DNA from: Engelhardtia mirabilis
GTDB lineage: Bacteria; Planctomycetota; UBA1135; GCA-002686595
NCBI RefSeq assembly: GCF_007748095.1
Contig: NZ_CP036287.1
Coordinates: forward strand, 3,619,448-3,651,447
Reading direction: 5' to 3'
Length of the DNA stretch: 32,000 bases
Part shown: positions 1 through 32,000 of the stretch, piece by piece
How positions within the stretch are numbered: the first letter of the stretch is position 1
Layout of the letters: each line of letters starts with the position of its first letter
The notes under the pieces: generated by a model
Database searches by the model: none
What the model was told of the DNA's origin: nothing
Seen by the model: only the letters and a program-made list of their open reading frames with translations
Position numbers and translations under genes: made by a program

Positions 1-240
1 GCTCCGACTTGGGGAACGCCTCCGCGTCCTCGGGAGTGGAGGGTCGGGCGATCGTGCGTTCCGCTGCCAGTTCGGCCATGGGTTCGTGGGGGTGATTCGG
101 GGACCTGGGACCCCGCGAGTCTCGATCGAGGGCCGCGGCCCCGAGCGGACGCGGACCCTCTCAGGTCGCCGCCCGCGCGCGCGACAACGGTACCCGAGCA
201 GGTCGGCGAGTCCTCGCTCCCGGGACTGAATCTCGCGAGA

Positions 241-705
241 TCAGTAGTTGTCGACGTCCTCGCCTAGGAAGTACTCCTCGAGCTCCTCGTCGAGGTCTTC
301 GTCCTCGTCCTCGTCGTCGTCATCGTCATCGTCGTCATCCATGTCCTCGTCGCCCTCCTCCTCGTCATCCGAGGCGGGGACTTCGAGCAGGTCGCGATCG
401 TCATCGCGATCATCGTCGCGATCGCCCTCGTCATCGAGGCCGCTGACCGACCCGTGGGCCCGGGGATCCTCACCGTCGGGATCCTCATCGTCGGAATCAT
501 CGCCGTCGGGGTCGTCGTCAAGCGTGCCGTCGTCGTCGAGCAGGTCGAATTCGGCCTCTCGATCGGTCTGCGCGCTCAGATGGTCGGAAGCGTCCCTCGA
601 CCCGGGCTCGCCGGGCGTCAACGGATCGTCGAGTGTCATGGCTGTCGGGAGGGCAGGACCCGCCGTCGACGGGGCCGCTCCCTCGCGGCCCCCGTCGCCC
701 GGCAT
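241..705 (-). CDS. small, extremely acidic (D/E-rich) hypothetical protein
   Basis: Same frame as ORF 241..1158(-). ATG at 703-705 with GGAG about 12 nt upstream; alternative ATG at 637-639. GAC/GAG-dominated codons with G/C third positions. The Ser-rich ORF 248..829(+) is its antisense shadow. Confidence 0.5.
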   Translation of the reverse strand: MPGDGGREGAAPSTAGPALPTAMTLDDPLTPGEPGSRDASDHLSAQTDREAEFDLLDDDGTLDDDPDGDDSDDEDPDGEDPRAHGSVSGLDDEGDRDDDRDDDRDLLEVPASDDEEEGDEDMDDDDDDDDDEDEDEDLDEELEEYFLGEDVDNY

Positions 706-770
706 CAGCGGACATTTCTCCAGCCGAGCGCGCCCAGAGCCAAGCAAAAAAGTGCGGTCGGTGACCTCAC

Positions 771-1226
771 TCAGAGGTCGACTGCAAGGCTCCCCTCGCG
801 ACCGTCCGGAAGGCGGACCCCCACCGTGACCGGGCCACGCCGGAATTCGGGCAACCAGACCGTGATCAGGCCCCCACTCCGGACCATGACTCCATCCACC
901 TCGACTCCGTCGATGGAGACCCAGGGCCCCCTCGAGGCGCCGTAGAAACCCGAGCCCGTGAGGTCCAGTCGGCGGTCGACCCGCTGGCCGGCGTCCGGCC
1001 CACGCAGCATCTCGAAGGGCTCCACCGCCACCACCTGCGCGCCGGTCAAGGCGAAGGGCTCGCGCCCCAGGTCGACCTCCGCGGGGAGTTGGCTCGCGCC
1101 CGGTCGCGGGTCGGCCACGGTGGGCCGCTCGGGACCACGCATCCCCGCGCGCGCCCACATCACGCCGGCCGTACCGGCGACGGCCAACAGCGCCAGGAGC
1201 GCGACGATCGGGAGGTACTTGCTCAT
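771..1226 (-). CDS. membrane-anchored IPT/TIG-like domain protein
   Basis: Internal ATG (1224-1226) of ORF 771..1604(-). N-terminus MSKYLPIVALLALLAVAG is a signal or TM anchor. The C-terminal beta-rich segment (LTGSGF...VSIDGVEV...VTVGVRLPDG) resembles IPT/TIG domains. The ATGA overlap with the upstream hydrolase stop suggests translational coupling. Confidence 0.65.
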   Translation of the reverse strand: MSKYLPIVALLALLAVAGTAGVMWARAGMRGPERPTVADPRPGASQLPAEVDLGREPFALTGAQVVAVEPFEMLRGPDAGQRVDRRLDLTGSGFYGASRGPWVSIDGVEVDGVMVRSGGLITVWLPEFRRGPVTVGVRLPDGREGSLAVDL

Positions 1227-2842
1227 CGGGTGAACTCCACGCGGTCGAAGGCGACCTCGCCGCTGGCGGTGCGGTCGGCGATCCAGCCCGCGAACTTCAA
1301 ACGGTCGAGGTCCAGCCGTGGATTGGCTTCGACGAAGGCTGCCAGGGGCAGCCGCGTGGTGCGTAGCACGGACTTCTTGGGGAAGGTCTGGAAGAAGCTC
1401 CCCTGGTGGGAAGGCGGGTACGGAATGTCGCCGTAGGCCGACAGGGGCACGGTGGCGAGGTCTCCATCCATGTCGATCAAGCCGATCGAGAGGTCCTGGG
1501 ACAGCCCCACCGGATTGAGGTGGGCGTCGATGCGCTGGGCGAACTGGATCGAGAGGAACTCCCACCGCGTGGCGTCGAAGTCCGGCGGCGTGGCGGCGAA
1601 CCAAGTGCCCTCACGCTGGTTCCAGCCGGCGACCGCGCCCGTGGTGCCGTGGTAATAGGTGTAGGGCACTTGATCGAGCGAGGCCTCGAACAGGAAGGCG
1701 AAGGCGCGGTGCACGGCGCTGGTCCCGCTGCTCGTGCGCCACGGATCGCTGCCCGCCTCGAAGTCGTCCAGTTGGAAGCGGTCGGGATCCCGATACAGCG
1801 GGAGGATCGTCGCCTGACCCGTGACCGGCGCCATCTCCGGTCCGTCCGCGAAGACCGCCGAGGACTCGGGCACCGGCGCCAGCCTGCGCGCCATGAAGCC
1901 GGCCAGGTACCCCATCGCGATCTCGTGGTGCAACTCGCGCGAGATGTCCGCTTGGTTCTCGCAGCTGCACGTGATCGACTCGGTGAACCAGAAGTGGTTC
2001 GCACCGTGGATGTACTCGAAGCTGCGGTCCTGCGAGAGGGCGCGGTCGTGCAGGTAGATCGGCCAGCCGTTGTCGACGTCGCCGTCCTTGGAGCCATAGA
2101 GCCCCATGAAGGGCAGGTCCGGGGGCAGTTGGAGCTGCTCGAAGTCCGTGGGGGCGATGGTGCCGACGGCGAGGATCGGCAGACCGTCCAGGCCGTGCAG
2201 GGCTTCGATGGCTGCCGCCACGGCGCCCTCGCCCCCGCGCGAGTGCCCCATGAAGCCCAGGCGCGTGGGGTCGATCGCCCCGGCCAGCCCGGCGGGGGCG
2301 GTCCCTGGCTGGTTGGCCAGGTCCAAGGTCCGCACCAGGGTCTCGAGCATGATCTGGCCGCGCTGCTCGATCCCCGACTGGTAGGAACCGATCACGCCGA
2401 GGTTGACCGAGGTCGCGACGATCCCGTGGGACGCCAGCCGGTCCATCAGGTAGCCCGCCTGGAGGTGGTTGGTCTGCCACACCCCGTCCAGGAAGTAGCG
2501 TCCGTGCCCGAACACGACCAGGGGGAAGCCGCCCGCCGCGGAGGTCGACGCGGCGGGGGGCAGGAGTCCGCCGGAGCCGTCCGAGGGATAGCTGATGCGC
2601 CCGTAGTGGGTCACGTCCACCGGCGCTCCTCTGAACGGGTCGGTCACCTGCACGGTGCCGAAGTGCCAGTCGTAGTGGCCGGGTACGAATGGCCCCGGCT
2701 GGAGCTGGGGCAGCGTGTCCGCGGACTGCCTGCCCCCAGACGGAGCGCTCCCGGACAGAGCGCTCGCGGGCAGTGCCTGGGCACTTCCAGCGCAGAGCAC
2801 GGCCACCAGAGGGACCACGGCGATCCGCAAGAACGAGAGCAT
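1223..2842 (-). CDS. secreted alpha/beta-fold serine hydrolase (lipase/esterase-like)
   Basis: 539-aa ORF with ATG at 2840-2842. Signal peptide MLSFLRIAVVPLVAVLCAGSAQA. Nucleophile elbow GHSRGG (G-x-S-x-G) preceded by FPLVVFGHG. High GC3 codon usage. Confidence 0.85.
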   Translation of the reverse strand: MLSFLRIAVVPLVAVLCAGSAQALPASALSGSAPSGGRQSADTLPQLQPGPFVPGHYDWHFGTVQVTDPFRGAPVDVTHYGRISYPSDGSGGLLPPAASTSAAGGFPLVVFGHGRYFLDGVWQTNHLQAGYLMDRLASHGIVATSVNLGVIGSYQSGIEQRGQIMLETLVRTLDLANQPGTAPAGLAGAIDPTRLGFMGHSRGGEGAVAAAIEALHGLDGLPILAVGTIAPTDFEQLQLPPDLPFMGLYGSKDGDVDNGWPIYLHDRALSQDRSFEYIHGANHFWFTESITCSCENQADISRELHHEIAMGYLAGFMARRLAPVPESSAVFADGPEMAPVTGQATILPLYRDPDRFQLDDFEAGSDPWRTSSGTSAVHRAFAFLFEASLDQVPYTYYHGTTGAVAGWNQREGTWFAATPPDFDATRWEFLSIQFAQRIDAHLNPVGLSQDLSIGLIDMDGDLATVPLSAYGDIPYPPSHQGSFFQTFPKKSVLRTTRLPLAAFVEANPRLDLDRLKFAGWIADRTASGEVAFDRVEFTR

Positions 2843-3178
2843 GGCGAGTGGGAGCTGGTGATGCGGAGGACGAATGTCTGCCGCGGCGATCGGGCGATTC
2901 TAGCAGCCCGAGAATTCTGCTCGCGGGTGGCGTCCGCCCGTGCCGCCCGCCCCTCAGAGACCCGACCGCCGGCGAACCGGACGAGATCCCGCTGGCTTCG
3001 CGCCGAGCCGGGCTTGGACTCCCAAGAAGCGGCCGCCGGAGGCGATTGACCCTGCTGACAGCTTGCCAACGCCTTCGCAATCTCTAGCCTCGGGGGCACT
3101 GACCTAGGGCTCCCCGGGAGGGACGGTCCAACGCGGCCCCCTCTAGGGCCTCCGTCCCGACCGCCAACCCCTCCACCG

Positions 3179-5371
3179 ATGCCCCTCACGCCCCGTCACG
3201 CTGCGCTTCAGTCGATCGCAGAGGGCCACCCCGCGCCCTCTGCGCCGGCCGCGATCTCCTCCGGACTTCCGGAGTACTTCGGCTCCAAGGTCTTCAACGA
3301 CGCGGTCCAACGCCGCCGCCTGCCCAAGGCCGTCTACAAGGCCCTGCGGCGCACGCTGGAGATCGGCGCGCCCCTCGACGTCGAGCTGGCGGACTCCATC
3401 GCCAGCGCCATGAAGGACTGGGCCCTCGAGCACGGGGCGACGCACTACACCCACTGGTTCCAGCCCATGCACGGGCTGACGGCCGAGAAGCACGACGCCT
3501 TCCTGAGCCCGACGCTCGAGGGCGGCGCACTGCAGGAGTTCTCGGGCAAGGAGCTGATCCTCGGCGAGCCGGACGCGTCGTCCTTCCCCTCCGGCGGCGT
3601 CCGCAACACTTTCGAGGCGCGGGGCTACACCGGCTGGGACCCGGGTTCGCCGGCCTTCCTGCGTGAGACCGAGTTCGGCTCGACGCTGACCATCCCCACC
3701 GTCTTCGCGTCGTGGACCGGCGAGGCCCTCGACACCAAGACGCCGCTCTTGCGCTCCTGCGAGGCGCTCGATCGCCAGGCGCGGCGTCTGTTGACGCACC
3801 TGGGCGGCGAGCCCGTCGCCAAGGTCAGCGCCACCGTCGGTCCCGAGCAGGAGTACTTCCTGGTCGATCGACGCCTGCACCGCCTGCGCCCGGACCTGCA
3901 CAGCTGCGGCCGCACGGTGCTCGGCGCGCGCCCGCCCAAGGGCCAGGAGCTGGAGGACCACTACTTCAGCCTGACGCCGCGGCGCATCCTGAACTTCATG
4001 ATGGACCTGGAGTTCACCCTCTGGGAGCTCGGCGTGCCGGTCAAGACGCGCCACACGGAGGTCGCGCCGCACCAGTTCGAGCTGGCGCCCTTCTACGAGG
4101 CCGCGGCCCTGGCGACCGACCACAACATGCTGACGATGGAGGTCCTGCCGGACGTGGCCGCGCGCCACGGCCTCAAGACCCTGCTCCATGAGAAGCCCTT
4201 CGTGGGCGTCAACGGCAGCGGCAAGCACGTCAACTGGGCCATGGCGACCGACAGCGGCGACAACCTGTTGAAGCCCGGCAAGACGCCCCACGAGAACCTG
4301 CGCTTCATGACCGTCCTGGCGGCGGTCGTGCGCGGCGTCGACACCCAGCAGGAGCTGTTGCGGGCCACGATCGCCTCCGCCGGCAACGACCACCGCCTGG
4401 GCGCGAACGAGGCCCCGCCGGCGATCATCTCGGTCTTCCTCGGCGAGGAGCTGCAAGAGGTCGTCGACGCCCTGATCGAGGGTCGCGCGCCGAAGATCGG
4501 CGAGGGCCGCGGAAGCGAGCCCCTGAACCTCGGCGTCACCAGCCTGCCGCCCCTGCCGATCGACACCAGCGACCGCAACCGCACCTCGCCCTTCGCCTTC
4601 ACCGGCTTCAAGTTCGAGTTCCGCGCCGCGGGTTCGGGCCAGTCGATCGCCTTCCCGGTGACGGTGATCAACACCATGGTCGCCGACTCGATGGACTACC
4701 TCTCGGGCCTGATCGAGAGCCGCGGCGGCGACCCGGAGACCATCGCCAAGATCGTGCGCGAGACCCTCGCCGCCCACCAGCGCATCCTCTTCAGCGGTGA
4801 CAACTACTCCGAGGAGTGGCGTCAGGAGGCGGCGAAGCGCGGTCTCGCGAACCACGACAACACCCCCGCCGCCCTGGCGATCCTGCAGAAGGACGAGACC
4901 CTCGACCTGTTCGACCGCCACAACGTGATGACGCGGCGTGAGACCGCGTCGCGCGCGACGGTGCTCTACCAGGCCTACGCCGAGGGCGTCGTGGTCGAGG
5001 CCCTGACCCTGAACGAGCTGGCACGCACGTCGGTGCTGCCGGTGGCCCTGCGCTACCAGCGCGTCATCGCCGACGCCATCAAGTCCACCGCGGAGGCCGG
5101 TCACGGCATCCCGCTGGACGGCGAGCGCGCCCTCCTGGCCGAGGTCTCGAGCGAGATCCAGGGTCTGATGAAGACCACGGACGAGCTCGCTCGCGTGCAC
5201 CACACGATCGAGTCCGGCAGCCACGAAGCCCCCGCCCTGGCTTCGGCCGTGCGCGGCAATCTGGTCCCCGCCATGGCCGCCGTGCGCGCCCACTGCGACA
5301 AGCTCGAGTCCCTGGTCGACGACGAGCTGTGGCCCCTGCCGAAGTACCGCGAGCTGCTGTTCGCGCACTGA
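3179..5371 (+). CDS. glnN: glutamine synthetase type III
   Basis: 730 aa, the typical GSIII length. The N-terminal region (YFGSKVFND...HYTHWFQPMHGLTAEKHDAFL) and central GS catalytic-domain motifs match the GSIII family as I recall it. Confidence 0.93.
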   Translation: MPLTPRHAALQSIAEGHPAPSAPAAISSGLPEYFGSKVFNDAVQRRRLPKAVYKALRRTLEIGAPLDVELADSIASAMKDWALEHGATHYTHWFQPMHGLTAEKHDAFLSPTLEGGALQEFSGKELILGEPDASSFPSGGVRNTFEARGYTGWDPGSPAFLRETEFGSTLTIPTVFASWTGEALDTKTPLLRSCEALDRQARRLLTHLGGEPVAKVSATVGPEQEYFLVDRRLHRLRPDLHSCGRTVLGARPPKGQELEDHYFSLTPRRILNFMMDLEFTLWELGVPVKTRHTEVAPHQFELAPFYEAAALATDHNMLTMEVLPDVAARHGLKTLLHEKPFVGVNGSGKHVNWAMATDSGDNLLKPGKTPHENLRFMTVLAAVVRGVDTQQELLRATIASAGNDHRLGANEAPPAIISVFLGEELQEVVDALIEGRAPKIGEGRGSEPLNLGVTSLPPLPIDTSDRNRTSPFAFTGFKFEFRAAGSGQSIAFPVTVINTMVADSMDYLSGLIESRGGDPETIAKIVRETLAAHQRILFSGDNYSEEWRQEAAKRGLANHDNTPAALAILQKDETLDLFDRHNVMTRRETASRATVLYQAYAEGVVVEALTLNELARTSVLPVALRYQRVIADAIKSTAEAGHGIPLDGERALLAEVSSEIQGLMKTTDELARVHHTIESGSHEAPALASAVRGNLVPAMAAVRAHCDKLESLVDDELWPLPKYRELLFAH

Positions 5372-5439
5372 TCGACACCGACTGGCCGCCGGTGCCTGCA
5401 ATGGCAGTTCCGCCGGCGGCTCCAGCGGTGGCTCTCACG

Positions 5440-5467
5440 GCCGGCGAATCCGACGGGATTCGCCGGC
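5440..5467 (+). terminator. perfect 12-bp stem / GACG-loop hairpin downstream of glnN
   Basis: GCCGGCGAATCC-GACG-GGATTCGCCGGC, 70 nt after the glnN stop. Only a weak T-run follows (tgtgtccgtt). Confidence 0.4.
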
Positions 5468-5478
5468 TGTGTCCGTTC

Positions 5479-5516
5479 GGGCCGGATGTGCCCCTTTGGG
5501 CCGGCTGTGCCCCTTT
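5479..5516. repeat. 2 x 19-nt tandem direct repeat
   Basis: gggccggatgtgccccttt / gggccggctgtgccccttt, adjacent copies with 1 mismatch. Confidence 0.6.
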
Positions 5517-5693
5517 GGGAGAGCAAACCGTTCGAGGGCATGGACCGTTAGGAGCGCCGGATCCACTCGGAGCGACGGTCACTGACGGGCCGCCCTGGCC
5601 TCGATCCCTCCCCAGCTCGAACTCCAGTTCCGAGTCGGACACTCCGACATCGAGCTGAACCAACTCCGCGCCGACGTGTGTGGCTCGAGGGAC

Positions 5694-5752
5694 GCCGGAG
5701 GGTGGTAGCGGTGGACGGACTTGAACCGCCGACCCGCGAATCGTGATTCCGC
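5694..5752 (-). repeat. tRNA 3'-half remnant, att-like direct repeat copy A
   Basis: The minus strand reads GCGGA-ATCACGA-TTCGC-GGGTC-GGCGG-TTCAAGT-CCGTC-CACCGCT-A-CCA, i.e. anticodon arm, variable loop, T arm, acceptor 3' strand and CCA. No matching 5' acceptor strand (AGCGGTG) or D arm lies upstream. 5694-5738 is identical to 24215-24259. Confidence 0.7.
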
Positions 5753-6338
5753 GGACCGACTGGCCTGAGCGCGCTACGGCACAAACGGTTGGGTCGATCG
5801 CCGAGACGGACCTACCGCGCAGCTTGCCCGGGTAAGCGGGGCTCGAGGAGATCGTCGTGGCCTGGTCCGCCCTACCGGACGCGGTGCGTTCGGCGGTTCT
5901 GACGCTCATTCGGGCCGGGCGAGGGGCCCACGAGCGGCCCTCGCAGCCCGGGTCCTAACCGCGGAGCGACGGGGAGAGGCGCCCCCGCTGCTCGGCGGCG
6001 ACTCTCGCGAGGCAGCGCGCACTGGGCCGAGCGAGGGGCCGGACGGGAAGGCCGTGCGACCGGATCTCCCGCGCCAGTACCTGCCCGCCCCGTCGCCCGC
6101 CGATCGATCGAGGCGCGCCCGGCTGGCGGATCCACGTCCGCCAGAGCTGGGACCCGAGGAGGACGATTCGGGGCTCGACACGGCCCCGCGATCCGAGCCC
6201 AGTCGGGCCTGGCTGCGAGGTCGGGGGAGACGGGTGCCGCCATCGGATTCGGCAGAGGGGGGACGGCAGCAGGGGAGGTTCGCCACGTCGTCGAGCCCCG
6301 CGCGAGGCGGTTCCTCGCGGCCTCTGCCCCGATCCCCG

Positions 6339-7490
6339 ATGCAATCGAATCGTCAGATGCAGGCCACGCGGGACGCGCTCCCCGGTGGCCGCCCCGTACA
6401 GATCTTCTGGACTTGGCTCACCGGCCTCCCGGCCACGGGCGAGCTCCCCGCCATCCGCTGGACGCCCTGGACCCGCCTCGCGGTGTCCTTGCTCGTGCTC
6501 GGCAGCGGCGTGGCCGCCGCCACGTGGGCGACGTCCGGCCCCGCCGTCCAGTGGCTCGCCCTGGTTCCGGCCTGGCTCCTCACCACGGGTGCTCTGCGCC
6601 ACCTCTACATCGTCACCGGCCACTACGCGGCCCACAGCGACTTCTCCGGCTCGAAGCGGGTCGACCGCGCCCTGGCCGAGCTCTTCTCGACCCTGTCCTT
6701 CACCATCCCCTTCGACCTCTACCGCCGCGACCACGCCCGATTCCACCACTCGAGCCGGCTGGGGACGCCCCTGGACCCCGACGTCCGCTTCCTGTGGCGA
6801 TCGGGTTTCGGGCCCGGCCGGTCGATGGCCCAGCTCTGGCTGCGCCTCGCGACCAGCCTGATCTCGCCCGTCTACCACGGCCGCTACCTCTGGGGCCGGA
6901 TCCGCTCGAACCTCTGGGACGCGCCGCGATACCGCGTGGTGCTCGGCTGGGCCTACGTCGTGTCGACCGCTCTGGTCCTCGCTGCGACCGGCAGTGCGGC
7001 GACCTGGGCCCTGGTCTGGCTGGTGCCCGCCGTGCTCGGGTTCCAGGCCTCGGCCCTGCTCCAGTTCCTCTCCGAGCACCGTTGGTGGCTCGATCTCCCC
7101 GCGGGCAAGCTCCGGCTGGCGCGCCTGACCTTCGGACGCTTCCTGCTGCTCCCCTTCCCGGATCGCAACCTGACCGGACCCGCTCGACACACCGGCGCAC
7201 TCGCGTCGTTCTGGGCGAAGGTCCTCCTCCTCCAGCTGCCGGCTCGGATCGCGGTGCTCGTCGGGGACCTGCCCCAGCACGACCTGCACCACCGCCGCTC
7301 GGTCTACGACTGGGCCAACGCCGTGTTCGTGCGGCAGCGTGATGTCGAGGCCGGCAGCCCCGGCTTCCCCGAGCCCTACGGTGGGGTCGCCGGCACTCTC
7401 GCCGACCACGTGGGCGAGGTCTTCCGGAGCTGGGCCGAGCGAGGGCGTCCGACCGCGGAGGAACTGGCGGCTCTCGAGAGTGCCCAGTAG
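6339..7490 (+). CDS. membrane fatty-acid desaturase family protein
   Basis: Internal ATG of ORF 6054..7490 (alternative ATG at 6357). Several hydrophobic segments. Three His boxes: HYAAH, HARFHH and HDLHH. Confidence 0.8.
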   Translation: MQSNRQMQATRDALPGGRPVQIFWTWLTGLPATGELPAIRWTPWTRLAVSLLVLGSGVAAATWATSGPAVQWLALVPAWLLTTGALRHLYIVTGHYAAHSDFSGSKRVDRALAELFSTLSFTIPFDLYRRDHARFHHSSRLGTPLDPDVRFLWRSGFGPGRSMAQLWLRLATSLISPVYHGRYLWGRIRSNLWDAPRYRVVLGWAYVVSTALVLAATGSAATWALVWLVPAVLGFQASALLQFLSEHRWWLDLPAGKLRLARLTFGRFLLLPFPDRNLTGPARHTGALASFWAKVLLLQLPARIAVLVGDLPQHDLHHRRSVYDWANAVFVRQRDVEAGSPGFPEPYGGVAGTLADHVGEVFRSWAERGRPTAEELAALESAQ

Positions 7491-7510
7491 GCCCATGGGC
7501 CCAGCGGGCC

Positions 7511-7535
7511 GCCCGGGGCGAGTGAAGCCCCGGGC
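7511..7535 (+). terminator. 9-bp GC hairpin after the desaturase gene (no T tract)
   Basis: GCCCGGGGC-gagtgaa-GCCCCGGGC, 21 nt after the stop. Confidence 0.3.
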
Positions 7536-7586
7536 CGGCCCGGCCAACTCGCCGCACGATCCCGACTCCCGCTACCTTGAGCGGCG

Positions 7587-10500
7587 ATGAAGGACCCGGA
7601 GATCTGGCCTCCCTGGCTCGTCCGTATTCGCGCTCAGCAGGGAAACGAGGAGGGAGTCGGCGCTGGTCTGCTGATCGCCCCCGACCTCGTCCTCACCGCG
7701 TGGCACGTGGTGAACGTCGACGGCAAGTACCGTGGCACGGCGACGTCGGGCGGGACCCCGATGGCCGCGGCCAGGATCGACCTGGAGATCGGAGGCAAGC
7801 ACCGCCGGTCCATCCCGACCCCCCACCAGCGGCATGTGTCCTTCGCCGACAAGCCCGTCGACGACGAAGGCCAAGGCCGCGACTACGACCTCGCGCTGGT
7901 CCGGCTCGAAGAGGACCCGGTCCCGATCGATTCGGGCGACCTCCTTCCGATCGCCCGCGGTGTGCGACGACTCGAGTACCTGGCCCTCGGTGACCTCGGT
8001 CCGGACGAGCCCTTCCAGGTCGTAGGGTTTCCGGGTGGGAGCCTGCGCACGAAGCGTTTCGACGACGGTGCCCCCGACCCGGAGCGTGCCGGCGACGAGT
8101 TCTACGAGGTCCACCTGGGCCACCGAGTTCCCGAGGGCTACAGCGGCGGACCCATTCTGGCCGAGGTCGACGGCCAAGCTCTGTGCCTGGGGCTCGCGAG
8201 CCTCGGTGGAGCCACGGTCGGCTCTTCGGTCCAGACCTTCTCGGGAGCGATCATCGAGTTCCTCGATCAACAGAAGGTCCTTCGACGCGAAGGCGATCGG
8301 CTTCAGGTACCGACCGAGGACCTCGGCCGATTGCTCCTGCGCAGGCCACTCGAGTGCATCGCGGAACGCAACGACCGGCTTCCGCCGATCTTGTCCCGGT
8401 CCGCCCGCAAGGAGTGGAAGCTGCACGACCTGTTCCAGGAGCGGATCGTCGTGGACCGGGCAGCGACGGGCGGTGGCGACAGTGACGGTAACGCGAAGGC
8501 CGGTGGCCTGAGGGAGTTGGTGGATTGGACGCCCACCGTCGACTCGCCCCCGCGATGGGTCCTGCGAGGCGCGGGGGGAACCGGCAAGACGACTCTCCTG
8601 CGCCACCTCGCCTTCGAGCTGGCCCGCGAGGCGAATCAGGCCGGGGATGGCGCAGCGCTGCCACCGGTGGCCATCTTCCTGCGCCTGCCCCTCATCGTCC
8701 GTCGAGGGCCCGACTGGAGAGCGGCGCTGTTCGACGAGCTGAGAGATCGCGTGGATCGTGCTGCGATCCTCACGAGGGCGCTCAGCTCGCGCGTTTCCGA
8801 ACCCCGGATCCTGCTGCTGCTCGACGGGCTCGACGAGGTCGACGCCGGAGAAGTGACCGAGAACACCATCTCGCTCCTGCTTCAGGGCCTGCCCGATCAC
8901 CTCCCCGGAGTCGGCCTGGTCGTGGGCACTCGCCCGACGGGCTTCGACGACCGAGAGCCGGCGCTCACGCGACACTGGAACACCGCTTCGGTCGAGCCCC
9001 TGGATCGAGATCACCAGATCCGACTGGTCACCGAGGTGTCGAAGGCGATCGGCCGGCCTTGCTCAGAGAAGGCGACCGCCGCATGGGTCCATCAGATCAG
9101 TCGGGACGAGCGATTCGCCGACATCCGCGGCAACCCACTCTGGTTGACGCTGGCCGCCCTCGCCGTGGACCCGGAGACGGGGGCTCCACCGCCGTCCATG
9201 TCGGGCCTGCTCGCCAAGGCAGTCGACCACCTTGTAATGGGCATGCACCGCGGCGACCTCGAGCCCAGAGCTCGCCGCAGACGTACTCCCGTGGCAGGTC
9301 CGATCCCCAGCGCGGCCCGTCCGGTCTTGGGAACGATCGCACTCGCCATGACCCTCCAGCGTCAGGACGAACTCCGCTTCGACGACCTGGTCGAGGTCTG
9401 CAAGAACCTCCGCAAGAGAGCGGACCACGACGTCCGAGGCAGCGATGAACTCTGGGCTCGGTTGACGGAAGCCTGGGAATTGCTCGAGGACGATTCGGAG
9501 GAGAGCATCCTCGATCAGCTTTCGCTCGGCACCGATATCCTGAGCCCGCTCGAGGAGGACGGCGAACAAGTGGAAGACGGGGGATCCGACGCCGACGAGC
9601 TCTGGTCCTTCAGACATCGGACCGTGAAGGAGTTCCTCTCTGCCGATCAGCTCCGCCGCATGCTCGAAGGCGACGACGCTCCTCACGCCCAACAGCTGAT
9701 CGAGGCAGGCCTCGACGCCGACCTCGAGGGCTCGGTCCGGCACTGGGCCGGACCTGCGGCCCTTCTCGTCGAGATGCTCGACGACGCGACCGGGGCGGAA
9801 CGCGTGCTCCGGTGCCTCGCACCGAGGGATCCCGAGGCCGCTCGCCGCGCCCTGCTAGGAAGACCGAACGCCACGGTGGGCTCGATCCACATCGTCTTGG
9901 CGTCGCTCGAAAAGGAAGGGGACCGCGCGGCGGTGATCGAGCAGATCGATCGGCTGATCGAGGATCGTCAGGAGGCCTTCGATCTCCTGCGAAGCCTCGG
10001 CCTCGATCCCCGGATCCGAGCGGACCTGTACTTCGTCGACGAAGCACTGCTGGCCTTCGGAGTGCGGCACGAGGATCTCGCGGACGAGGCCGATGCCGCG
10101 AGACTGCGGATCTACGAGGAGCTGCCGGTCGAGCCGACGTGGCGTGCACCGTTCGAGCGGACGTTCGGGGATCCGGGGGTGCCCCTGTGGCGACCGGTAA
10201 CGCGGCACCTGACGTTCGGTTACGGCGATCGCGAGCTGGAGCAGGTGACGGAGCAGCCGTTCCAGATCTCGGCGGTTCCGGTGACGGAGGAGATGTACCG
10301 GATATTCGACCCGCACGATGATCAGCGGAAGTCGGAGCCAGGTCTCCTTCCGGCGCGCTCGGTCAGTTGGTGGGGTGCGATGGCCTTCTGTCGCTGGGCC
10401 GGAGCGAAGCTCGGTTTCGGTCTCGCCGGGAGCCTGCCGACAGAGCGTCAGTGGGAGTGTGCCGCGCGGGCCGGGACCGAGAGCGACTACTGGTTCGGCC

Positions 10501-10811
10501 CCGAGGCGCTCGACGAGCATGGGTGGTATGGGCAGAACTCTGAGTCTCGTGCCCACGATGTCGCGACTCGGCCGCCGAACGGCGACCGGCCCCAGCAGCC
10601 CAACCCGAACGGCCTTTTCGATGTCCACGGAAACGTCTGGGAGTGGTGTGTGGACCTCTTCGGCCGCGACGGCCCGAGGCGCGTGTTGCGCGGCGGTTGC
10701 TTCTGGTACGCGGCCGCGAGCTGTCGCTCGGGGTTCCGCTACTGGGACCACCCGGCGGACCGCGACCGGCTCCGGGGCTTCCGCGTCGTCCTCCCGGCCG
10801 ACCTTCGATGA
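7587..10811 (+). CDS. trypsin-like serine protease / NACHT (STAND) NTPase / FGE-sulfatase (C-type lectin fold) protein; DGR target 1
   Basis: ATG at 7587, 1074 aa. S1 triad motifs LTAWHV, DLALVRL and GYSGGP. Walker A GAGGTGKTT (about nt 8570-8600) and Walker B LLLLDGLDEV (about 8810-8840). NACHT-end FRHRTVKEFL. C-terminal SUMF1/FGE motifs RQWECAARAG, HGWY, NPNGLFDVHGNVWEWC and RVLRGG...GFRVVLP. VR1 lies at the 3' end. Confidence 0.92.
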   Translation: MKDPEIWPPWLVRIRAQQGNEEGVGAGLLIAPDLVLTAWHVVNVDGKYRGTATSGGTPMAAARIDLEIGGKHRRSIPTPHQRHVSFADKPVDDEGQGRDYDLALVRLEEDPVPIDSGDLLPIARGVRRLEYLALGDLGPDEPFQVVGFPGGSLRTKRFDDGAPDPERAGDEFYEVHLGHRVPEGYSGGPILAEVDGQALCLGLASLGGATVGSSVQTFSGAIIEFLDQQKVLRREGDRLQVPTEDLGRLLLRRPLECIAERNDRLPPILSRSARKEWKLHDLFQERIVVDRAATGGGDSDGNAKAGGLRELVDWTPTVDSPPRWVLRGAGGTGKTTLLRHLAFELAREANQAGDGAALPPVAIFLRLPLIVRRGPDWRAALFDELRDRVDRAAILTRALSSRVSEPRILLLLDGLDEVDAGEVTENTISLLLQGLPDHLPGVGLVVGTRPTGFDDREPALTRHWNTASVEPLDRDHQIRLVTEVSKAIGRPCSEKATAAWVHQISRDERFADIRGNPLWLTLAALAVDPETGAPPPSMSGLLAKAVDHLVMGMHRGDLEPRARRRRTPVAGPIPSAARPVLGTIALAMTLQRQDELRFDDLVEVCKNLRKRADHDVRGSDELWARLTEAWELLEDDSEESILDQLSLGTDILSPLEEDGEQVEDGGSDADELWSFRHRTVKEFLSADQLRRMLEGDDAPHAQQLIEAGLDADLEGSVRHWAGPAALLVEMLDDATGAERVLRCLAPRDPEAARRALLGRPNATVGSIHIVLASLEKEGDRAAVIEQIDRLIEDRQEAFDLLRSLGLDPRIRADLYFVDEALLAFGVRHEDLADEADAARLRIYEELPVEPTWRAPFERTFGDPGVPLWRPVTRHLTFGYGDRELEQVTEQPFQISAVPVTEEMYRIFDPHDDQRKSEPGLLPARSVSWWGAMAFCRWAGAKLGFGLAGSLPTERQWECAARAGTESDYWFGPEALDEHGWYGQNSESRAHDVATRPPNGDRPQQPNPNGLFDVHGNVWEWCVDLFGRDGPRRVLRGGCFWYAAASCRSGFRYWDHPADRDRLRGFRVVLPADLR
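10669..10803 (+). repeat. DGR variable repeat VR1
   Basis: 135 nt colinear with the TR. By hand alignment, 15 mismatches fall at TR adenines and 1 elsewhere. Encodes RVLRGGCFWYAAASCRSGFRYWDHPADRDRLRGFRVVLPAD. Confidence 0.9.
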
Positions 10812-10828
10812 TCGATCTTTGAGATGTG
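10805..10828 (+). repeat. post-VR conserved 24-nt element, copy 1
   Basis: TCGATGATCGATCTTTGAGATGTG directly after VR1. It contains the stop codon and is absent after the TR. Confidence 0.8.
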
Positions 10829-11136
10829 TTCGAATGTGGACCCGAACGGACGTTCCATTCCTCGCGCGGCCCTCGATGACCGAACAGAATTCCGGTCGTC
10901 CCGTTGTTCCGGTCGTCTGCGACCGATCGGTTCTCGAACGCCCCAGATCCCCGGGAACCGAGCCTCCGGTCCCCGCCCAGAAATGGCCCGTTGTGACCGG
11001 CCGACCCGACATCCGGAAGCAGGACGACCCTCAACGGCCATCAGGTTCCGGATCGGGCCTACCCCCTCCACACCCGAGGAGCGCGGCTCGGCCACCAAGG
11101 TCAGCCCGACGCCCTCGACCGCTCTGACGGCTTTCC

Positions 11137-12162
11137 TCAGACGCACAGGACGCTTCCCAACGCTCCTGCCCAACCCTCAGCAGGAATGGCCGGCCCGGTC
11201 CCACGAACGTACCTGGCCGCCCGTGCGCCCATCCGCCTCGCGTGCCTCGGGAGGGGTTCGATCCCGCTGCGGGTTACCAAGTGTCCGAGGGCATCGAGGC
11301 GACCGCTGCAGGATCGCGGGCGAGCCCCGGGGCGCTTCAATCGCAGACCGAGTCGCTCGTCGAGGTACCGCCCCACGTCGTCCCGCGCGGCCCGCAAGGC
11401 CGACCTAGAGTCACCGAACAGGAACAGATCGTCGACGTAGCGGACATAGCCGGGCACGCGAAGCTCGCGCGCGACATGGCTGTCGAGGCCCAGCGGCACA
11501 ACGTGGGCCGCCAAGACCTGGCTCGTGTACGCACCGATGGGCAGTCCCTCGCCGGGCGGCGGCCAATCGGGATCCAGTCGAGCGAAGGCTCGTACGTGAC
11601 GATCGTCGTAGAGGCCCCGCCCGGACTCCAGGATCCGATCGACGACCTGCAGGAACCGCTCGTCGCGGATCCGGCGACGGAGCAGGGACCGGACCAGCTC
11701 GATCCGGATGCTCGGGAAGTAGCTTCGAACGTCCAGATGCACGAACCACGCATGACGGCGGACCAGCTCCAGGATCCGGAGCAACGCGCGATGGGTTCCC
11801 CGTCCGGTGCGGCAGGCGTAGTCCGCGTCCGATAGGGATCGCTCGAGCACAGCCTCGACCAGGCGCGCGACCGCCGTGTGCACCACTCGATCCAGGACCG
11901 ATGCTCGTGCGATGACCCGGGGCTTGGGATCGTGCAGGAACAAGAGATCGAAGGCCCCGTGCCGCCAACGGGCGTCCACGAGCGCGGCACGCAACTCGCG
12001 AAGCTCGGATTCCCGGCGGAACAGGAAGGTCGCGACATCCGCCCGCCGCCGCTTCCCCCGGACGGTGACCCGCGCAGCCTCGTCGAGCCGGTCCTCGTCG
12101 ACCAGCTGCTCGAAGAGGCCGCCCGTGGTCCTGGTCAAGGTGCCCCTCCGGACGCTCGCCAC
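11137..12162 (-). CDS. DGR-type reverse transcriptase
   Basis: 341 aa with a GTG start. RT motifs HLDVRSYFPSI, LPIGAYTSQVLAAH (the DGR-specific IGxxxSQ) and YVRYVDDLFLF (YxDD). Lies 124 nt downstream of the TR. Confidence 0.92.
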   Translation of the reverse strand: MASVRRGTLTRTTGGLFEQLVDEDRLDEAARVTVRGKRRRADVATFLFRRESELRELRAALVDARWRHGAFDLLFLHDPKPRVIARASVLDRVVHTAVARLVEAVLERSLSDADYACRTGRGTHRALLRILELVRRHAWFVHLDVRSYFPSIRIELVRSLLRRRIRDERFLQVVDRILESGRGLYDDRHVRAFARLDPDWPPPGEGLPIGAYTSQVLAAHVVPLGLDSHVARELRVPGYVRYVDDLFLFGDSRSALRAARDDVGRYLDERLGLRLKRPGARPRSCSGRLDALGHLVTRSGIEPLPRHARRMGARAARYVRGTGPAIPAEGWAGALGSVLCV

Positions 12163-12286
12163 CGGCGGTGACTACGGGAACGGAGGGGCGAGGTCGGACG
12201 AGCGGGCCGGAAGGTCCGGCTGCGACGTCCGCGGGGAGGGGCCTGATCGCGGATCCGCTCGCCTCGCGAGCTCCGTCCGCGGGCTG

Positions 12287-12421
12287 GGTCGGCCGGGAGG
12301 ACGACGCGGAAGCCCTGGTTCCGGTTGCGGTTCGCCGGGTGGTTCCTGTTCCGGTACCCCGAGCGACAGTTCGCGGCCGTGTTCCAGTAGCTACCGCCGC
12401 GCATCACGCGCCTCGGGCCGT
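12287..12421 (-). repeat. DGR template repeat (TR)
   Basis: A 135-nt non-genic copy of the target 3' ends. It reads RVMRGGSYWNTAANCRSGYRNRNHPANRNRNQGFRVVLPAD, with seven AAC codons and about 25 adenines. It sits between avd and the RT and lacks the 24-nt post-VR element. Confidence 0.9.
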
Positions 12422-12795
12422 GGGGCCCCTGCCCCTGCACCGGACTTGGAGAATCGCCGGGAGCTGCGGCCCCATCCACCGAGCATGCGGCCGATCGTGT
12501 CGAGCTCCGCCGAAGCGAACCGCATCCGTCGCTTCGTCAGGTAGCCCAGCGACTCGGCGAGCCGCAGCAGCACCCGGAGGCGGACCACACCTCGATCGGC
12601 GGCGCGACGATGGTCGTCCCTCTCGGCCGGGAAGGTCAATGCTATCGAGACATCCGCGACGAGGTCCTGGACGGCGTCGGCGACCCGTCCGGCCGAGCAC
12701 ATGGCTTCGGGTTGCGGCCATCGCGCGACCTCGGCCAAGAGCCAGGTCGCGAGGTCATGGCTGCGTACGTAGAGAGGCGCGCGTCGCCAAGTCAC
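12391..12795 (-). CDS. avd: accessory variability determinant (Avd, four-helix-bundle family)
   Basis: 134 aa with a GTG start overlapping the upstream stop (GTGA). PLYVRSHDLATWLL at the N-terminus and LDTIGRMLGGW near the C-terminus are Avd hallmarks. The 3' end overlaps the TR. Confidence 0.8.
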   Translation of the reverse strand: MTWRRAPLYVRSHDLATWLLAEVARWPQPEAMCSAGRVADAVQDLVADVSIALTFPAERDDHRRAADRGVVRLRVLLRLAESLGYLTKRRMRFASAELDTIGRMLGGWGRSSRRFSKSGAGAGAPRPEARDARR

Positions 12796-13382
12796 CGCTC
12801 GCGCCTCCCGAGCTTCTCGCTCCAGCGGATGAGGCCCCCCAAGGTCGGAAGGACCTCCGACTCAATCCGCGCGGCCCAGGCGAGCTGCTCCCCCTCCGGC
12901 TCGGCGTCCTGGATCAACAGGAGGCCCACGCAACGGCTCATCAAGCACCGGGCGCGGCGGAGGGCCTCGCCCTTACGATCCGCGTCGTAGGCGTGGACGC
13001 CCTCGCAGACGGCCAGCAGTCCGGACAGGAGCGCGCGCTCCGCAGCGGACGACGATGATCCTGTCGATGCCGCGGTTGCTCGCATAGCCGCGAGAACCGC
13101 GCGCCCACGACGAAAGCACTCGACGTCCTCCACGGATCGCCGACGGTCACCGTGCCGCACGGCCGCCCTTGAGGGAAGGGCCTCTTCGACCGCCTCGCGC
13201 ACATCGTCGGCTCGTCGTTGGAGCGACTGACGCTGATCCTCGGTCAAGGGCAGGCTCTCGCGCCGGATGCGCCAGGACTTGCCATGCTTGGCCCCCCGCA
13301 ACTCACCCCGTGCGAGCCGTGCACGGACGGCGCGCGGGCTCACCCCGAGAACGACGGCAGCTTCGCGAACGCTCAGTTCCAT
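12792..13382 (-). CDS. excisionase/MerR-type HTH protein with helical C-terminal domain (DGR-associated)
   Basis: MELSVREAAVVLGVSPRAVRARLARGELRGAKHGKSWRI is a typical N-terminal HTH. The C-terminus ...LPTLGGLIRWSEKL faintly echoes the Avd C-terminus. Alternative ATG starts at 13505 and 13517. Confidence 0.65.
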   Translation of the reverse strand: MELSVREAAVVLGVSPRAVRARLARGELRGAKHGKSWRIRRESLPLTEDQRQSLQRRADDVREAVEEALPSRAAVRHGDRRRSVEDVECFRRGRAVLAAMRATAASTGSSSSAAERALLSGLLAVCEGVHAYDADRKGEALRRARCLMSRCVGLLLIQDAEPEGEQLAWAARIESEVLPTLGGLIRWSEKLGRRER

Positions 13383-13732
13383 CCCGGTGGATCGAACCGG
13401 CTGGATGGATCGAGGTTCCGATCCAGAAGACGATCTCGTGGACGTCGTGGAACTCGTGACCTCCTCGAGGATGCCGATGACCGGATCGAGGGACGAAGTG
13501 GCCATCGACGGCCGCATGAGTAGCCATCAATGGCCGCAACTGGCCGTCGCGACGTGTGAGCGGTCAGTGCGGGAGGTCGAACCGAGTCCAATCGGAAACG
13601 ACACCGGCACGCGACGGCCGAACGGCGCAGGGGTCGCCTCGGTCTCGGGATCCCACCGGAACTGGGTCCGGCCACGTGGTGCCGAGAATCGGCACTGCGC
13701 GTCCCCTCGGCGACGCTCGGGCCGCTCGAAGA

Positions 13733-13756
13733 CACATCTCAAAGATCGATCATCGA
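13733..13756 (-). repeat. post-VR conserved 24-nt element, copy 2
   Basis: The reverse complement reads TCGATGATCGATCTTTGAGATGTG. It contains the stop codon of target 2. Confidence 0.8.
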
Positions 13757-16700
13757 AGCTCGGCCGGGAGGACGAGGCGGAAGCCCAGGTTCCGGTTGCG
13801 GCCCGCCGGGTGGCTCCTGCTCCGGTACCCCGAGCGACAGCCCGCGGCCGTGTCCCAGTAGCTACCGCCGCGCAACACGCGCCACGGGCCGTCGCGGTCG
13901 AAGAGGTCCAGACACCACTCCCAAACGTTCCCGTGGACATCGAGAAGGCCGTTCGGGTTGGGCTGCTGGGGCCGGTCGCCGTTCGGCGGTCGAGTCGCGA
14001 CATCGTGGGCACGAGACTCAGAGTTCTGCTCATACCACCCATGCTCGTCGAGCGCCTCGGGGCTGAACCAGTAGTCACCCTCGGTCCCGGCCCGCGCGGC
14101 ACACTCCCACTGGCGCTCGGTCGGCAGGCTCCCGGCGAGACCGAAACCGAGCTTCGCTCCGGCCCAGCGACAGTAGGCCATCGCACACCACCAACTGACC
14201 GAGCGCGCCGGAAGGAGACCTGGCTCCGACTTCCGCTGATCATCGTGCGGGTCGAAGACCCGGTACATCTCCTCCGTCACCGGAACTGCCGAGATCTGGA
14301 ACGGCTGCTCCGTCACCTGCTCCAGCTCGCGATCGCCGTAACCGAACGTCAGGTGCCGCGTTACCGGTCGCCACAGGGGCACCCCCGGATCCCCGAACGT
14401 CCGCTCGAACGGCGCACGCCACGTCGGCTCGACCGGCAGCTCCTCGTAGATCCGCAGTCTCGCGGCATCGGCCTCGTCCGCGAGATCCTCGTGCCGCACT
14501 CCGAAGGCCAACAGTGCTTCGTCGACGAAGTACAGGTCCGCTCGGATCCGGGGGGCGAGGCCGAGGCTTCGCAGGAGATCCAAGGTCTCCATACGATCCT
14601 CGATCAAGTGCTCTACCTGAGAGATCACGGCCCCCCGATCCTCCTCCTCCTCGAGCGATGAAAGGACGATCATGACAGCATTCGTCGAAACCGCTCGACT
14701 CGCCATCAACGCGCGTCTCGAGATCGCCGGCGCATCCTCGAGGCTCTCGAGCAGGACTTCGACTTCCCCTTCGACGAGTCGTTCCGCCAGCATGCCGAGC
14801 GGCTCGGACCAGAAACGCGCGACGTCGTCCTCTCCATTGTCGCTCTCAGCGTCACCATCCATGCTCCCCTGTTCTGCGCCAACCAGCTCGAGCCAGTCGC
14901 ACCAAGAACGCAATCCGGCCGGACCCTGCGAACTCAACCAGCCTTCATTCGTGCTCAACCTGAGCGCACTCAGGATGCTTCGCGCATTGTCAGCCAGACG
15001 AACGTCGTCAGCATCGATCTGCGAGAGCGCTCGGTCGAACCGCTGCAGAAGTGCACGACGCACAGCCCCAGCGGCCGACCGCGCGCGAGCAAGAACATCG
15101 TCCTGCCCCCCTGCCGCCGTCCACCTCTCCCAGAGCCATTCCGACGTCAGAAACTCGAGCGTCGACCGGTGCCAGAAGCGCCAGTCCTCGTCAATGTCAT
15201 TTCCGCGTCGTCGGATCCTCCGCTCTGGCGGTGTCAGGATCGAATTGCGTTCGAGCCACCTGAGGACGTCATTCGGAGCGCAACGTTCCTTCAGATCCAG
15301 GAGGTCCCGGCGAAGGTCGGTCCATGGCGTCGGAGCGCTTCCATCAGCGCCGCGCTCCGAGTCCTTCAGATCCTCGAGCCATGTCTCCATGACGCTGCGA
15401 GGGACCTGTACCAGGCCCTCCGAAGACATCCGGTGGGCCAACCATCGGAGCACGGGCCGGACGGACCGTGGAAGCGCCTCGGGCTGCACCGAGTCGTCGT
15501 CCGCCACTTCGTGGATCTGCCGCTGATCGCGGCGGTGCTTGCCCGCCTCCAGTCGACGGAGGATCGCGTCGAGCAGGTCGACCCGCGAGCCTGGCTCACG
15601 GTCCTCCTCGAAGATCACGATGGCTGCCATGGTCAACCACAGCGGGTTCCCGCGTTCCTCGTCGTAGCGGGCATCGACTTGGATCCGGTCGACCCAGTCC
15701 TCGAGTGCCGCCGCGTCCATCGTCGGCTTCGCGGGGCCGCCGAACTTCCGGTGCTGCCCCACCAGCTTGACGAGCAATTCCTTCTGCCGATCGGCACCCA
15801 GAGGTTCGACGCTCGCCAAGCTCCACGCTTTGAACTGGGCGCTCCGTTCAAGGTAGCGTGACGGTCTGGTTCCGAGCGCCACGGGCGTTCTGGGCAGCTC
15901 GCGCGGGATCGAAGCGAGCAGGGCCCCCACGTTCGGCCGCTCGGCCTTGCTCACCTCGTCGTAGCCGTCCAGCAACAGCACCAGCTCACCGCGAGGATCT
16001 TGCGCGCCGAGCAGCTCCCCCGTGTAGTGGTCGACCTTTTTCGTGACGTATTGGACGAGGTCTTCGAACGGACGAGTGCCGACGTTCTTCAGGTCCGGTA
16101 GACGGACGAGCAAAGCGACCCTGTCGCCTTCGTCGATGGGACGATCTGAGCCGGTCGCGAGGCGAGCGTCCGCGAGCCGCTTGGCCAGCTGGCGAAGGAT
16201 CGTCGTCTTGCCCGTTCCGGCTTCACCGCGAAGGATGATCCGGGGTTGATCCGATTCCGCGGAGGGTGAGTTCGAGCCGGGCCCGGACGGGACCTCACTT
16301 GCCGGTGACTCCTCGTCGAACGCATCCTCGAGCCCGAGGTGTCGCGCGAGGGACGTCTGTCCATGCACCGCGGCGCGAACCGCCTCCCCGTCCCGCGGAA
16401 CCTCCAAGGTGACGCGATCGACGAAGACGTCGTCGAGGCTGAGATCGGGTGCCCATGGGAGGACGTCGCACTCGGCCGAGAGCCGACCGAGAAACGGTTT
16501 CAACAGCAGTGAGCGAAGATCGGGTGAGCTCGGTAGCGCGAGCGATTCGCCCCCGCCGTCCCGCTCCTCGATCACCCGCCGAGCGTTGTCGAGGAACGGT
16601 CCGACGGTGCCTGCCAGCAGGTAGCCCGAGAACGGGTGATTGGACCCGCCGACGATGGTGATCCCGACCCAGTGGAGATCCGATCCGACACGCAGCAGCA

Positions 16701-17310
16701 GGGGCCCTCCACTGAAGCCGCCGTGGACCCTCCCGTGTTCGGCCCCAAGATCACGAGCCTCCCGATGGAGGTGGTCAGGGTCCCAGCCCTCGAGCCGTGC
16801 GCTCTGGTCGTCTGGGCTCTCGACGCCGTCGGGGAAGCCCCAGATCGCGAACGACGAACCGCGGGCGACCAGCGCTCGGGCCTCGAGCTCACCAAGACCA
16901 CGGGTCAGCGACGCAACGGCATCCCCCTCGGCCAGGCCAGGAACCCTCAGCAGTGCCAGGTCCACCGAGCGCCCGACCCCAGAGAGGTCGCCCGACGCGA
17001 ACAGGACGTCGGCCGACGACGGGTCGTACGGACCGATCGAGTGAATGGACGGTTCGGAGTCCAGTGCCGTGGGGTGATCGGCAAGTGTCACCACGACGCC
17101 CTTGGCAGGATTCGGCGACTCGGACCGGCCACCACTGAACGTCCCGGTCCGGCTGAGAACGTGCCAGGCGGTCAGAACCCATCCCGGCGCGACGATCACG
17201 CCGGAACCGAAGTTGTCATCAGTCGTCGTCTTGCCGTTCTTGGTCTTCTCGACCCGGCACTGGATGCGAACCAGGGATGGCACCGCCGAAGGCCAATCGA
17301 GATCAGGCAA
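13750..17310 (-). CDS. trypsin-like serine protease / NACHT (STAND) NTPase / FGE-sulfatase protein; DGR target 2 (cis target upstream of avd-TR-RT)
   Basis: 1186 aa. The apparent start is TTG at 17308-17310; the GTG at 17281-17283 is the alternative. Triad motifs LTAWHV, DLALLRV and GFSGGP. Walker A GEAGTGKTT (about nt 16195-16230) and Walker B LVLLLDGYDEV. WRFWHRSTLEFL. The C-terminal FGE domain is nearly identical to that of target 1. Confidence 0.9.
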   Translation of the reverse strand: MPDLDWPSAVPSLVRIQCRVEKTKNGKTTTDDNFGSGVIVAPGWVLTAWHVLSRTGTFSGGRSESPNPAKGVVVTLADHPTALDSEPSIHSIGPYDPSSADVLFASGDLSGVGRSVDLALLRVPGLAEGDAVASLTRGLGELEARALVARGSSFAIWGFPDGVESPDDQSARLEGWDPDHLHREARDLGAEHGRVHGGFSGGPLLLRVGSDLHWVGITIVGGSNHPFSGYLLAGTVGPFLDNARRVIEERDGGGESLALPSSPDLRSLLLKPFLGRLSAECDVLPWAPDLSLDDVFVDRVTLEVPRDGEAVRAAVHGQTSLARHLGLEDAFDEESPASEVPSGPGSNSPSAESDQPRIILRGEAGTGKTTILRQLAKRLADARLATGSDRPIDEGDRVALLVRLPDLKNVGTRPFEDLVQYVTKKVDHYTGELLGAQDPRGELVLLLDGYDEVSKAERPNVGALLASIPRELPRTPVALGTRPSRYLERSAQFKAWSLASVEPLGADRQKELLVKLVGQHRKFGGPAKPTMDAAALEDWVDRIQVDARYDEERGNPLWLTMAAIVIFEEDREPGSRVDLLDAILRRLEAGKHRRDQRQIHEVADDDSVQPEALPRSVRPVLRWLAHRMSSEGLVQVPRSVMETWLEDLKDSERGADGSAPTPWTDLRRDLLDLKERCAPNDVLRWLERNSILTPPERRIRRRGNDIDEDWRFWHRSTLEFLTSEWLWERWTAAGGQDDVLARARSAAGAVRRALLQRFDRALSQIDADDVRLADNARSILSALRLSTNEGWLSSQGPAGLRSWCDWLELVGAEQGSMDGDAESDNGEDDVARFWSEPLGMLAERLVEGEVEVLLESLEDAPAISRRALMASRAVSTNAVMIVLSSLEEEEDRGAVISQVEHLIEDRMETLDLLRSLGLAPRIRADLYFVDEALLAFGVRHEDLADEADAARLRIYEELPVEPTWRAPFERTFGDPGVPLWRPVTRHLTFGYGDRELEQVTEQPFQISAVPVTEEMYRVFDPHDDQRKSEPGLLPARSVSWWCAMAYCRWAGAKLGFGLAGSLPTERQWECAARAGTEGDYWFSPEALDEHGWYEQNSESRAHDVATRPPNGDRPQQPNPNGLLDVHGNVWEWCLDLFDRDGPWRVLRGGSYWDTAAGCRSGYRSRSHPAGRNRNLGFRLVLPAELR
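13758..13892 (-). repeat. DGR variable repeat VR2
   Basis: 135 nt colinear with the TR. 10 mismatches at TR adenines and 2 non-A mismatches, both in the last 25 nt. Encodes RVLRGGSYWDTAAGCRSGYRSRSHPAGRNRNLGFRLVLPAE. Confidence 0.9.
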
Positions 17311-17313
17311 GCT

Positions 17314-18651
17314 TCACGCCCCCGGGATGCGGTCGAGGATCTCGCGCGCCCATTGTTTCGAGGTCACCGATCCGTGCTCCCCAACGTGCTCCAGCCCGGC
17401 AATCCAACCGGCACGATGGGACTCCGGCACCTCGCTCCAGTTGTCCGCATCGGCCAGAACGTGAGCCAGTGCCAGCCCGCACAGCTGGACCTCGAACTCC
17501 TCGTCGTAGAGCAGGTGGGAGAACGCCGCGTCATCGGGCAGCTCGAGTTTCTCGCGAAACTTCTCGAGTAGCTCCTCACTGCCGACCGCACCGCCGCCGT
17601 CGACGACGACGATCTCACCGTGGCCATCGGAGCTACCGCGCTGAACCGCCGTTCCCCTGGCAGGACCTTGATCCTGAATAACATCGGTCGCCCTGAGTCC
17701 TCTGCGGTTGAACCGGTTCAGCGACTCGATGAAGATCGATGCAGCGAGCATCGCAACCGGCTTCCCGCTCCAGGATTCGCCGCGCGGACCGTTTTCGAGC
17801 GAACGAGGTCCCGACAACGCTTTCCAAACGGCCGCTTCGAGCAACGCCGGGGCCTTCTCGATCGTGGCGTCCGAGATGAAGATGCTCTTCGACGCGCCCG
17901 CCTTCCGAGGTCGGCGCGCGTAGCCGATGTCGATGACTCGAGCCGTCACCAGCCGCAGGACAGTCTCGAGCAGCTTACTCCCAAGGATCGTCTGCACCAC
18001 GAGGCCGGGACCGCTCTCAGGGATCGGGCACAGACCCCAGCGCATCATCGGATTCTTTACGACCTCGTCGTCGTCCGCGCCCTCCTTCTTCCTCTGCTCC
18101 CCGGTCCAGAAAGTGCGGCCGGTCTCGATGTCCGGCAGCGCACGCCGCGGTCCACGAAGGACCGCCCGTAGCTGGGACCCGACAGATTCAAAGGGGTCGA
18201 ACTTCAGAGCCTCTACGGCCACCCTCCAGTCGTCACTCGACCGCGCCGCCCGCTGGAACTGGTCCATCCGCTTCTTCTCGGACTTCTGGCTTCCGTATCG
18301 GAACAGGCTCTCGTCGATCCAATCCTCGGAGTAGGGGTGGAGTGCGAGCAACAGCGCGTGACCGCGAACTCGATCGTCACTGGTTCGGGCCGACAGCGTC
18401 CACTCTCCCCGATCCAGTTCCTCGGGGAACGGATAGGGCTTCGCGTGGTACTCCATCTCGACGTCGTCCACGAAGACGTAGTTGCCATCGGCCGCCTCGT
18501 CGTAGGCGATGAGCGTCGGGGAGATCGGATGCCGCGAGGCGCTCTCGCTGACGGGCTCCATGGGGAACTCCGTCATCCCCCCGGGGGGCGGATCGGGCGG
18601 CTCGGGCGGATCTCCGGCTTCGTACAGCGGACGGACGTCGAACTCGCTCAT
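17314..18651 (-). CDS. hypothetical protein, translationally coupled partner of DGR target 2
   Basis: ATG at 18649-18651 (MSEFDVRPLYE...), 445 aa; the longest ORF extends to 18738. High GC3 and no motif I recognise. Its stop at 17314-17316 lies one codon before the target 2 start, in the same frame. Confidence 0.7.
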   Translation of the reverse strand: MSEFDVRPLYEAGDPPEPPDPPPGGMTEFPMEPVSESASRHPISPTLIAYDEAADGNYVFVDDVEMEYHAKPYPFPEELDRGEWTLSARTSDDRVRGHALLLALHPYSEDWIDESLFRYGSQKSEKKRMDQFQRAARSSDDWRVAVEALKFDPFESVGSQLRAVLRGPRRALPDIETGRTFWTGEQRKKEGADDDEVVKNPMMRWGLCPIPESGPGLVVQTILGSKLLETVLRLVTARVIDIGYARRPRKAGASKSIFISDATIEKAPALLEAAVWKALSGPRSLENGPRGESWSGKPVAMLAASIFIESLNRFNRRGLRATDVIQDQGPARGTAVQRGSSDGHGEIVVVDGGGAVGSEELLEKFREKLELPDDAAFSHLLYDEEFEVQLCGLALAHVLADADNWSEVPESHRAGWIAGLEHVGEHGSVTSKQWAREILDRIPGA

Positions 18652-18810
18652 GGCACTCGGAAACGATCGGGTGATTCGGATCGGCCGGGTCCACAGGCAA
18701 CCTCCTCCCGGCTCCGTGGTCGAACCTAGCGCCGCCAACGGGGTCCGGGAAGGCCCTAGCCGGCGTCGACACGCCGCTTGTCAGGCTGCTAGTCTCCCGA
18801 GACCCGGCCC

Positions 18811-21800
18811 ATGCTCCCGAGCACAGACAGATCTCGACCCTACGTCCTGCGTGTCACCTCCGACGACGGGAACCCGGCGGCGGGGATCCTGGTCTCGGAG
18901 AACTATGCGGTGACCTGCTGGCACGTCGCCAACGGCAGTGGAAAGTTCAGCGAGAAGGTCCCCAACTCCCGTGAGGCGGCATGGGGGCTCTGCGCCGGCG
19001 GTCGGCCGGCCGAGGTCGTGGCCTGGGGCGACCTCCCTGGGATCGGCTATGAGGTAGACGTGGCTCTGCTGAAGCTCGAGGGTGCGCCAGCGAGTCTCGA
19101 GAGTGCCGACCTTGCCCTGGCGTACGACTCCCGACTCTTCGACCAGCTCCTCGACAGTGTTTCCTACCTCGAGGTGGAGGGGTTCCCTCGCCACTCGCCG
19201 ACCTCGCACGTCGAATCCTGCCGGCCACACAAGGGATCGGGATCGTCGAGTACGAGCCGGGGTGGCCAGGTCACCGAGTTCGGCCTCTTCGCCCGCGTCC
19301 ACGAGGGAGTCAGCGGCGGACCCGTGGTCGCCGGACGTGGAGGCGAGGAGGTCTGCGTCGGGATGGCCTGTCTCGGCAGCTCGAGGTCGCTGCAGATGGC
19401 GGCCGTGTCGTCGGGTGAACTGCTGGCGCTCCTCGAGCACCACTTCGACGGAGAGCTTCCCCATGCGGTCCGAACCAGGCCCCTCGACGACTGGCTCATC
19501 GACCATGGCGTGATCGAAACGCGCGGGTCCTATCTCCGTGCACTGAGGGCTCGGGTCGAAGAGGACCACGACTTGCTCAGGATGCTCGGGGTCGATGACC
19601 TCGCCGACGAGTTCTTCGATCGGGTCTACGTCCGACTCGAGGTCGGAGTCAGTCCCTCGTTCGCGCAGCGTCTAGCCGATCTAGGCGATGAAGAAGACGC
19701 CAGCATTCCCCCGTCTGGTGTCCGCCTAGACCAACTGCTGTCGATCCCGCCTGCCCGGTTCGGCATCGCCGGGCCGCGATTCGTCCTGCGCGGCGAACCA
19801 GGCTCGGGCAAGACCACGATCCTGCGCCAGCTCGCCTGGTCCCTCGCCGGCGACGACGACGCCGCCTGGACGCCGGTAAGGATCGGGCTCCCCGACTTCG
19901 CGCGCTGGAGAGCGGGGCAGAATCGAAAGGGCGACGCCTGGGACAAGCTGCTCGACTACCTCGAGGAGCAGCAGGACATTGCCGATGCTCGCCGCGAGGC
20001 GCTCGTGGCCGAGCGCGAGCATGGGCGTCTGCTGCTGCTCCTCGACGGGCTCGACGAGGTCCGCGGCGAGTTGAGAACCACCACTCGCTCCTGGCTCGCG
20101 AACCTCTCCGAACAGATGGGCTCGTCCGCCATCGTCGTGGCGACGCGGACGATTCCGTATCGCAAGCCCGCGGGCGGCTACGTGGAGGCGGACGTCGAGC
20201 CCATGGGAATCGCTCAACAGAAGAAGTTCCTGAGCGCCTGGATCGGCGACGAGGGGGCGGCCGAGGATCACATCAAGCGCTGGGCCGACCTCCCCCACAG
20301 CCGATTGTCGCTTCTGGCCGGGAACCCGCTCTGGTTGACGTACTTCGGCTTGCTCTTGCGCCGTGGCGAGACGCCCGATGAGTCTCGCAGCGCACTCTAC
20401 GAGCAGGTCCTCGAGCTGCTCCTCTCCGGTGAGTTCCAGGATCCTCCGAAGAAGAACCCGAATCCGGCCGTGATGCGCGCTGGGCTCGTGTTCCTGGCGG
20501 TCCAGATGAGCAAGAAGGGCGAGACAGCAGTTCGCAAGTCGGACCTCGACGCCCTATTCCAAGAGCAAGGCGTCGAGACGGACGTCGCCGTCCGCGCCGT
20601 GCTCAACGAATGGAGCCGACGCCCTGACGATTTCCTCCAGGACGTGCAGGCGATCACGGGGATCATCGGTCGATACGGCGAGAAGGAGGGGAGGAACTGG
20701 CGTTTCTGGCACGGCCAGCTTCGTGAGGTCCTGGTCATGATTTGGCTGCGGAGCCTCACCCGCGACGAGCAGCTCGCCGAGGCCGCCGCGCTGGCGGAGG
20801 ATCACCTCGGCTTCTTCGCCGAACCGTTCGCGCTCCTGGTCGGCACGGATGAGCTGGCCGACAAGGACGAGATGATCGAGCGGCTCGTCGAGCACAATCC
20901 GGTCCTGGGGCGCAGAGTGCTGGCCAGTGCTACAGGAGTGTCGCCGTCGACGGTCGAGAAGGTGCTGGGGCTCGATTCGTCGGACCCTGAGCGTCGCGGC
21001 GAGATTCTCCTGGACCTGCCGAACATCCTGGGTCGCGGGGAGGGGGCACGGGCCGCAACGATTCAACTCGTCGAACGGCTGTGGATGGCGAGCCGGTCCA
21101 GCGAGGAGGAGATGTGGGCGGACTGCTACCACCTGGACGAGCTACTCGTCGCGCTCGAGGAGGAACCGGGTGAGCTAGTGTCCACTCGTAGAGCCCTGTA
21201 CTTCCGGCGCTTTGGACAACCGGACCGTCCGACCTTGAAGGAGTTGTTTCCGCCGATCCACGGGCTCACCCCCTTTCCTCGGATCGATCCCGGTTCATTC
21301 GCAATGGGTGACGGGGACGCTCCCAGTCGCCAGCAGGTGAAGATCCCAACCCCATTCCGGCTCGGGGCAACTCCCGTCACCGAGAGCCAGTTCAGCTTGA
21401 TGTCTGGCAGGGAGATCGAGACGAGTAGCCGTAAGCCGAAGGGCGAGATCAACTTCTTTGGAGCCATGCTGTACAGCAGGTTCCTCGGTTGGGCGATGGG
21501 ATCGGATCAGCCGGGCGACCTGCCGACCGAGGCTCAGTGGGAGTACGCAGCGCGAGCAGGCAACGAGGGTGACTACTGGTTCAGCCCTGGGGCCCTGGAC
21601 GACCACGGCTGGTACGAAGGCAACTCGGGAGGTCGGGTCCACGACGTCGCCACTCGCCCCCCGGATGGCGAGGAGCCGCAGCAGCCGAATCCGAACGGCC
21701 TGTTCGACGTGCACGGGAATGTTTGGGAGTGGTGCCAGGACCTTCTCGGCGGCGCCGGCCCGTGGCGCGTGATGCGCGGCGGTAGCTTCTGGGACTCGGC

Positions 21801-21912
21801 CGCGAACTGTCGCTCGGGGTACCGGATCAGGAACCACCCGGCGAGCCGCCTCTGGGACCTGGGCTTCCGCGTCGTCCTCCCGGCCGACCGGAGCTTGGCC
21901 ATCGATGATTGA
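18811..21912 (+). CDS. trypsin-like serine protease / NACHT (STAND) NTPase / FGE-sulfatase protein; DGR target 3
   Basis: ATG at 18811, 1033 aa. Triad motifs VTCWHV, DVALLKL and GVSGGP. Walker A GEPGSGKTT (about nt 19795-19825) and Walker B LLLLLDGLDEV. C-terminal FGE motifs AQWEYAARAG, HGWY and NPNGLFDVHGNVWEWC. VR3 lies at the 3' end. Confidence 0.9.
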   Translation: MLPSTDRSRPYVLRVTSDDGNPAAGILVSENYAVTCWHVANGSGKFSEKVPNSREAAWGLCAGGRPAEVVAWGDLPGIGYEVDVALLKLEGAPASLESADLALAYDSRLFDQLLDSVSYLEVEGFPRHSPTSHVESCRPHKGSGSSSTSRGGQVTEFGLFARVHEGVSGGPVVAGRGGEEVCVGMACLGSSRSLQMAAVSSGELLALLEHHFDGELPHAVRTRPLDDWLIDHGVIETRGSYLRALRARVEEDHDLLRMLGVDDLADEFFDRVYVRLEVGVSPSFAQRLADLGDEEDASIPPSGVRLDQLLSIPPARFGIAGPRFVLRGEPGSGKTTILRQLAWSLAGDDDAAWTPVRIGLPDFARWRAGQNRKGDAWDKLLDYLEEQQDIADARREALVAEREHGRLLLLLDGLDEVRGELRTTTRSWLANLSEQMGSSAIVVATRTIPYRKPAGGYVEADVEPMGIAQQKKFLSAWIGDEGAAEDHIKRWADLPHSRLSLLAGNPLWLTYFGLLLRRGETPDESRSALYEQVLELLLSGEFQDPPKKNPNPAVMRAGLVFLAVQMSKKGETAVRKSDLDALFQEQGVETDVAVRAVLNEWSRRPDDFLQDVQAITGIIGRYGEKEGRNWRFWHGQLREVLVMIWLRSLTRDEQLAEAAALAEDHLGFFAEPFALLVGTDELADKDEMIERLVEHNPVLGRRVLASATGVSPSTVEKVLGLDSSDPERRGEILLDLPNILGRGEGARAATIQLVERLWMASRSSEEEMWADCYHLDELLVALEEEPGELVSTRRALYFRRFGQPDRPTLKELFPPIHGLTPFPRIDPGSFAMGDGDAPSRQQVKIPTPFRLGATPVTESQFSLMSGREIETSSRKPKGEINFFGAMLYSRFLGWAMGSDQPGDLPTEAQWEYAARAGNEGDYWFSPGALDDHGWYEGNSGGRVHDVATRPPDGEEPQQPNPNGLFDVHGNVWEWCQDLLGGAGPWRVMRGGSFWDSAANCRSGYRIRNHPASRLWDLGFRVVLPADRSLAIDD
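21755..21889 (+). repeat. DGR variable repeat VR3
   Basis: 135 nt colinear with the TR. 11 mismatches at TR adenines (counting the boundary base) and 1 non-A mismatch. Encodes RVMRGGSFWDSAANCRSGYRIRNHPASRLWDLGFRVVLPAD. Confidence 0.9.
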
Positions 21913-21925
21913 TCTTTGAGATGTG
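21902..21925 (+). repeat. post-VR conserved 24-nt element, copy 3
   Basis: TCGATGATTGATCTTTGAGATGTG, 1 mismatch to copies 1 and 2. It is displaced 12 nt from the VR3 end by an insertion and contains the stop codon. Confidence 0.8.
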
Positions 21926-22722
21926 ACTGTGAGGGGTAGGGAGCGGCACGATCGGCCATCCATTGCCCGAGTGCGGCCAGCAGCTACCGCGGGTTGCTGA
22001 CGGACTGTCCTTGGCGGCCGATCTGCATCGGAGTCCGACTGGTCTCGGCATTCTGGGCGGCCGCTGCGGATCTCTTGGACCGACGAGAACGGCCGCACGC
22101 TTCGGACTCCTCGCGCCAACTGGCACTGGGCGGCCCAAGTGCGGCCGTCCTTGACCGCGGTCCAGCGGCCGATTCCATGGCGTTCCTCGGCCGCTCACCA
22201 CGCGAATGGACGGTCCGAGCTCATTGTCGCCCGATCGGATGGCGCCGCGCCGATTCACTTCGGCCCGGCGTCTGTTGCCCGGGGATGCGCCGACAAGACC
22301 GCCTCACCTGGATCAACCAGGACGACCGGCGATCTGGCGAGGCGACCTCGCAAACTCGCCGCCGCGTCTCCACGAGATCGACGGACCGGATGGCAAGCTC
22401 GATTGCACCGCCTCTGAGCGACCCGTCGCGCCGGCGACCCTGACGCGGTGACCGCCGCCGACTCGGGGCCGATCGGCGGCCGGGCCCCTGCGATCGAGCT
22501 CTGCGCGATTCGAAGGTCGGAATCGTGCCCTGGCCACGTCGAGCGATCCCAGTCATGCCGAAGGGGTCACTCGGATCTGCAGGGAGCCTCGCCAAGGTCC
22601 TCATGACGAGCCGGCCCCGTTGGGTCGGATGGCGGCCGCGTCATCTGAGAGGCGAGGCCCGACCACTTGATCGTCCCGCCCACGCACGGCTCACCGAGGC
22701 ACGGGGGCACGGCAGGCGGGGC

Positions 22723-23145
22723 ATGAGCTCCCGCTTCGAGCCCGCCCTGCGCCTCACCTTCTCGATCGGCCTACGGTCCCCGCTCGATCCGTCCGCTTTT
22801 CTCGGCGGCTGGATCCGCTGGGACCGTGCGCGCGCGCGTCGTCGCCGGGCCCTGGACTCCCTTTGCCGCACCTTCGGGAGCTTCACCGCGTTCATGGCCC
22901 AGGGGGAGTGGCACGGCGCGTCGGAGCCCACGCTCGTGGTCGTGGTCGTGGTCGAGGTGACCGACGCCGCGGGCGAGGCCGATGTGATCGCCCGCGCGGA
23001 GCAAGAGGCCTTCCAGCTGGCCTCGAGCCTCGGCCAGGAGGCCGTCGCGCTCGAAACCGAGCGTGTCGGATTCGCCCTGGTCGGACGCGAGCAGGATCGC
23101 GCGGGCGGAAGCTCGAGCGCGATCGGCGCGCAGGTCGTCGGATGA
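22723..23145 (+). CDS. hypothetical protein
   Basis: Internal ATG of ORF 22525..23145. Strongly G/C-ending, native-like codons (TTC, GAG, CTG, GCC). No recognisable motif. Confidence 0.5.
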   Translation: MSSRFEPALRLTFSIGLRSPLDPSAFLGGWIRWDRARARRRRALDSLCRTFGSFTAFMAQGEWHGASEPTLVVVVVVEVTDAAGEADVIARAEQEAFQLASSLGQEAVALETERVGFALVGREQDRAGGSSSAIGAQVVG

Positions 23146-23439
23146 GAGATAGAGCGTGGGCCGGCGCTCCTCGTCGCGTGTGGAGCGCGACATCGCCGAT
23201 CACGCACGGCCGTCGACCCGTCCCCGCGACCGCGGACTGCGGTCCGCACTGCCTGGTCCGCATCGCGGAGCATGCCCGTCCCGCCCGCGAGCGGCCGCGC
23301 CTTCCCTTGGAGGCCCCTTCTCGGTGAGGGGGGGACGGCAGCCGAGCCAGCGGATCGGCGCTCCGCCGAGCTCGAGGGCTTCCCTCGGCTCTCCCCAACG
23401 ACCGGTCGGCGCGTCCCGACCGAGAGCCGGAGGGCCTCC

Positions 23440-23964
23440 ATGGCCGAATCGTTCCCTACCAACTTCCTCGACGCCCAGCGTTTCACCGCCGCGTCGAGCT
23501 ACTTCCAGCAGGGCCTCGCTGTCCTGTCCAGCCTCGGCGCTCGGATCCCGAGCGGGCGAAACTACGTTGGGCAGCCGCTGGACCCCGGCCCCGACGGCGA
23601 GGCCTTCGCCTGCCGATGGGCCCCGGAGGGCACCACGGCCCCCCACGACCACGGTGGTGGCGAGGGCCTCGTGCTGGTCCAGGAAGGTCTCCTCATCGAG
23701 ACCAAGTTCGAATTCGACGGGTCGGAGTTGGTCCCGGTCGAGCGGCGCATGCTGCTCCCCGGGGACATCACCTGGCTCGGTGGACGCGACATCCACACTG
23801 TCGAGGCCCACGAGCCGTCGTGGTCGCTGCACTTCTACTGGGGCAAGGGCGACACCTACCGGATCTTCGACCCGGTCGGACGCGTGACCCACGAGGTGCG
23901 GGACACCGGCGCGTGGCTGCCGGTCGACCCCGACTCGATCGTGGCGTCGACTCCCTGGAGCTGA
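23440..23964 (+). CDS. cupin-fold metalloprotein (cysteine-dioxygenase-like)
   Basis: Internal ATG (MAESFPTNF...). PHDHGGGEG ... DIHTVEA resembles the HxH...E...H cupin metal site. The long ORF 23200..24066(-) is its shadow. Confidence 0.65.
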   Translation: MAESFPTNFLDAQRFTAASSYFQQGLAVLSSLGARIPSGRNYVGQPLDPGPDGEAFACRWAPEGTTAPHDHGGGEGLVLVQEGLLIETKFEFDGSELVPVERRMLLPGDITWLGGRDIHTVEAHEPSWSLHFYWGKGDTYRIFDPVGRVTHEVRDTGAWLPVDPDSIVASTPWS

Positions 23965-24214
23965 CGACAGAGGAGTGAATCGGCGCGTCGTCGGCCTAGC
24001 AGGCGGCGCGCCGCTTGCGTTCGAGGCGTCCAAGGGATCGCGGCCTTGGGCGAGGCACCGACCCACTTACCGACGAAGGGTGATTCGGGAGGCAACTCCG
24101 TGCCGCCCAGTGTCACTGATCAGGTTCGCGCTGGCGCGTGCTCGAGCATTACCGATCTGGCCTCGGACGCTCCTGGGCCGGATCTGGGCCCTCTCCCGGC
24201 CGCTCCCATGGACG

Positions 24215-24273
24215 GCCGGAGGGTGGTAGCGGTGGACGGACTTGAACCGCCGACCCGCGGATTATGATTCCGC
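24215..24273 (-). repeat. tRNA 3'-half remnant, att-like direct repeat copy B
   Basis: Same T arm, acceptor and CCA as copy A. The anticodon arm is GCGGA-ATCATAA-TCCGC. No complementary 5' acceptor strand or D arm lies upstream. Confidence 0.7.
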
Positions 24274-24503
24274 CTCGGGGGCTGGAGGCCATTGGAAGCC
24301 CTCCTGGGGGGTCATCCGGCGAGCCCCGCGAATCCGCGACTCGCCCCCACGCCTCCGAGATCGAGGCCGCGGGCCTGGCCGAGGGGGAGTTCATCTTCGT
24401 GCCCTCGCGCGCGGCCCTGGTGGCCCTGCTGCGGTGCCACCAAGACCTCTGGGCGGCCCTGGGCAAGGGCCCGATCATCCTGCGCGGAAGGGGGTCGAAA
24501 TGA
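24264..24503 (+). CDS. small hypothetical protein
   Basis: Its stop overlaps the next ATG (ATGA at 24500-24503). The only ATG lies inside the tRNA remnant, so the start is uncertain. Confidence 0.35.
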   Translation: MIPPRGLEAIGSPPGGSSGEPRESATRPHASEIEAAGLAEGEFIFVPSRAALVALLRCHQDLWAALGKGPIILRGRGSK

Positions 24504-24808
24504 CCTCCCTCGGTCCCTCCACCTGCGAAGGCTGCAAGCACACGCTGCCCACGGGGTTCGCCCGGTACTTCGAGCGCGCGGACGACCCGGAGTCCTACGA
24601 CTACCTGTGCTTTCGCTGCGCGATCCGCCGCGGCCTGGCCTCCAGGAACGCCGTCGATCGCCGGACGATCTTCGAGCAGATCGAGACCATCGTCAGCTCA
24701 GATCGGTCCGAGCTGTGGGGCGAGGCGCTGTACCAGCGCAACCTCATCTGCCTGCCCGGACGGCTGACCACGCTGCTCGAGGGCGGGGAGATCCGCAATG
24801 CGGGCTGA
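24500..24808 (+). CDS. zinc-ribbon protein (CxxC...CxxC)
   Basis: MTSLGPSTCEGCKH...YLCFRCAIRRG, 102 aa, with native-like codon usage. Confidence 0.6.
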   Translation: MTSLGPSTCEGCKHTLPTGFARYFERADDPESYDYLCFRCAIRRGLASRNAVDRRTIFEQIETIVSSDRSELWGEALYQRNLICLPGRLTTLLEGGEIRNAG

Positions 24809-25183
24809 GCCCCACCAATCCACCGCGCCGGCCGCGAGCTGGCGCCGAATCCCGGCTGCAATGCCGCCTTGCCCCCTTCATGGGGCGTCGGGCGCTGCAA
24901 GAGCCGGGGCTAGCAGAGGCAGCGCCATGGGGGCGCCCGTCGGGACTTACCACCCCACGAAGGCGGGCGCCCACCTCCCCACGAATGGGGAAAGCCCCGG
25001 CCACCCCGAAGGGCGGCCAGGGCCAGCAGAGGCCATGACGCCTTCGCGGTCGGGAACCACCCCGGCCAGCGTCACAGACCAGCGGGGAGCCTACCGCGCG
25101 CCCGACCAGCGCGCTAGATCCCCCCGATCCCACCCCGCCTGACCAGCGGATCCAGCAGAGGCCACGGAGCAGGAGATGCCCCA

Positions 25184-25450
25184 GTGACAGACTCGAACCA
25201 GTTGACCAGAGATCAGCGCAGCGCCCTGGAGTGGGCCAAGCGCGCCCACATCCTGCGAGCGGAGCGCACGACCGAGGACGTGGGCTACCGCAGCCCCGAC
25301 GGCGGGCCCCGGCACGGCAGCGAAGTGGTGCGGGAGTTGATCGCCAGGGAGTTCTTGGCCCGCCGGGATGACGGATCGGTGCGGATCACCCTGCTTGGGA
25401 TCCACGCGGTCAACAAGGGCGGCGGCGACGACGGCGGGAGGGCGGCGTGA
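25184..25450 (+). CDS. small phage-like hypothetical protein
   Basis: GTG start preceded by GGAGCAGGAG. The stop overlaps the next GTG start. Confidence 0.55.
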   Translation: MTDSNQLTRDQRSALEWAKRAHILRAERTTEDVGYRSPDGGPRHGSEVVRELIAREFLARRDDGSVRITLLGIHAVNKGGGDDGGRAA

Positions 25451-26076
25451 GCGAGTACCACAAGATCCAGACGGTATGGCTCCGCGACCCCGAGACGAAT
25501 CACAAGACGCTCCTGGAGGGGCGCTGGGCGAAGCCCGAGTTCGAGTACCTGCGAAAGAACTCCTGGACCTTCACCGAGAAGATCGACGGGACCAACGTCC
25601 GGCTGATTCGCGCGAACGGCTGCGACGTCCGGGGCAAGACCTTTCGCGCGCAGCTCCCTCGTGGAGTCTTCGAGGCCGGCGCGAGGATCGTGAAGAGCTC
25701 AGCCTTCGCTCGCCTTCCGGAGGAGATGGTTCTCTACGGCGAGGGCTACGGGGCGAAGATCCAGAAAGGTGGTGGCAACTACCGCCAGGACCAGGGAATC
25801 GTCCTCTTCGATGCCTGGTGTGGGATGTGGCTGGAACGGTCGAGTCTCGAAGAGATCGCGGAGTCTCTGGGGCTGGAGGTCGCCCCCGTGATCGGCTCGG
25901 GGCGGCTGAGCATCGCGATCGACTGGTGCCGCAGCGGCGATCTCAAGTCCCGCTGGGGTGACTTCCCCGCAGAGGGCATCGTTGCCCGCCCCGAGGTCGA
26001 GATGCTCAACCGCCGCGGCGAGAGGGTCATCACCAAGATCAAGTGCCGGGACTTCCGCGAAGGGAGGGCGGCGTGA
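25447..26076 (+). CDS. ATP-dependent RNA ligase family protein (stand-alone nucleotidyltransferase domain)
   Basis: Motif I TEKIDGTN (KxDG adenylylation lysine), then YGEGYG, EGIVARP and KIKCRDF, in the order of covalent nucleotidyltransferase motifs. 209 aa. Confidence 0.8.
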   Translation: MSEYHKIQTVWLRDPETNHKTLLEGRWAKPEFEYLRKNSWTFTEKIDGTNVRLIRANGCDVRGKTFRAQLPRGVFEAGARIVKSSAFARLPEEMVLYGEGYGAKIQKGGGNYRQDQGIVLFDAWCGMWLERSSLEEIAESLGLEVAPVIGSGRLSIAIDWCRSGDLKSRWGDFPAEGIVARPEVEMLNRRGERVITKIKCRDFREGRAA

Positions 26077-27080
26077 GCGCATCCCGCAACGGCCGCCTGA
26101 ACGACCGCCCGGCGATGCAGTGGTACACCGGCGACTACCTCTCGAGCGGCAAGGTCCAGCGCATGGACTGGGCCGAGAAGGGGGTCTACGTGCACCTGCT
26201 CAACCGTCTCTGGGAGGCCGGGGGGTGGCTCGCCGACACCCCCGATGACCTGGCTGACGCCCTGGGCTGCGATCCCGAAGAGGTGCCGAGCCTGGTCACC
26301 GATCGCGTCCGTCGGTGCTTCGTCTTCGAGGATGGGAAGCTGGCGAGCCCGCGGATGCTGCGGGAACTGGAGCATGCCGACGCCTACCGCGAGGCGATGT
26401 CGGAGGCGGGTCGCCGGAGCGCCGCGAAGCGCCAGGCCAAGGCCGCACCCCCCTCCAAGGCCCCGAAAACGGCGATCGAGGCCAACCAGGCTCAACCAGG
26501 TTCCAACCTGGTTCAACCTGGTTCAACCAAGGTTCAACCTGGTTCAACACCCAACCCAACCCAACCCAACCCATCCCAACCCAGTAAGACCCCCCAACCC
26601 CCCACCGCTCCCGAGCCCGAGCCCCCGCCCAAGCCCCGGGCGGCAGCGCCTGCGGCGCAAGCTCGCTCCGCTCGCGGTGGTCGGGCCAAGGTCGCGGCGT
26701 GGGATCAGCTCCTGGCCCCGGGTGGCGAGTTCGAGCGGCTGCGGGGCGGCCCGTTCTGGGCGATGCTCGAGGTCTGGACCGAGCACCTGGCCGCCAGGCT
26801 GTCCAAGGCCCACACGCTCGTCGGCGCCCGCACGGCGCTGCGCAAGATCGAGACCATGGGCCCAGTGCGGTTCGGCTGGGCCGTGGAGCACTCGACGGCC
26901 GGGAACTACCAGGCCCTGGTCGAGCCCGACCGACCTCGCGCCGGGCGCCCAGTTGGCACCGTGGGCGAGCAGATCGCCGAGCAGGTGCGAACCGGCGCGC
27001 TCGAGCTCGTCCCGGCCCCGACCGAGGACTTCGACTGGCGCAAGGCCGACCGCGAGCGGCGGCACGGGAGGCGGGCATGA
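26073..27080 (+). CDS. DUF1376-family phage replication-associated protein
   Basis: GTG start overlapping the previous stop. WYTGDYLSSGKVQRMDWAEKGVYVHLLNRLW matches the YdaU/DUF1376 N-terminal signature as I recall it. A Pro/Gln-rich linker is encoded by the repeat array. Confidence 0.75.
   Translation: MSASRNGRLNDRPAMQWYTGDYLSSGKVQRMDWAEKGVYVHLLNRLWEAGGWLADTPDDLADALGCDPEEVPSLVTDRVRRCFVFEDGKLASPRMLRELEHADAYREAMSEAGRRSAAKRQAKAAPPSKAPKTAIEANQAQPGSNLVQPGSTKVQPGSTPNPTQPNPSQPSKTPQPPTAPEPEPPPKPRAAAPAAQARSARGGRAKVAAWDQLLAPGGEFERLRGGPFWAMLEVWTEHLAARLSKAHTLVGARTALRKIETMGPVRFGWAVEHSTAGNYQALVEPDRPRAGRPVGTVGEQIAEQVRTGALELVPAPTEDFDWRKADRERRHGRRA
26483..26583. repeat. iteron-like array: about 6 x GGTTCAACC(W), then about 5 x CCAAC(C)
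   Basis: ccaaccaggctcaaccaggttccaacctggttcaacctggttcaaccaaggttcaacctggttcaacacccaacccaacccaacccaacccatcccaaccc. Period 10-11 nt, with five CCWGG sites. Confidence 0.8.
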
Positions 27081-27508
27081 AGCGCGCCGAGCACGTCGCG
27101 AAGACCCTCGCGTTCCTGGGCGAGTGCTACCCCGGGCTCCGCAACGGCGGGCCGGCGCAGCTCGCGGCCTGGTCCGCGATCCTCGGGAGCTACTCCCTGG
27201 CGCAGCTCCTCGAAGCGGCCGAGGCCGTGGCGCGGACCCACACCTACGGGATCCCGGCGCCCGCGCACCTGGTCGAAGCGATCGAGGGCCGGCTCGTCTG
27301 GAGCCAGGTCCCCTACCGCGACATCTGGGGTTCGCTCCGGGTCGACGGCAACGGCCGGCGGGTGACCGAGGCGAAGCTGGTCCGCCGCTTCCCGGACGGG
27401 CGAGAGGAACCCGCCGACGATGCGCTGGACGACGAGCGCCCGATGCTGCCGCCTGGCGCGAAGACCGCGGGGATGCTCGCGGCGGAACTGGCTGGGGGTG
27501 ACTCGTGA
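27077..27508 (+). CDS. phage-like hypothetical protein
   Basis: The ATG overlaps the upstream stop (ATGA). 143 aa with native-like codon usage. Confidence 0.6.
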   Translation: MKRAEHVAKTLAFLGECYPGLRNGGPAQLAAWSAILGSYSLAQLLEAAEAVARTHTYGIPAPAHLVEAIEGRLVWSQVPYRDIWGSLRVDGNGRRVTEAKLVRRFPDGREEPADDALDDERPMLPPGAKTAGMLAAELAGGDS

Positions 27509-27903
27509 AGCGCTCCAACCCCAACCGCCGCGAAGCCTGGAACCAGCGCCGCAACCGCAAGCGCCTGGAGCGTCACCGCGAGTTGAAGCGCAGGAGCGCC
27601 AATCGAGGATCCGGGTTCCAGTTCGAGCGGGAGCTTGCCGAGCGTCGCGCGGCCCTCGCCGATCGACGCTGGGCCCGCGAGGAGTTCAGGCGCCTGGTGC
27701 TGATTCGCGCCGGCCATCGGTGCGAGCGGTGCAGTTCGGCTTGGGAGCTTCAAGCTCACCACTTCCTGCCCAAGTCTCGCGGCGGCCCAGACCTCCCGGA
27801 GAACGGCATTTGCCTGTGCGCAAAGTGCCACCGGGGCGTCCACGACCACACGGTCGAGGACTGGGCGAGCTGGATCGATTCGCGGAAGGCGGGTGCGGCG
27901 TGA
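27505..27903 (+). CDS. HNH endonuclease
   Basis: GHRCERC...LQAHHFLPKSRGG...ENGICLCAKCHRGVH is an HNH / zinc-ligand motif. GTG start overlaps the upstream stop. Confidence 0.85.
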   Translation: MKRSNPNRREAWNQRRNRKRLERHRELKRRSANRGSGFQFERELAERRAALADRRWAREEFRRLVLIRAGHRCERCSSAWELQAHHFLPKSRGGPDLPENGICLCAKCHRGVHDHTVEDWASWIDSRKAGAA

Positions 27904-29360
27904 TTCTTCGACGATACGGAGCGTGCGAGGGCGCCCAGCTCTTCGACGAGCTAGTCGTCGACAACTTCGCTGGAGGCGGTGGAGCCTCCATTGGGATCGA
28001 GCAAGCCCTCGGTCGGTCGGTGGACGTGGCGATCAACCACGATCGCGAGGCTGTCGCGATGCACCGAGCGAATCACCCGGGCGCACGGCACCTCTGCCAG
28101 GACGTCTTTCGGGCGAAGCCTCTCGAAGTCACAGGCGGTCGTCCCGTGGGTCTCGCATGGTTCAGCCCCGACTGCACCTACTTCTCGAAGGCCCGCGGCG
28201 GACGCCCCATCCGGGACACGCGCCGCAGGGATCTGGCTTGGGTCGTGATCAGGTGGGCGAAGACCGTTCGGCCCCGGGTGATCCTCCTCGAGAACGTCGA
28301 GGAGTTTCGAACCTGGGGGCCGCTCGGCCGCGACCGACGCCCATGCCCCCGCCGCCGTGGCCGCACATTCGAGCGGTGGGTCTCCGAGCTCCGGTCCGCG
28401 GGCTATGACGTGGAGTGGCGGGAGCTGCGCGGCTGCGACTACGGAGCGCCGACCACTCGAAAGCGGCTCTTCCTGATCGCCCGGTGTGATGGCCAGCCGA
28501 TCTCCTGGCCGGAGGCGACGCACGGCCCCGACCAAGCCCTTCCGTTCCGATCCGCCGCAGAGTGCATCGACTGGTCGATTGCCTGCCGCTCGGTCTTCGA
28601 ACGCAAGAAGCCGCTGGCGGACAAGACGCTGCACAGGATTGCGACCGGGCTCCGCCGCATCGTGCTCGAGGCGCCCCAGCCGTATCTGGTCCGCCTCCAG
28701 GGGACCTCGGAAGCCCACCTTCGAGCGGCTTCGAGCGCCACAGATGCCCCGCTCGGCGCAGTCTGCGCCGGCGGCGGACACCATGCCCTCGTCGCGCCCT
28801 TCACTGTCCCCAGGCACGGAGAGCGACCCACGCAGGCCCCGCGCTGTCGCGCCATCGATCGTCCAGCGCCGACAGTCACCGGCACAGCGAACGGCGCGAG
28901 CCTCGTCGCGGCCTGGCTCGTCAAGCACTACGGCGGCGTCTACGGGCACGGATTGGAGCGTCCCGCAGGCTCTGTCACGACCCGCGACAGCCACGGCCTC
29001 GCCTCCACGACCCTGGAGGGGCCGACCGATCGTGGCCGGCTGGTCGCCGACCTGATCCGCACCTACGCCCCTGGCCCATTGCGGACTGATGAAGCAGGGA
29101 GGGTCCTGCTGATGGTGGACGGGGCCAACCACGCCCTTGTCGACGTCGGGATGCGAATGCTCGATCCCCGGGAACTCTTCCGGTGCCAGGGCTTCCCCGA
29201 GGACTACATCGACGACTGGGGCATCGACGACGACGGATCGCGCGTGGCGTTCACCAAGGCCACCAGGACGCGCCTGGTCGGGAACAGTGTTTGCCCCCCG
29301 GTGGTCGAGGCGATCGTCCGTGCCAACGCGCTGGAGCTGGCAGCGGAGGCTGTGGCATGA
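27900..29360 (+). CDS. DNA (cytosine-5)-methyltransferase
   Basis: Start chosen at the GTG overlapping the HNH stop. Motif I DNFAGGGG, motif IV SPDC, motif VI LLENV, TTRKRLF, and C-terminal GNSVCPP. Confidence 0.88.
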   Translation: MILRRYGACEGAQLFDELVVDNFAGGGGASIGIEQALGRSVDVAINHDREAVAMHRANHPGARHLCQDVFRAKPLEVTGGRPVGLAWFSPDCTYFSKARGGRPIRDTRRRDLAWVVIRWAKTVRPRVILLENVEEFRTWGPLGRDRRPCPRRRGRTFERWVSELRSAGYDVEWRELRGCDYGAPTTRKRLFLIARCDGQPISWPEATHGPDQALPFRSAAECIDWSIACRSVFERKKPLADKTLHRIATGLRRIVLEAPQPYLVRLQGTSEAHLRAASSATDAPLGAVCAGGGHHALVAPFTVPRHGERPTQAPRCRAIDRPAPTVTGTANGASLVAAWLVKHYGGVYGHGLERPAGSVTTRDSHGLASTTLEGPTDRGRLVADLIRTYAPGPLRTDEAGRVLLMVDGANHALVDVGMRMLDPRELFRCQGFPEDYIDDWGIDDDGSRVAFTKATRTRLVGNSVCPPVVEAIVRANALELAAEAVA

Positions 29361-29830
29361 CCTGGAAGCAATCCCGAACCCTCCCGAAGTGGTGGCTCTA
29401 CGCAGACGGCCGATCGGGCCCTCGCTGCGAGATCGTGCACTCCGAGGCTGGATTCCACGCTTCGCACTACACGGGGTTCGTAGCGGAGTCGCGGCCGTTC
29501 CCGACGCTCGCGCTGGCGCAGCGATGGTGCGAGTGGGCGGAGGATGAGGTGGAGCGCGGGCTCGAGATCGCCGCCCCGGCGCTCCGCGCGATCGTTCAAG
29601 CGGTTGTCGCCGAAGGTGAGCATCGGCAGGCGCCGCTTCGTGCGCGCGTTGATCGCATCGTCGAAGACATCCGCCTCCCCGGGCTCTACCCGCTGGGCCA
29701 CCCGCTGCACTACCACGGATCGAGACTCGGCTTGCAGCCTGGACCTGAAGAGGGCGCACATCACGGCGGCCTGCCCAAGGTGCAGATCGCCGACGAGGAC
29801 CTGGCGAAGCTCTGGGAGGCGACGCAGTGA
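29357..29830 (+). CDS. phage-like hypothetical protein
   Basis: The ATG overlaps the MTase stop. 157 aa. Confidence 0.6.
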   Translation: MTWKQSRTLPKWWLYADGRSGPRCEIVHSEAGFHASHYTGFVAESRPFPTLALAQRWCEWAEDEVERGLEIAAPALRAIVQAVVAEGEHRQAPLRARVDRIVEDIRLPGLYPLGHPLHYHGSRLGLQPGPEEGAHHGGLPKVQIADEDLAKLWEATQ

Positions 29831-30492
29831 CCCACCCCAACTGGACAACCCCCCGCCCCGGCCTCTGGTCCTTCGCCCAGGGCGACAAGGAGCGCGCCCT
29901 CGTCGTCCGCGACGACCAAGCCCGCACGCTCGACCCTTGGACCTGCTACCTGATCGCCGGCGATGGGAGCCTGACCGAGATCGGGGAGCGCTCGACGCCG
30001 GTCGATGCCCGCGCACTCGTCGAGCGGGAGCTGGCTCTGCGCGATGCCCGCCGAAAGGCCCTGTCGCTACCGGCGCCGCTTGGCCTTGGGCTTCTCGCCC
30101 TCGGCCTTCTCGCAGGCCCGCTCAATCTCGAGGCGCAGGCGCTCAGCGCGCCCCTCGGCATCGGCCCGGAAGTGCGCGACGGCATCCGCCGGCAGTTCGT
30201 CGAAGAACGGGGCGCCCCCAGCCAGTTCCCGCCTGGCCGCCAGGTACGCGCGCACCGCCCGAGCGATGTCGAGGGGGCCCCCGTGCCGCTGGGCCCTGTT
30301 GGCGGCGTCGACGGCCTCTTCCGTGGGCATCCTGTGGACGCGCACCAGGTGGAGCTTGAGCCCGTGCCGGCTCATCTCGTCTTCGTCGTCGTCGCACAGG
30401 GGGCACGCAACCGGATCCACCGGGACCGCGGCGCGCCCTCCCGCCTTCCTCTTGGACTGGGCCATCCCGGGGAGGATCTGGCCCGAGAGTGA
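29827..30492 (+). CDS. hypothetical protein; only the first ~75 codons look protein-like
   Basis: GTG start coupled to the upstream stop. From about 30060 onward it runs antisense to a better-supported minus-strand gene and becomes L/G/P-rich. Confidence 0.35.
   Translation: MTHPNWTTPRPGLWSFAQGDKERALVVRDDQARTLDPWTCYLIAGDGSLTEIGERSTPVDARALVERELALRDARRKALSLPAPLGLGLLALGLLAGPLNLEAQALSAPLGIGPEVRDGIRRQFVEERGAPSQFPPGRQVRAHRPSDVEGAPVPLGPVGGVDGLFRGHPVDAHQVELEPVPAHLVFVVVAQGARNRIHRDRGAPSRLPLGLGHPGEDLARE
30067..30465 (-). CDS. zinc-finger-like small protein, candidate phage regulator
   Basis: The only minus-strand gene in the train. CPLCDDDEDEMSRHGLKLHLVRVH has C2H2-like spacing, and the tail KPKAKRRR is basic. 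It is divergent from the switch-like intergenic region. Confidence 0.6.
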   Translation of the reverse strand: MAQSKRKAGGRAAVPVDPVACPLCDDDEDEMSRHGLKLHLVRVHRMPTEEAVDAANRAQRHGGPLDIARAVRAYLAARRELAGGAPFFDELPADAVAHFRADAEGRAERLRLEIERACEKAEGEKPKAKRRR

Positions 30493-30615
30493 AAAGATCC
30501 AGGATTTCCCCGGATCTGACTTGTGCTGGTCTATCCGATATGGTGATATCTAATCATCGAGAGGGCGGTGGGGCTGACCACCCCGCAAACCAGCCGCCCC
30601 GGAAAGCAGAGAGCC
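30466..30615. promoter_or_regulatory. divergent intergenic region with candidate operators and promoter
   Basis: The locally AT-richest stretch of the window. GGATCT (30474), AGATCC (30495) and GGATCT (30512) alternate as half-sites. GATATGGTGATATC at 30536-30550. TTGTGC-N17-TGATAT is a possible -35/-10 pair. Confidence 0.4.
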
Positions 30616-31104
30616 ATGGCTACCACGACCCGACCGACCTCCCGCAAGCGGCCCCTTCTGGGCTCGCTCCAAGTCCGCGACGCGATCGACGAGATCGCCG
30701 CGACCCTTCGCACGGTCCCGATCGGAGCGAGCTTCGCCTTCGGTGACGACCGGGCCCGCTCCATCGACATCGGGGGCATCGTCTACCCCGACCAGAAGGG
30801 CTACGACCCGCGCGCGCTTCGCGAGCGGATGGACTACTCGCCCAACGACGAGGCGACCGACGACGAACTGCGCGCCGGCTGGGCCCGCGTCGAGGAGTTC
30901 GATCTGGCCGCCGAGGAAGTGCGCGAGGCGCTGGAGCAAGCGCGCGAGCAACTCAACGACGGGCAGACCGAGACCGCGATCGAGACCCTGCGCGCGGCTG
31001 GCGCGAAGTGGGTGGACTTCCTCGATGCCGAGTGCTCGCTGGCCTGCGACGTTGCTCGGGAGCACTTCGAGCTGCTCGGGCTGGGAGAGGGGGCGTCGGC
31101 GTGA
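30616..31104 (+). CDS. phage-like hypothetical protein
   Basis: ATG at 30616 after GGAAAGCAGAGAG. 162 aa, acidic. Confidence 0.6.
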   Translation: MATTTRPTSRKRPLLGSLQVRDAIDEIAATLRTVPIGASFAFGDDRARSIDIGGIVYPDQKGYDPRALRERMDYSPNDEATDDELRAGWARVEEFDLAAEEVREALEQAREQLNDGQTETAIETLRAAGAKWVDFLDAECSLACDVAREHFELLGLGEGASA

Positions 31105-31658
31105 GCAGCTCAATCGAAACCAGCGGCCCCCAACTTCTCACTGAGCCGCCCGAGGACTTCCTGGAGCGCCTGGCGGATATGACCTGGAACCACGAGAAGG
31201 AGCGGGATGGCATCAGCATCGACGAGATCCATGCCTTCGACGCCATCAACCACGTGGTCAGCGGTACCGTGGAGATCGACGGTTTGGAGTACGGCTTCCA
31301 GATCGAGTCGGGCGACATACACGGGACGCTGGTTCACGCCTGGGGCGCCGCAGAGGATGTTGGCCGGTACGTGCCGCCCGAGCCCGAGCAGCGGACGTTC
31401 ATCCCGCGCGACCGGGAGTTGCCGACGCGGCGCCCCGAGATGTTCGCCGTCTATCTGGCGTGGCGCGATACGCCCTGGTTCAAGGAGAAGGTTGGCGGGC
31501 TCAACTACGACTCGCACTTCGCCCCTGGAGGGAAGACCGAGAGCTACTACAGCGACTGGGCTGCCCAGCGAGGCATGACCGTGGGCGGCATGAGCGACTT
31601 CCGGGCGATGCTCGCGGAGTACAAGGCTGGTCAGGCGATGGAAGGGGGCTCCAAATGA
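31101..31658 (+). CDS. phage-like hypothetical protein
   Basis: The GTG overlaps the upstream stop. 185 aa. Confidence 0.6.
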   Translation: MSSSIETSGPQLLTEPPEDFLERLADMTWNHEKERDGISIDEIHAFDAINHVVSGTVEIDGLEYGFQIESGDIHGTLVHAWGAAEDVGRYVPPEPEQRTFIPRDRELPTRRPEMFAVYLAWRDTPWFKEKVGGLNYDSHFAPGGKTESYYSDWAAQRGMTVGGMSDFRAMLAEYKAGQAMEGGSK

Positions 31659-32000
31659 TCCTCCCCACCCGCATCCCCTCCCCCACTCCCGAGGAGCAAG
31701 CCGCCCTCGAAGAGTGGCGCACCGTCCGCCGCACAGGCATCGGGTCCTCCGACGCCGCCTCCGCCTGCGGGCTCGACAAGTATCGCTCGTCCCTCCAACT
31801 CTGGGGCGAGAAGGCTGGGCTCTTGGCCGAGCCGGACCTCGACGATGTGGAGGTGGTCTACATGGGCCGCGTGCTCGAGCCGGTGATCCGCGAGGAGATC
31901 AACCGGCGAACGGACTTCGAGGTCGTGCCCTACGACTCCGAGGACCTCGCCGGGGCGTTCCCTGACTGCGAGCTCGCTGGCATCTGGAACGGGCAGCCGC
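31655..32000 (+). CDS. YqaJ/lambda-Exo-like viral recombinase exonuclease (5' partial, runs off the window)
   Basis: My own translation: MILPTRIPSPTPEEQAALEEWRTVRRTGIGSSDAASACGLDKYRSSLQLWGEKAG... This matches the YqaJ N-terminal signature. The ATG overlaps the upstream stop. Confidence 0.75.
   Translation, partial: MILPTRIPSPTPEEQAALEEWRTVRRTGIGSSDAASACGLDKYRSSLQLWGEKAGLLAEPDLDDVEVVYMGRVLEPVIREEINRRTDFEVVPYDSEDLAGAFPDCELAGIWNGQP

Follow-up and report, generated by a model that had tools for sequence, protein, structure and literature searches.

The closest described relatives of the locus reported here are STAND NTPases that carry lectin-fold sensors. Doré et al. (2024, PNAS; PMC10907252) described DGR clade 5D, which diversifies "antigen sensors" of multicellular bacteria that combine a STAND NTPase (NACHT or nSTAND1) with a CLec domain, and proposed that they act as diversified intracellular antigen sensors. 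Kibby et al. (2023, Cell; bioRxiv 10.1101/2022.07.19.500537) listed FGS/FGE as one of two antigen-receptor-type C-termini of bNACHT proteins and trypsin among their effectors; in their text, "diversity-generating" has 0 occurrences. Kaur et al. (2020) tied DGR/FGS domains to NTPase conflict systems. Protease-effector modules are related in another respect: a small gene lies directly upstream of a sensor-fused protease, as in Pepco/Trypco with trypsin-Avs4, EACC1 with caspase-Avs12 (PMC12642450), and bacterial gasdermin with protease-NACHT (bioRxiv 10.1101/2021.06.07.447441). Such modules depend on the catalytic Ser of the protease, which licenses a latent death effector by cleaving it; effector licensing has been demonstrated experimentally for Pepco/Avs4 and EACC1/Avs12 (PMC12642450), and the sensors include FGE domains and DGR-associated ones.

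We analyzed a 32,000-nt window of the planctomycete-like bacterium Engelhardtia mirabilis (GCF_007748095.1, NZ_CP036287.1, positions 3,619,448–3,651,447 of the forward strand), for which an earlier note, made from the nucleotide sequence, had described three paralogs with a protease, a NACHT domain, and a C-terminal sensor diversified by a resident DGR. The features are listed in Table 1.

Table 1. Coordinates of the receptor genes, the DGR cassette, and the associated elements, numbered from the first nucleotide of the window.
Feature	Position	Strand	Description
Paralog 1 (P1)	7587..10811	+	1074 aa; S1 protease, NACHT, NLR-type helical region, CLec (FGE-sulfatase fold)
Variable repeat 1 (VR1, in P1)	10670..10803	+	134 nt; starts 46 codons before the P1 stop
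Post-VR element, P1	10805..10828	+	TCGATGATCGATCTTTGAGATGTG; includes the stop codon
DGR reverse transcriptase (RT)	11137..12162	-	341 aa; RVT_1 E 4.6e-10; LPIGAYTSQ and YVDD read in the translation
Template repeat (TR)	12287..12420	-	134 nt; 24 adenines in 17 codons, 7 codons AAC
Avd (accessory variability determinant)	12391..12795	-	134 aa; bAvd, DivGenRetAVD
HTH_17/excisionase-family DNA-binding protein	12792..13517	-	241 aa; Pfam HTH_17, TIGR01764
Post-VR element, P2	13733..13756	-	just 3' of VR2
Paralog 2 (P2)	13750..17310	-	1186 aa from TTG 17310, or 1177 aa from GTG 17283; architecture as P1
Variable repeat 2 (VR2, in P2)	13758..13891	-	134 nt
Gene X	17314..18651	-	445 aa; orphan "hypothetical protein"; TGA stop 4 nt before the P2 TTG
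Paralog 3 (P3)	18811..21912	+	1033 aa; architecture as P1
Variable repeat 3 (VR3, in P3)	21756..21889	+	134 nt; ends 8 codons before the P3 stop
Post-VR element, P3	21902..21925	+	one C-to-T difference; 12 nt between the VR3 end and the element

The architecture that the note had assigned to all three paralogs was recovered by Pfam, which placed Trypsin_2 (30–37 bits; cut-off 27.6), NACHT (41–48 bits; cut-off 26.7), and FGE-sulfatase, a C-type-lectin fold (E 1e-25 to 1e-31), in this order and above threshold in each protein. Profile alignment with MASP-3 and chymotrypsin put His40 (LTAWHV), Asp101 (DLAL), and Ser186 (GxSGGP) of the paralogs on His57, Asp102, and Ser195. This triad, Walker A (GxGKT[TS]), and Walker B (LLLDGxDE), which the note had called intact, are indeed so and are invariant in the three paralogs and four homologs of other organisms, as is a GNPLW(L/I)T motif (seven family members from at least four organisms, 27–35% identity). 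Each paralog is predicted to carry a PA-clan S1 (trypsin-like) protease with its triad in the canonical order, and no signal peptide or transmembrane segment was found in the three proteins. P1 is 100% identical to the NCBI E. mirabilis protein P0001, and P3 is identical to QDU67651 and QDV01977. The start of P2 is ambiguous (TTG at 17310 vs GTG at 17283); public records list the protein at 1177 aa and, in one case, as a truncated version of 941 aa lacking the protease. At the 3' end of P2, 939 nt are ~97% identical to P1 outside the VR. The P1 and RT genes are convergent, and P3 is transcribed divergently from gene X.

Structure modeling and a Foldseek search, which the note had proposed for confirming the domains, returned NLR folds and a DGR variable protein for P1. 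The AF2 model (pLDDT 68.7; residues 1–184 below 50) matched NLRC4 (4kxf, E 6e-10, ~600 columns), NLRP3, NAIP5, and NLRP9, as well as TvpA of Treponema denticola (E 7e-8), which is also the best PDB sequence match, with an alignment spanning the VR. The protease domain was modeled with low confidence. Given the matches to NLRC4, NLRP3, NAIP5, and TvpA, the segment that the note had termed a helical linker is present as a helical segment and is more precisely an NLR-type helical region. The Foldseek matches show an NLR-type NACHT-plus-helical fold, and the Pfam domain order shows a tripartite effector-NTPase-sensor layout. The bNACHT proteins of Kibby et al. have the same three parts and correspond in the fold matches of P1 to NLRC4 and NLRP3, whereas the sensors of the proteins tested in that study are germline-fixed, unlike the DGR-diversified ones of Engelhardtia.

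Exactly one TR and three VRs were found in the window, in line with the claim that a single TR drives all three paralogs. Mismatches between the repeats were directed to TR adenines: 15 of 16 in VR1 (15/24 adenines vs 1/110 other positions, Fisher p 7e-13), 10 of 12 in VR2 (10/24 vs 2/110, p 3e-7), and 10 of 11 in VR3 (10/24 vs 1/110, p 5e-8). A C-terminal DGR variable repeat in each paralog, as the note had proposed, is borne out by this pattern; its placement in the last ~45 codons fits VR1 but not VR3, which ends short of the stop codon. All 24 TR adenines lie at codon position 1 or 2 and none at position 3, adenine changes reach no stop codon, and ~7.6e13 protein variants are possible. A CLec/FGE-type fold with the VR at the extreme C-terminus and an AAC-rich TR design are shared with TvpA and with Mtd of Bordetella phage. 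However, those proteins bind ligands at the surface or on the virion and have no NTPase or effector, whereas the CLec domain of Engelhardtia would be the sensor arm of a cytoplasmic signaling ATPase.

The DGR cassette is intact. The RT shows the DGR hallmarks, namely an IGxxxSQ-type motif (IGAYTSQ) in the fingers and a catalytic YVDD, and the operon runs in the order X, P2, HTH, Avd, TR, and RT, with P1 and P3 as extra targets. Avd was detected by Pfam bAvd (E 8e-9, 36.4 bits, below the cut-off of 40) and NCBIfam DivGenRetAVD (E 1.4e-13, below the cut-off), and an Avd gene is placed between the HTH gene and the TR also in three related loci (L008, L010, and L013). The 5' 30 nt of the TR overlap the 3' end of Avd, and the HTH gene overlaps the Avd start by 4 nt. 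Homologs of the HTH protein (36–59% identity) occupy the equivalent position in these three loci and in L009, L015, L007, and L001; the HTH gene is a conserved part of the cassette in this DGR clade, which is new here. The window contains a 24-nt A/T-rich element three times, once shortly 3' of each VR; no copy follows the TR, and a related core follows the VRs at other loci of the same DGR clade. The TR and VRs share a G/C-rich, adenine-poor 3' end. In DGRs such as that of phage BPP-1, cis recognition of the target takes place at the 3' end of the VR, through the IMH and a hairpin or cruciform farther downstream; no stable hairpin was predicted after the VRs. An A/T-rich motif after every VR and never after the TR is thus a property of the DGR clade that we add here. 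The earlier note mentions neither this motif nor gene X nor the HTH gene.

The closest RTs (50–62% identical) belong to metagenomic DGR loci with a target-HTH-Avd-TR-RT layout. The targets of these sister loci are TIR-NACHT-FGE, SIR2-NACHT-FGE, and TIR-kinase-FGE proteins; therefore, the sensor scaffold is kept and death-type effectors are swapped.

Gene X has coding-like composition (GC1/2/3 = 0.67/0.49/0.79) and no match in Pfam, PHROGs, PADLOC, NCBIfam, or a PDB profile search; by Pfam and PADLOC it falls outside the described effector families (Pepco/Trypco, EACC1, gasdermin, MBL, and alpha/beta-hydrolase). Modeling gave no usable structure (pLDDT 37), and the protein is predicted at low confidence to be mostly helical. 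In L001 and L005, a homolog of X immediately precedes a Trypsin-NACHT-FGE gene; L007 has one within the same locus, and the TIR and SIR2 loci have none. From gene neighborhoods, X appears to accompany protease-NACHT-CLec genes in other Planctomycetota, too, as a previously unnoticed partner gene. A putative effector gene adjacent to a sensor-fused protease would thus be kept across genomes, with X-P2 resembling the small upstream genes of the protease-effector modules. The pattern of an upstream effector and a protease-fused sensor in Pepco/Avs4 and EACC1/Avs12 makes X a candidate substrate, and more generally a candidate protease-licensed effector, partner, or substrate. The substrate role is a guess from gene order. 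Unlike in those modules, one X would serve three proteases, its cleavage being putative; only P2 has an adjacent X, and P1 and P3 are without their own. Tentatively, we also entertain the possibility that X is the first member of a new family of effectors licensed by proteolysis, or of regulators, which would be particular to trypsin-armed NACHT-CLec receptors, and that the operon with P1 and P3 forms a self-contained, somatically diversifying system of intracellular immune receptors.

As a class, such systems are already on record from published surveys. NACHT proteins that are diversified by a DGR or tipped with FGE, and that begin with a peptidase or TIR domain, were reported by Doré et al. 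(2024) and Kibby et al. (2023); together with Kaur et al. (2020), these studies leave the locus less novel than the earlier note implied. With clade 5D (PMC10907252), the locus has in common a cellular DGR, at least two paralogous targets, a central NACHT domain, a single C-terminal CLec domain containing the VR, an aggregate-forming host, and, for some targets, an N-terminal peptidase or TIR domain, a likeness that is one of target architecture alone. The locus differs in having three targets, each with a protease fused in cis. Engelhardtia is absent from the tables of Doré et al., as far as the available supplementary text goes, and keyword matching in the main text turned up neither gene X nor the HTH gene of the cassette nor the post-VR motif ("HTH", 0 occurrences).

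Structurally, the reading as an NLR-like receptor with a redrawable sensor and a protease effector is well supported: this part of the earlier note held up in the profile, structure, and repeat analyses, whereas the function, be it defense, kin recognition, or another conflict, is what we infer from it. In our judgment, the locus is probably a conflict/defense-type receptor system in which a chromosomal DGR rewrites 17 codons on the CLec tip of three cytoplasmic NLR-like STAND proteins. The TR transcript would be reverse-transcribed with misincorporation at adenines and the cDNA would replace a VR, with targeting that probably relies on the repeat's G/C-rich 3' end and on the conserved A/T-rich element that follows every VR. 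Without a foreign ligand on its CLec tip, e.g., a phage or mobile-element protein or a glycan, the receptor would stay inactive; once the ligand is bound, NTP-dependent oligomerization of NACHT would bring the N-terminal trypsin-like domains together and activate them. The protease would cleave a latent substrate, for which the upstream protein X is the leading candidate, and the infected cell would die or arrest, protecting clonal aggregates. E. mirabilis grows as large aggregates (bioRxiv 10.1101/817700), and the DGR may supply anticipatory diversity for each receptor on the scale of the variant number given above. Several observations weigh against this account: PADLOC matched no known defense family, the three proteins do not differ between the two deposited genomes, a single X gene stands beside P2 and resembles no known effector, the protease domain was modeled with low confidence, and no stable hairpin was predicted after the VRs.

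The same device might instead serve kin (self/non-self) recognition, policing cell contact, cytoplasmic exchange, or fusion in the aggregates in the manner of fungal HET-type NLRs. Besides aggregating, the host shows apparent fusion of cells (bioRxiv 10.1101/817700); heterokaryon incompatibility in fungi is mediated by NLRs, as Kibby et al. point out; and PADLOC, a search that the earlier note had also proposed, matched no known defense family in the Engelhardtia proteins and nothing beyond the P-loop. However, cytoplasmic receptors without a secretion signal would see partner molecules only after fusion, a random somatic repertoire provides no stable kin label, and the characterized bacterial relatives (bNACHT and Avs) are anti-phage; we regard this role as rather unlikely.

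Another reading takes the DGR as a relic, with VRs written in the past by a device that no longer works and proteins that are now fixed-specificity NLR-like sensors. The two genome records deposited for E. mirabilis encode identical versions of all three paralog proteins, VRs included, and thus give no direct sign of ongoing diversification; however, the records are nearly equal in length and may be near-clonal, which would make this identity uninformative. That such cassettes decay is seen in L001, where a truncated HTH gene and a 44-aa RT fragment follow the target, and Avd scores below curated cut-offs. On the other hand, the RT ORF is full-length with both of its motifs intact, and the TR retains its AAC codons and all of its adenines at the first two codon positions. 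Because only 1–2 non-adenine differences occur per 110 positions, the VRs must have been copied recently from this TR. Loss of function is accordingly an unlikely account of the locus.

The sensors could also be diversified for signaling or regulation: they would respond to ligands that vary, whether from the environment or from the cell itself, and the protease would process a regulator. Such a role would amount to "regulatory pathway tuning" and not conflict. A similar proposal was reportedly made for cyanobacterial DGR targets (PMC7517822), and an HTH DNA-binding gene lies inside the operon. We consider this quite improbable, since the sister loci carry TIR and SIR2, typical death effectors (PMC10907252), on the same scaffold, and the NLR-type architecture and protease-plus-upstream-gene pattern match characterized abortive-infection modules.

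The catalytic Cys pair of FGE enzymes has the form CxxxxC. Public annotation, which makes the proteins iron or copper enzymes of the SUMF1/EgtB/PvdO type or "Ser/Thr kinase pkn1" and would leave the repeat similarity a coincidence, has the NCBI and UniProt names and weak sub-threshold NCBIfam matches to EgtB, SenA, and PvdO in its favor but is hardly credible, as these matches are far below the cut-off (e.g., 47.6 vs 360 bits), the best PDB match, TvpA, is non-enzymatic, Pfam finds no kinase domain, and the adenine-specific pattern has p <1e-6 in each VR. An identity as FGE enzymes is disfavored likewise: in a weak alignment with T. curvata FGE (5nxl; GGSFLCHESYC vs GGCFWYAAASC), the first Cys of the pair falls on a variable position, which P1 fills with Tyr and the TR encodes as Asn.

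Among the bacterial analogs proposed so far for a somatically diversified immune receptor, NLR-like sensors diversified by a DGR come closest, and to date only comparative genomics has revealed them, for the most part in organisms that are uncultured or bound to a consortium. The Engelhardtia locus is compact and complete: a single cassette, three receptors whose catalytic motifs are intact, and one candidate substrate. Its axenically cultured, aggregate-forming host is a reasonable test bed for DGR activity, the CLec ligand, cell death by the protease, and X as a substrate, and the post-VR motif and the conserved HTH gene are concrete handles on multi-target recognition in this DGR lineage. 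If X indeed founds a family of effectors or regulators for trypsin-armed receptors, a host that can be cultured (DSM 103766) would allow reconstitution of every step, from generating the receptor repertoire through capturing the ligand to proteolytic execution.

The locus of Engelhardtia mirabilis has an intact diversity-generating retroelement (DGR) cassette and three variable repeats (VRs) rewritten specifically at adenines, which lie on the C-terminal face of a C-type lectin (CLec) fold, the counterpart of that in TvpA. Its receptors have a NACHT-helical core of the NLR type, with conserved residues in both the protease and the P-loop, and a partner gene upstream is conserved too. An earlier note on the sequence had described three proteins with protease, NACHT and lectin-fold domains, and this observation was real and correctly read: the paralogs P1-P3 match Pfam Trypsin_2, NACHT and FGE-sulfatase in that order, all above the gathering thresholds. 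The protease triad and the Walker motifs had been called intact, and they are. When a profile of the three N-termini was aligned with MASP-3 and chymotrypsin, LTAWHV, DLAL and GxSGGP fell on His57, Asp102 and Ser195, and neither these residues nor Walker A (GxGKT[TS]) and Walker B (LLLDGxDE) vary among the paralogs. Four full-length homologs of other organisms, at only 27-35% identity, keep all of them unchanged, and this invariance speaks for selection on the protease as well as the P-loop NTPase activity.

The AlphaFold2 model of P1 has a mean pLDDT of 68.7, with mostly 80-96 in the NACHT, helical and CLec parts and below 50 in residues 1-184. By Foldseek, it matches NLRC4 (E 6e-10, ~600 columns), NLRP3, NAIP5 and NLRP9, and at the C-terminus it resembles TvpA, a DGR variable protein (E 7e-8), which a sequence search likewise ranks first in the PDB, in an alignment that covers the VR. 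No signal peptide or membrane segment was found in any of the proteins, which are therefore cytoplasmic. The start of P2 is ambiguous (TTG 17310 or GTG 17283, the latter giving 1177 aa), and its public records disagree: one has 1177 aa, and a RefSeq version has 941 aa from an internal Met and lacks the protease domain entirely. The public names of the three paralogs, either 'SUMF1/EgtB/PvdO family nonheme iron enzyme' or 'Ser/Thr kinase pkn1', are both misleading.

The features of the locus are compiled in the table. The core operon reads X, P2, HTH, Avd, template repeat (TR) and reverse transcriptase (RT), X being included because its stop adjoins the P2 start; P1 is convergent and P3 divergent. 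The window contains exactly one TR and three VRs. Mismatches occur at 15/24, 10/24 and 10/24 TR adenines in VR1, VR2 and VR3, versus 1/110, 2/110 and 1/110 other positions (p 7e-13, 3e-7 and 5e-8, respectively). The VR had been placed at the extreme C-terminal codons of each receptor; this does not quite hold for P3, since VR3 ends 8 codons short of the stop. All 24 TR adenines lie at codon positions 1 or 2. The TR has 17 mutable codons, including 7 AAC, and adenine changes reach no stop codon while allowing ~7.6e13 possible protein variants.

Features of the receptor locus and its DGR cassette
Feature	Coordinates	Strand	Remarks
P1	7587-10811	+	receptor
P2	13750-17310	-	receptor
P3	18811-21912	+	receptor
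Gene X	17314-18651	-	445-aa ORF
HTH_17/excisionase-family gene	12792-13517	-	first in cassette; overlaps Avd start by 4 nt
Avd	12391-12795	-	NCBI Avd model E 1e-13, below cut-off
TR, 134 nt	12287-12420	-	matches three VRs
RT	11137-12162	-	DGR-specific IGAYTSQ and YVDD motifs
VR1 (P1)	10670-10803	+	TR match
VR2 (P2)	13758-13891	-	TR match
VR3 (P3)	21756-21889	+	TR match
Post-VR element	10805-10828	+	includes stop codon
Post-VR element	13733-13756	-	includes stop codon
Post-VR element	21902-21925	+	includes stop codon
Inverted repeat, first arm	9891-10829	+	939 nt
Inverted repeat, second arm	13732-14670	-	939 nt
Phage-like run	~25447-29360	+	right flank

P1 and P2 share 31-47% identity in the protease, NACHT and helical parts but 94% in the stretch of the CLec domain that precedes the VR. 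This region belongs to a 939-nt inverted repeat, ~97% identical outside the VR, which flanks the DGR cassette on both sides and could in principle invert it. This pattern suggests that the sensor module recently underwent gene conversion; the tract greatly exceeds the TR in length and so is not a product of retrohoming.

Each VR in the window is followed on its 3' side by a 24-nt A/T-rich element, TCGATGAT(C/T)GATCTTTGAGATGTG, and the TR is not. A related core, GAT-N3-T-N-GAT(C)-N-T(T/A)GAG, occurs 3' of VRs and not of TRs in five related DGR loci (L008, L009, L010, L015 and L016), making the element a candidate for target recognition. Within a single locus, the likeness could reflect common descent of duplicated 3' ends, a view that is less easily held for separate loci, where RT identity is only 50-62%. 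A hairpin or cruciform 3' of the VRs was rejected, as predicted folds did not outdo those of shuffled sequence (z +0.2 to +1.8).

The nearest metagenome RTs, 50-62% identical, lie in loci with the same layout of target, HTH, Avd, TR and RT, and where the contig is long enough (L008, L009 and L010) a second, convergent target follows the RT. Of the 21 mismatches between TR and VR in L008, 18 fall on TR adenines. The nearest-RT loci also retain the HTH gene, at 43-59% identity, and its product might act as an accessory factor or regulator of the DGR outside the textbook Avd-TR-RT set; a gene of this HTH_17/excisionase family occupies the same position in every related DGR cassette examined. Targets in the nearest-RT loci are TIR-NACHT-FGE, SIR2-NACHT-FGE, TIR/SEFIR-kinase-FGE and NACHT-FGE proteins, and this DGR lineage is dedicated to CLec sensors, mainly NLR-like ones, whose death-type effectors are interchangeable.

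Gene X has a coding-type codon composition, and NCBI names its product 'hypothetical protein'. Its TGA stop lies 4 nt ahead of the P2 start, and we read the two genes as translationally coupled. No family match was found in Pfam, PHROGs, PADLOC or NCBIfam, a PDB profile search returned nothing at E up to 5, and the AlphaFold2 model from a 2-sequence alignment (pLDDT 37) is unusable. Other Planctomycetota nevertheless have homologs of X immediately 5' of Trypsin-NACHT-FGE genes: in a Phycisphaeraceae MAG (L001, 9009-10004, pairwise E 3e-8), where the homolog overlaps the start of the receptor gene, and in a Logan contig (L005, 9258-10014), where identity is 44% over the first 103 aa (E 8e-14) and a second segment matches at E 7e-7. 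A protein 52% identical to the L001 homolog lies in the same locus in a groundwater Planctomycetota MAG (L007, 4613-5677), and a further locus, L003, has a weaker match 5' of a gene with an FGE domain. No X match was found in sister DGR loci with TIR or SIR2 targets in place of the protease, so X goes with the protease and not with the DGR. Kinship of X with the similarly sized gene upstream of P1 was ruled out, that gene being a fatty-acid desaturase.

Neither L003 nor L005 yielded an RT. L003 has a 126-nt triple repeat that resembles one TR and two VRs, but the copies do not differ specifically at adenines and the repeat lies mid-FGE domain, so it reflects a third FGE gene fragment. Directly past the receptor gene of L001 (13964-14367) come a shortened HTH homolog and a piece of the DGR RT of 44 aa, with no TR alongside. 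This is a decayed DGR cassette, and since the receptor gene is kept, the receptor family can outlive its diversifier.

A search of 1.84 billion cluster representatives with the three-paralog profile returned only four other clusters of full-length Trypsin_2-NACHT-FGE proteins, dozens of NACHT-FGE proteins with other N-termini, and many more multi-FGE proteins. A genome scan gave only two matches, both Planctomycetota MAGs, and a metagenome scan with the protease-NACHT profile gave no relatives. On these counts, the protease-armed form is rare and, among the genomes that could be assigned, restricted to Planctomycetota, and the scaffold itself is common. At protein level, the window is 100% identical to E. 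mirabilis. NCBI places E. mirabilis in Planctomycetota; the phylum 'Saltatorellota' has been proposed for the species.

The left flank of the window, whose G+C content is ~69%, consists of housekeeping genes, namely a type III glutamine synthetase and the desaturase. Third-position G+C is 0.78-0.82 in the island genes (7587-21925) versus 0.88-0.95 in flanking genes, which hints that the whole DGR and receptor island was acquired horizontally. Neither an integrase nor a tRNA was detected across the window, and no direct repeats of at least 11 nt were found flanking the island. The phage-like run on the right encodes an RNA ligase, a DUF1376 'primosomal' protein and a 646-aa C5 DNA methyltransferase, and may be a prophage or integrative-element remnant.

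We propose that ligand binding at the diversified tip would release autoinhibition, that NTP-dependent oligomerisation would then activate the trypsin-like domains by proximity, and that the protease would cleave a latent substrate. In the Pepco, EACC1 and gasdermin systems, an effector gene lies directly upstream of a sensor-fused protease, and experiments showed that site-specific cleavage licenses the effector (PMC12642450; bioRxiv 10.1101/2021.06.07.447441); such protease sensors include FGE-domain and DGR-associated ones (PMC12642450). By this analogy, X is the best candidate substrate. All three paralogs might share one X, or other substrates might be cleaved by P1 and P3.

Cell fusion has been reported for the host (bioRxiv 10.1101/817700), and the device might police kin or cell fusion rather than act in anti-phage defence; we consider this unlikely, as a random somatic repertoire would be a poor kin label. 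That the DGR is a relic would fit the identity of the VRs, compared through protein identity only, in two deposited genome records, but is quite unlikely given an intact cassette whose VR-TR differences are almost all at adenines. A signalling role apart from conflict seems very unlikely to us. The public enzyme and kinase annotations have next to no chance of being right: enzyme-model scores are far sub-threshold, one Cys of the FGE pair is lost, in a weak alignment, at a variable codon, and there is no kinase domain.

The proposed receptor reading belongs to a kind of system already known and described computationally. Doré et al. 2024 (PMC10907252) described DGR clade 5D loci whose targets combine a central NACHT or nSTAND1 with CLec, some with an N-terminal peptidase or TIR, and stated the antigen-sensor role as a proposal only; those loci have two targets, whereas the Engelhardtia window has three. 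Kibby et al. (bioRxiv 10.1101/2022.07.19.500537) called FGS-tipped bacterial NACHT proteins 'antigen receptor-type', with trypsin among the effectors, and Kaur et al. 2020 tied DGR/FGS domains to NTP-dependent conflict systems. Engelhardtia was not found in the available part of the supplementary tables of Doré et al. (PMC10907252), the sole paper found on E. mirabilis makes no mention of retroelements, and no experiment on a DGR-diversified NACHT protein was found in the published literature. The host lives in aggregates (bioRxiv 10.1101/817700), which fits the published link of such systems to multicellular or aggregating bacteria. What is added here is a conserved orphan partner, X, an HTH gene and a post-VR motif common to the DGR clade, and a culturable host.

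Follow-up and report, generated by a model that had tools for sequence, protein, structure and literature searches.

Near-identical inverted lectin-fold modules around a DGR cassette point to gene conversion between two convergent target genes

The locus described here raises the question of how two target genes of one DGR, which are strongly diverged over most of their length, came to end in nearly the same sequence in opposite orientations on either side of the cassette, and whether such copies are still being exchanged. The window (the whole 32-kb stretch of DNA that was analysed) contains three target genes, listed here together with the inverted arms formed by the ends of the first two.

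7587..10811, plus strand: target 1 (T1), 1074 aa, Trypsin_2, NACHT and FGE-sulfatase (CLec fold) domains; converges on the RT gene
13750..17310, minus strand: target 2 (T2), 1186 aa, domain order as in T1; upstream of the cassette and co-oriented with it
18811..21912, plus strand: target 3 (T3), 1033 aa, domain order as in T1; the match of its C-terminus to the arms is limited to about 370 nt (79-82%)
9891..10829, plus strand: left arm, the 3' end of T1 (aa ~769-1074) and 18 nt after the stop; near-identical core from about 9981
13732..14670, minus strand: right arm, the 3' end of T2 and 18 nt after the stop; near-identical core to about 14580
10830..13731, no strand: unique spacer of 2902 nt between the arms, holding RT-TR-Avd-HTH; the part that would flip if the two arms crossed over

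A repeat search of the window identified 9891-10829 and 13732-14670 as inverted copies of 939 nt that are 93% complementary (66 mismatches in ungapped register) and 2902 nt apart, and a repeat of this size within 32 kb is far beyond chance. An earlier note on this DNA had described an 848-bp inverted repeat bracketing the DGR core; this repeat is confirmed, with a somewhat greater length. The core of the arm (9981-10828) differs from the opposite arm at 41 positions (95.2% identity), of which 21 fall in the VR portion (10662-10803) and 20 outside it (9981-10661; 97.1% identity). When the window was compared with itself, identity was not confined to the VR: near-identity extends about 680-770 nt beyond it, in keeping with the earlier claim that it reaches well past the VR, and the amino-acid differences outside the VR, previously put at about 10, correspond to 9 codons with non-synonymous differences, next to 8 with synonymous ones. 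The outermost zone of the arm (9891-9980) has 72% identity, and the inner edge is abrupt, at 10829/13732, 18 nt beyond the stop codons of both T1 and T2.

Repeats of this kind trouble assemblers, as seen in the short-read contigs of three relatives (L059, L060 and L061), which often end within the arm downstream of the RT gene, and the arms could in principle have been collapsed or made chimeric, or the 2.9-kb segment between them given an arbitrary orientation by the assembler. However, the arms are not collapsed copies since 66 positions differ between them, and the longest identical runs are only 125, 97 and 69 bp. Furthermore, the contig recorded for the RT protein is 6.9 Mb long, the same layout was found in more than 20 independent assemblies, and the architecture is identical in either orientation of the segment. 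An assembly artefact is therefore very improbable.

The RT gene (RVT_1), the TR, the Avd gene and the HTH_17 gene all lie inside the arms, in agreement with the earlier description of what the arms enclose. The elements of the cassette and the associated repeats are as follows.

11137..12162, minus strand: reverse transcriptase (RT), RVT_1 match at E=4.6e-10, with YVDD
12287..12428, minus strand: template repeat (TR), between avd and RT, 125 nt upstream of the RT start
12391..12795, minus strand: Avd-like accessory protein, bAvd and DivGenRetAVD matches below the curated cut-offs
12792..13517, minus strand: predicted HTH_17/excisionase-family DNA-binding gene, from a domain match; conserved immediately 5' of avd across 25 related loci
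10662..10803, plus strand: VR1, 15 of 25 TR adenines substituted, one non-A mismatch in the core
13758..13899, minus strand: VR2, 10 of 25 TR adenines substituted, two non-A mismatches near the 3' end
21748..21889, plus strand: VR3, 11 of 25 TR adenines substituted
10807..10828, plus strand: AT-rich motif GATGATCGATCTTTGAGATGTG after VR1, repeated at 13733-13754 (minus strand) and 21904-21925 (plus strand)

The RT gene stands beside the TR, the VRs are at the 3' ends of targets with a C-type-lectin/FGE fold, and all three VRs differ from the TR by adenine-specific changes, as is characteristic of a DGR. The Avd-like protein scored 36.4 bits against bAvd (cut-off 40) and 51.1 bits against DivGenRetAVD (cut-off 80), and its gene is placed between the HTH gene and the TR also in relatives. 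The system resembles the DGR of Bordetella phage BPP-1 in its TR and VR with adenine-specific changes, its RT and its putative Avd, the GC-rich VR end that is common to the TR, and a separate element immediately after the VR on its 3' side. It differs in that BPP-1 has one phage tail-fibre target gene, whereas the window has three cellular targets and an extra HTH gene, and in that BPP-1 has a hairpin after the VR where the window has the AT-rich motif, which contains GATC and the end of which is also the inner end of each arm. No GC-rich hairpin was found downstream of the VRs and the IMH (with folding z-scores of 0.05-1.2 the sequence did no better than when shuffled); given that a hairpin or cruciform downstream of the IMH occurs in only 34% of DGRs (PMC5758913), this is no bar to DGR membership. 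Rfam, ARAGORN and promoter/terminator scans of the window gave nothing relevant.

The presence of an excisionase-family HTH gene in a segment flanked by inverted repeats might suggest a programmed switch, with a site-specific recombinase inverting the cassette in the manner of shufflons or phase-variable promoters. This is hardly credible here: no integrase, invertase or transposase family was found in or beside the cassette, the arms are long coding sequence that varies in length between relatives and not short conserved crossover sites, and the HTH gene stays the partner of avd even where the inverted repeat barely exceeds the VR.

The C-termini of T1, T2 and T3 match FGE-sulfatase (E=1e-25 to 1e-31), the closest solved structure being Treponema TvpA (2Y3C), and the duplicated unit comprises the entire FGE/C-type-lectin-fold domain together with a short linker (Pfam match from aa 879; TvpA alignment). 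All three targets have the STAND (NACHT) sensor layout with an N-terminal effector, a central NACHT P-loop NTPase and a C-terminal sensor fold. PADLOC returned weak P-loop matches only and assigned the targets to no defence system, and for the arm module there was no external protein of more than 45% identity. T3 shares the domain core alone, as had been noted, matching the arms over just 300-369 nt at 79-82%. Between T1 and T2 the amino-acid identity is 90% in the last 260 aa and about 30% in the N-terminal part upstream of about 9890, which bears out the statement that the upstream parts are more diverged. Judged from their sequences, T1 and T2 are ancient paralogues, each combining a trypsin-like protease, a NACHT NTPase and a C-type-lectin-fold sensor, that are served by one DGR.

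The silent positions distinguish copying of DNA from conservation of protein. In a protein-guided codon alignment of T1 and T2 the third-position identity upstream of the arms was about 0.4 (windows 0.13-0.61), which is saturated; it rose to 0.70 in the window from aa 778 and was 0.90-1.00 from aa 808 on. Silent-site identity in the arms is thus far above that of the rest of the gene, as under concerted evolution, with a sharp step at aa 778-808. The C-terminal domain could also have been conserved, with no recombination at all, for compatibility with one TR that rewrites the last 45 residues; each retrohoming would be expected to reset the VR positions that are non-adenine in the TR, and the C-termini are slightly more conserved than the N-termini even between loci. 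But protein-level selection cannot explain the repeat given the third-position identities of the arms and the upstream parts, and this explanation, already contradicted by the silent sites, has almost no probability left. Against it are also the continuation of identity beyond the stop codon, by 18 nt here and by 237 nt in L057, the length of the TR homology (only about 134-142 nt), and orthologues between loci, in which C- and N-terminal identities are similar. Recent copying at the DNA level is, on the sequence evidence, the only reading that fits the third-position jump, and it agrees with the earlier proposal that the lectin-fold sensor was recently copied as a whole. A long DGR cDNA was considered as the homogenising agent of the arms and was rejected, given the same short TR homology.

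We consider it likely that the tails of T1 and T2 were recently overwritten by homologous recombination (gene conversion), that homogenisation recurs from an anchor in the VR and post-VR sequence, and that the arms permit occasional inversion. The last 285-305 codons and the short post-VR element would have been overwritten in a recent non-reciprocal conversion between the convergent genes, leaving both with one lectin-fold module, in opposite orientations around HTH-Avd-TR-RT. The VR, the GC-rich sequence at its end, which resembles an IMH, and the motif after the VR presumably must keep matching the single TR; the stretch from the VR to that motif would then serve permanently as an anchor of homology, with conversion tracts of differing length starting from it, and homogenisation would recur rather than being one event. 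The 8 synonymous and 9 non-synonymous codon differences indicate slight divergence of the arms since copying.

A single recent event could have the same appearance, either an inverted duplication of the C-terminal module with its 3' element or a replacement of the end of one paralogue, followed by drift with no further exchange. The 20 arm differences outside the VR include both silent and replacement changes, as plain divergence would produce, duplication plus recombination has been reported for another genome (PMC10907252), and replacement then drift fits the window almost as well as recurrent conversion. However, the divergence of the arms is uneven, being 1.4% in 9981-10273 and 4.1% in 10274-10661 (Fisher p=0.04), with an intermediate level of 72% identity in the outermost zone, and this mosaic suggests more than one tract. 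The homogenised C-termini within the loci of distant relatives (74-93%) are also at odds with a single event, which we therefore regard as rather unlikely. Identity is highest in the part of the arm most distant from the VR, which runs counter to a simple spread outward from the VR. With T3 as outgroup, T3 shared 8 of the T1/T2 differences with T2 and 2 with T1, which was not significant (p=0.11).

An RT scan of genomes and metagenomes gave nothing closer than 61% and the protein database nothing closer than 66%. The same bracket layout was found in about 25 related loci with RTs 45-66% identical to that of the window (bracketed loci: L003, L008-L013, L015-L018, L021, L023, L025, L026, L030-L032, L038, L042, L051, L052 and L057), with inverted arms of 150-930 nt and 74-93% identity, and these very different levels require independent events in many lineages. 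Long arms are not universal, given that the inverted repeat barely exceeds the VR in L042 and L052. Within loci, C-terminal identity was much higher than N-terminal identity (72% vs none in L009, 74 vs 47 in L008, 73 vs 36 in L011 and 65 vs 39 in L016), but between loci the C/N identities of orthologues were about equal (80/77, 71/80, 50/53, 43/43 and 39/45), which argues for repeated replacement of the C-terminal module, i.e. gene conversion. In a best-hit analysis of the relatives, the converted part grouped by genome and the unconverted part by orthology: the N-terminus of the upstream target L009_up matched L007_dn best (50%) and its C-terminus its own partner (72%), and for T3 of the window the N-terminus matched the L015/L017_dn targets best and the C-terminus T1/T2. 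In L057 the arms reach 237 nt into the non-coding 3' flank, which favours copying at the DNA level over protein-level selection. Compared at the sequence level, the relatives speak more for gene conversion or replacement of the module than for duplication of whole genes. That conversion is ongoing we infer from one genome and its distant relatives.

CLec C-termini duplicated and recombined onto divergent N-termini are described in two earlier accounts (PMC10907252; PMC7517822). Multi-target STAND/NACHT-CLec 'antigen sensor' DGRs (Thiohalocapsa PB-PSB1 and a related clade, PMC10907252) and conflict systems (PMC7159879) likewise have one RT/Avd/TR for several targets, each of which joins an effector at its N-terminus to a NACHT NTPase and, at its C-terminus, a lectin fold of the FGE type that bears the VR. 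Unlike in those systems, the copies in the window are inverted and directly bracket the cassette, no transposons or MITE-like repeats were seen at their boundaries, the trypsin-like effector is fused in the same polypeptide and the cassette includes an HTH_17 gene. The cyanobacterial DGR paralogues (PMC7517822) share the recent intragenomic CLec duplication onto different N-terminal domains and the several targets per TR, but for the most part they lie scattered ('remote') and are linked to kinases or orthocaspases, and the passages of that account considered here discuss neither a bracketing inverted repeat nor a potential for inversion. Most likely the process is one already described for DGRs, of which the present locus is an especially clear case: duplication and recombination of the CLec module in DGR loci are already published, and the window adds a clear inverted, cassette-bracketing example. 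It would be an unusually clean example of a DGR keeping several sensors compatible with one template by module copying.

Inverted paralogues in concerted evolution by gene conversion are known from tufA and tufB of Salmonella. In human Y-chromosome palindromes (PMC3723533) and the yeast flip/flop region (PMC9731477) non-reciprocal recombination likewise maintains the near-identity of inverted copies and, as a side effect, rarely inverts the spacer. In all these cases whole genes or large arms are involved, whereas here homogenisation affects the C-terminal module alone, in paralogues that otherwise look unrelated, and a retroelement keeps rewriting part of the arm.

Given the identical runs of up to 125 bp, the segment 10830-13731 could plausibly be inverted now and then by RecA-type recombination. 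With a crossover upstream of the VRs it would exchange both VR alleles and flip the donor cassette, and since the layout is mirror-symmetric the same architecture would be restored. The earlier suggestion that inversion swaps which target is in cis is weakened by this symmetry and by T3, which also has adenine-specific VR changes; as T3 lies outside the bracket, adjacency to the cassette is apparently not needed for targeting. An inversion was seen in none of the loci compared: the multi-sample relatives P0019, P0023, P0034 and P0008 each had one orientation, and a single orientation was likewise seen in L042-L047 and L057-L058, with arms of only 150-474 nt; with such short arms, the single orientation of these relatives says little about the window. 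If homogenisation is ongoing and inversion permitted, variation would arise in three layers: from hypermutation at single positions, from conversion of the module and from the exchange of alleles between effectors.

Retrohoming favours targets that are co-directional with replication by 7.6- to 44-fold (PMC12875486), and an inverted pair would therefore always hold one fast and one slow copy. Within the window the GC skew tracks gene strand and is thus unusable here for replication direction. The bracket layout, together with an editing rate that depends on orientation, would offer a natural test system for differential diversification of paired targets. A more speculative reading, which we hold to be doubtful, is that selection has shaped the convergent two-target bracket as a design feature of a separate HTH-Avd-TR-RT clade of DGRs, in which one copy of the module diversifies fast and the other slowly, recombination between the arms moves VR variants between effector chassis, and the conserved AT-rich GATC motif after each VR is a target-recognition site to which the conserved HTH protein may bind, replacing the hairpin that BPP-1 uses. 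Across the bracketed relatives the effectors included trypsin-like protease, SIR2, TIR and protein kinase.

Two inverted arms, each of 939 nt and 93% complementary to the other, were identified in a repeat search of the window at 9891-10829 and 13732-14670, separated by a spacer of 2902 nt. The arms are the 3' ends of two of the three DGR targets (T1 and T2). The inverted repeat that had been noticed from the sequence alone at 9981-10828 and 13733-14580 is confirmed, and it is somewhat longer than claimed. The elements of the locus are as follows.

7587-10811, plus strand: T1, with Trypsin_2, NACHT and C-terminal FGE-sulfatase (C-type-lectin fold) domains
10807-10828, plus strand: AT-rich element GATC-N5/6-GATC-WTWGAGAGTGT
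11137-12162, minus strand: RT, between the arms
12287-12428, minus strand: template repeat (TR), between the arms
12391-12795, minus strand: Avd-like gene (DivGenRetAVD E=1.4e-13, below the cut-off), between the arms
12792-13517, minus strand: HTH_17/excisionase-family gene, between the arms
13733-13754, minus strand: AT-rich element, second copy
13750-17310, minus strand: T2, with the same domains as T1
18811-21912, plus strand: T3, with the same domains as T1
21904-21925, plus strand: AT-rich element, third copy

T2 lies upstream of the cassette and in the same direction, and T1 is convergent on the RT. In the ungapped register the 939-nt arms differ by 66 mismatches. The interval 9981-10828 differs from the partner arm at 41 positions (95.2% identity), 21 of them within the variable repeat (VR, 10662-10803) and 20 within the 681 nt upstream of it, where identity is 97.1% and thus extends well beyond the VR, as the earlier note had stated. 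Outside the VR nine codon differences change an amino acid, close to the ten or so estimated before, and eight are silent. Both arms reach 18 nt past the stop codons and end abruptly there. The divergence between the arms is uneven, with 1.4% at 9981-10273, 4.1% at 10274-10661 (Fisher p=0.04) and about 28% at 9891-9980, which hints at more than one conversion tract. Among solved structures, the closest to the protein encoded by the arm is TvpA, a DGR variable protein of Treponema, and the TvpA alignment and the Pfam match place the whole lectin-fold domain and a short linker inside the arm, as proposed. The similarity of T3 to the arms is limited to 300-369 nt (79-82%), in line with the view that it shares only the domain core.

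T1 and T2 were compared in windows using a protein-guided codon alignment. Upstream of about aa 778 the amino-acid identity was 0.17-0.65 and third codon positions were saturated (identity 0.13-0.61); the window starting at aa 778 was intermediate (third-position identity 0.70) and from aa 808 to the end third-position identity was 0.90-1.00, so that the overall profile is a step function. Outside the arms the two proteins are about 30% identical over 764 aa, consistent with the earlier description of the upstream parts as much more diverged. Neither selection at the protein level nor a constraint from the shared TR is compatible with the silent-site identity, and homology to the TR spans only about 134-142 nt. 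The arms therefore derive from DNA that was copied recently between two otherwise ancient paralogues.

The VRs of T1, T2 and T3 are substituted at 15/25, 10/25 and 11/25 of the TR adenines, respectively, with one or two non-adenine mismatches each. Given that the differences are almost exclusively at TR adenines, all three genes are genuine DGR targets. The non-adenine mismatches are at 10739, 13776 (pairing with 10785) and 13759 (pairing with 10802); two of these (G to C and C to G) are in the GC-rich 3' end of VR2 and have not been reset by retrohoming. VR2 may have been incompletely rewritten of late, or cDNA integration may stop upstream of them.

Related loci in other genomes were collected through RTs 45-66% identical to that of the window, in MAGs labelled Planctomycetota, Acidobacteriota and Myxococcota, among others. 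The closest RT relative is 66% identical and the best external protein identity of the arm module is at most 45%. The same layout recurs in these relatives (a co-oriented target, HTH, Avd, TR, RT and then a convergent target), with inverted arms of about 150 to 930 nt and 74-93% identity. The N-terminal effectors vary, including SIR2-NACHT with TIR-NACHT (locus L042), a DUF4062-NACHT pair (L051), a protein-kinase pair (L057) and a TIR-kinase with a CLec-only protein (L052), and therefore the bracket layout is independent of effector type. In 25 relatives, as in the window, avd is immediately preceded by the HTH gene, and this defines the cassette of this clade as HTH-Avd-TR-RT.

Within loci the C-terminal parts of the targets are homogenised. 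The two targets in the window have C- and N-terminal identities of 90% and 30%, and same-locus pairs elsewhere gave 72% versus no detectable similarity (L009), 74% versus 47% (L008), 73% versus 36% (L011) and 65% versus 39% (L016). A simple rate difference between the two parts does not account for this, since orthologous targets compared across loci have similar C/N identities (80/77, 71/80, 50/53, 43/43 and 39/45). Furthermore, the best matches of the upstream target of L009 are discordant (N-terminus to the downstream target of L007, C-terminus to its own partner), and the arms of L057 extend 237 nt into the non-coding 3' flank. Taken together, this carries the signature of repeated C-terminal module replacement within loci by gene conversion or an equivalent recombination. 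The recent duplication or gene conversion suggested in the earlier note is, in its gene-conversion form, supported by these comparisons and by the silent-site step. Few of the cases seen are as recent as that of the window, whose arm identity only L012 equals (93% over 714 nt).

As for mechanism, the VR would be bound to match the single TR, as would its GC-rich end and the motif that follows it, and the near-identity so preserved in both genes would seed homologous recombination. From there, conversion tracts of variable length would reach the other parts of the lectin-fold module, as well as the 3' flank in some relatives, which would keep the scaffold in step with the residues that the TR encodes. 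Identity between the arms of the window peaks far from the VR, a misfit with the simplest version of VR/TR matching as a homology anchor, and this part of the proposal is therefore tentative.

RecA-dependent crossing over should be possible in identical runs of 125, 97 and 69 bp, which are those present between the arms, and inversion of the intervening segment by a RecA-type crossover is plausible. If the arms crossed over upstream of the VRs, the cassette would be reversed and each VR allele would end up in the other target; owing to the mirror symmetry of the layout, the architecture would appear as before. Given this symmetry, and that T3 outside the bracket also has adenine-specific VR changes, the proposed swap of the cis target is a weak reading and not a meaningful consequence of inversion. 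No direct evidence of inversion was found: two relatives, represented by six and by two sample contigs, had a single orientation, but with arms of only 150-474 nt. The upstream target of L009 (5255-8602, plus strand) and the downstream target of L007 (11185-14604, minus strand) are full-length orthologues (50% over 1053 aa) on opposite sides of cassettes with 66% identical RTs. This is consistent with an evolutionary inversion of the cassette, and partner turnover would explain it equally well given that the partner targets are non-orthologous.

A mis-join inside the arms during assembly is unlikely, and would leave the conclusions unaffected. The 66 differing positions mean that the arms are not collapsed copies, the contig on record for the RT protein is 6.9 Mb long and the bracket layout was found again in more than 20 independent assemblies. 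Three short-read contigs of one relative (L059, L060 and L061, the last the same as L002) break off shortly past the arm, 660-945 nt inside the convergent target, and such arms, or VR heterogeneity, may cause broken assemblies.

Duplication and recombination of CLec C-termini onto divergent N-termini is known from the Thiohalocapsa PB-PSB1 DGR loci and was proposed more generally (PMC10907252); cyanobacteria show it too (PMC7517822). Two targets in the cassette occur in about 13% of DGRs (PMC5758913) and NACHT/STAND-CLec targets are already known (PMC10907252; PMC7159879). In our literature search neither concerted evolution of bracketing inverted repeats nor inversion of the cassette was connected with DGR targets in any paper, but the present case extends a theme that was already known. 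In a 2026 study DGR editing was RecA-independent, and targets running in the direction of replication were edited 7.6- to 44-fold more efficiently (PMC12875486), which makes a conserved inverted target pair more interesting since its two members would be expected to diversify at unequal rates. The GC skew in the window follows the gene strand and hence gives no guide to replication direction.

The AT-rich element is located just past the stop codon after every VR and does not follow the TR. It has 38% GC in a 69% GC genome and is kept in about 30 VR 3' flanks of L005-L038, whose RTs are only 45-66% identical. It may be a target-recognition element of this DGR clade in place of a hairpin, and one idea is that the HTH protein is its binder. 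The motif was not mentioned as text in the literature searched.

A 474-aa ORF (17314-18738, minus strand) abuts the T2 start and is divergent from T3; it had no matches in Pfam, NCBIfam or PADLOC and is a possible partner gene for the sensor proteins. The sequences at 5694-5752 and 24215-24273 form a direct repeat of 59 nt (95%). On the minus strand this repeat resembles a tRNA 3' half, with T arm, acceptor stem and CCA, and its copies flank 18.5 kb with the entire DGR and all three targets. ARAGORN and Rfam found no intact tRNA in the window, and no integrase was found for these candidate att sites, which may be remnants from integrated elements. To the right of the second copy, genes with DUF1376 and a C-5 cytosine DNA methylase (26043-29360) suggest that a prophage or other mobile element adjoins the DGR island.

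Follow-up and report, generated by a model that had tools for sequence, protein, structure and literature searches.

Organization of the locus

The window (the whole 32,000-nucleotide stretch of DNA analysed here) comes from the planctomycete Engelhardtia mirabilis Pla133/Pla86, in whose records the locus carries no DGR annotation. A core cassette lies entirely on the minus strand, in the order HTH accessory gene, avd, template repeat (TR), structured spacer and reverse transcriptase (RT), and is accompanied by three paralogous target genes that each end in a variable copy (VR) of the template.

7587-10811, plus strand: target 1, 1074 aa, WP_145065990.1 / QDU67645.1; Trypsin_2, NACHT and FGE-sulfatase domains (Pfam); exact E. 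mirabilis match
11137-12138, minus strand: DGR reverse transcriptase, 333 aa, TTG start, WP_419191500.1; RVT_1 match; start confirmed by an exact RefSeq match
12135-12255, minus strand: structured part of the TR-RT spacer RNA, with a hairpin and the long-range helix CCCCTCCG/CGGAGGGG; the whole spacer spans 12139-12286
12391-12795, minus strand: Avd accessory gene, 134 aa, GTG start, QDU67647.1; bAvd and DivGenRetAVD matches; exact database match
12792-13382, minus strand: second accessory gene, 196 aa, WP_419191501.1; excisionase/MerR-type winged HTH and C-terminal four-helix bundle
13750-17283, minus strand: target 2, 1177 aa from GTG 17283, QDU67649.1; Trypsin_2, NACHT and FGE-sulfatase domains (Pfam); exact match
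17314-18651, minus strand: gene without assigned function, 445 aa, WP_145066000.1; next gene upstream of target 2, same orientation
18811-21912, plus strand: target 3, 1033 aa, WP_145066002.1; Trypsin_2, NACHT and FGE-sulfatase domains (Pfam); exact match

The RT carries the motifs YVDD, LDVRSYFPS and LPIGAYTSQ and has an intact active site; the last of these motifs fits the pattern [I/L]GxxxSQ, which we take to be DGR-typical. Its top PDB match (E 1.3e-24) is the 328-aa chain 8ub7, whose name says only 'Reverse transcriptase' and which is presumably the DGR RT of Bordetella phage BPP-1. The Avd protein matches Pfam bAvd (E 8e-9, 36.4 bits against a cut-off of 40) and NCBIfam DivGenRetAVD (E 1.4e-13, 51 bits against a cut-off of 80), in both cases under the curated cut-off; its position, its size and its conservation in 16 related loci agree with the assignment.

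The long-range helix of the spacer RNA ends just 5' of the RT start. A covariance model of the spacer (R1) produced one match per locus, directly 5' of the RT, in 18 loci, four of which lie outside the set from which the model was built. In this structure 91% of cells are paired, and the covariation is 0.456, compared with 0.169 for shuffles and at most 0.16 for slid partners. An ORF on the opposite strand (10824-11408, plus) was judged not to be a gene: it overlaps the 3' end of the RT gene, has no family matches and is not conserved.

Template and variable repeats

The four copies of the repeat are located as follows.

10669-10803, plus strand: VR1; 15 A-site and 1 non-A mismatches to TR
12287-12421, minus strand: TR; 25 adenines, seven in-frame AAC codons; 5' part shared with the final avd codons
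13758-13892, minus strand: VR2; 10 A-site and 2 non-A mismatches to TR
21755-21889, plus strand: VR3; 11 A-site and 1 non-A mismatches to TR; paralog identity steps up at the VR boundary

A first-pass annotation of this DNA had described four colinear 135-nt copies, and a MAFFT alignment of 135 gap-free columns bears this out. The mismatch counts that it gave for each VR, identical to those above, are matched exactly by an independent tabulation, and the TR peptide, its seven in-frame AAC codons and the replacements listed for each Asn are correct. Realignment and tabulation by TR base, the check set in that annotation, place the mismatches predominantly at adenines rather than evenly over the template: 36 of 40 pooled mismatches (90%) fall on the 25 adenines among 135 bases (18.5% of the template; binomial p 1.8e-22). 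The enrichment holds for each VR taken singly (one-sided Fisher p 1.6e-12 for VR1, 4e-7 for VR2 and 1e-8 for VR3). At least one VR is altered at 22 of the 25 TR adenines, and a stop codon can be reached by A-to-N change at none of them.

Only the copy at 12287-12421 has A at every variable column, which marks it as the TR, and its upstream flank is unrelated to those of the VRs (23-27% identity). An N-masked 28-mer derived from the repeat occurs exactly four times in the window and never in shuffles, so that no fifth copy is present in the window. Differences at non-A sites number 4 among 330 positions over the three VRs: G>C in VR1, G>C and C>G in VR2, both within the 3' constant segment, and C>T in VR3. 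The two changes in VR2 could reduce homing there.

Identity between the paralogs changes abruptly at the VR boundary. Targets 1 and 3 are 72-78% identical upstream of the VR, 98% identical at non-A VR sites and 24% identical at A sites. Compared with targets 1 and 2 together, target 3 shows 72-79% identity just upstream of the VR, 97-98% at non-A sites and 24-52% at A sites, the last being the chance level. Low upstream identity combined with high non-A and chance A-site identity shows templated homing into all three genes, so that the view of all three as targets now stands on more than the VRs merely differing from one another. All three VRs are independent A-to-N rewrites of one template. 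The signature of mutagenic homing proposed in the first-pass annotation is likewise supported, every needed component being present and apparently intact.

Ordinary paralogous or gene-converted sequence, with an A bias that is coincidental or reflects selection on Asn codons, is a vanishingly improbable origin for the repeats. Target 2 does share its last 939 nt with target 1 as an inverted repeat of 93% identity (pair I1), which fits a recent duplication or gene conversion. However, the fourth copy is non-coding-like and lies between avd and the RT; nine-tenths of the mismatches affect a base that makes up less than a fifth of the template (p 2e-22); A sites differ between VRs to chance level next to non-A sites that are 97-98% identical; and 17 independent related loci show this pattern too. 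The A-site tabulation, the related loci and the identity step together refute this explanation.

The last 29 nt of homology are the same in TR, VR1 and VR3, and no difference between IMH and IMH* was found for VR1 and VR3. A hairpin or cruciform after the VRs was also considered and rejected: no convincing GC-rich hairpin follows the VRs, and the VR flanks fold as DNA no more stably than their shuffled versions do (z -0.4 to +1.4). A downstream inverted repeat is found in only 34% of DGRs, and IMH equals IMH* in some (Wu et al. 2018, PMC5758913); since both features are lacking in some known DGRs, their lack here is not disqualifying.

The three VRs could have been rewritten in the past by an element that is now silent or inactive. 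The target 1, 2 and 3 proteins are identical in the two deposited E. mirabilis genomes (QDU... and QDV... accessions), which implies that VR1, VR2 and VR3 are identical as well. The pair of non-A changes that VR2 carries in its 3' constant segment would fit this reading too, and a scan of a metagenome collection with the N-masked TR/VR 28-mer returned 0 matches and so no natural variants to compare. On the other hand, the RT, Avd and HTH genes are intact in sequence, as is the spacer structure, and the 4/330 non-A differences indicate that the last homing events were recent relative to neutral drift. In addition, the two genomes compared may be near-clonal, with a length difference of ~2.3 kb and a single species description. 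An inactive relic is thus considered rather unlikely.

Target proteins

Target 3 lies 9.3 kb from the TR and is 34% identical to target 1 overall. The catalytic triad (H40/D101/S186) and the Walker A (GxGKTT) and Walker B (LLLDGxDE) motifs are kept in all three paralogs. In each target the FGE-sulfatase Pfam domain stops only a few residues short of the C-terminus, and the VR forms the C-terminal end of this FGE-sulfatase/C-type-lectin (CLec) domain. Among solved structures, the variable domain is closest to the Treponema denticola DGR variable protein TvpA (2y3c; E 1.4e-11), whose FGE-type C-type-lectin fold likewise ends in the VR. TvpA differs in being a lipoprotein without NTPase or protease modules. 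No hydrophobic N-terminal signal sequence was seen by eye in the target alignment; the targets are therefore probably cytoplasmic, which favours intracellular ligands.

Database records name the targets "Ser/Thr kinase pkn1" or "SUMF1/EgtB/PvdO family enzyme", annotations that the protease-NACHT-CLec assignment corrects. A search of the targets against the PADLOC defence-system models gave no significant match, only weak ones at the P-loop level (E 4e-5 to 7e-4). In overall plan the targets resemble the Avs/bNACHT defence proteins, with an effector, a STAND NTPase with intact Walker motifs and a C-terminal sensor, and in both groups the N-terminal effectors are swapped among relatives (protease, TIR, SIR2). 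The sensor differs: a DGR-hypervariable CLec domain takes the place of TPR-like repeats, and a defence role here is putative.

HTH accessory protein and VR-flank motif

The product of the second accessory gene matches the profiles HTH_17 and TIGR01764. Its AF2 model (pLDDT 84) shows fold matches to Xis and BldC in the N-terminal part and weak matches to the Avd-family bundles 2gsc, 2rld and 4dwl in the C-terminal part (Foldseek E 0.04-1). By sequence, the C-terminal bundle was rejected as an Avd paralog (hhalign probability 0.15; no Pfam or NCBIfam Avd match). UniRef names the protein 'Four helix bundle protein'.

Of 29 RT-related loci, 22 carry this gene immediately 5' of avd. A metagenome search with a six-sequence alignment found it at five loci, mostly short; in three it stands beside DGR parts (avd or an RT remnant), and the other two contigs end inside the gene. 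The known DGR accessory genes are Avd, HRDC, MSL (MutS-like) and CH1 (Wu et al. 2018, PMC5758913), MSL being said to resemble the MutS mismatch-recognition domain. Like MSL, the HTH gene is a small conserved gene inside the cassette that adjoins avd; judged by their descriptions, it fits none of the four.

A heptad motif accompanies the VRs.

10804-10829, plus strand: VR1-flank heptad motif TTCGATGATCGATCTTTGAGATGTG; nhmmer profile match; 1 nt past the end of TR homology and across the stop codon
13733-13757, minus strand: VR2-flank heptad motif; nhmmer match; inverted-repeat pair I8
21900-21936, plus strand: VR3-flank heptad motif; nhmmer match and alignment; inverted-repeat pair I8

The motif is a direct repeat with the consensus TnGATCnTnGATCwTwGAGAGTGT (TnGATCn TnGATCw TwGAGAG TGT). 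Every VR has it close by on its 3' side and always in the same orientation relative to the VR, whichever strand the VR is on and even at a distance of 9 kb; the window holds no copy after the TR. The VR3 copy begins ~11 nt past the VR3 end, and its reading-frame relation to the stop codon differs from that at VR1. An early motif pattern, GATCNTNGAGNNTGT, was mis-spaced and matched by chance only; the nhmmer profile was used instead. The HTH gene upstream of avd, the covarying TR-RT spacer structure and the heptad motif beside the VRs are all conserved across the RT clade.

Xis and BldC-type domains bind head-to-tail direct repeats. A tentative proposal, which we consider doubtful at present, is that target choice in this RT clade depends on a dedicated module of HTH protein and heptad motif, not on IMH and hairpin as in BPP-1. 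The HTH protein would be a candidate for marking the recipient DNA or for tethering an RT-Avd-cDNA complex there, and such targeting, if true, would explain the diversification of convergent targets on opposite strands. A clade-wide gene and motif offer a testable handle on how DGR cDNA finds and replaces its target, to our knowledge the least understood step of DGR biology.

Relatives and comparison with known systems

A-biased TR/VR pairs were found in 17 related loci, whose RTs are 45-60% identical to the one described here; in 10 of the 17, VRs flank the core on both sides, one on each. The targets in the related loci are again NACHT-CLec proteins, with the N-terminal effector swapped (TIR, SIR2 or none).

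A phage-borne DGR that switches host range (tropism) in the manner of BPP-1 is a highly improbable reading of the locus. Phage-like genes are present at 25.4-29.4 kb (an RNA ligase, a DUF1376 primosomal protein and a C5 DNA methyltransferase), and 59-nt direct repeats, which by eye only resemble a tRNA 3' end, bracket the region, but the phage-like genes fall outside the bracketed segment, which is 18.5 kb long. ARAGORN and Rfam reported no tRNA genes, and no integrase was found among the scanned ORFs of the repeat-bounded segment. The targets themselves are protease-NACHT proteins of more than 1000 aa, not tail fibres. The RT is at most 31% identical to phage RTs (50,697 phage records), as against 33-37% to cellular cyanobacterial and Chlorobi (plasmid) DGR RTs, which are thus somewhat closer, and the related loci were found in large chromosomal contigs.

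The element shares with the BPP-1 DGR (mtd-avd-TR-brt) an RT, an Avd, A-specific mutagenesis and an AAC-rich TR. In both, moreover, the VR forms the C-terminal end of a CLec fold, and the spacer separating TR from RT is structured. The element differs from that phage-borne system and its tail-fibre target in being chromosomal, with NLR-like intracellular targets. It also differs in that IMH equals IMH* for VR1 and VR3 and in having no GC-rich hairpin after the VR; the conserved heptad motif, richer in AT, is found instead, along with the additional HTH gene.

The architecture matches that of the STAND-NTPase/CLec DGRs of Dore et al. 2024, and the system type is already described. As in Thiohalocapsa PB-PSB1 DGR 3 and DGR 6 (PMC10907252), the element is cellular, has an avd-TR-RT core and serves at least two targets, which combine a central NACHT/nSTAND NTPase with a C-terminal FGE-type CLec bearing the VR; some of the targets there have N-terminal peptidase or TIR effectors, and the present host, to judge from its phylum, probably forms aggregates as well. 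In Thiohalocapsa DGR 6 a separate trypsin-like protease is linked via an EAD8 adaptor, whereas here the protease is fused in all three targets, and the host, unlike that of the Thiohalocapsa DGRs, is a cultured planctomycete. The systems of Dore et al. belong to RT clade 5, subclade 5D (PMC10907252), and the likeness to them drawn here is one of architecture; no Thiohalocapsa sequence was found among the top 120 relatives of the RT. PMC10907252 mentions neither the HTH/four-helix accessory gene nor the VR-flank heptad motif.

Proposed mechanism and function

With a probability of about 0.9, the locus is a chromosomal DGR of E. mirabilis that has diversified three protease-NACHT-CLec NLR-like putative sensors, their immune role being read from domain architecture only. 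Following the Bordetella phage paradigm, the TR and spacer would be transcribed, and the RT with Avd would copy the TR RNA into cDNA with misincorporation opposite adenines. Each of the three paralogs would then have its 3'-terminal 135-nt VR replaced by this homologous cDNA. In the encoded proteins, the N-terminal trypsin-like protease would act as the effector, the central NACHT NTPase as the switch and the C-terminal FGE-type CLec as the sensor, whose ligand-contacting residues would be the randomized ones. Randomization of the VR could yield about 10^14 different proteins from each gene. The targets would most likely act as a set of variable sensors inside the cell, with the protease carrying out the response when invaders such as phages are sensed. 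The same role has been proposed for the STAND-CLec DGR targets of aggregate-forming bacteria (PMC10907252).

NLR-like targets could alternatively serve self/non-self discrimination (kin or allorecognition) or developmental signalling in aggregates instead of anti-phage defence, which is considered quite unlikely. Fungal NACHT/NLR proteins mediate allorecognition, and PADLOC shows no match to known defence systems. Cultures of the host phylum, the Saltatorellota, usually form large aggregates (10.1101/817700). Against this, the sensors, with no signal sequence visible by eye, are probably cytoplasmic, the N-terminal modules exchanged among relatives (TIR, SIR2 and protease) are typical abortive-infection effectors, and the published interpretation favours defence (PMC10907252).

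Variable sensors of invaders, the preferred function, would accord with the proposal that DGR-diversified NLR-like proteins provide prokaryotic anticipatory immunity, an idea worked out from environmental metagenomes of Thiohalocapsa aggregates and described by its authors as experimentally untested (PMC10907252). The present locus is a complete three-target example with fused protease effectors in an axenic culture-collection strain (Pla133 = DSM 103766), so that both DGR activity and sensor function can be tested there. New relative to the first-pass annotation are the identity of the targets as protease-NACHT proteins, the conserved accessory gene and the VR-flank motif.

Neighbouring gene

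The 445-aa gene next to target 2 has no Pfam, NCBIfam, PADLOC or PHROG match, and its sole database relative is itself. It is absent from the related loci and probably belongs to the target 2 operon.

Template and variable repeats

The diversity-generating retroelement (DGR) and its surroundings comprise the following features, the variable repeats (VRs) forming the 3' ends of the target genes.

7587-10811 (+), target 1: Trypsin_2, NACHT and FGE-sulfatase domains
10669-10803 (+), VR1
11137-12138 (-), reverse transcriptase (RT) gene, core cassette
12139-12286 (-), TR-RT spacer, core cassette
12287-12421 (-), template repeat (TR), core cassette
12391-12795 (-), avd (accessory variability determinant), core cassette
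12792-13382 (-), HTH gene, core cassette
13750-17283 (-), target 2: Trypsin_2, NACHT and FGE-sulfatase domains
13758-13892 (-), VR2
17314-18651, 445-aa gene directly upstream of target 2
18811-21912 (+), target 3: Trypsin_2, NACHT and FGE-sulfatase domains
21755-21889 (+), VR3
25447-29360, phage-like gene run

The first-pass annotation had described four colinear copies of one repeat differing almost exclusively at TR adenines. The copies align over 135 columns with zero gaps, and a fresh tabulation by TR base, with the TR (25 A in 135 bases) as reference, reproduces its mismatch counts exactly: VR1 differs from the TR at 15 adenines and one other position, VR2 at ten and two, and VR3 at 11 and one. 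Fisher p-values for the adenine bias are 1.6 × 10−12, 4 × 10−7 and 1 × 10−8, respectively; pooled, 36 of 40 mismatches fall at A (binomial p = 1.8 × 10−22), with a spectrum of A>T 17, A>G 16 and A>C 3. The TR peptide, its seven in-frame AAC codons and the Asn replacements listed for the VRs were also all correct. In at least one VR 22 of the 25 TR adenines are altered; A-to-N changes cannot produce a stop codon, and the computed repertoire of each VR is in theory about 10^13.9 proteins. The non-A changes are one synonymous G>C in VR1 and one C>T in VR3, each adjoining mutated adenines, and two in the 3' constant segment of VR2. Searching with an N-masked 28-mer of the repeat gives four matches in the window, against none in shuffled sequence; thus, the window holds no fifth copy.

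The proposal that all three genes have been targets is borne out by targets 1 and 3, the identity pattern of which shows templated overwriting of the VR. They are 72-78% identical across the 240 nt upstream of the VR; within it, identity is 98% at non-A sites and 24%, the chance level, at A sites. Each VR shares 98-99% of non-A positions with the TR, and the upstream flank of the TR is unrelated to the VR flanks (23-27% identity). Given this high non-A identity, the chance-level A sites and the diverged upstream flanks, a single template has repeatedly rewritten the same 135-nt segment of diverged paralogs, randomizing A sites only. Exact protein matches assign the window to E. mirabilis (Planctomycetota; proposed phylum Saltatorellota), strains Pla133 and Pla86 (genomes of ∼6.90 Mb). 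The two deposited genomes do not differ in targets, RT or Avd, so that their comparison yields no evidence of ongoing diversification. Judged from sequence, the DGR components (RT, Avd and spacer structure) are intact. Members of the host phylum form large aggregates in culture (10.1101/817700).

Target genes

All three targets share a catalytic triad (H40, D101 and S186), a Walker A motif GxGKTT and a Walker B motif LLLDGxDE. The closest solved relative of the variable C-type-lectin (CLec) domain is the Treponema DGR protein TvpA (2y3c, E = 1.4 × 10−11). Targets 1 and 2 flank the core cassette in convergent orientation, and target 3 lies 9.3 kb from the TR. Targets 1 and 2 are ∼50% identical overall, and a 939-nt inverted repeat (9891-10829/13732-14670; 93% identical, reaching ∼97% over 10008-10668) covers their CLec domains, which suggests that the sensor domain was recently duplicated or gene-converted. 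This repeat could permit inversion of the HTH-avd-TR-RT core.

A second RefSeq version of target 2 (WP_419195445.1, 941 aa) occurs on one contig only (6,899,822 bp); it begins at residue 237 and therefore lacks the protease domain, the remainder, including VR2, being identical. The shorter version could reflect a difference in annotation, or the N-terminus could be disrupted in that assembly. The 445-aa gene has no family match in Pfam, NCBIfam, PADLOC or PHROGs, its sole database relative is itself and related DGR loci lack it; its product might serve the protease as a lineage-specific partner or substrate. The targets are named 'Serine/threonine-protein kinase pkn1' in GenBank and 'SUMF1/EgtB/PvdO family nonheme iron enzyme' in RefSeq, and the RT 'reverse transcriptase domain-containing protein'; none of these record names carries a DGR label, and no paper in the library searched names Engelhardtia together with DGRs.

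Core cassette and accessory gene

The RT contains the motifs LDVRSYFPS, LPIGAYTSQ and YVDD, and among solved structures its closest relative is 8ub7 (E = 1.3 × 10−24), a 328-aa chain with no name beyond 'Reverse transcriptase' and presumably the Bordetella phage DGR RT. Its TTG start at 12138 agrees with homolog N-termini and the RefSeq protein. Avd is matched by Pfam bAvd and NCBIfam DivGenRetAVD with good E-values, yet under the curated cut-offs. Within the TR-RT spacer, RNA structure is conserved: a covariance model derived from 14 loci matches once per locus, directly 5' of the RT, at 18 loci including four held out. In it, 91% of cells are paired, and the covariation score of 0.456 exceeds those of shuffles (0.169) and of slid partners (at most 0.16).

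In 22 of 29 RT-related loci the HTH gene immediately precedes avd; among five metagenome loci recovered with the HTH gene itself, avd or an RT remnant adjoins it in three, and the other two contigs stop inside the gene. The product has an excisionase-family HTH (TIGR01764 and HTH_17 matches). Its AlphaFold model (pLDDT 84) is bipartite: an N-terminal domain can be superposed on Xis of a mycobacteriophage and on BldC of Streptomyces, and the C-terminal part is a four-helix bundle with weak best matches that include the Avd-family structures 2gsc, 2rld and 4dwl; profile comparison of this bundle with the local Avd family was negative. Going by literature descriptions, these domains are unlike the HRDC, MSL and CH1 classes of DGR accessory protein (PMC5758913).

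An AT-richer heptad-periodic motif (consensus TnGATCn TnGATCw TwGAGAG TGT) lies ∼1-25 nt downstream of each VR, including the remote VR3, and is not present after the TR of this window. Over 436 kb, matches to its profile are nearly confined to VR 3' flanks, always in VR orientation, and extend to five loci outside its training set (L017, L019, L021, L023 and L005). Its frame relative to the stop codon differs between VR3 and VR1, so that what is conserved is the DNA sequence. The one match directly after a TR-like sequence is on L031, a 1.2-kb metagenome contig on which an AAC-rich segment following avd runs straight into the motif (900-1070); this is probably a TR/VR assembly chimera. At another related locus, L030 (5658-6602), the motif is followed by an HTH gene cut after ∼104 residues and abutting an RT fragment; such cassettes can therefore erode. 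For VR1 and VR3, the VR-side end of homology (IMH) is the same as the TR-side end (IMH*), and no convincing hairpin was found downstream of the VRs.

Related loci

A scan of the genome collection with the RT gave 29 loci, none above 60% identity; their MAGs carry the labels Planctomycetota/Phycisphaerales, Acidobacteriota and Myxococcota, among others. In the protein database, at least 188 clusters match at E ≤ 10−20, nearly all of them metagenomic, and the closest among the matches listed is 66% identical. Identity is at most 31% to phage DGR RTs and 33-37% to those of cyanobacterial and Chlorobi plasmid DGRs. A-biased TR/VR pairs occur at 17 related loci, ten of which repeat the layout seen here with VRs on both flanks, one on the same strand ∼1.4 kb upstream and one convergent just past the RT. 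Seven of eight sampled targets are NACHT-CLec proteins with a TIR, SIR2 or unrecognised N-terminal module, and the eighth has a CLec match only. TIR or SIR2 domains are found at L007, L009, L015 and L016, the last with an additional ParA/MinD-like ATPase module. In the relatives' targets, effector modules are thus exchanged while the sensor scaffold stays constant, as is typical of NLR-like defence proteins.

Proposed mechanism and comparison

Established here are one A-rich template and three independently A-randomized recipients, the C-terminal CLec tips of protease-NACHT proteins. In the Bordetella DGR paradigm, TR and spacer are transcribed, Avd-assisted self-primed reverse transcription follows and the cDNA replaces the VR. 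By analogy, the transcript would span TR and spacer, reverse transcription would be self-primed and Avd-assisted with misincorporation at A, and the cDNA would replace the VR. As a hypothesis, the HTH/four-helix protein would recognise the heptad repeats and thereby define recipient sites, since Xis and BldC-type domains bind head-to-tail direct repeats. Across the RT clade, convergent targets on opposite strands are both diversified, which disfavours a purely replication-strand-dependent integration route and is a further argument for this hypothesis. The architecture and published work (PMC10907252; PMC7159879) suggest that the targets could act as variable intracellular sensors, in which binding of a ligand would cause the NACHT domain to oligomerise and so switch on the fused protease.

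The locus matches the STAND-NTPase/CLec DGRs of Dore et al. (2024, PMC10907252) in architecture and belongs to this already described type, which was prefigured by Kaur et al. (2020). Unlike the Bordetella phage prototype BPP-1, it is chromosomal, has different targets, lacks the hairpin and (for VR1 and VR3) an IMH/IMH* difference, and carries an extra accessory gene and the VR-flank motif. Its interest is moderate, a cultured strain with a conserved HTH/motif pair offering a testable lead on target recognition.

Genomic surroundings

Two 59-nt direct repeats (5694-5752 and 24215-24273; 95% identical) lie 18.5 kb apart. On the minus strand they resemble a tRNA 3' part by eye (anticodon-arm-like stem, GGTTCAAGTCC T-loop, acceptor strand and CCA); neither ARAGORN nor Rfam reports a full tRNA. 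Because these tRNA-like repeats bracket the whole DGR, its three targets and a fatty-acid desaturase, they suggest an integrated island with att-like ends. The ORFs scanned inside this segment include no integrase. The GC content of the DGR part (0.64-0.69) is slightly below that of the flanks (0.70-0.73). Just past the right-hand repeat, the gene run 25447-29360 encodes an RNA ligase, a DUF1376/primosomal protein and a 646-aa C5 cytosine DNA methyltransferase, and may be a prophage remnant at the same tRNA-like site. The DUF1376 ORF contains 4-6 tandem copies of a 10-11-nt unit (CAACCTGGTT-like) at 26483-26544. At the left edge of the window (255-435), short GTC/GTCATC-type repeats read on the minus strand as an Asp/Glu-rich stretch.

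Follow-up and report, generated by a model that had tools for sequence, protein, structure and literature searches.

How the cDNA of a DGR finds and enters its target has been described as unresolved (PMC5703328, PMC12875486); the only target determinants defined so far, the IMH and a GC hairpin, are both from one phage. GC-rich inverted repeats were detected in only 34% (about one-third) of DGRs (Wu et al., PMC5758913). In BPP-1, IMH and IMH* form a pair of 21-bp repeats with somewhat different sequences. A post-VR hairpin or cruciform has also been described in this phage (24 bp immediately after the VR) and in other phage DGRs (4–34 bp after it); it has a GC-rich stem of 7–10 bp, the sequence of which is free to vary, and a GRNA tetraloop (Guo et al. 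2011, PMC3240598). According to Wu et al. (2018, PMC5758913), recognition has to reach into the downstream sequence when IMH and IMH* do not differ, and the work of Guo (2011), Wu (2018) and Naorem (2017) would lead one to anticipate such a downstream cue.

The element reported here, a 24-mer following each of the three VRs of an Engelhardtia DGR, resembles the BPP-1 IMH in its place where the VR ends on its 3′ side, immediately following a GC-rich stretch that the TR has as well; like the IMH, it delimits adenine mutagenesis on the 3′ side and differs between recipient and donor. Unlike the IMH, it is internally repetitive (7-nt units), relatively AT-rich, and lacks any counterpart after the TR. 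With the post-VR element of phage DGRs it shares its place (0–13 nt after the VR, compared to 4–34 bp), a similar size, its absence after the TR, its conservation among related DGRs and, presumably, the same role in target recognition. Its position is thus that of the phage element, but it contains no GC-rich inverted repeat of 7–10 bp with a GRNA loop. Rather than a significant fold, it is the sequence and its 7-nt register that are conserved.

The DGR of the window and the 24-mer after its VRs

The window, i.e. the whole stretch of 32,000 nt that was analysed, contains an intact DGR with an RT, an Avd, a TR and A-specific mismatches. Its assignment follows from a DGR-type RT, from adenine-biased TR/VR pairs, and from an Avd located beside the TR together with a C-terminal FGE-sulfatase VR. 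The reverse transcriptase (333 aa; 11137–12138, minus strand) is 100% identical to an Engelhardtia mirabilis protein, present in two strains, and 48–66% identical to the RTs of many loci bearing TR and VR; it starts at a TTG preceded by GGAGG, has an RVT_1 domain and contains the motifs IGAYTSQ and YVDD. The spacer between TR and RT (12139–12286, minus strand), which presumably corresponds to the Sp region in the DGR RNA, shows the clade-wide motifs GATCAGGCC..CCCCGCGG..GTTCCCGTAG..CGGAGGGGC when the spacers of 26 loci are compared. No Rfam family matched anywhere in the window, this spacer included. The Avd accessory protein is encoded at 12391–12795 (minus strand). Its matches to bAvd (PF22296, 36.4 bits; cut-off 40) and DivGenRetAVD (NF033474, 51.1 bits; cut-off 80) both fall below the curated cut-offs; homologues occupy the same position in 25 related loci. 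An excisionase-family HTH protein of 196 aa (12792–13382, minus strand) matches HTH_17 (41 bits) and TIGR01764 (36 bits), both above the cut-off, and gives a weak PDB match to Pukovnik Xis. The stop of its gene overlaps the start of avd; among related loci, 40 were found to contain the gene, and it immediately precedes avd wherever both were detected.

The TR (12287–12428, minus strand) has three corresponding VRs, each at the 3′-end of a target gene. VR1 (10662–10803, plus strand), which belongs to target gene 1 (7587–10811), shares 87% identity with the TR, and TR adenines account for 15 of the 19 mismatches. VR2 (13760–13892, minus strand; target gene 2, 13750–17310) and VR3 (21756–21889, plus strand; target gene 3, 18811–21912) are each 92% identical to the TR, and in both 10 of the 11 mismatches fall at TR adenines. 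An FGE-sulfatase domain ends all three target proteins, that of target gene 1 having the architecture Trypsin_2-NACHT-FGE-sulfatase. As noted in a preliminary description of this DNA, the TR-VR homology stops at ...CCTCCCGGCCGAC(C), beyond which the TR runs into unrelated GC-rich sequence; alignment of the TR with the three VRs revealed no similarity past GACC, so there is no alignable IMH* counterpart to the 24-mer. The identity reported there for the GC-rich end of the repeat in TR, VR1 and VR3 was also found, GTCGTCCTCCCGGCCGAC being common to all three; the 24-mer begins 1–13 nt later.

A pattern search allowing up to three mismatches in the 32,000-nt window located TCGATGATYGATCTTTGAGATGTG at 10805–10828 (plus strand), 13733–13756 (minus strand) and 21902–21925 (plus strand) and nowhere else; chance matches were 0 in 100 shuffles. 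These are the three sites originally proposed, and each lies just 3′ of its VR, with a gap of 1–13 nt. The copies after VR1 and VR2 are exact matches and that after VR3 matches at 23 of 24 positions; position 9 is C in the first two and T in the third. Copy 1 can be parsed as TCGATGA / TCGATCT / TTGAGAT / GTG, that is, three 7-nt T-n-G-A units followed by a GTG tail, and the autocorrelation at a lag of 7 nt is 0.44 for copy 1 and 0.52 for copy 3. The element is ∼50% G+C in a background of 69% G+C. The 40-nt flanks beyond it show identities of 0.55–0.62 among the three loci, compared to 0.56 for unrelated 40-mers, which agrees with the earlier view that they are unrelated. Copy 3 had been described as displaced by a 12-nt insertion. 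The displacement is real, although its size differs: 12–13 nt stand in place of 1–2 nt, leaving the element a net 11 nt farther from the VR end than the other copies and therefore in a different reading frame; aligned to VR2, the change appears as two small indels. The exact 24-mer had no match in species-representative genomes, and neither exact nor near-exact versions gave any match (0) in metagenomes and viral contigs. The Engelhardtia version of the element is rare, and only the family consensus described below gave metagenome matches.

Homologues of the element in related DGR loci

Comparison with the post-VR sequences of related DGRs, as the preliminary description had advised, uncovered a post-VR element of tandem 7-nt repeats in ∼70 loci from several phyla, whose RTs are 33–66% identical to that of the window. 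In these loci a homologous element comes after each VR that could be recognised, and never after the TR. Three to four 7-nt units in tandem, built on a T-n-G-A skeleton, make up the family element, which closes with GAGAGTGT or GAGATGTG; membership was defined as at least three T-n-G(A) 7-nt direct repeats that start 0–14 nt past the TR homology and end in one of these two sequences. All three window copies fit both the family alignment and this definition. The same element occurs in ∼30 independent loci of different phyla (RT identity down to ∼50%), and a related heptad array in ∼40 more (RT identity down to 33%). Among the closest relatives, L081 (RT 66% identical) and L082 have a homologue after the VR, and L035 has three post-VR copies with 3 mismatches; 25 further loci contain homologues. 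In the alignment, G5, T10 and G12 never vary, and conservation is at least 90% for T3, T17 and G19. The lag-7 autocorrelation reached 0.47 and 0.44 in the two clades, compared to ∼0.23 at other lags and to only 0.31 and 0.25, respectively, after the TRs.

A family profile built from the other loci, with the window left out, recovered in the window just the three 24-mers (E = 0.13, 0.12 and 0.085 for copies 1, 2 and 3, respectively); it was silent in the 3′ flank of the TR, where no heptad element is present. When 1.1 Mb were searched, 51 of the 53 profile matches lay just after target-gene ends, including all those with E < 6, and the metagenome matches to the family consensus were post-VR in 7 of 7 cases. 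The distance from the end of the homology to the core of the element is tight (–1 to +13 nt). Between VR pairs, identity at +0 to +40 was 0.88–1.00, compared to 0.59–0.85 in the upstream coding DNA; this identity between paralogues could have been raised by gene conversion starting in the near-identical VRs. No such element is present in three TR-homologous paralogues in which many of the mismatches are at positions other than A; one of the three has kept the GC-rich end. These TR-like paralogues (n = 3) look decayed. The type of repeat tracks the DGR lineage and not the host phylum, Thermoanaerobaculia and Acidobacteriota each having several types. Since the parts of the cassette are co-inherited, this tracking does not identify the reader of the element.

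The element is conserved as a DNA sequence, neither as codons nor as a fold. The earlier statement that each copy contains the stop codon holds for the three window copies: the target stop is a TGA at nt 5–7 of the 24-mer after VR1 and VR2, and a TGA at nt 9–11 after VR3, where it arises from the C-to-T change at position 9. The stop is not intrinsic to the element, however. At 54 related target ends, for which reading frames were taken from protein alignments, its position varies between –12 and +17, with all three phases represented, and it lies wholly upstream of the core in 21 of them. The element is non-coding: the stop is located either ahead of it or within it, and all three phases occur. 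A role as the start of a downstream ORF was discarded, as the ORFs that begin at the ATG/GTG in GAGATGTG use different frames behind VR1 and VR2, and behind VR3 no ORF begins there.

As for folding, the 24-mer does contain the short palindromes ATCT-TTG-AGAT and GATCGATC, to which attention had been drawn. The best stem is one of 4 bp, the minimum free energy amounts to only –1.6 to –1.9 kcal/mol, and DNA folding gave z = 0.05 and –0.37 for the two strands relative to shuffles; with flanks, the three copies gave values of –0.62 to +0.81. No GC-rich stem of at least 6 bp was present within 34 nt of any window VR. Across relatives, just 3 bp of the mini-stem are kept; what is conserved is the register of the direct repeats.

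Alternative explanations

The element might serve gene expression at the 3′-end of the targets and have nothing to do with homing, as a terminator, an mRNA stability or processing site, or a set of fail-safe stops in several frames. This is unlikely, even though the 24-mer stands at the gene end and, in the window, includes the stop codon. A terminator scan of 10600–14000 returned nothing at the VR1 or VR2 copy, and the sequence of the VR3 copy has no GC hairpin with a T-run either; unlike rut sites, the 24-mer has more G than C (7 compared to 3). The T-n-G-A units do provide a TGA or TAG every 7 nt, and hence stops in successive frames, and 8 of 40 close-clade VRs have a stop in each of the three frames within 40 nt, compared to 0.2% of random 60-mers; closure of all frames is nonetheless a minority feature, and as the reason for the conservation it was rejected. 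In addition, the position of the element is set by the end of the TR homology and not by the stop, which in the 21 of 54 cases mentioned lies wholly upstream of the core, and the decayed paralogues of the same gene family lack the element.

The 24-mer could instead be an operator of the cassette's excisionase-family HTH protein, regulating the DGR operon or the targets without marking a homing site. Xis-family proteins bind tandem direct repeats, the HTH_17/TIGR01764 gene keeps its place next to avd in the window and in related loci, and the VR2 copy lies ∼350 nt upstream of it. The VR1 and VR3 copies, however, are not upstream of any cassette gene, and 7-nt arrays also follow the VRs of the CTCTGA-type clade, the cassettes of which have neither an HTH gene nor room for one. 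Better operator candidates are the CGGCAA/TTGCCG palindromes at +40 to +130, which are enriched in the HTH-carrying close clade and not in the mostly HTH-less distant clade. The window has a palindrome, GTGCCGA-TTC-TCGGCAC, at 13679–13695. We regard an operator function as improbable.

It is very improbable that the element has no function and is simply the tail of a duplicated unit behind three paralogous targets, kept alike by gene conversion from the near-identical VRs. Targets 1 and 2 do share a 939-nt repeat (93% identity) that ends 1 nt past the 24-mer, and the 23/24 identity with the VR3 copy, set against a background of 80%, gives a P value of only ∼0.03 (our own binomial estimate). 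This explanation is largely refuted by the conservation across loci: the same element is present in ∼30 loci and the related array in ∼40 more, the window-free profile also recovers it, and in many loci it is more conserved than coding DNA. The VR3 copy, moreover, is intact despite the 11-nt indel that separates it from its VR.

Finally, a DNA hairpin or cruciform of the BPP-1 type acting through its structure, which the phage-like position and the two short palindromes of the 24-mer might suggest and which the preliminary description had considered, is barely credible, since the sequence folds no better than shuffles and the mini-stem is hardly kept in relatives.

A putative signal for retrohoming targets

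We thus lean towards a cis-acting target-site element, of which the 24-mer would be the Engelhardtia version, belonging to one large DGR lineage whose targets have FGE-sulfatase/C-type-lectin VRs. Its presence after VRs and never after the TR in ∼70 loci suggests that it probably designates the site into which the mutagenised DNA copy is to be inserted. Of the discriminating cue first proposed, what stands is a VR-specific, TR-absent, non-coding and constrained element with homologues, a pattern that a cue telling VR from TR should look like; the hairpin and the intrinsic stop find no support. Such an element fits the statement that recognition extends downstream (Wu et al. 2018), and we infer that it may take the part of the BPP-1 IMH and hairpin, although it is built differently.

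During retrohoming, the GC-rich end common to TR and VR would be unable to tell donor from recipient, and the heptad array would give this information. The array would most likely be a sequence-specific docking site that positions the RNA-linked cDNA with its 5′-end at the GC-rich boundary, and would most likely be read by a protein, with one repeat per subunit. Candidate readers are the RT-Avd particle and the excisionase-family HTH protein of the cassette. The lower duplex stability of the element may also aid strand opening.

Short head-to-tail repeats, with one unit per protein subunit, are found in the Xis-family sites on attR and in the heptad arrays of the omega repressor. The tandem short repeats and the Xis-family HTH gene of the cassette recall these systems, by analogy only. 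Xis sites are spaced ∼10 bp apart, unlike the 7 nt seen here, and the array is also present in a DGR clade without the HTH gene.

RNA-guided recognition, as in the model of Naorem (2017), is unsupported. Cognate pairs of spacer and post-VR sequence did not form duplexes of better energy than non-cognate ones (rank 12 of 26 and 17 of 38), a weak test because both partners are conserved; between the window spacer and the element there is just a 6-nt CGAUCA/TGATCG match.

A more far-reaching proposal, which we put forward tentatively and hold with some doubt, is that in the largest cellular DGR lineage the heptad array serves the homing machinery as a docking code of its own, read by a multimer with one repeat per subunit. 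The multimer might be a pentameric Avd-RT; in this clade it might instead be the HTH protein, in the role of a directionality factor. The array would then replace IMH/IMH* and the cruciform, and would be necessary and, together with TR homology, sufficient for recipient status.

No description of such a post-VR motif was found in the limited set of papers searched, which does not prove its absence. The element may fill, for one lineage, the gap left by DGRs without GC inverted repeats. The heptad array is conserved in sequence, free of structure, and present after essentially every VR of a lineage whose diversified targets, in many phyla, are NACHT/STAND 'sensor' proteins. It offers a concrete, mutable cis element, and a marker for remote targets and for telling live from dead VRs in genomes. 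The candidate protein-DNA pair formed by the array and either the Xis-like HTH protein or Avd-RT could explain the directionality of these DGRs and help to retarget them.

The DGR and the element following its variable repeats

The diversity-generating retroelement (DGR) in the window is intact, comprising a reverse transcriptase (RT), the accessory protein Avd, one template repeat (TR) along with three variable repeats (VRs). The RT (11137-12138, - strand) bears the motifs IGAYTSQ and YVDD, and matches a protein from the planctomycete Engelhardtia mirabilis at 100% identity. Upstream of its gene lie the 142-nt TR (12287-12428) and the avd gene (12391-12795), whose product matches both Avd family models with scores under the curated cut-offs. 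VR1 (10662-10803, + strand) differs from the TR at 19 positions, 15 of them TR adenines; VR2 (13760-13892, - strand) and VR3 (21756-21889, + strand) each show 11 differences, 10 of which are at TR adenines. All three VRs form the ends of proteins of ~1,000-1,200 aa with trypsin-like, NACHT and FGE-sulfatase domains. Alignment of the TR with the VRs agreed with the preliminary description in placing the end of homology at ...CCTCCCGGCCGAC(C), beyond which the TR runs into unrelated GC-rich sequence. The TR-RT spacer (12139-12286, - strand) is conserved clade-wide (loci L001-L035 of the related DGRs used for comparison) as ..CCCCGAGCAGGCC..TCCCCGGCGG..hairpin..CCGTTCCGGTAG..hairpin..CCGGGCGGGC, and many loci repeat the TR's final 8-10 nt in direct orientation within it, just ahead of GAGCAGG. 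No Rfam family matched this spacer, which presumably serves the DGR RNA as its priming (Sp) region.

When the window was searched for the pattern TCGATGATYGATCTTTGAGATGTG allowing up to 3 mismatches, exactly three occurrences were found, none being expected by chance. As previously described, these 24-mers lie after the VRs: at 10805-10828 (+) after VR1, 13733-13756 (-) after VR2 and 21902-21925 (+) after VR3. The 24-mer can be divided into the units TCGATGA / TCGATCT / TTGAGAT / GTG. The 12-nt insertion reported for VR3 does displace the 24-mer, but is really a stretch of 12-13 nt in place of the 1-2 nt between VR1 and its 24-mer; the net change of +11 nt puts the VR3 copy in a different reading frame. 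The stop codon is a TGA at nt 5-7 of the 24-mer in VR1 and VR2, and a TGA at nt 9-11 in VR3, the latter created by a single C-to-T difference within the element. Over 939 nt, targets 1 and 2 are 93% identical to each other, and this stretch ends one base beyond the 24-mer. Target 3 is ~80% identical to the other two (0.69-0.77 in windows upstream of the VR), so that the 23/24 match of its 24-mer is only mildly surprising. From the window alone, the case for the 24-mer being more than a duplication tail is thus modest; the decisive evidence comes from related loci.

Elsewhere in the window, a 59-nt direct repeat (5694-5752 and 24215-24273, 95% identical) brackets 18.5 kb in which lie a fatty-acid desaturase gene and the complete DGR with its three targets. 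It resembles the 3' half of a - strand tRNA, with an anticodon-arm-like hairpin (apparent anticodons CAC and CAT in the two copies), a T-arm and an ACCA end, and the copies may represent att sites at the borders of an integrated island. Neither ARAGORN nor Rfam called a tRNA or tmRNA at them, and no integrase domain was found among the ORFs scanned. An imperfect tandem repeat with a unit of ~10-11 nt (CAACCAGGTT / CAACCTGGTT, 5-6 copies) is present at 26483-26544, within or beside ORF 26245-27501, with an RNA-ligase-domain gene (25447-26076) on one side and a C-5 cytosine methylase gene (27420-29360) on the other.

Tandem heptads after the VRs of related DGRs

The comparison with post-VR sequences of related DGRs, suggested in the preliminary description, was run on 80 loci with related RTs (33-61% identity) from Planctomycetota, Acidobacteriota, Myxococcota, Chloroflexota, Proteobacteria, Nitrospirota, Cyanobacteria and others, to which the two closest relatives were added from the protein collection. 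TR/VR pairs were found through adenine-specific mismatches. In every locus with a recognisable VR, short tandem units followed the VR and not the TR, which was flanked instead by a conserved GC-rich spacer. The close clade (RT ~48-66% identical) yielded the aligned core CnTnGATCnTnGATCnTTGAGAnTGTG, in which three positions (G5, T10, G12) never vary and conservation of T3, T17 and G19 is at least 90%. This amounts to a T-n-G skeleton with an exact 7-nt period, which the window 24-mer fits. Among the closest relatives, locus L081 has GATCGATGTTGGATCTTTGAGGTGTG after its VR, and in L035 each of the three VRs is followed by TCGATCTTCGATCCTTGAGATGTG; units in the distant clade are CTCTGA or CTCTGG, or of the CTTGG type. 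Autocorrelation at lag 7 over the first 42 post-VR nt was 0.47 for the close and 0.44 for the distant clade (0.44, 0.44 and 0.52 for the three window copies), compared with ~0.23 at other lags, 0.31 and 0.25 at lag 7 after the TRs of the two clades, and 0.25-0.28 in shuffles. The post-VR region of the close clade has ~50% G+C against a background of 69%, with k-mers enriched 50-200-fold. The repeat type tracks the DGR lineage rather than the host phylum, which fits an element-encoded reader but also simple co-inheritance.

Matches to the array fell almost solely at target-gene ends. An nhmmer profile built from 25 loci, the window excluded, recovered the three 24-mers in the window and nothing else; over 1.1 Mb of loci, 51 of its 53 matches lay just past a VR or an FGE-sulfatase gene end flanking a DGR RT, the remaining two being the weakest (E 6.8 and 7.5). 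The family consensus TWGATCNTWGATCNTWGAGAGTGT had seven matches in the metagenome collection, all of them 13-20 nt past a VR-like FGE-sulfatase gene end, with an RT adjacent on three contigs. Outside the source genome, nothing in the genome, metagenome or viral collections matched the window's own version, whether exactly or nearly so.

The constraint on the array is neither coding nor structural. When frames were taken from protein alignments, the in-frame stops at 54 target ends were found to start between -12 and +17 relative to the core (one outlier at +65), the positions mostly differing by about one repeat unit (6-8 nt). The stop codon, reported as part of the element, is indeed inside all three window copies, but it is wholly upstream of the core in 21 of the 54 target ends; in L035 it precedes the 24-mer homologue by 8 nt. 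Even with its short palindromes, the sequence folds no better than shuffles (z ~0 on both strands). The core keeps to a narrow range of distances (-1 to +13 nt) from the end of TR homology. Between paralogous VRs of a locus, the first 40 post-VR nt are 0.88-1.00 identical in most loci, while the coding DNA upstream is only 0.59-0.85 identical; the post-VR similarity falls to background by +80 to +120. Three TR-homologous FGE-sulfatase gene ends (L024 4660, L018 12328 and L016 15570) are 73-81% identical to the TR, with only 33-63% of their many mismatches at adenines. None of the three carries the array, not even L024 4660, which keeps the GC-rich end; this would be expected, for what three cases can tell, if the array rather than the GC-rich end licenses a recipient.

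In L014 (9305-10000), L028 (9230-10000) and L030 (7955-10000), heptad-bearing FGE-sulfatase genes flank the RT and an HTH gene is present; no TR homologous to their VR-like ends was detected, and these cassettes may be DGRs that have lost their TR. At L020 807 (-), in a close-clade locus, a third FGE-sulfatase gene end shows no homology to the local TR and is followed by a CTTGATTCTTGG-type array, as in another DGR lineage (L033, L044); possibly a second DGR of that genome uses it as a target.

An HTH protein as candidate reader

Immediately upstream of avd lies an ORF of 196 aa (12792-13382, - strand), the stop codon of which overlaps avd's GTG start, containing an HTH_17/TIGR01764 excisionase-family DNA-binding domain (scores above curated cut-offs) and a conserved helical C-terminal part. 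Searches with tblastn found this gene in 40 related loci, directly upstream of avd wherever avd was also found. Xis-family proteins bind tandem direct repeats, and the HTH protein gave a weak PDB match to Pukovnik Xis; it is a concrete candidate for the reader of the array. A role as universal reader is opposed by the CTCTGA-type clade, which has arrays but lacks the HTH gene. In the DGR surveys consulted, no mention of an HTH or helix-turn-helix accessory gene was found.

Past the heptad array, at +40 to +130 after the VRs, close-clade loci (for example L022 9025-9075; L025; L028 9270-9640; L030 8000-8470) contain arrays of CGGCAA/TTGCCG half-sites, ~10-fold enriched and often forming palindromes such as CGGCAAGATCTGCCG. 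The clearest palindrome in the window is GTGCCGA-TTC-TCGGCAC (13679-13695, - strand), 65 nt past VR2. The close clade, where the HTH gene is present, shows this enrichment, and the mostly HTH-less distant clade does not. These palindromes may be an alternative binding site, serving as operators of the HTH protein.

Bearing on target recognition

In phage BPP-1, the target determinants established by experiment are a (GC)14 stretch; the 21-bp IMH at the VR end, of which the TR holds a slightly different version, IMH*; and, no more than 24 bp downstream of the VR, a GC-rich hairpin carrying a GRNA loop (PMC3240598, PMC5703328). Wu et al. noted that recognition must reach downstream when IMH and IMH* do not differ, and just 34% of DGRs had GC inverted repeats in their analysis (PMC5758913). 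The heptad array occupies the corresponding downstream position but, unlike the BPP-1 elements, has no TR counterpart and no fold, and keeps a strict 7-nt direct-repeat register. On these grounds, the array can be read with fair probability as a cis-acting target signal for retrohoming, probably recognised by a protein with one repeat per subunit; lower duplex stability beside the GC-rich boundary may help. An RNA-guided mode, with primer RNA pairing to post-VR DNA, received no backing from spacer/post-VR duplex energies, which were no better for cognate than for non-cognate pairs, although this is a weak test.

As a side observation, the last bases of homology read GAAC (or CAAC) in the TR where all VRs of the same locus have GAGC (or CAGC) in L001, L008, L013, L016, L017, L018, L022, L023 and L024, and VR2 of the window (13760-13763) has GAGC where the TR reads GACC. 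The GAAC/GAGC-type difference is a fixed A-to-G change, not random adenine mutagenesis, and so constitutes a short IMH/IMH*-like pair.

Other functions for the array are disfavoured. Against a purely regulatory operator stands the placement of the copies, two of which have no cassette gene downstream. An element for 3'-end expression is opposed by the position and stop-codon data and by the G>C composition; a terminator in particular was rejected, no terminator features being present. Neutral duplication or gene conversion is excluded as the sole cause by conservation across phyla. A BPP-1-type hairpin is excluded by the folding results. The proposal that the 24-mer distinguishes VR from TR gains strong comparative support as regards a target signal, but not in its hairpin and stop-codon aspects.

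That a VR-specific determinant lies downstream of the shared GC-rich end is an established concept, with which the preliminary description was in line. A heptad array was found described nowhere in the literature searched, including Wu 2018, Guo 2011, Naorem 2017, Doré 2024, Unlu 2026 and Kaur 2020. What appears to be new is the form and breadth of the determinant: a sequence-conserved array of heptad direct repeats after practically all VRs in a large lineage of cellular DGRs.

Follow-up and report, generated by a model that had tools for sequence, protein, structure and literature searches.

The DGR of Bordetella phage BPP-1 (mtd-avd-TR-Sp-brt) represents architecture B1 (Wu et al. 2018, PMC5758913). 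In the Bordetella DGR, the spacer contains a bRT-binding element, Sp 95-139 (bioRxiv 10.1101/2023.10.23.563531). The known classes of DGR accessory gene are avd, HRDC, MSL, and CH1, none of which contains an HTH (PMC5758913). These accessory proteins offer no sequence-specific DNA-binding activity, and two questions about DGRs are open: how cellular DGRs switch on, and how mutagenised cDNA finds and replaces the VR.

STAND/NACHT-CLec "antigen sensor" DGRs are described by Dore et al. 2024 (PMC10907252) and Kaur et al. 2020 (PMC7159879). The main texts and supplements of these two papers do not describe an HTH accessory coupled to avd, and the only HTH they mention replaces VMAP next to DGR 8.

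The region analyzed here is the chromosomal core operon of a complete DGR in Engelhardtia mirabilis. It lies in a window of 32,000 nucleotides, which is the whole stretch of DNA that was studied and in which all positions below are numbered. The first gene of the operon encodes HTH-4HB, a protein modelled as a four-helix bundle with a winged HTH at its N-terminus. The new point is HTH-4HB as a conserved DGR partner: no description of the gene was found in the DGR literature searched, and annotation pipelines now label its product only "helix-turn-helix domain-containing protein".

The DGR core operon

All components lie on the minus strand in the order HTH-4HB, avd, TR, structured spacer RNA, and RT. 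The initial annotation had given this arrangement of HTH gene, avd, TR, spacer, and RT, and the ORF listing and the sequence confirm every feature in its place. The locus carries the DGR signature: TR/VR differences specific to adenines, an Avd protein, and an RT whose closest match is Bordetella bRT.

The avd gene (12391-12795, minus strand) encodes 134 aa, and its start overlaps the stop codon of the HTH gene in the GTGA first noted there. Avd matches PF22296 (E 8e-9, 36 bits, below the curated cut-off of 40), NF033474 (E 1.4e-13, 51 bits, below the curated cut-off of 80), and phrog_3206, the PHROG "Avd protein of DGR" (E 6.5e-12). Its family profile matches bAvd 4dwl and 8ub7_B in the PDB. 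The assignment agrees across four libraries, although under curated cut-offs, and the homology to Avd proposed for this ORF is borne out by the PF22296, NF033474, and phrog_3206 matches. The N-terminus is conserved among 28 homologues. About 30-38 nt at the 3′ end of avd also belong to the TR, where they form its 5′ end.

The TR (12287-12428, minus strand; core 12290-12420) is repeated in VR1, VR2, and VR3. Over the 131-nt core and the three VRs, 35 of 38 TR/VR differences fall at TR adenines. Adenines occupy 23 of the 131 core positions, and every one of the 23 is in codon position 1 or 2.

Between the TR and the RT gene is a spacer (12139-12286, minus strand) with a conserved stem-loop at its 3′ end (12142-12189, minus strand) that is present in 10 DGR loci of this clade. 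It comprises a 9-bp outer stem, interior loops TTCNNGTAG and GANNGTC, and a variable inner hairpin. The outer stem is 100% paired with compensatory changes in five of nine pairs, a result reached by 0 of 500 shuffles. An Rfam scan of 11900-13800, stem-loop included, returned no family.

The DGR RT (11137-12162, minus strand) is 341 aa long and matches RVT_1 (E 4.6e-10) and phrog_1423 (E 3e-63). Its motifs IGAYTSQ (11518-11538) and YVDD (11428-11439) are present as described. Translation probably starts at TTG 12138 (333 aa) rather than GTG 12162, because homologous RTs start at the equivalent of residue 9-10 and the stem-loop covers the GTG. The earlier figure of 124 nt for the TR-RT spacer is correct arithmetic from GTG 12162, but the spacer is about 148 nt if the RT starts at TTG 12138.

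Among PDB entries, the RT matches Bordetella bRT best (8ub7_A, E 1.3e-24), ahead of chains labelled retron-type RT (E 2.4e-15) and group II (E 1.1e-14). None of the NCBIfam models for group II, retron, or Drt enzymes comes near its cut-off. By match scores, as distinct from a full phylogeny, the RT is therefore not nearest to retron, group II, or Abi enzymes, in keeping with the initial annotation. Together with the Avd profile matches, this best match to the Bordetella DGR RT upholds its reading of a complete DGR core with an avd-TR-RT layout.

Targets and the post-VR element

Three target genes, which are immune-sensor-like and would be rewritten by the DGR, encode paralogous proteins of Trypsin_2-NACHT-FGE-sulfatase/CLec architecture. 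Target 1 (7587-10811, plus strand, 1074 aa; Pfam) carries VR1 at 10670-10800, target 2 (13750-17310, minus strand, 1186 aa; Pfam) carries VR2 at 13761-13891, and target 3 (18811-21912, plus strand, 1033 aa) carries VR3 at 21756-21886. Target 2 lies directly upstream of the core on the same strand, as had been proposed, but the DGR has three targets and not that one alone. The FGE-sulfatase domain is found in all three (E 1e-25 to 7e-31), and a 939-nt duplication is common to targets 1 and 2. Alignment places a match to the TR at the 3′ end of each target. The best explanation is that the DGR diversifies three paralogous Trypsin-NACHT STAND proteins at their CLec tips, which have the FGE-sulfatase fold. 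The VRs differ from one another at TR-adenine positions, a pattern consistent with past retrohoming activity. PADLOC made no defence-system call for the HTH protein, Avd, or the targets beyond generic RT and P-loop matches.

At the end of the TR/VR homology, about 27 GC-rich nt are identical, and a VR-specific 24-nt element, TCGATGATCGATCTTTGAGATGTG, comes next. The copy directly 3′ of VR2 (13733-13756, minus strand) spans the stop codon. An identical copy follows VR1 (10805-10828, plus strand), and a copy with one mismatch follows VR3 (21902-21925, plus strand). The element is partly palindromic, has no copy in the TR or the remainder of the window, and gives three matches against 0 expected. 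It distinguishes the VRs from the TR in the manner of an IMH-distal segment. DNA folding of the post-VR regions gave a weak hairpin, none better than shuffles, while relatives have GC hairpins.

The HTH-4HB protein

The HTH-4HB gene (12792-13382, minus strand) encodes 196 aa and is annotated in RefSeq as WP_419191501.1. It is read from ATG 13382 within a longer ORF (12792-13517, minus strand), and this start appears well placed because almost all homologues are 190-200 aa long and begin MELSVREAA. Conservation rules out a spurious ORF. At E<=1e-3, the family contains representatives of 384 clusters at 50% identity, nearly all about 190-200 aa.

HTH-4HB is predicted to consist of a winged HTH (residues 1-43), a long helix (48-68), a linker, and a four-helix bundle (88-195, within a C-terminal domain taken as residues 85-196). 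The AlphaFold model has a pLDDT of 94.4 for the full-length protein and 96.8 for the C-terminal domain alone. The HTH had been described as excisionase/MerR-like, and this holds: it matches HTH_17 (PF12728; E 2.4e-10, 41 bits against a Pfam cut-off of 27) and the TIGR01764 "excisionase family" (36 bits against 28.8). HTH_17 is detected in 103 of 106 family members, and the only match in a PDB-sequence profile search is the HTH of Xis.

The C-terminal 150 aa are family-specific, with the C-terminal match beginning at residue 44 in the family search, and a 97-aa C-terminal fragment carries the UniRef name "Four helix bundle protein". The whole protein is basic (pI 10.35; family mean 10.6). Unlike the strongly basic Avd, its C-terminal domain is near neutral (pI 8.0).

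Relationship of the bundle to Avd

Foldseek with the C-terminal domain alone as query places IVS/Avd pentamer proteins (2gsc, 4dwl, 2rld) at all six top PDB ranks. They align over 105-118 columns with TM 0.59-0.70 and probability 0.87-1.0, but with E 0.07-1.2. The same three structures are again the best for this domain in the full-length search, and over both searches the IVS/Avd matches have TM 0.59-0.77 and weak E-values (0.01-1.2). Four-helix bundles arise often. A Foldseek search of BFVD returned mostly HTH matches, with one "Avd-like protein" at rank 25.

Sequence comparison does not give the profile link to Avd and 23S-IVS families that the initial annotation had suggested looking for. 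Pairwise BLASTP of the HTH protein against Avd found no match, and hhalign between the C-terminal domain and the Avd family, run in local, low-mact, and global modes with profiles of either 8 or 106 sequences, gave a probability of 0.1-0.2%. The models PF22296, PF05635, and TIGR02436 and the Avd family of the locus have no significant match to this domain. A Pfam/NCBIfam scan of 106 family members detected HTH families only, with Avd/IVS models in 0 of 106, and Pfam returned nothing but a chance Toprim match for the C-terminal domain by itself. The faint echo of Avd GRMLGGW once seen in GGLIRW is retained in part: the predicted fold resembles that of Avd and the best, non-significant hhalign alignment puts the two motifs on each other, but sequence homology is not found. 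Avd likeness of the modelled bundle is thus partly supported, at the level of fold and not of homology.

Distribution of the HTH-4HB gene

Wherever the flanking sequence of a related locus is long enough, HTH-4HB immediately precedes avd-TR-RT. The full order of HTH, avd, TR, and RT occurs in the Engelhardtia window and in L001, L002, L004, L006, L008, and L009. Avd follows the HTH gene in L011, L013, and L014, and decayed versions of the arrangement are present in L003 and L012. The HTH-avd junction is an ATGA or GTGA overlap in all nine loci read. When the search was begun from Avd homologues, the HTH gene preceded avd and overlapped it by 4 nt in two of three loci. A related DGR, L019, exists without it, and HTH-4HB is therefore not essential to the core DGR reaction, since that system works, or at least exists, without the gene.

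The related loci come from four phyla and include no phages; no relatives were found in the phage collections IMG/VR and INPHARED. A GTDB genome scan with the single HTH-4HB protein as query yielded one locus, and a metagenome scan yielded six, mostly short. This recurrence beside avd marks HTH-4HB, as judged by comparative genomics, as a conserved DGR component and not a local oddity.

Upstream region of the HTH-4HB gene

A tandem 20-nt repeat, TGCGGCCRTYGATGGCYACT x2, with a 22-nt period and a palindromic core, lies 115-156 nt upstream of the HTH start (13497-13538, minus strand) and gives two matches in the window against 0.01 expected. It is a candidate operator. In L002, CCGGCAA occurs seven times in the 416 nt upstream of the HTH gene against once in 4.5 kb. 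The sequence of these upstream repeats is not conserved between loci. The half-site TTGCSG was set aside as evidence: its choice was post hoc, and it is enriched upstream of HTH genes in only four loci, not in the window. A sigma-70 promoter scan found no site, and terminator-like matches are no more frequent than in shuffled controls.

Proposed role of HTH-4HB and alternatives

Taken as a whole, the explanation we favour, and regard as fairly probable, is a STAND-diversifying DGR operon with HTH-4HB as a DNA-binding accessory factor that gates or tethers. The most likely role for the protein, as we infer it, is that of a factor dedicated to the DGR, either an operon regulator or an Avd-associated tether. 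HTH-4HB would bind DNA sequence-specifically, with its HTH on the promoter-region repeats upstream of its own gene (13497-13538). Such binding would gate transcription of avd, TR RNA, and RT and thereby set the timing of diversification. The bundle would act as an Avd/23S-IVS-type oligomerisation module, through which the protein self-assembles or touches the Avd pentamer. As a second, non-exclusive option, HTH-4HB may tether the Avd-RT-RNA particle to DNA. Pukovnik Xis and BldC are cooperative binders of DNA repeats. Counting against the favoured reading are the missing sequence link to Avd, the weak Foldseek E-values, the near-neutral C-terminal domain, the divergence of the upstream repeats among loci, and the existence of L019.

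The repeats upstream of the gene would also suit an ordinary small transcriptional regulator with an unrelated dimerisation bundle, controlling the STAND targets or the operon from outside the DGR machinery. First-gene HTH autoregulators are common, and the lack of sequence similarity to Avd also fits this account, which we hold to be somewhat unlikely. Against it, HTH-4HB is tied to avd and not to the targets, whose effector domains vary (trypsin, TIR, SIR2, DUF4062, metallophosphatase), and the top six PDB matches of its C-terminal domain all come from the family that DGRs use as a cofactor.

Those same matches to Avd and IVS pentamers point toward a bolder and more doubtful proposal, that HTH-4HB is a diverged Avd paralogue with a DNA-binding head. 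It would join Avd and RT, joining or replacing protomers of the Avd pentamer, and anchor the RT-Avd-RNA particle sequence-specifically to the promoter or a VR-flanking element. For example, it might recognise the 24-nt post-VR element and so assist in choosing or opening the site where cDNA integrates. The conserved translational coupling to avd suggests stoichiometric co-production, and the partly palindromic element follows all three VRs while being missing from the TR and the rest of the window. The weak post-VR hairpin here, set beside the GC hairpins of relatives, leaves room for a protein-based determinant. However, homology to Avd cannot be demonstrated from sequence, the operator-like repeat that precedes the HTH gene is unlike the post-VR element, and L019 lacks the gene. 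Post-VR conservation would also be expected in any multi-target DGR, through the IMH or through gene duplication such as the 939 nt shared by targets 1 and 2. If true, the Avd-paralogue proposal would make HTH-4HB the first dedicated protein determinant of DGR regulation or target-site choice.

The excisionase matches (HTH_17, TIGR01764, phrog_1840) and the Foldseek match to Pukovnik Xis raise one further reading, in which HTH-4HB is the excisionase, or recombination directionality factor, of a mobile element that carries the DGR by chance. The Xis match is limited to residues 1-43, leaving the family-specific 150-aa C-terminal part, and no integrase domain was detected by Pfam among the genes adjoining HTH-4HB in the window and the related loci inspected. 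With phage relatives also absent from IMG/VR and INPHARED, this reading was rejected as highly improbable.

The favoured accessory-factor reading makes HTH-4HB a concrete, testable candidate for DGR switching or VR targeting. Its family spans hundreds of sequence clusters, from cellular DGRs whose diversified targets are STAND "antigen-sensor" proteins, and HTH-4HB, avd, TR, and RT form a four-component DGR sub-architecture.

Comparison with known systems

The N-terminal head of HTH-4HB resembles Pukovnik Xis (4j2n) and BldC (6ama), which its residues 1-43 match with an rmsd of 1.0-1.3 Å and 26-35% identity. Xis and BldC are single-domain proteins of about 55-70 aa, whereas in the 196-aa HTH-4HB the HTH is only the head, and the integrase context is absent. 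The predicted C-terminus is an up-down four-helix bundle of the same length as the bAvd/23S rRNA-IVS pentamers (PF22296, PF05635; 4dwl, 2gsc, 2rld), and its GGhxRW-like last-helix motif aligns with Avd GRMLGGW in the best, non-significant hhalign alignment. It differs from these proteins in being near neutral, in its fusion to an N-terminal winged HTH and long helix, and in having no significant similarity to them in sequence or profile.

At the level of the targets, the closest likeness is to the "antigen sensor" DGRs of multicellular bacteria, whose targets have the same build of effector, NACHT/STAND NTPase, and C-terminal FGE-sulfatase/CLec-VR. These systems likewise have multiple paralogous targets per DGR, with degenerate extra copies in related genomes.

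The core operon follows the BPP-1 DGR in its avd-TR-spacer-RT order on one strand and its cis target upstream with a VR at the 3′ end, and the BPP-1-like avd-TR-brt layout recognised in the initial annotation is accordingly the right comparison. In both, TR/VR differences are adenine-specific and avd at its 3′ end touches or runs into the TR. Immediately ahead of the RT gene, the spacer here has a long stem with interruptions that resembles the Sp 95-139 element. The Engelhardtia DGR differs from BPP-1 in being cellular and not phage-borne, in its three Trypsin-NACHT-CLec STAND targets, and in the extra HTH-4HB gene translationally coupled upstream of avd.

DGR core and targets

HTH-4HB is a 196-aa protein with a winged HTH and a four-helix bundle, encoded by the first gene of the DGR operon (12792-13382, minus strand; conserved reading from ATG 13382). 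On the same strand it is followed by avd (12391-12795; 134 aa), whose GTG start shares a GTGA with the preceding TGA, the TR repeat (12287-12428), whose 5′ end is overlapped by the 3′ end of avd, a spacer, and the RT ORF (11137-12162; 341 aa), which carries IGAYTSQ (11518-11538) and YVDD (11428-11439). Reinspection of the minus strand finds that the initial annotation had placed these genes and motifs correctly. The window has a G+C content of about 69%. Engelhardtia mirabilis Pla86 and Pla133 (genome 6.9 Mb) encode proteins identical, or 99% identical, to the window's Avd and HTH proteins.

The 341-aa protein is an RT that matches RVT_1 and phrog_1423 (E 3e-63). Its closest solved relative is the RT of the Bordetella phage BPP-1 DGR (bRT; 8ub7_A, E 1.3e-24), trailed by chains labelled retron-type RT and group II RTs (E about 1e-15), and the NCBIfam group II, retron and Drt RT models all score far under cut-off against it. 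The 134-aa protein, an Avd, matches the models PF22296 (E 8e-9) and NF033474 (E 1.4e-13), both with scores under the curated cut-offs, and the PHROG family 'Avd protein of DGR' (E 6.5e-12), and a profile of 28 homologues of its family matches the BPP-1 Avd (bAvd; 4dwl and 8ub7_B). With an RT nearest bRT rather than retron or group II RTs, an ORF that matches Avd models, and TR/VR pairs, the complete DGR core proposed from the sequence is upheld.

The VRs lie at the 3′ ends of three targets: VR1 (10670-10800) of target 1 (7587-10811, plus strand), VR2 (13761-13891) of target 2 (13750-17310, minus strand), and VR3 (21756-21886) of target 3 (18811-21912, plus strand). Each target is a Trypsin_2-NACHT-FGE-sulfatase (CLec) protein. 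Within the 131-nt core, 35 of 38 TR/VR differences fall at TR adenines, and all 23 TR adenines fall in the first or second position of a codon, most often AAC. Target 3, on the strand opposite to the operon and 5.4 kb upstream of it, is served by the same TR; VR3 is 92% identical to the TR. A 939-nt inverted duplication (9891-10829 and 13732-14670; 93% identical) takes in the last ~300 codons of both target 1 and target 2 and runs 18 nt past their stops, which points to a recent duplication or gene conversion that set the CLec-bearing end onto different N-terminal halves.

A 474-aa ORF (17314-18738, minus strand) ends 4 nt before the target 2 start, with no Pfam match at E<=0.001 and no PADLOC match at E<=0.01; it could encode a STAND-protein partner or be a spurious ORF of high-GC DNA. 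The region is flanked by a type III glutamine synthetase (3179-5371, plus strand) and a C-5 cytosine DNA methylase (27420-29360, plus strand). Among the large window ORFs scanned with Pfam, no integrase, phage or plasmid family is found.

TR-RT spacer

The 3′ end of the TR-RT spacer contains a conserved stem-loop (12142-12189, minus strand) that covers the annotated GTG at 12162 and is common to 10 DGR loci of the clade, the window and nine others. Its outer stem (9 bp) encloses the interior loops TTCNNGTAG and GANNGTC and an inner hairpin that varies. Pairing in the outer stem is 100%, with compensatory changes at 5 of 9 pairs, a result to be read with the 3′ arm having been located by complementarity; none of 500 shuffles reaches this level. 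Rfam holds no matching family. The initial annotation gave a 124-nt spacer; the GTG ORF does begin at 12162, but homologous RTs start at the equivalent of residue 9-10, so the RT start is more likely TTG 12138 and the spacer about 148 nt. In position and shape the stem-loop resembles Sp 95-139 of the Bordetella DGR RNA, the long interrupted stem that binds bRT (bioRxiv 10.1101/2023.10.23.563531), and by analogy may correspond to it.

Conservation of the HTH-4HB gene

The HTH-4HB gene is a conserved DGR component. In a defined DGR lineage its product, a conserved protein with a DNA-binding domain, is translated together with Avd. Residues 1-43 form an HTH_17/excisionase-type winged HTH (41 bits; cut-off 27), as the initial annotation had recognized. 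A word-indexed search returns 7 homologues of 192-199 aa, while an exhaustive search with a profile of the C-terminal 153 residues returns 384 representatives at E<=1e-3, of which 204 reach E<=1e-10, counted as 50%-identity cluster representatives. Nearly all are 190-200 aa long and match from residue 44, and the architecture of HTH plus C-terminal domain is therefore fixed.

In all related loci with sufficient flank (L001, L002, L004, L006/L007, L008, and L009), the gene lies immediately 5′ of avd-TR-RT and is adjoined by NACHT/STAND-CLec targets; on the short contigs L011, L013, and L014, avd directly follows it. Its stop overlaps the avd start as ATGA or GTGA in 9 of 9 loci inspected. The source MAGs are labelled Planctomycetota, Acidobacteriota, Pseudomonadota, and Myxococcota, and no relatives are found in IMG/VR or GenBank phages. 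A reverse test from three Avd homologues recovers the gene and the same overlap in two (L017 and L018). The third locus, L019 (Thermoanaerobaculia MAG; 3139-4850), is a DGR of the same Avd/RT clade with nSTAND-CLec targets that lacks the gene, which is thus frequent but dispensable and not universal in the clade.

Several loci contain decayed DGR cores. The RT N-terminus and the 3′ part of the TR are deleted in L001 (10588-11633), and an HTH/Avd deletion in L003 (885-1500) joins HTH residues 1-93 to Avd residues 38-108. In L012 (6001-6602) and L016, HTH residues 1-104 are fused directly to the RT N-terminus. L017 (7012-7554) retains an RT remnant without a Pfam match, with a separate RVT_1 gene of 443 aa upstream.

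Fold of the C-terminal domain

AlphaFold2 models full-length HTH-4HB (106 sequences) with a pLDDT of 94.4 as a wHTH, a long helix (48-68), a linker, and helices at 88-107, 113-130, 134-157, and 164-195; the C-terminal domain modelled alone reaches 96.8. In a Foldseek search of the PDB, the best six hits of this domain all belong to one superfamily, represented by bAvd (4dwl), Xcc0516 (2gsc, a pentamer of four-helix bundles in PF05635), and 2rld ('S23 ribosomal protein family'), with TM 0.59-0.70 over 105-118 columns and probability 0.87-1.0 but weak E values (0.07-1.2). Generic bundles (cytochrome b562, PMEI) are placed below them. UniRef names a mis-called 97-aa C-terminal HTH-4HB fragment 'Four helix bundle protein' and Avd 'S23 ribosomal protein'. 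At pI 8.0 the C-terminal domain is close to neutral, unlike the strongly basic Avd (pI 10.6-11.4).

BLASTP gives no match between HTH-4HB and Avd, none of 106 HTH-4HB members matches the Pfam and NCBIfam Avd/IVS models, and hhalign of 8- or 106-sequence HTH-4HB profiles against the 28-sequence Avd profile gives a probability of 0.1-0.2%. The top hhalign alignment, itself non-significant, is colinear across the helices and sets GGLIRW on GRMLGGW. The C-terminal echo of Avd proposed in the initial annotation is thus only partly supported, by the predicted fold with weak statistics but not by sequence or profile searches. The domain probably has an Avd/IVS-like fold, and the chances that it shares descent with Avd are about even.

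Proposed function of HTH-4HB

The main rival to a regulatory role is that HTH-4HB is a structural subunit, which would anchor the RNP to DNA, one possible site being the element that follows the VRs. This 24-nt element, TCGATGATCGATCTTTGAGATGTG, lies directly after each VR, across the stop codon, with 0, 0, and 1 mismatches in its three copies (the last being that of VR3, 21902-21925) and no further copy anywhere in the window. The TR departs from the VRs exactly where the element begins, which therefore marks recipients versus donor, like an IMH-type segment. In the related loci L004, L008, and L009, the VR is followed at once by a perfect GC hairpin, just 3′ of the upstream target's stop (e.g., CCAGGGGC-GGCA-GCCCCTGG), whereas the three VRs of the window precede the 24-nt element with a weak 4-bp hairpin only.

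The HTH of HTH-4HB is most like Xis and BldC (Foldseek), which bind repeat arrays cooperatively. A tandem 20-nt repeat, TGCGGCCRTYGATGGCYACT, with a 22-nt period and a palindromic core occupies 13497-13538 in the 367-nt gap between target 2 and the HTH-4HB gene, 115-156 nt upstream of the HTH start. It is unique in the window (0.01 expected by chance) and is a candidate operator. The ATG of a longer, 241-aa HTH ORF sits within it. In L002, CCGGCAA occurs seven times in the equivalent 416 nt versus once in the remaining 4.5 kb. The upstream repeat motifs vary between loci, and their pooled half-site test is post hoc. Together, the likeness to Xis and BldC and these upstream repeats lead us to favour HTH-4HB as a putative DGR-dedicated regulator. 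At the level of transcription, such a regulator would gate avd, the TR RNA, and the RT, and it would use its bundle to oligomerise and possibly to contact Avd. The reading of HTH-4HB as an excisionase is rejected because there is no integrase (Pfam, neighbouring genes), there are no phage relatives, and the Xis match is limited to 43 residues.

Comparison with known systems

The window has the avd-TR-RT layout of architecture B1 of Wu et al. (PMC5758913) and one extra gene. That study catalogues avd, HRDC, MSL, and CH1 as accessory classes, none of them an HTH (PMC5758913). On the target side, the window matches the STAND-CLec 'antigen sensor' DGRs described by Dore et al. 2024 (PMC10907252) and Kaur et al. 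2020 (PMC7159879), in which an avd-coupled HTH is unmentioned. It is also unmentioned in Roux 2021, the IJMS 2023 neighbourhood survey and its supplements, the BMC Genomics 2024 survey, and the cyanobacterial survey, and an earlier description elsewhere is possible. RefSeq names the protein 'helix-turn-helix domain-containing protein' and nothing more. The DGR itself belongs to a known type; what sets it apart is its conserved HTH-4HB accessory gene.
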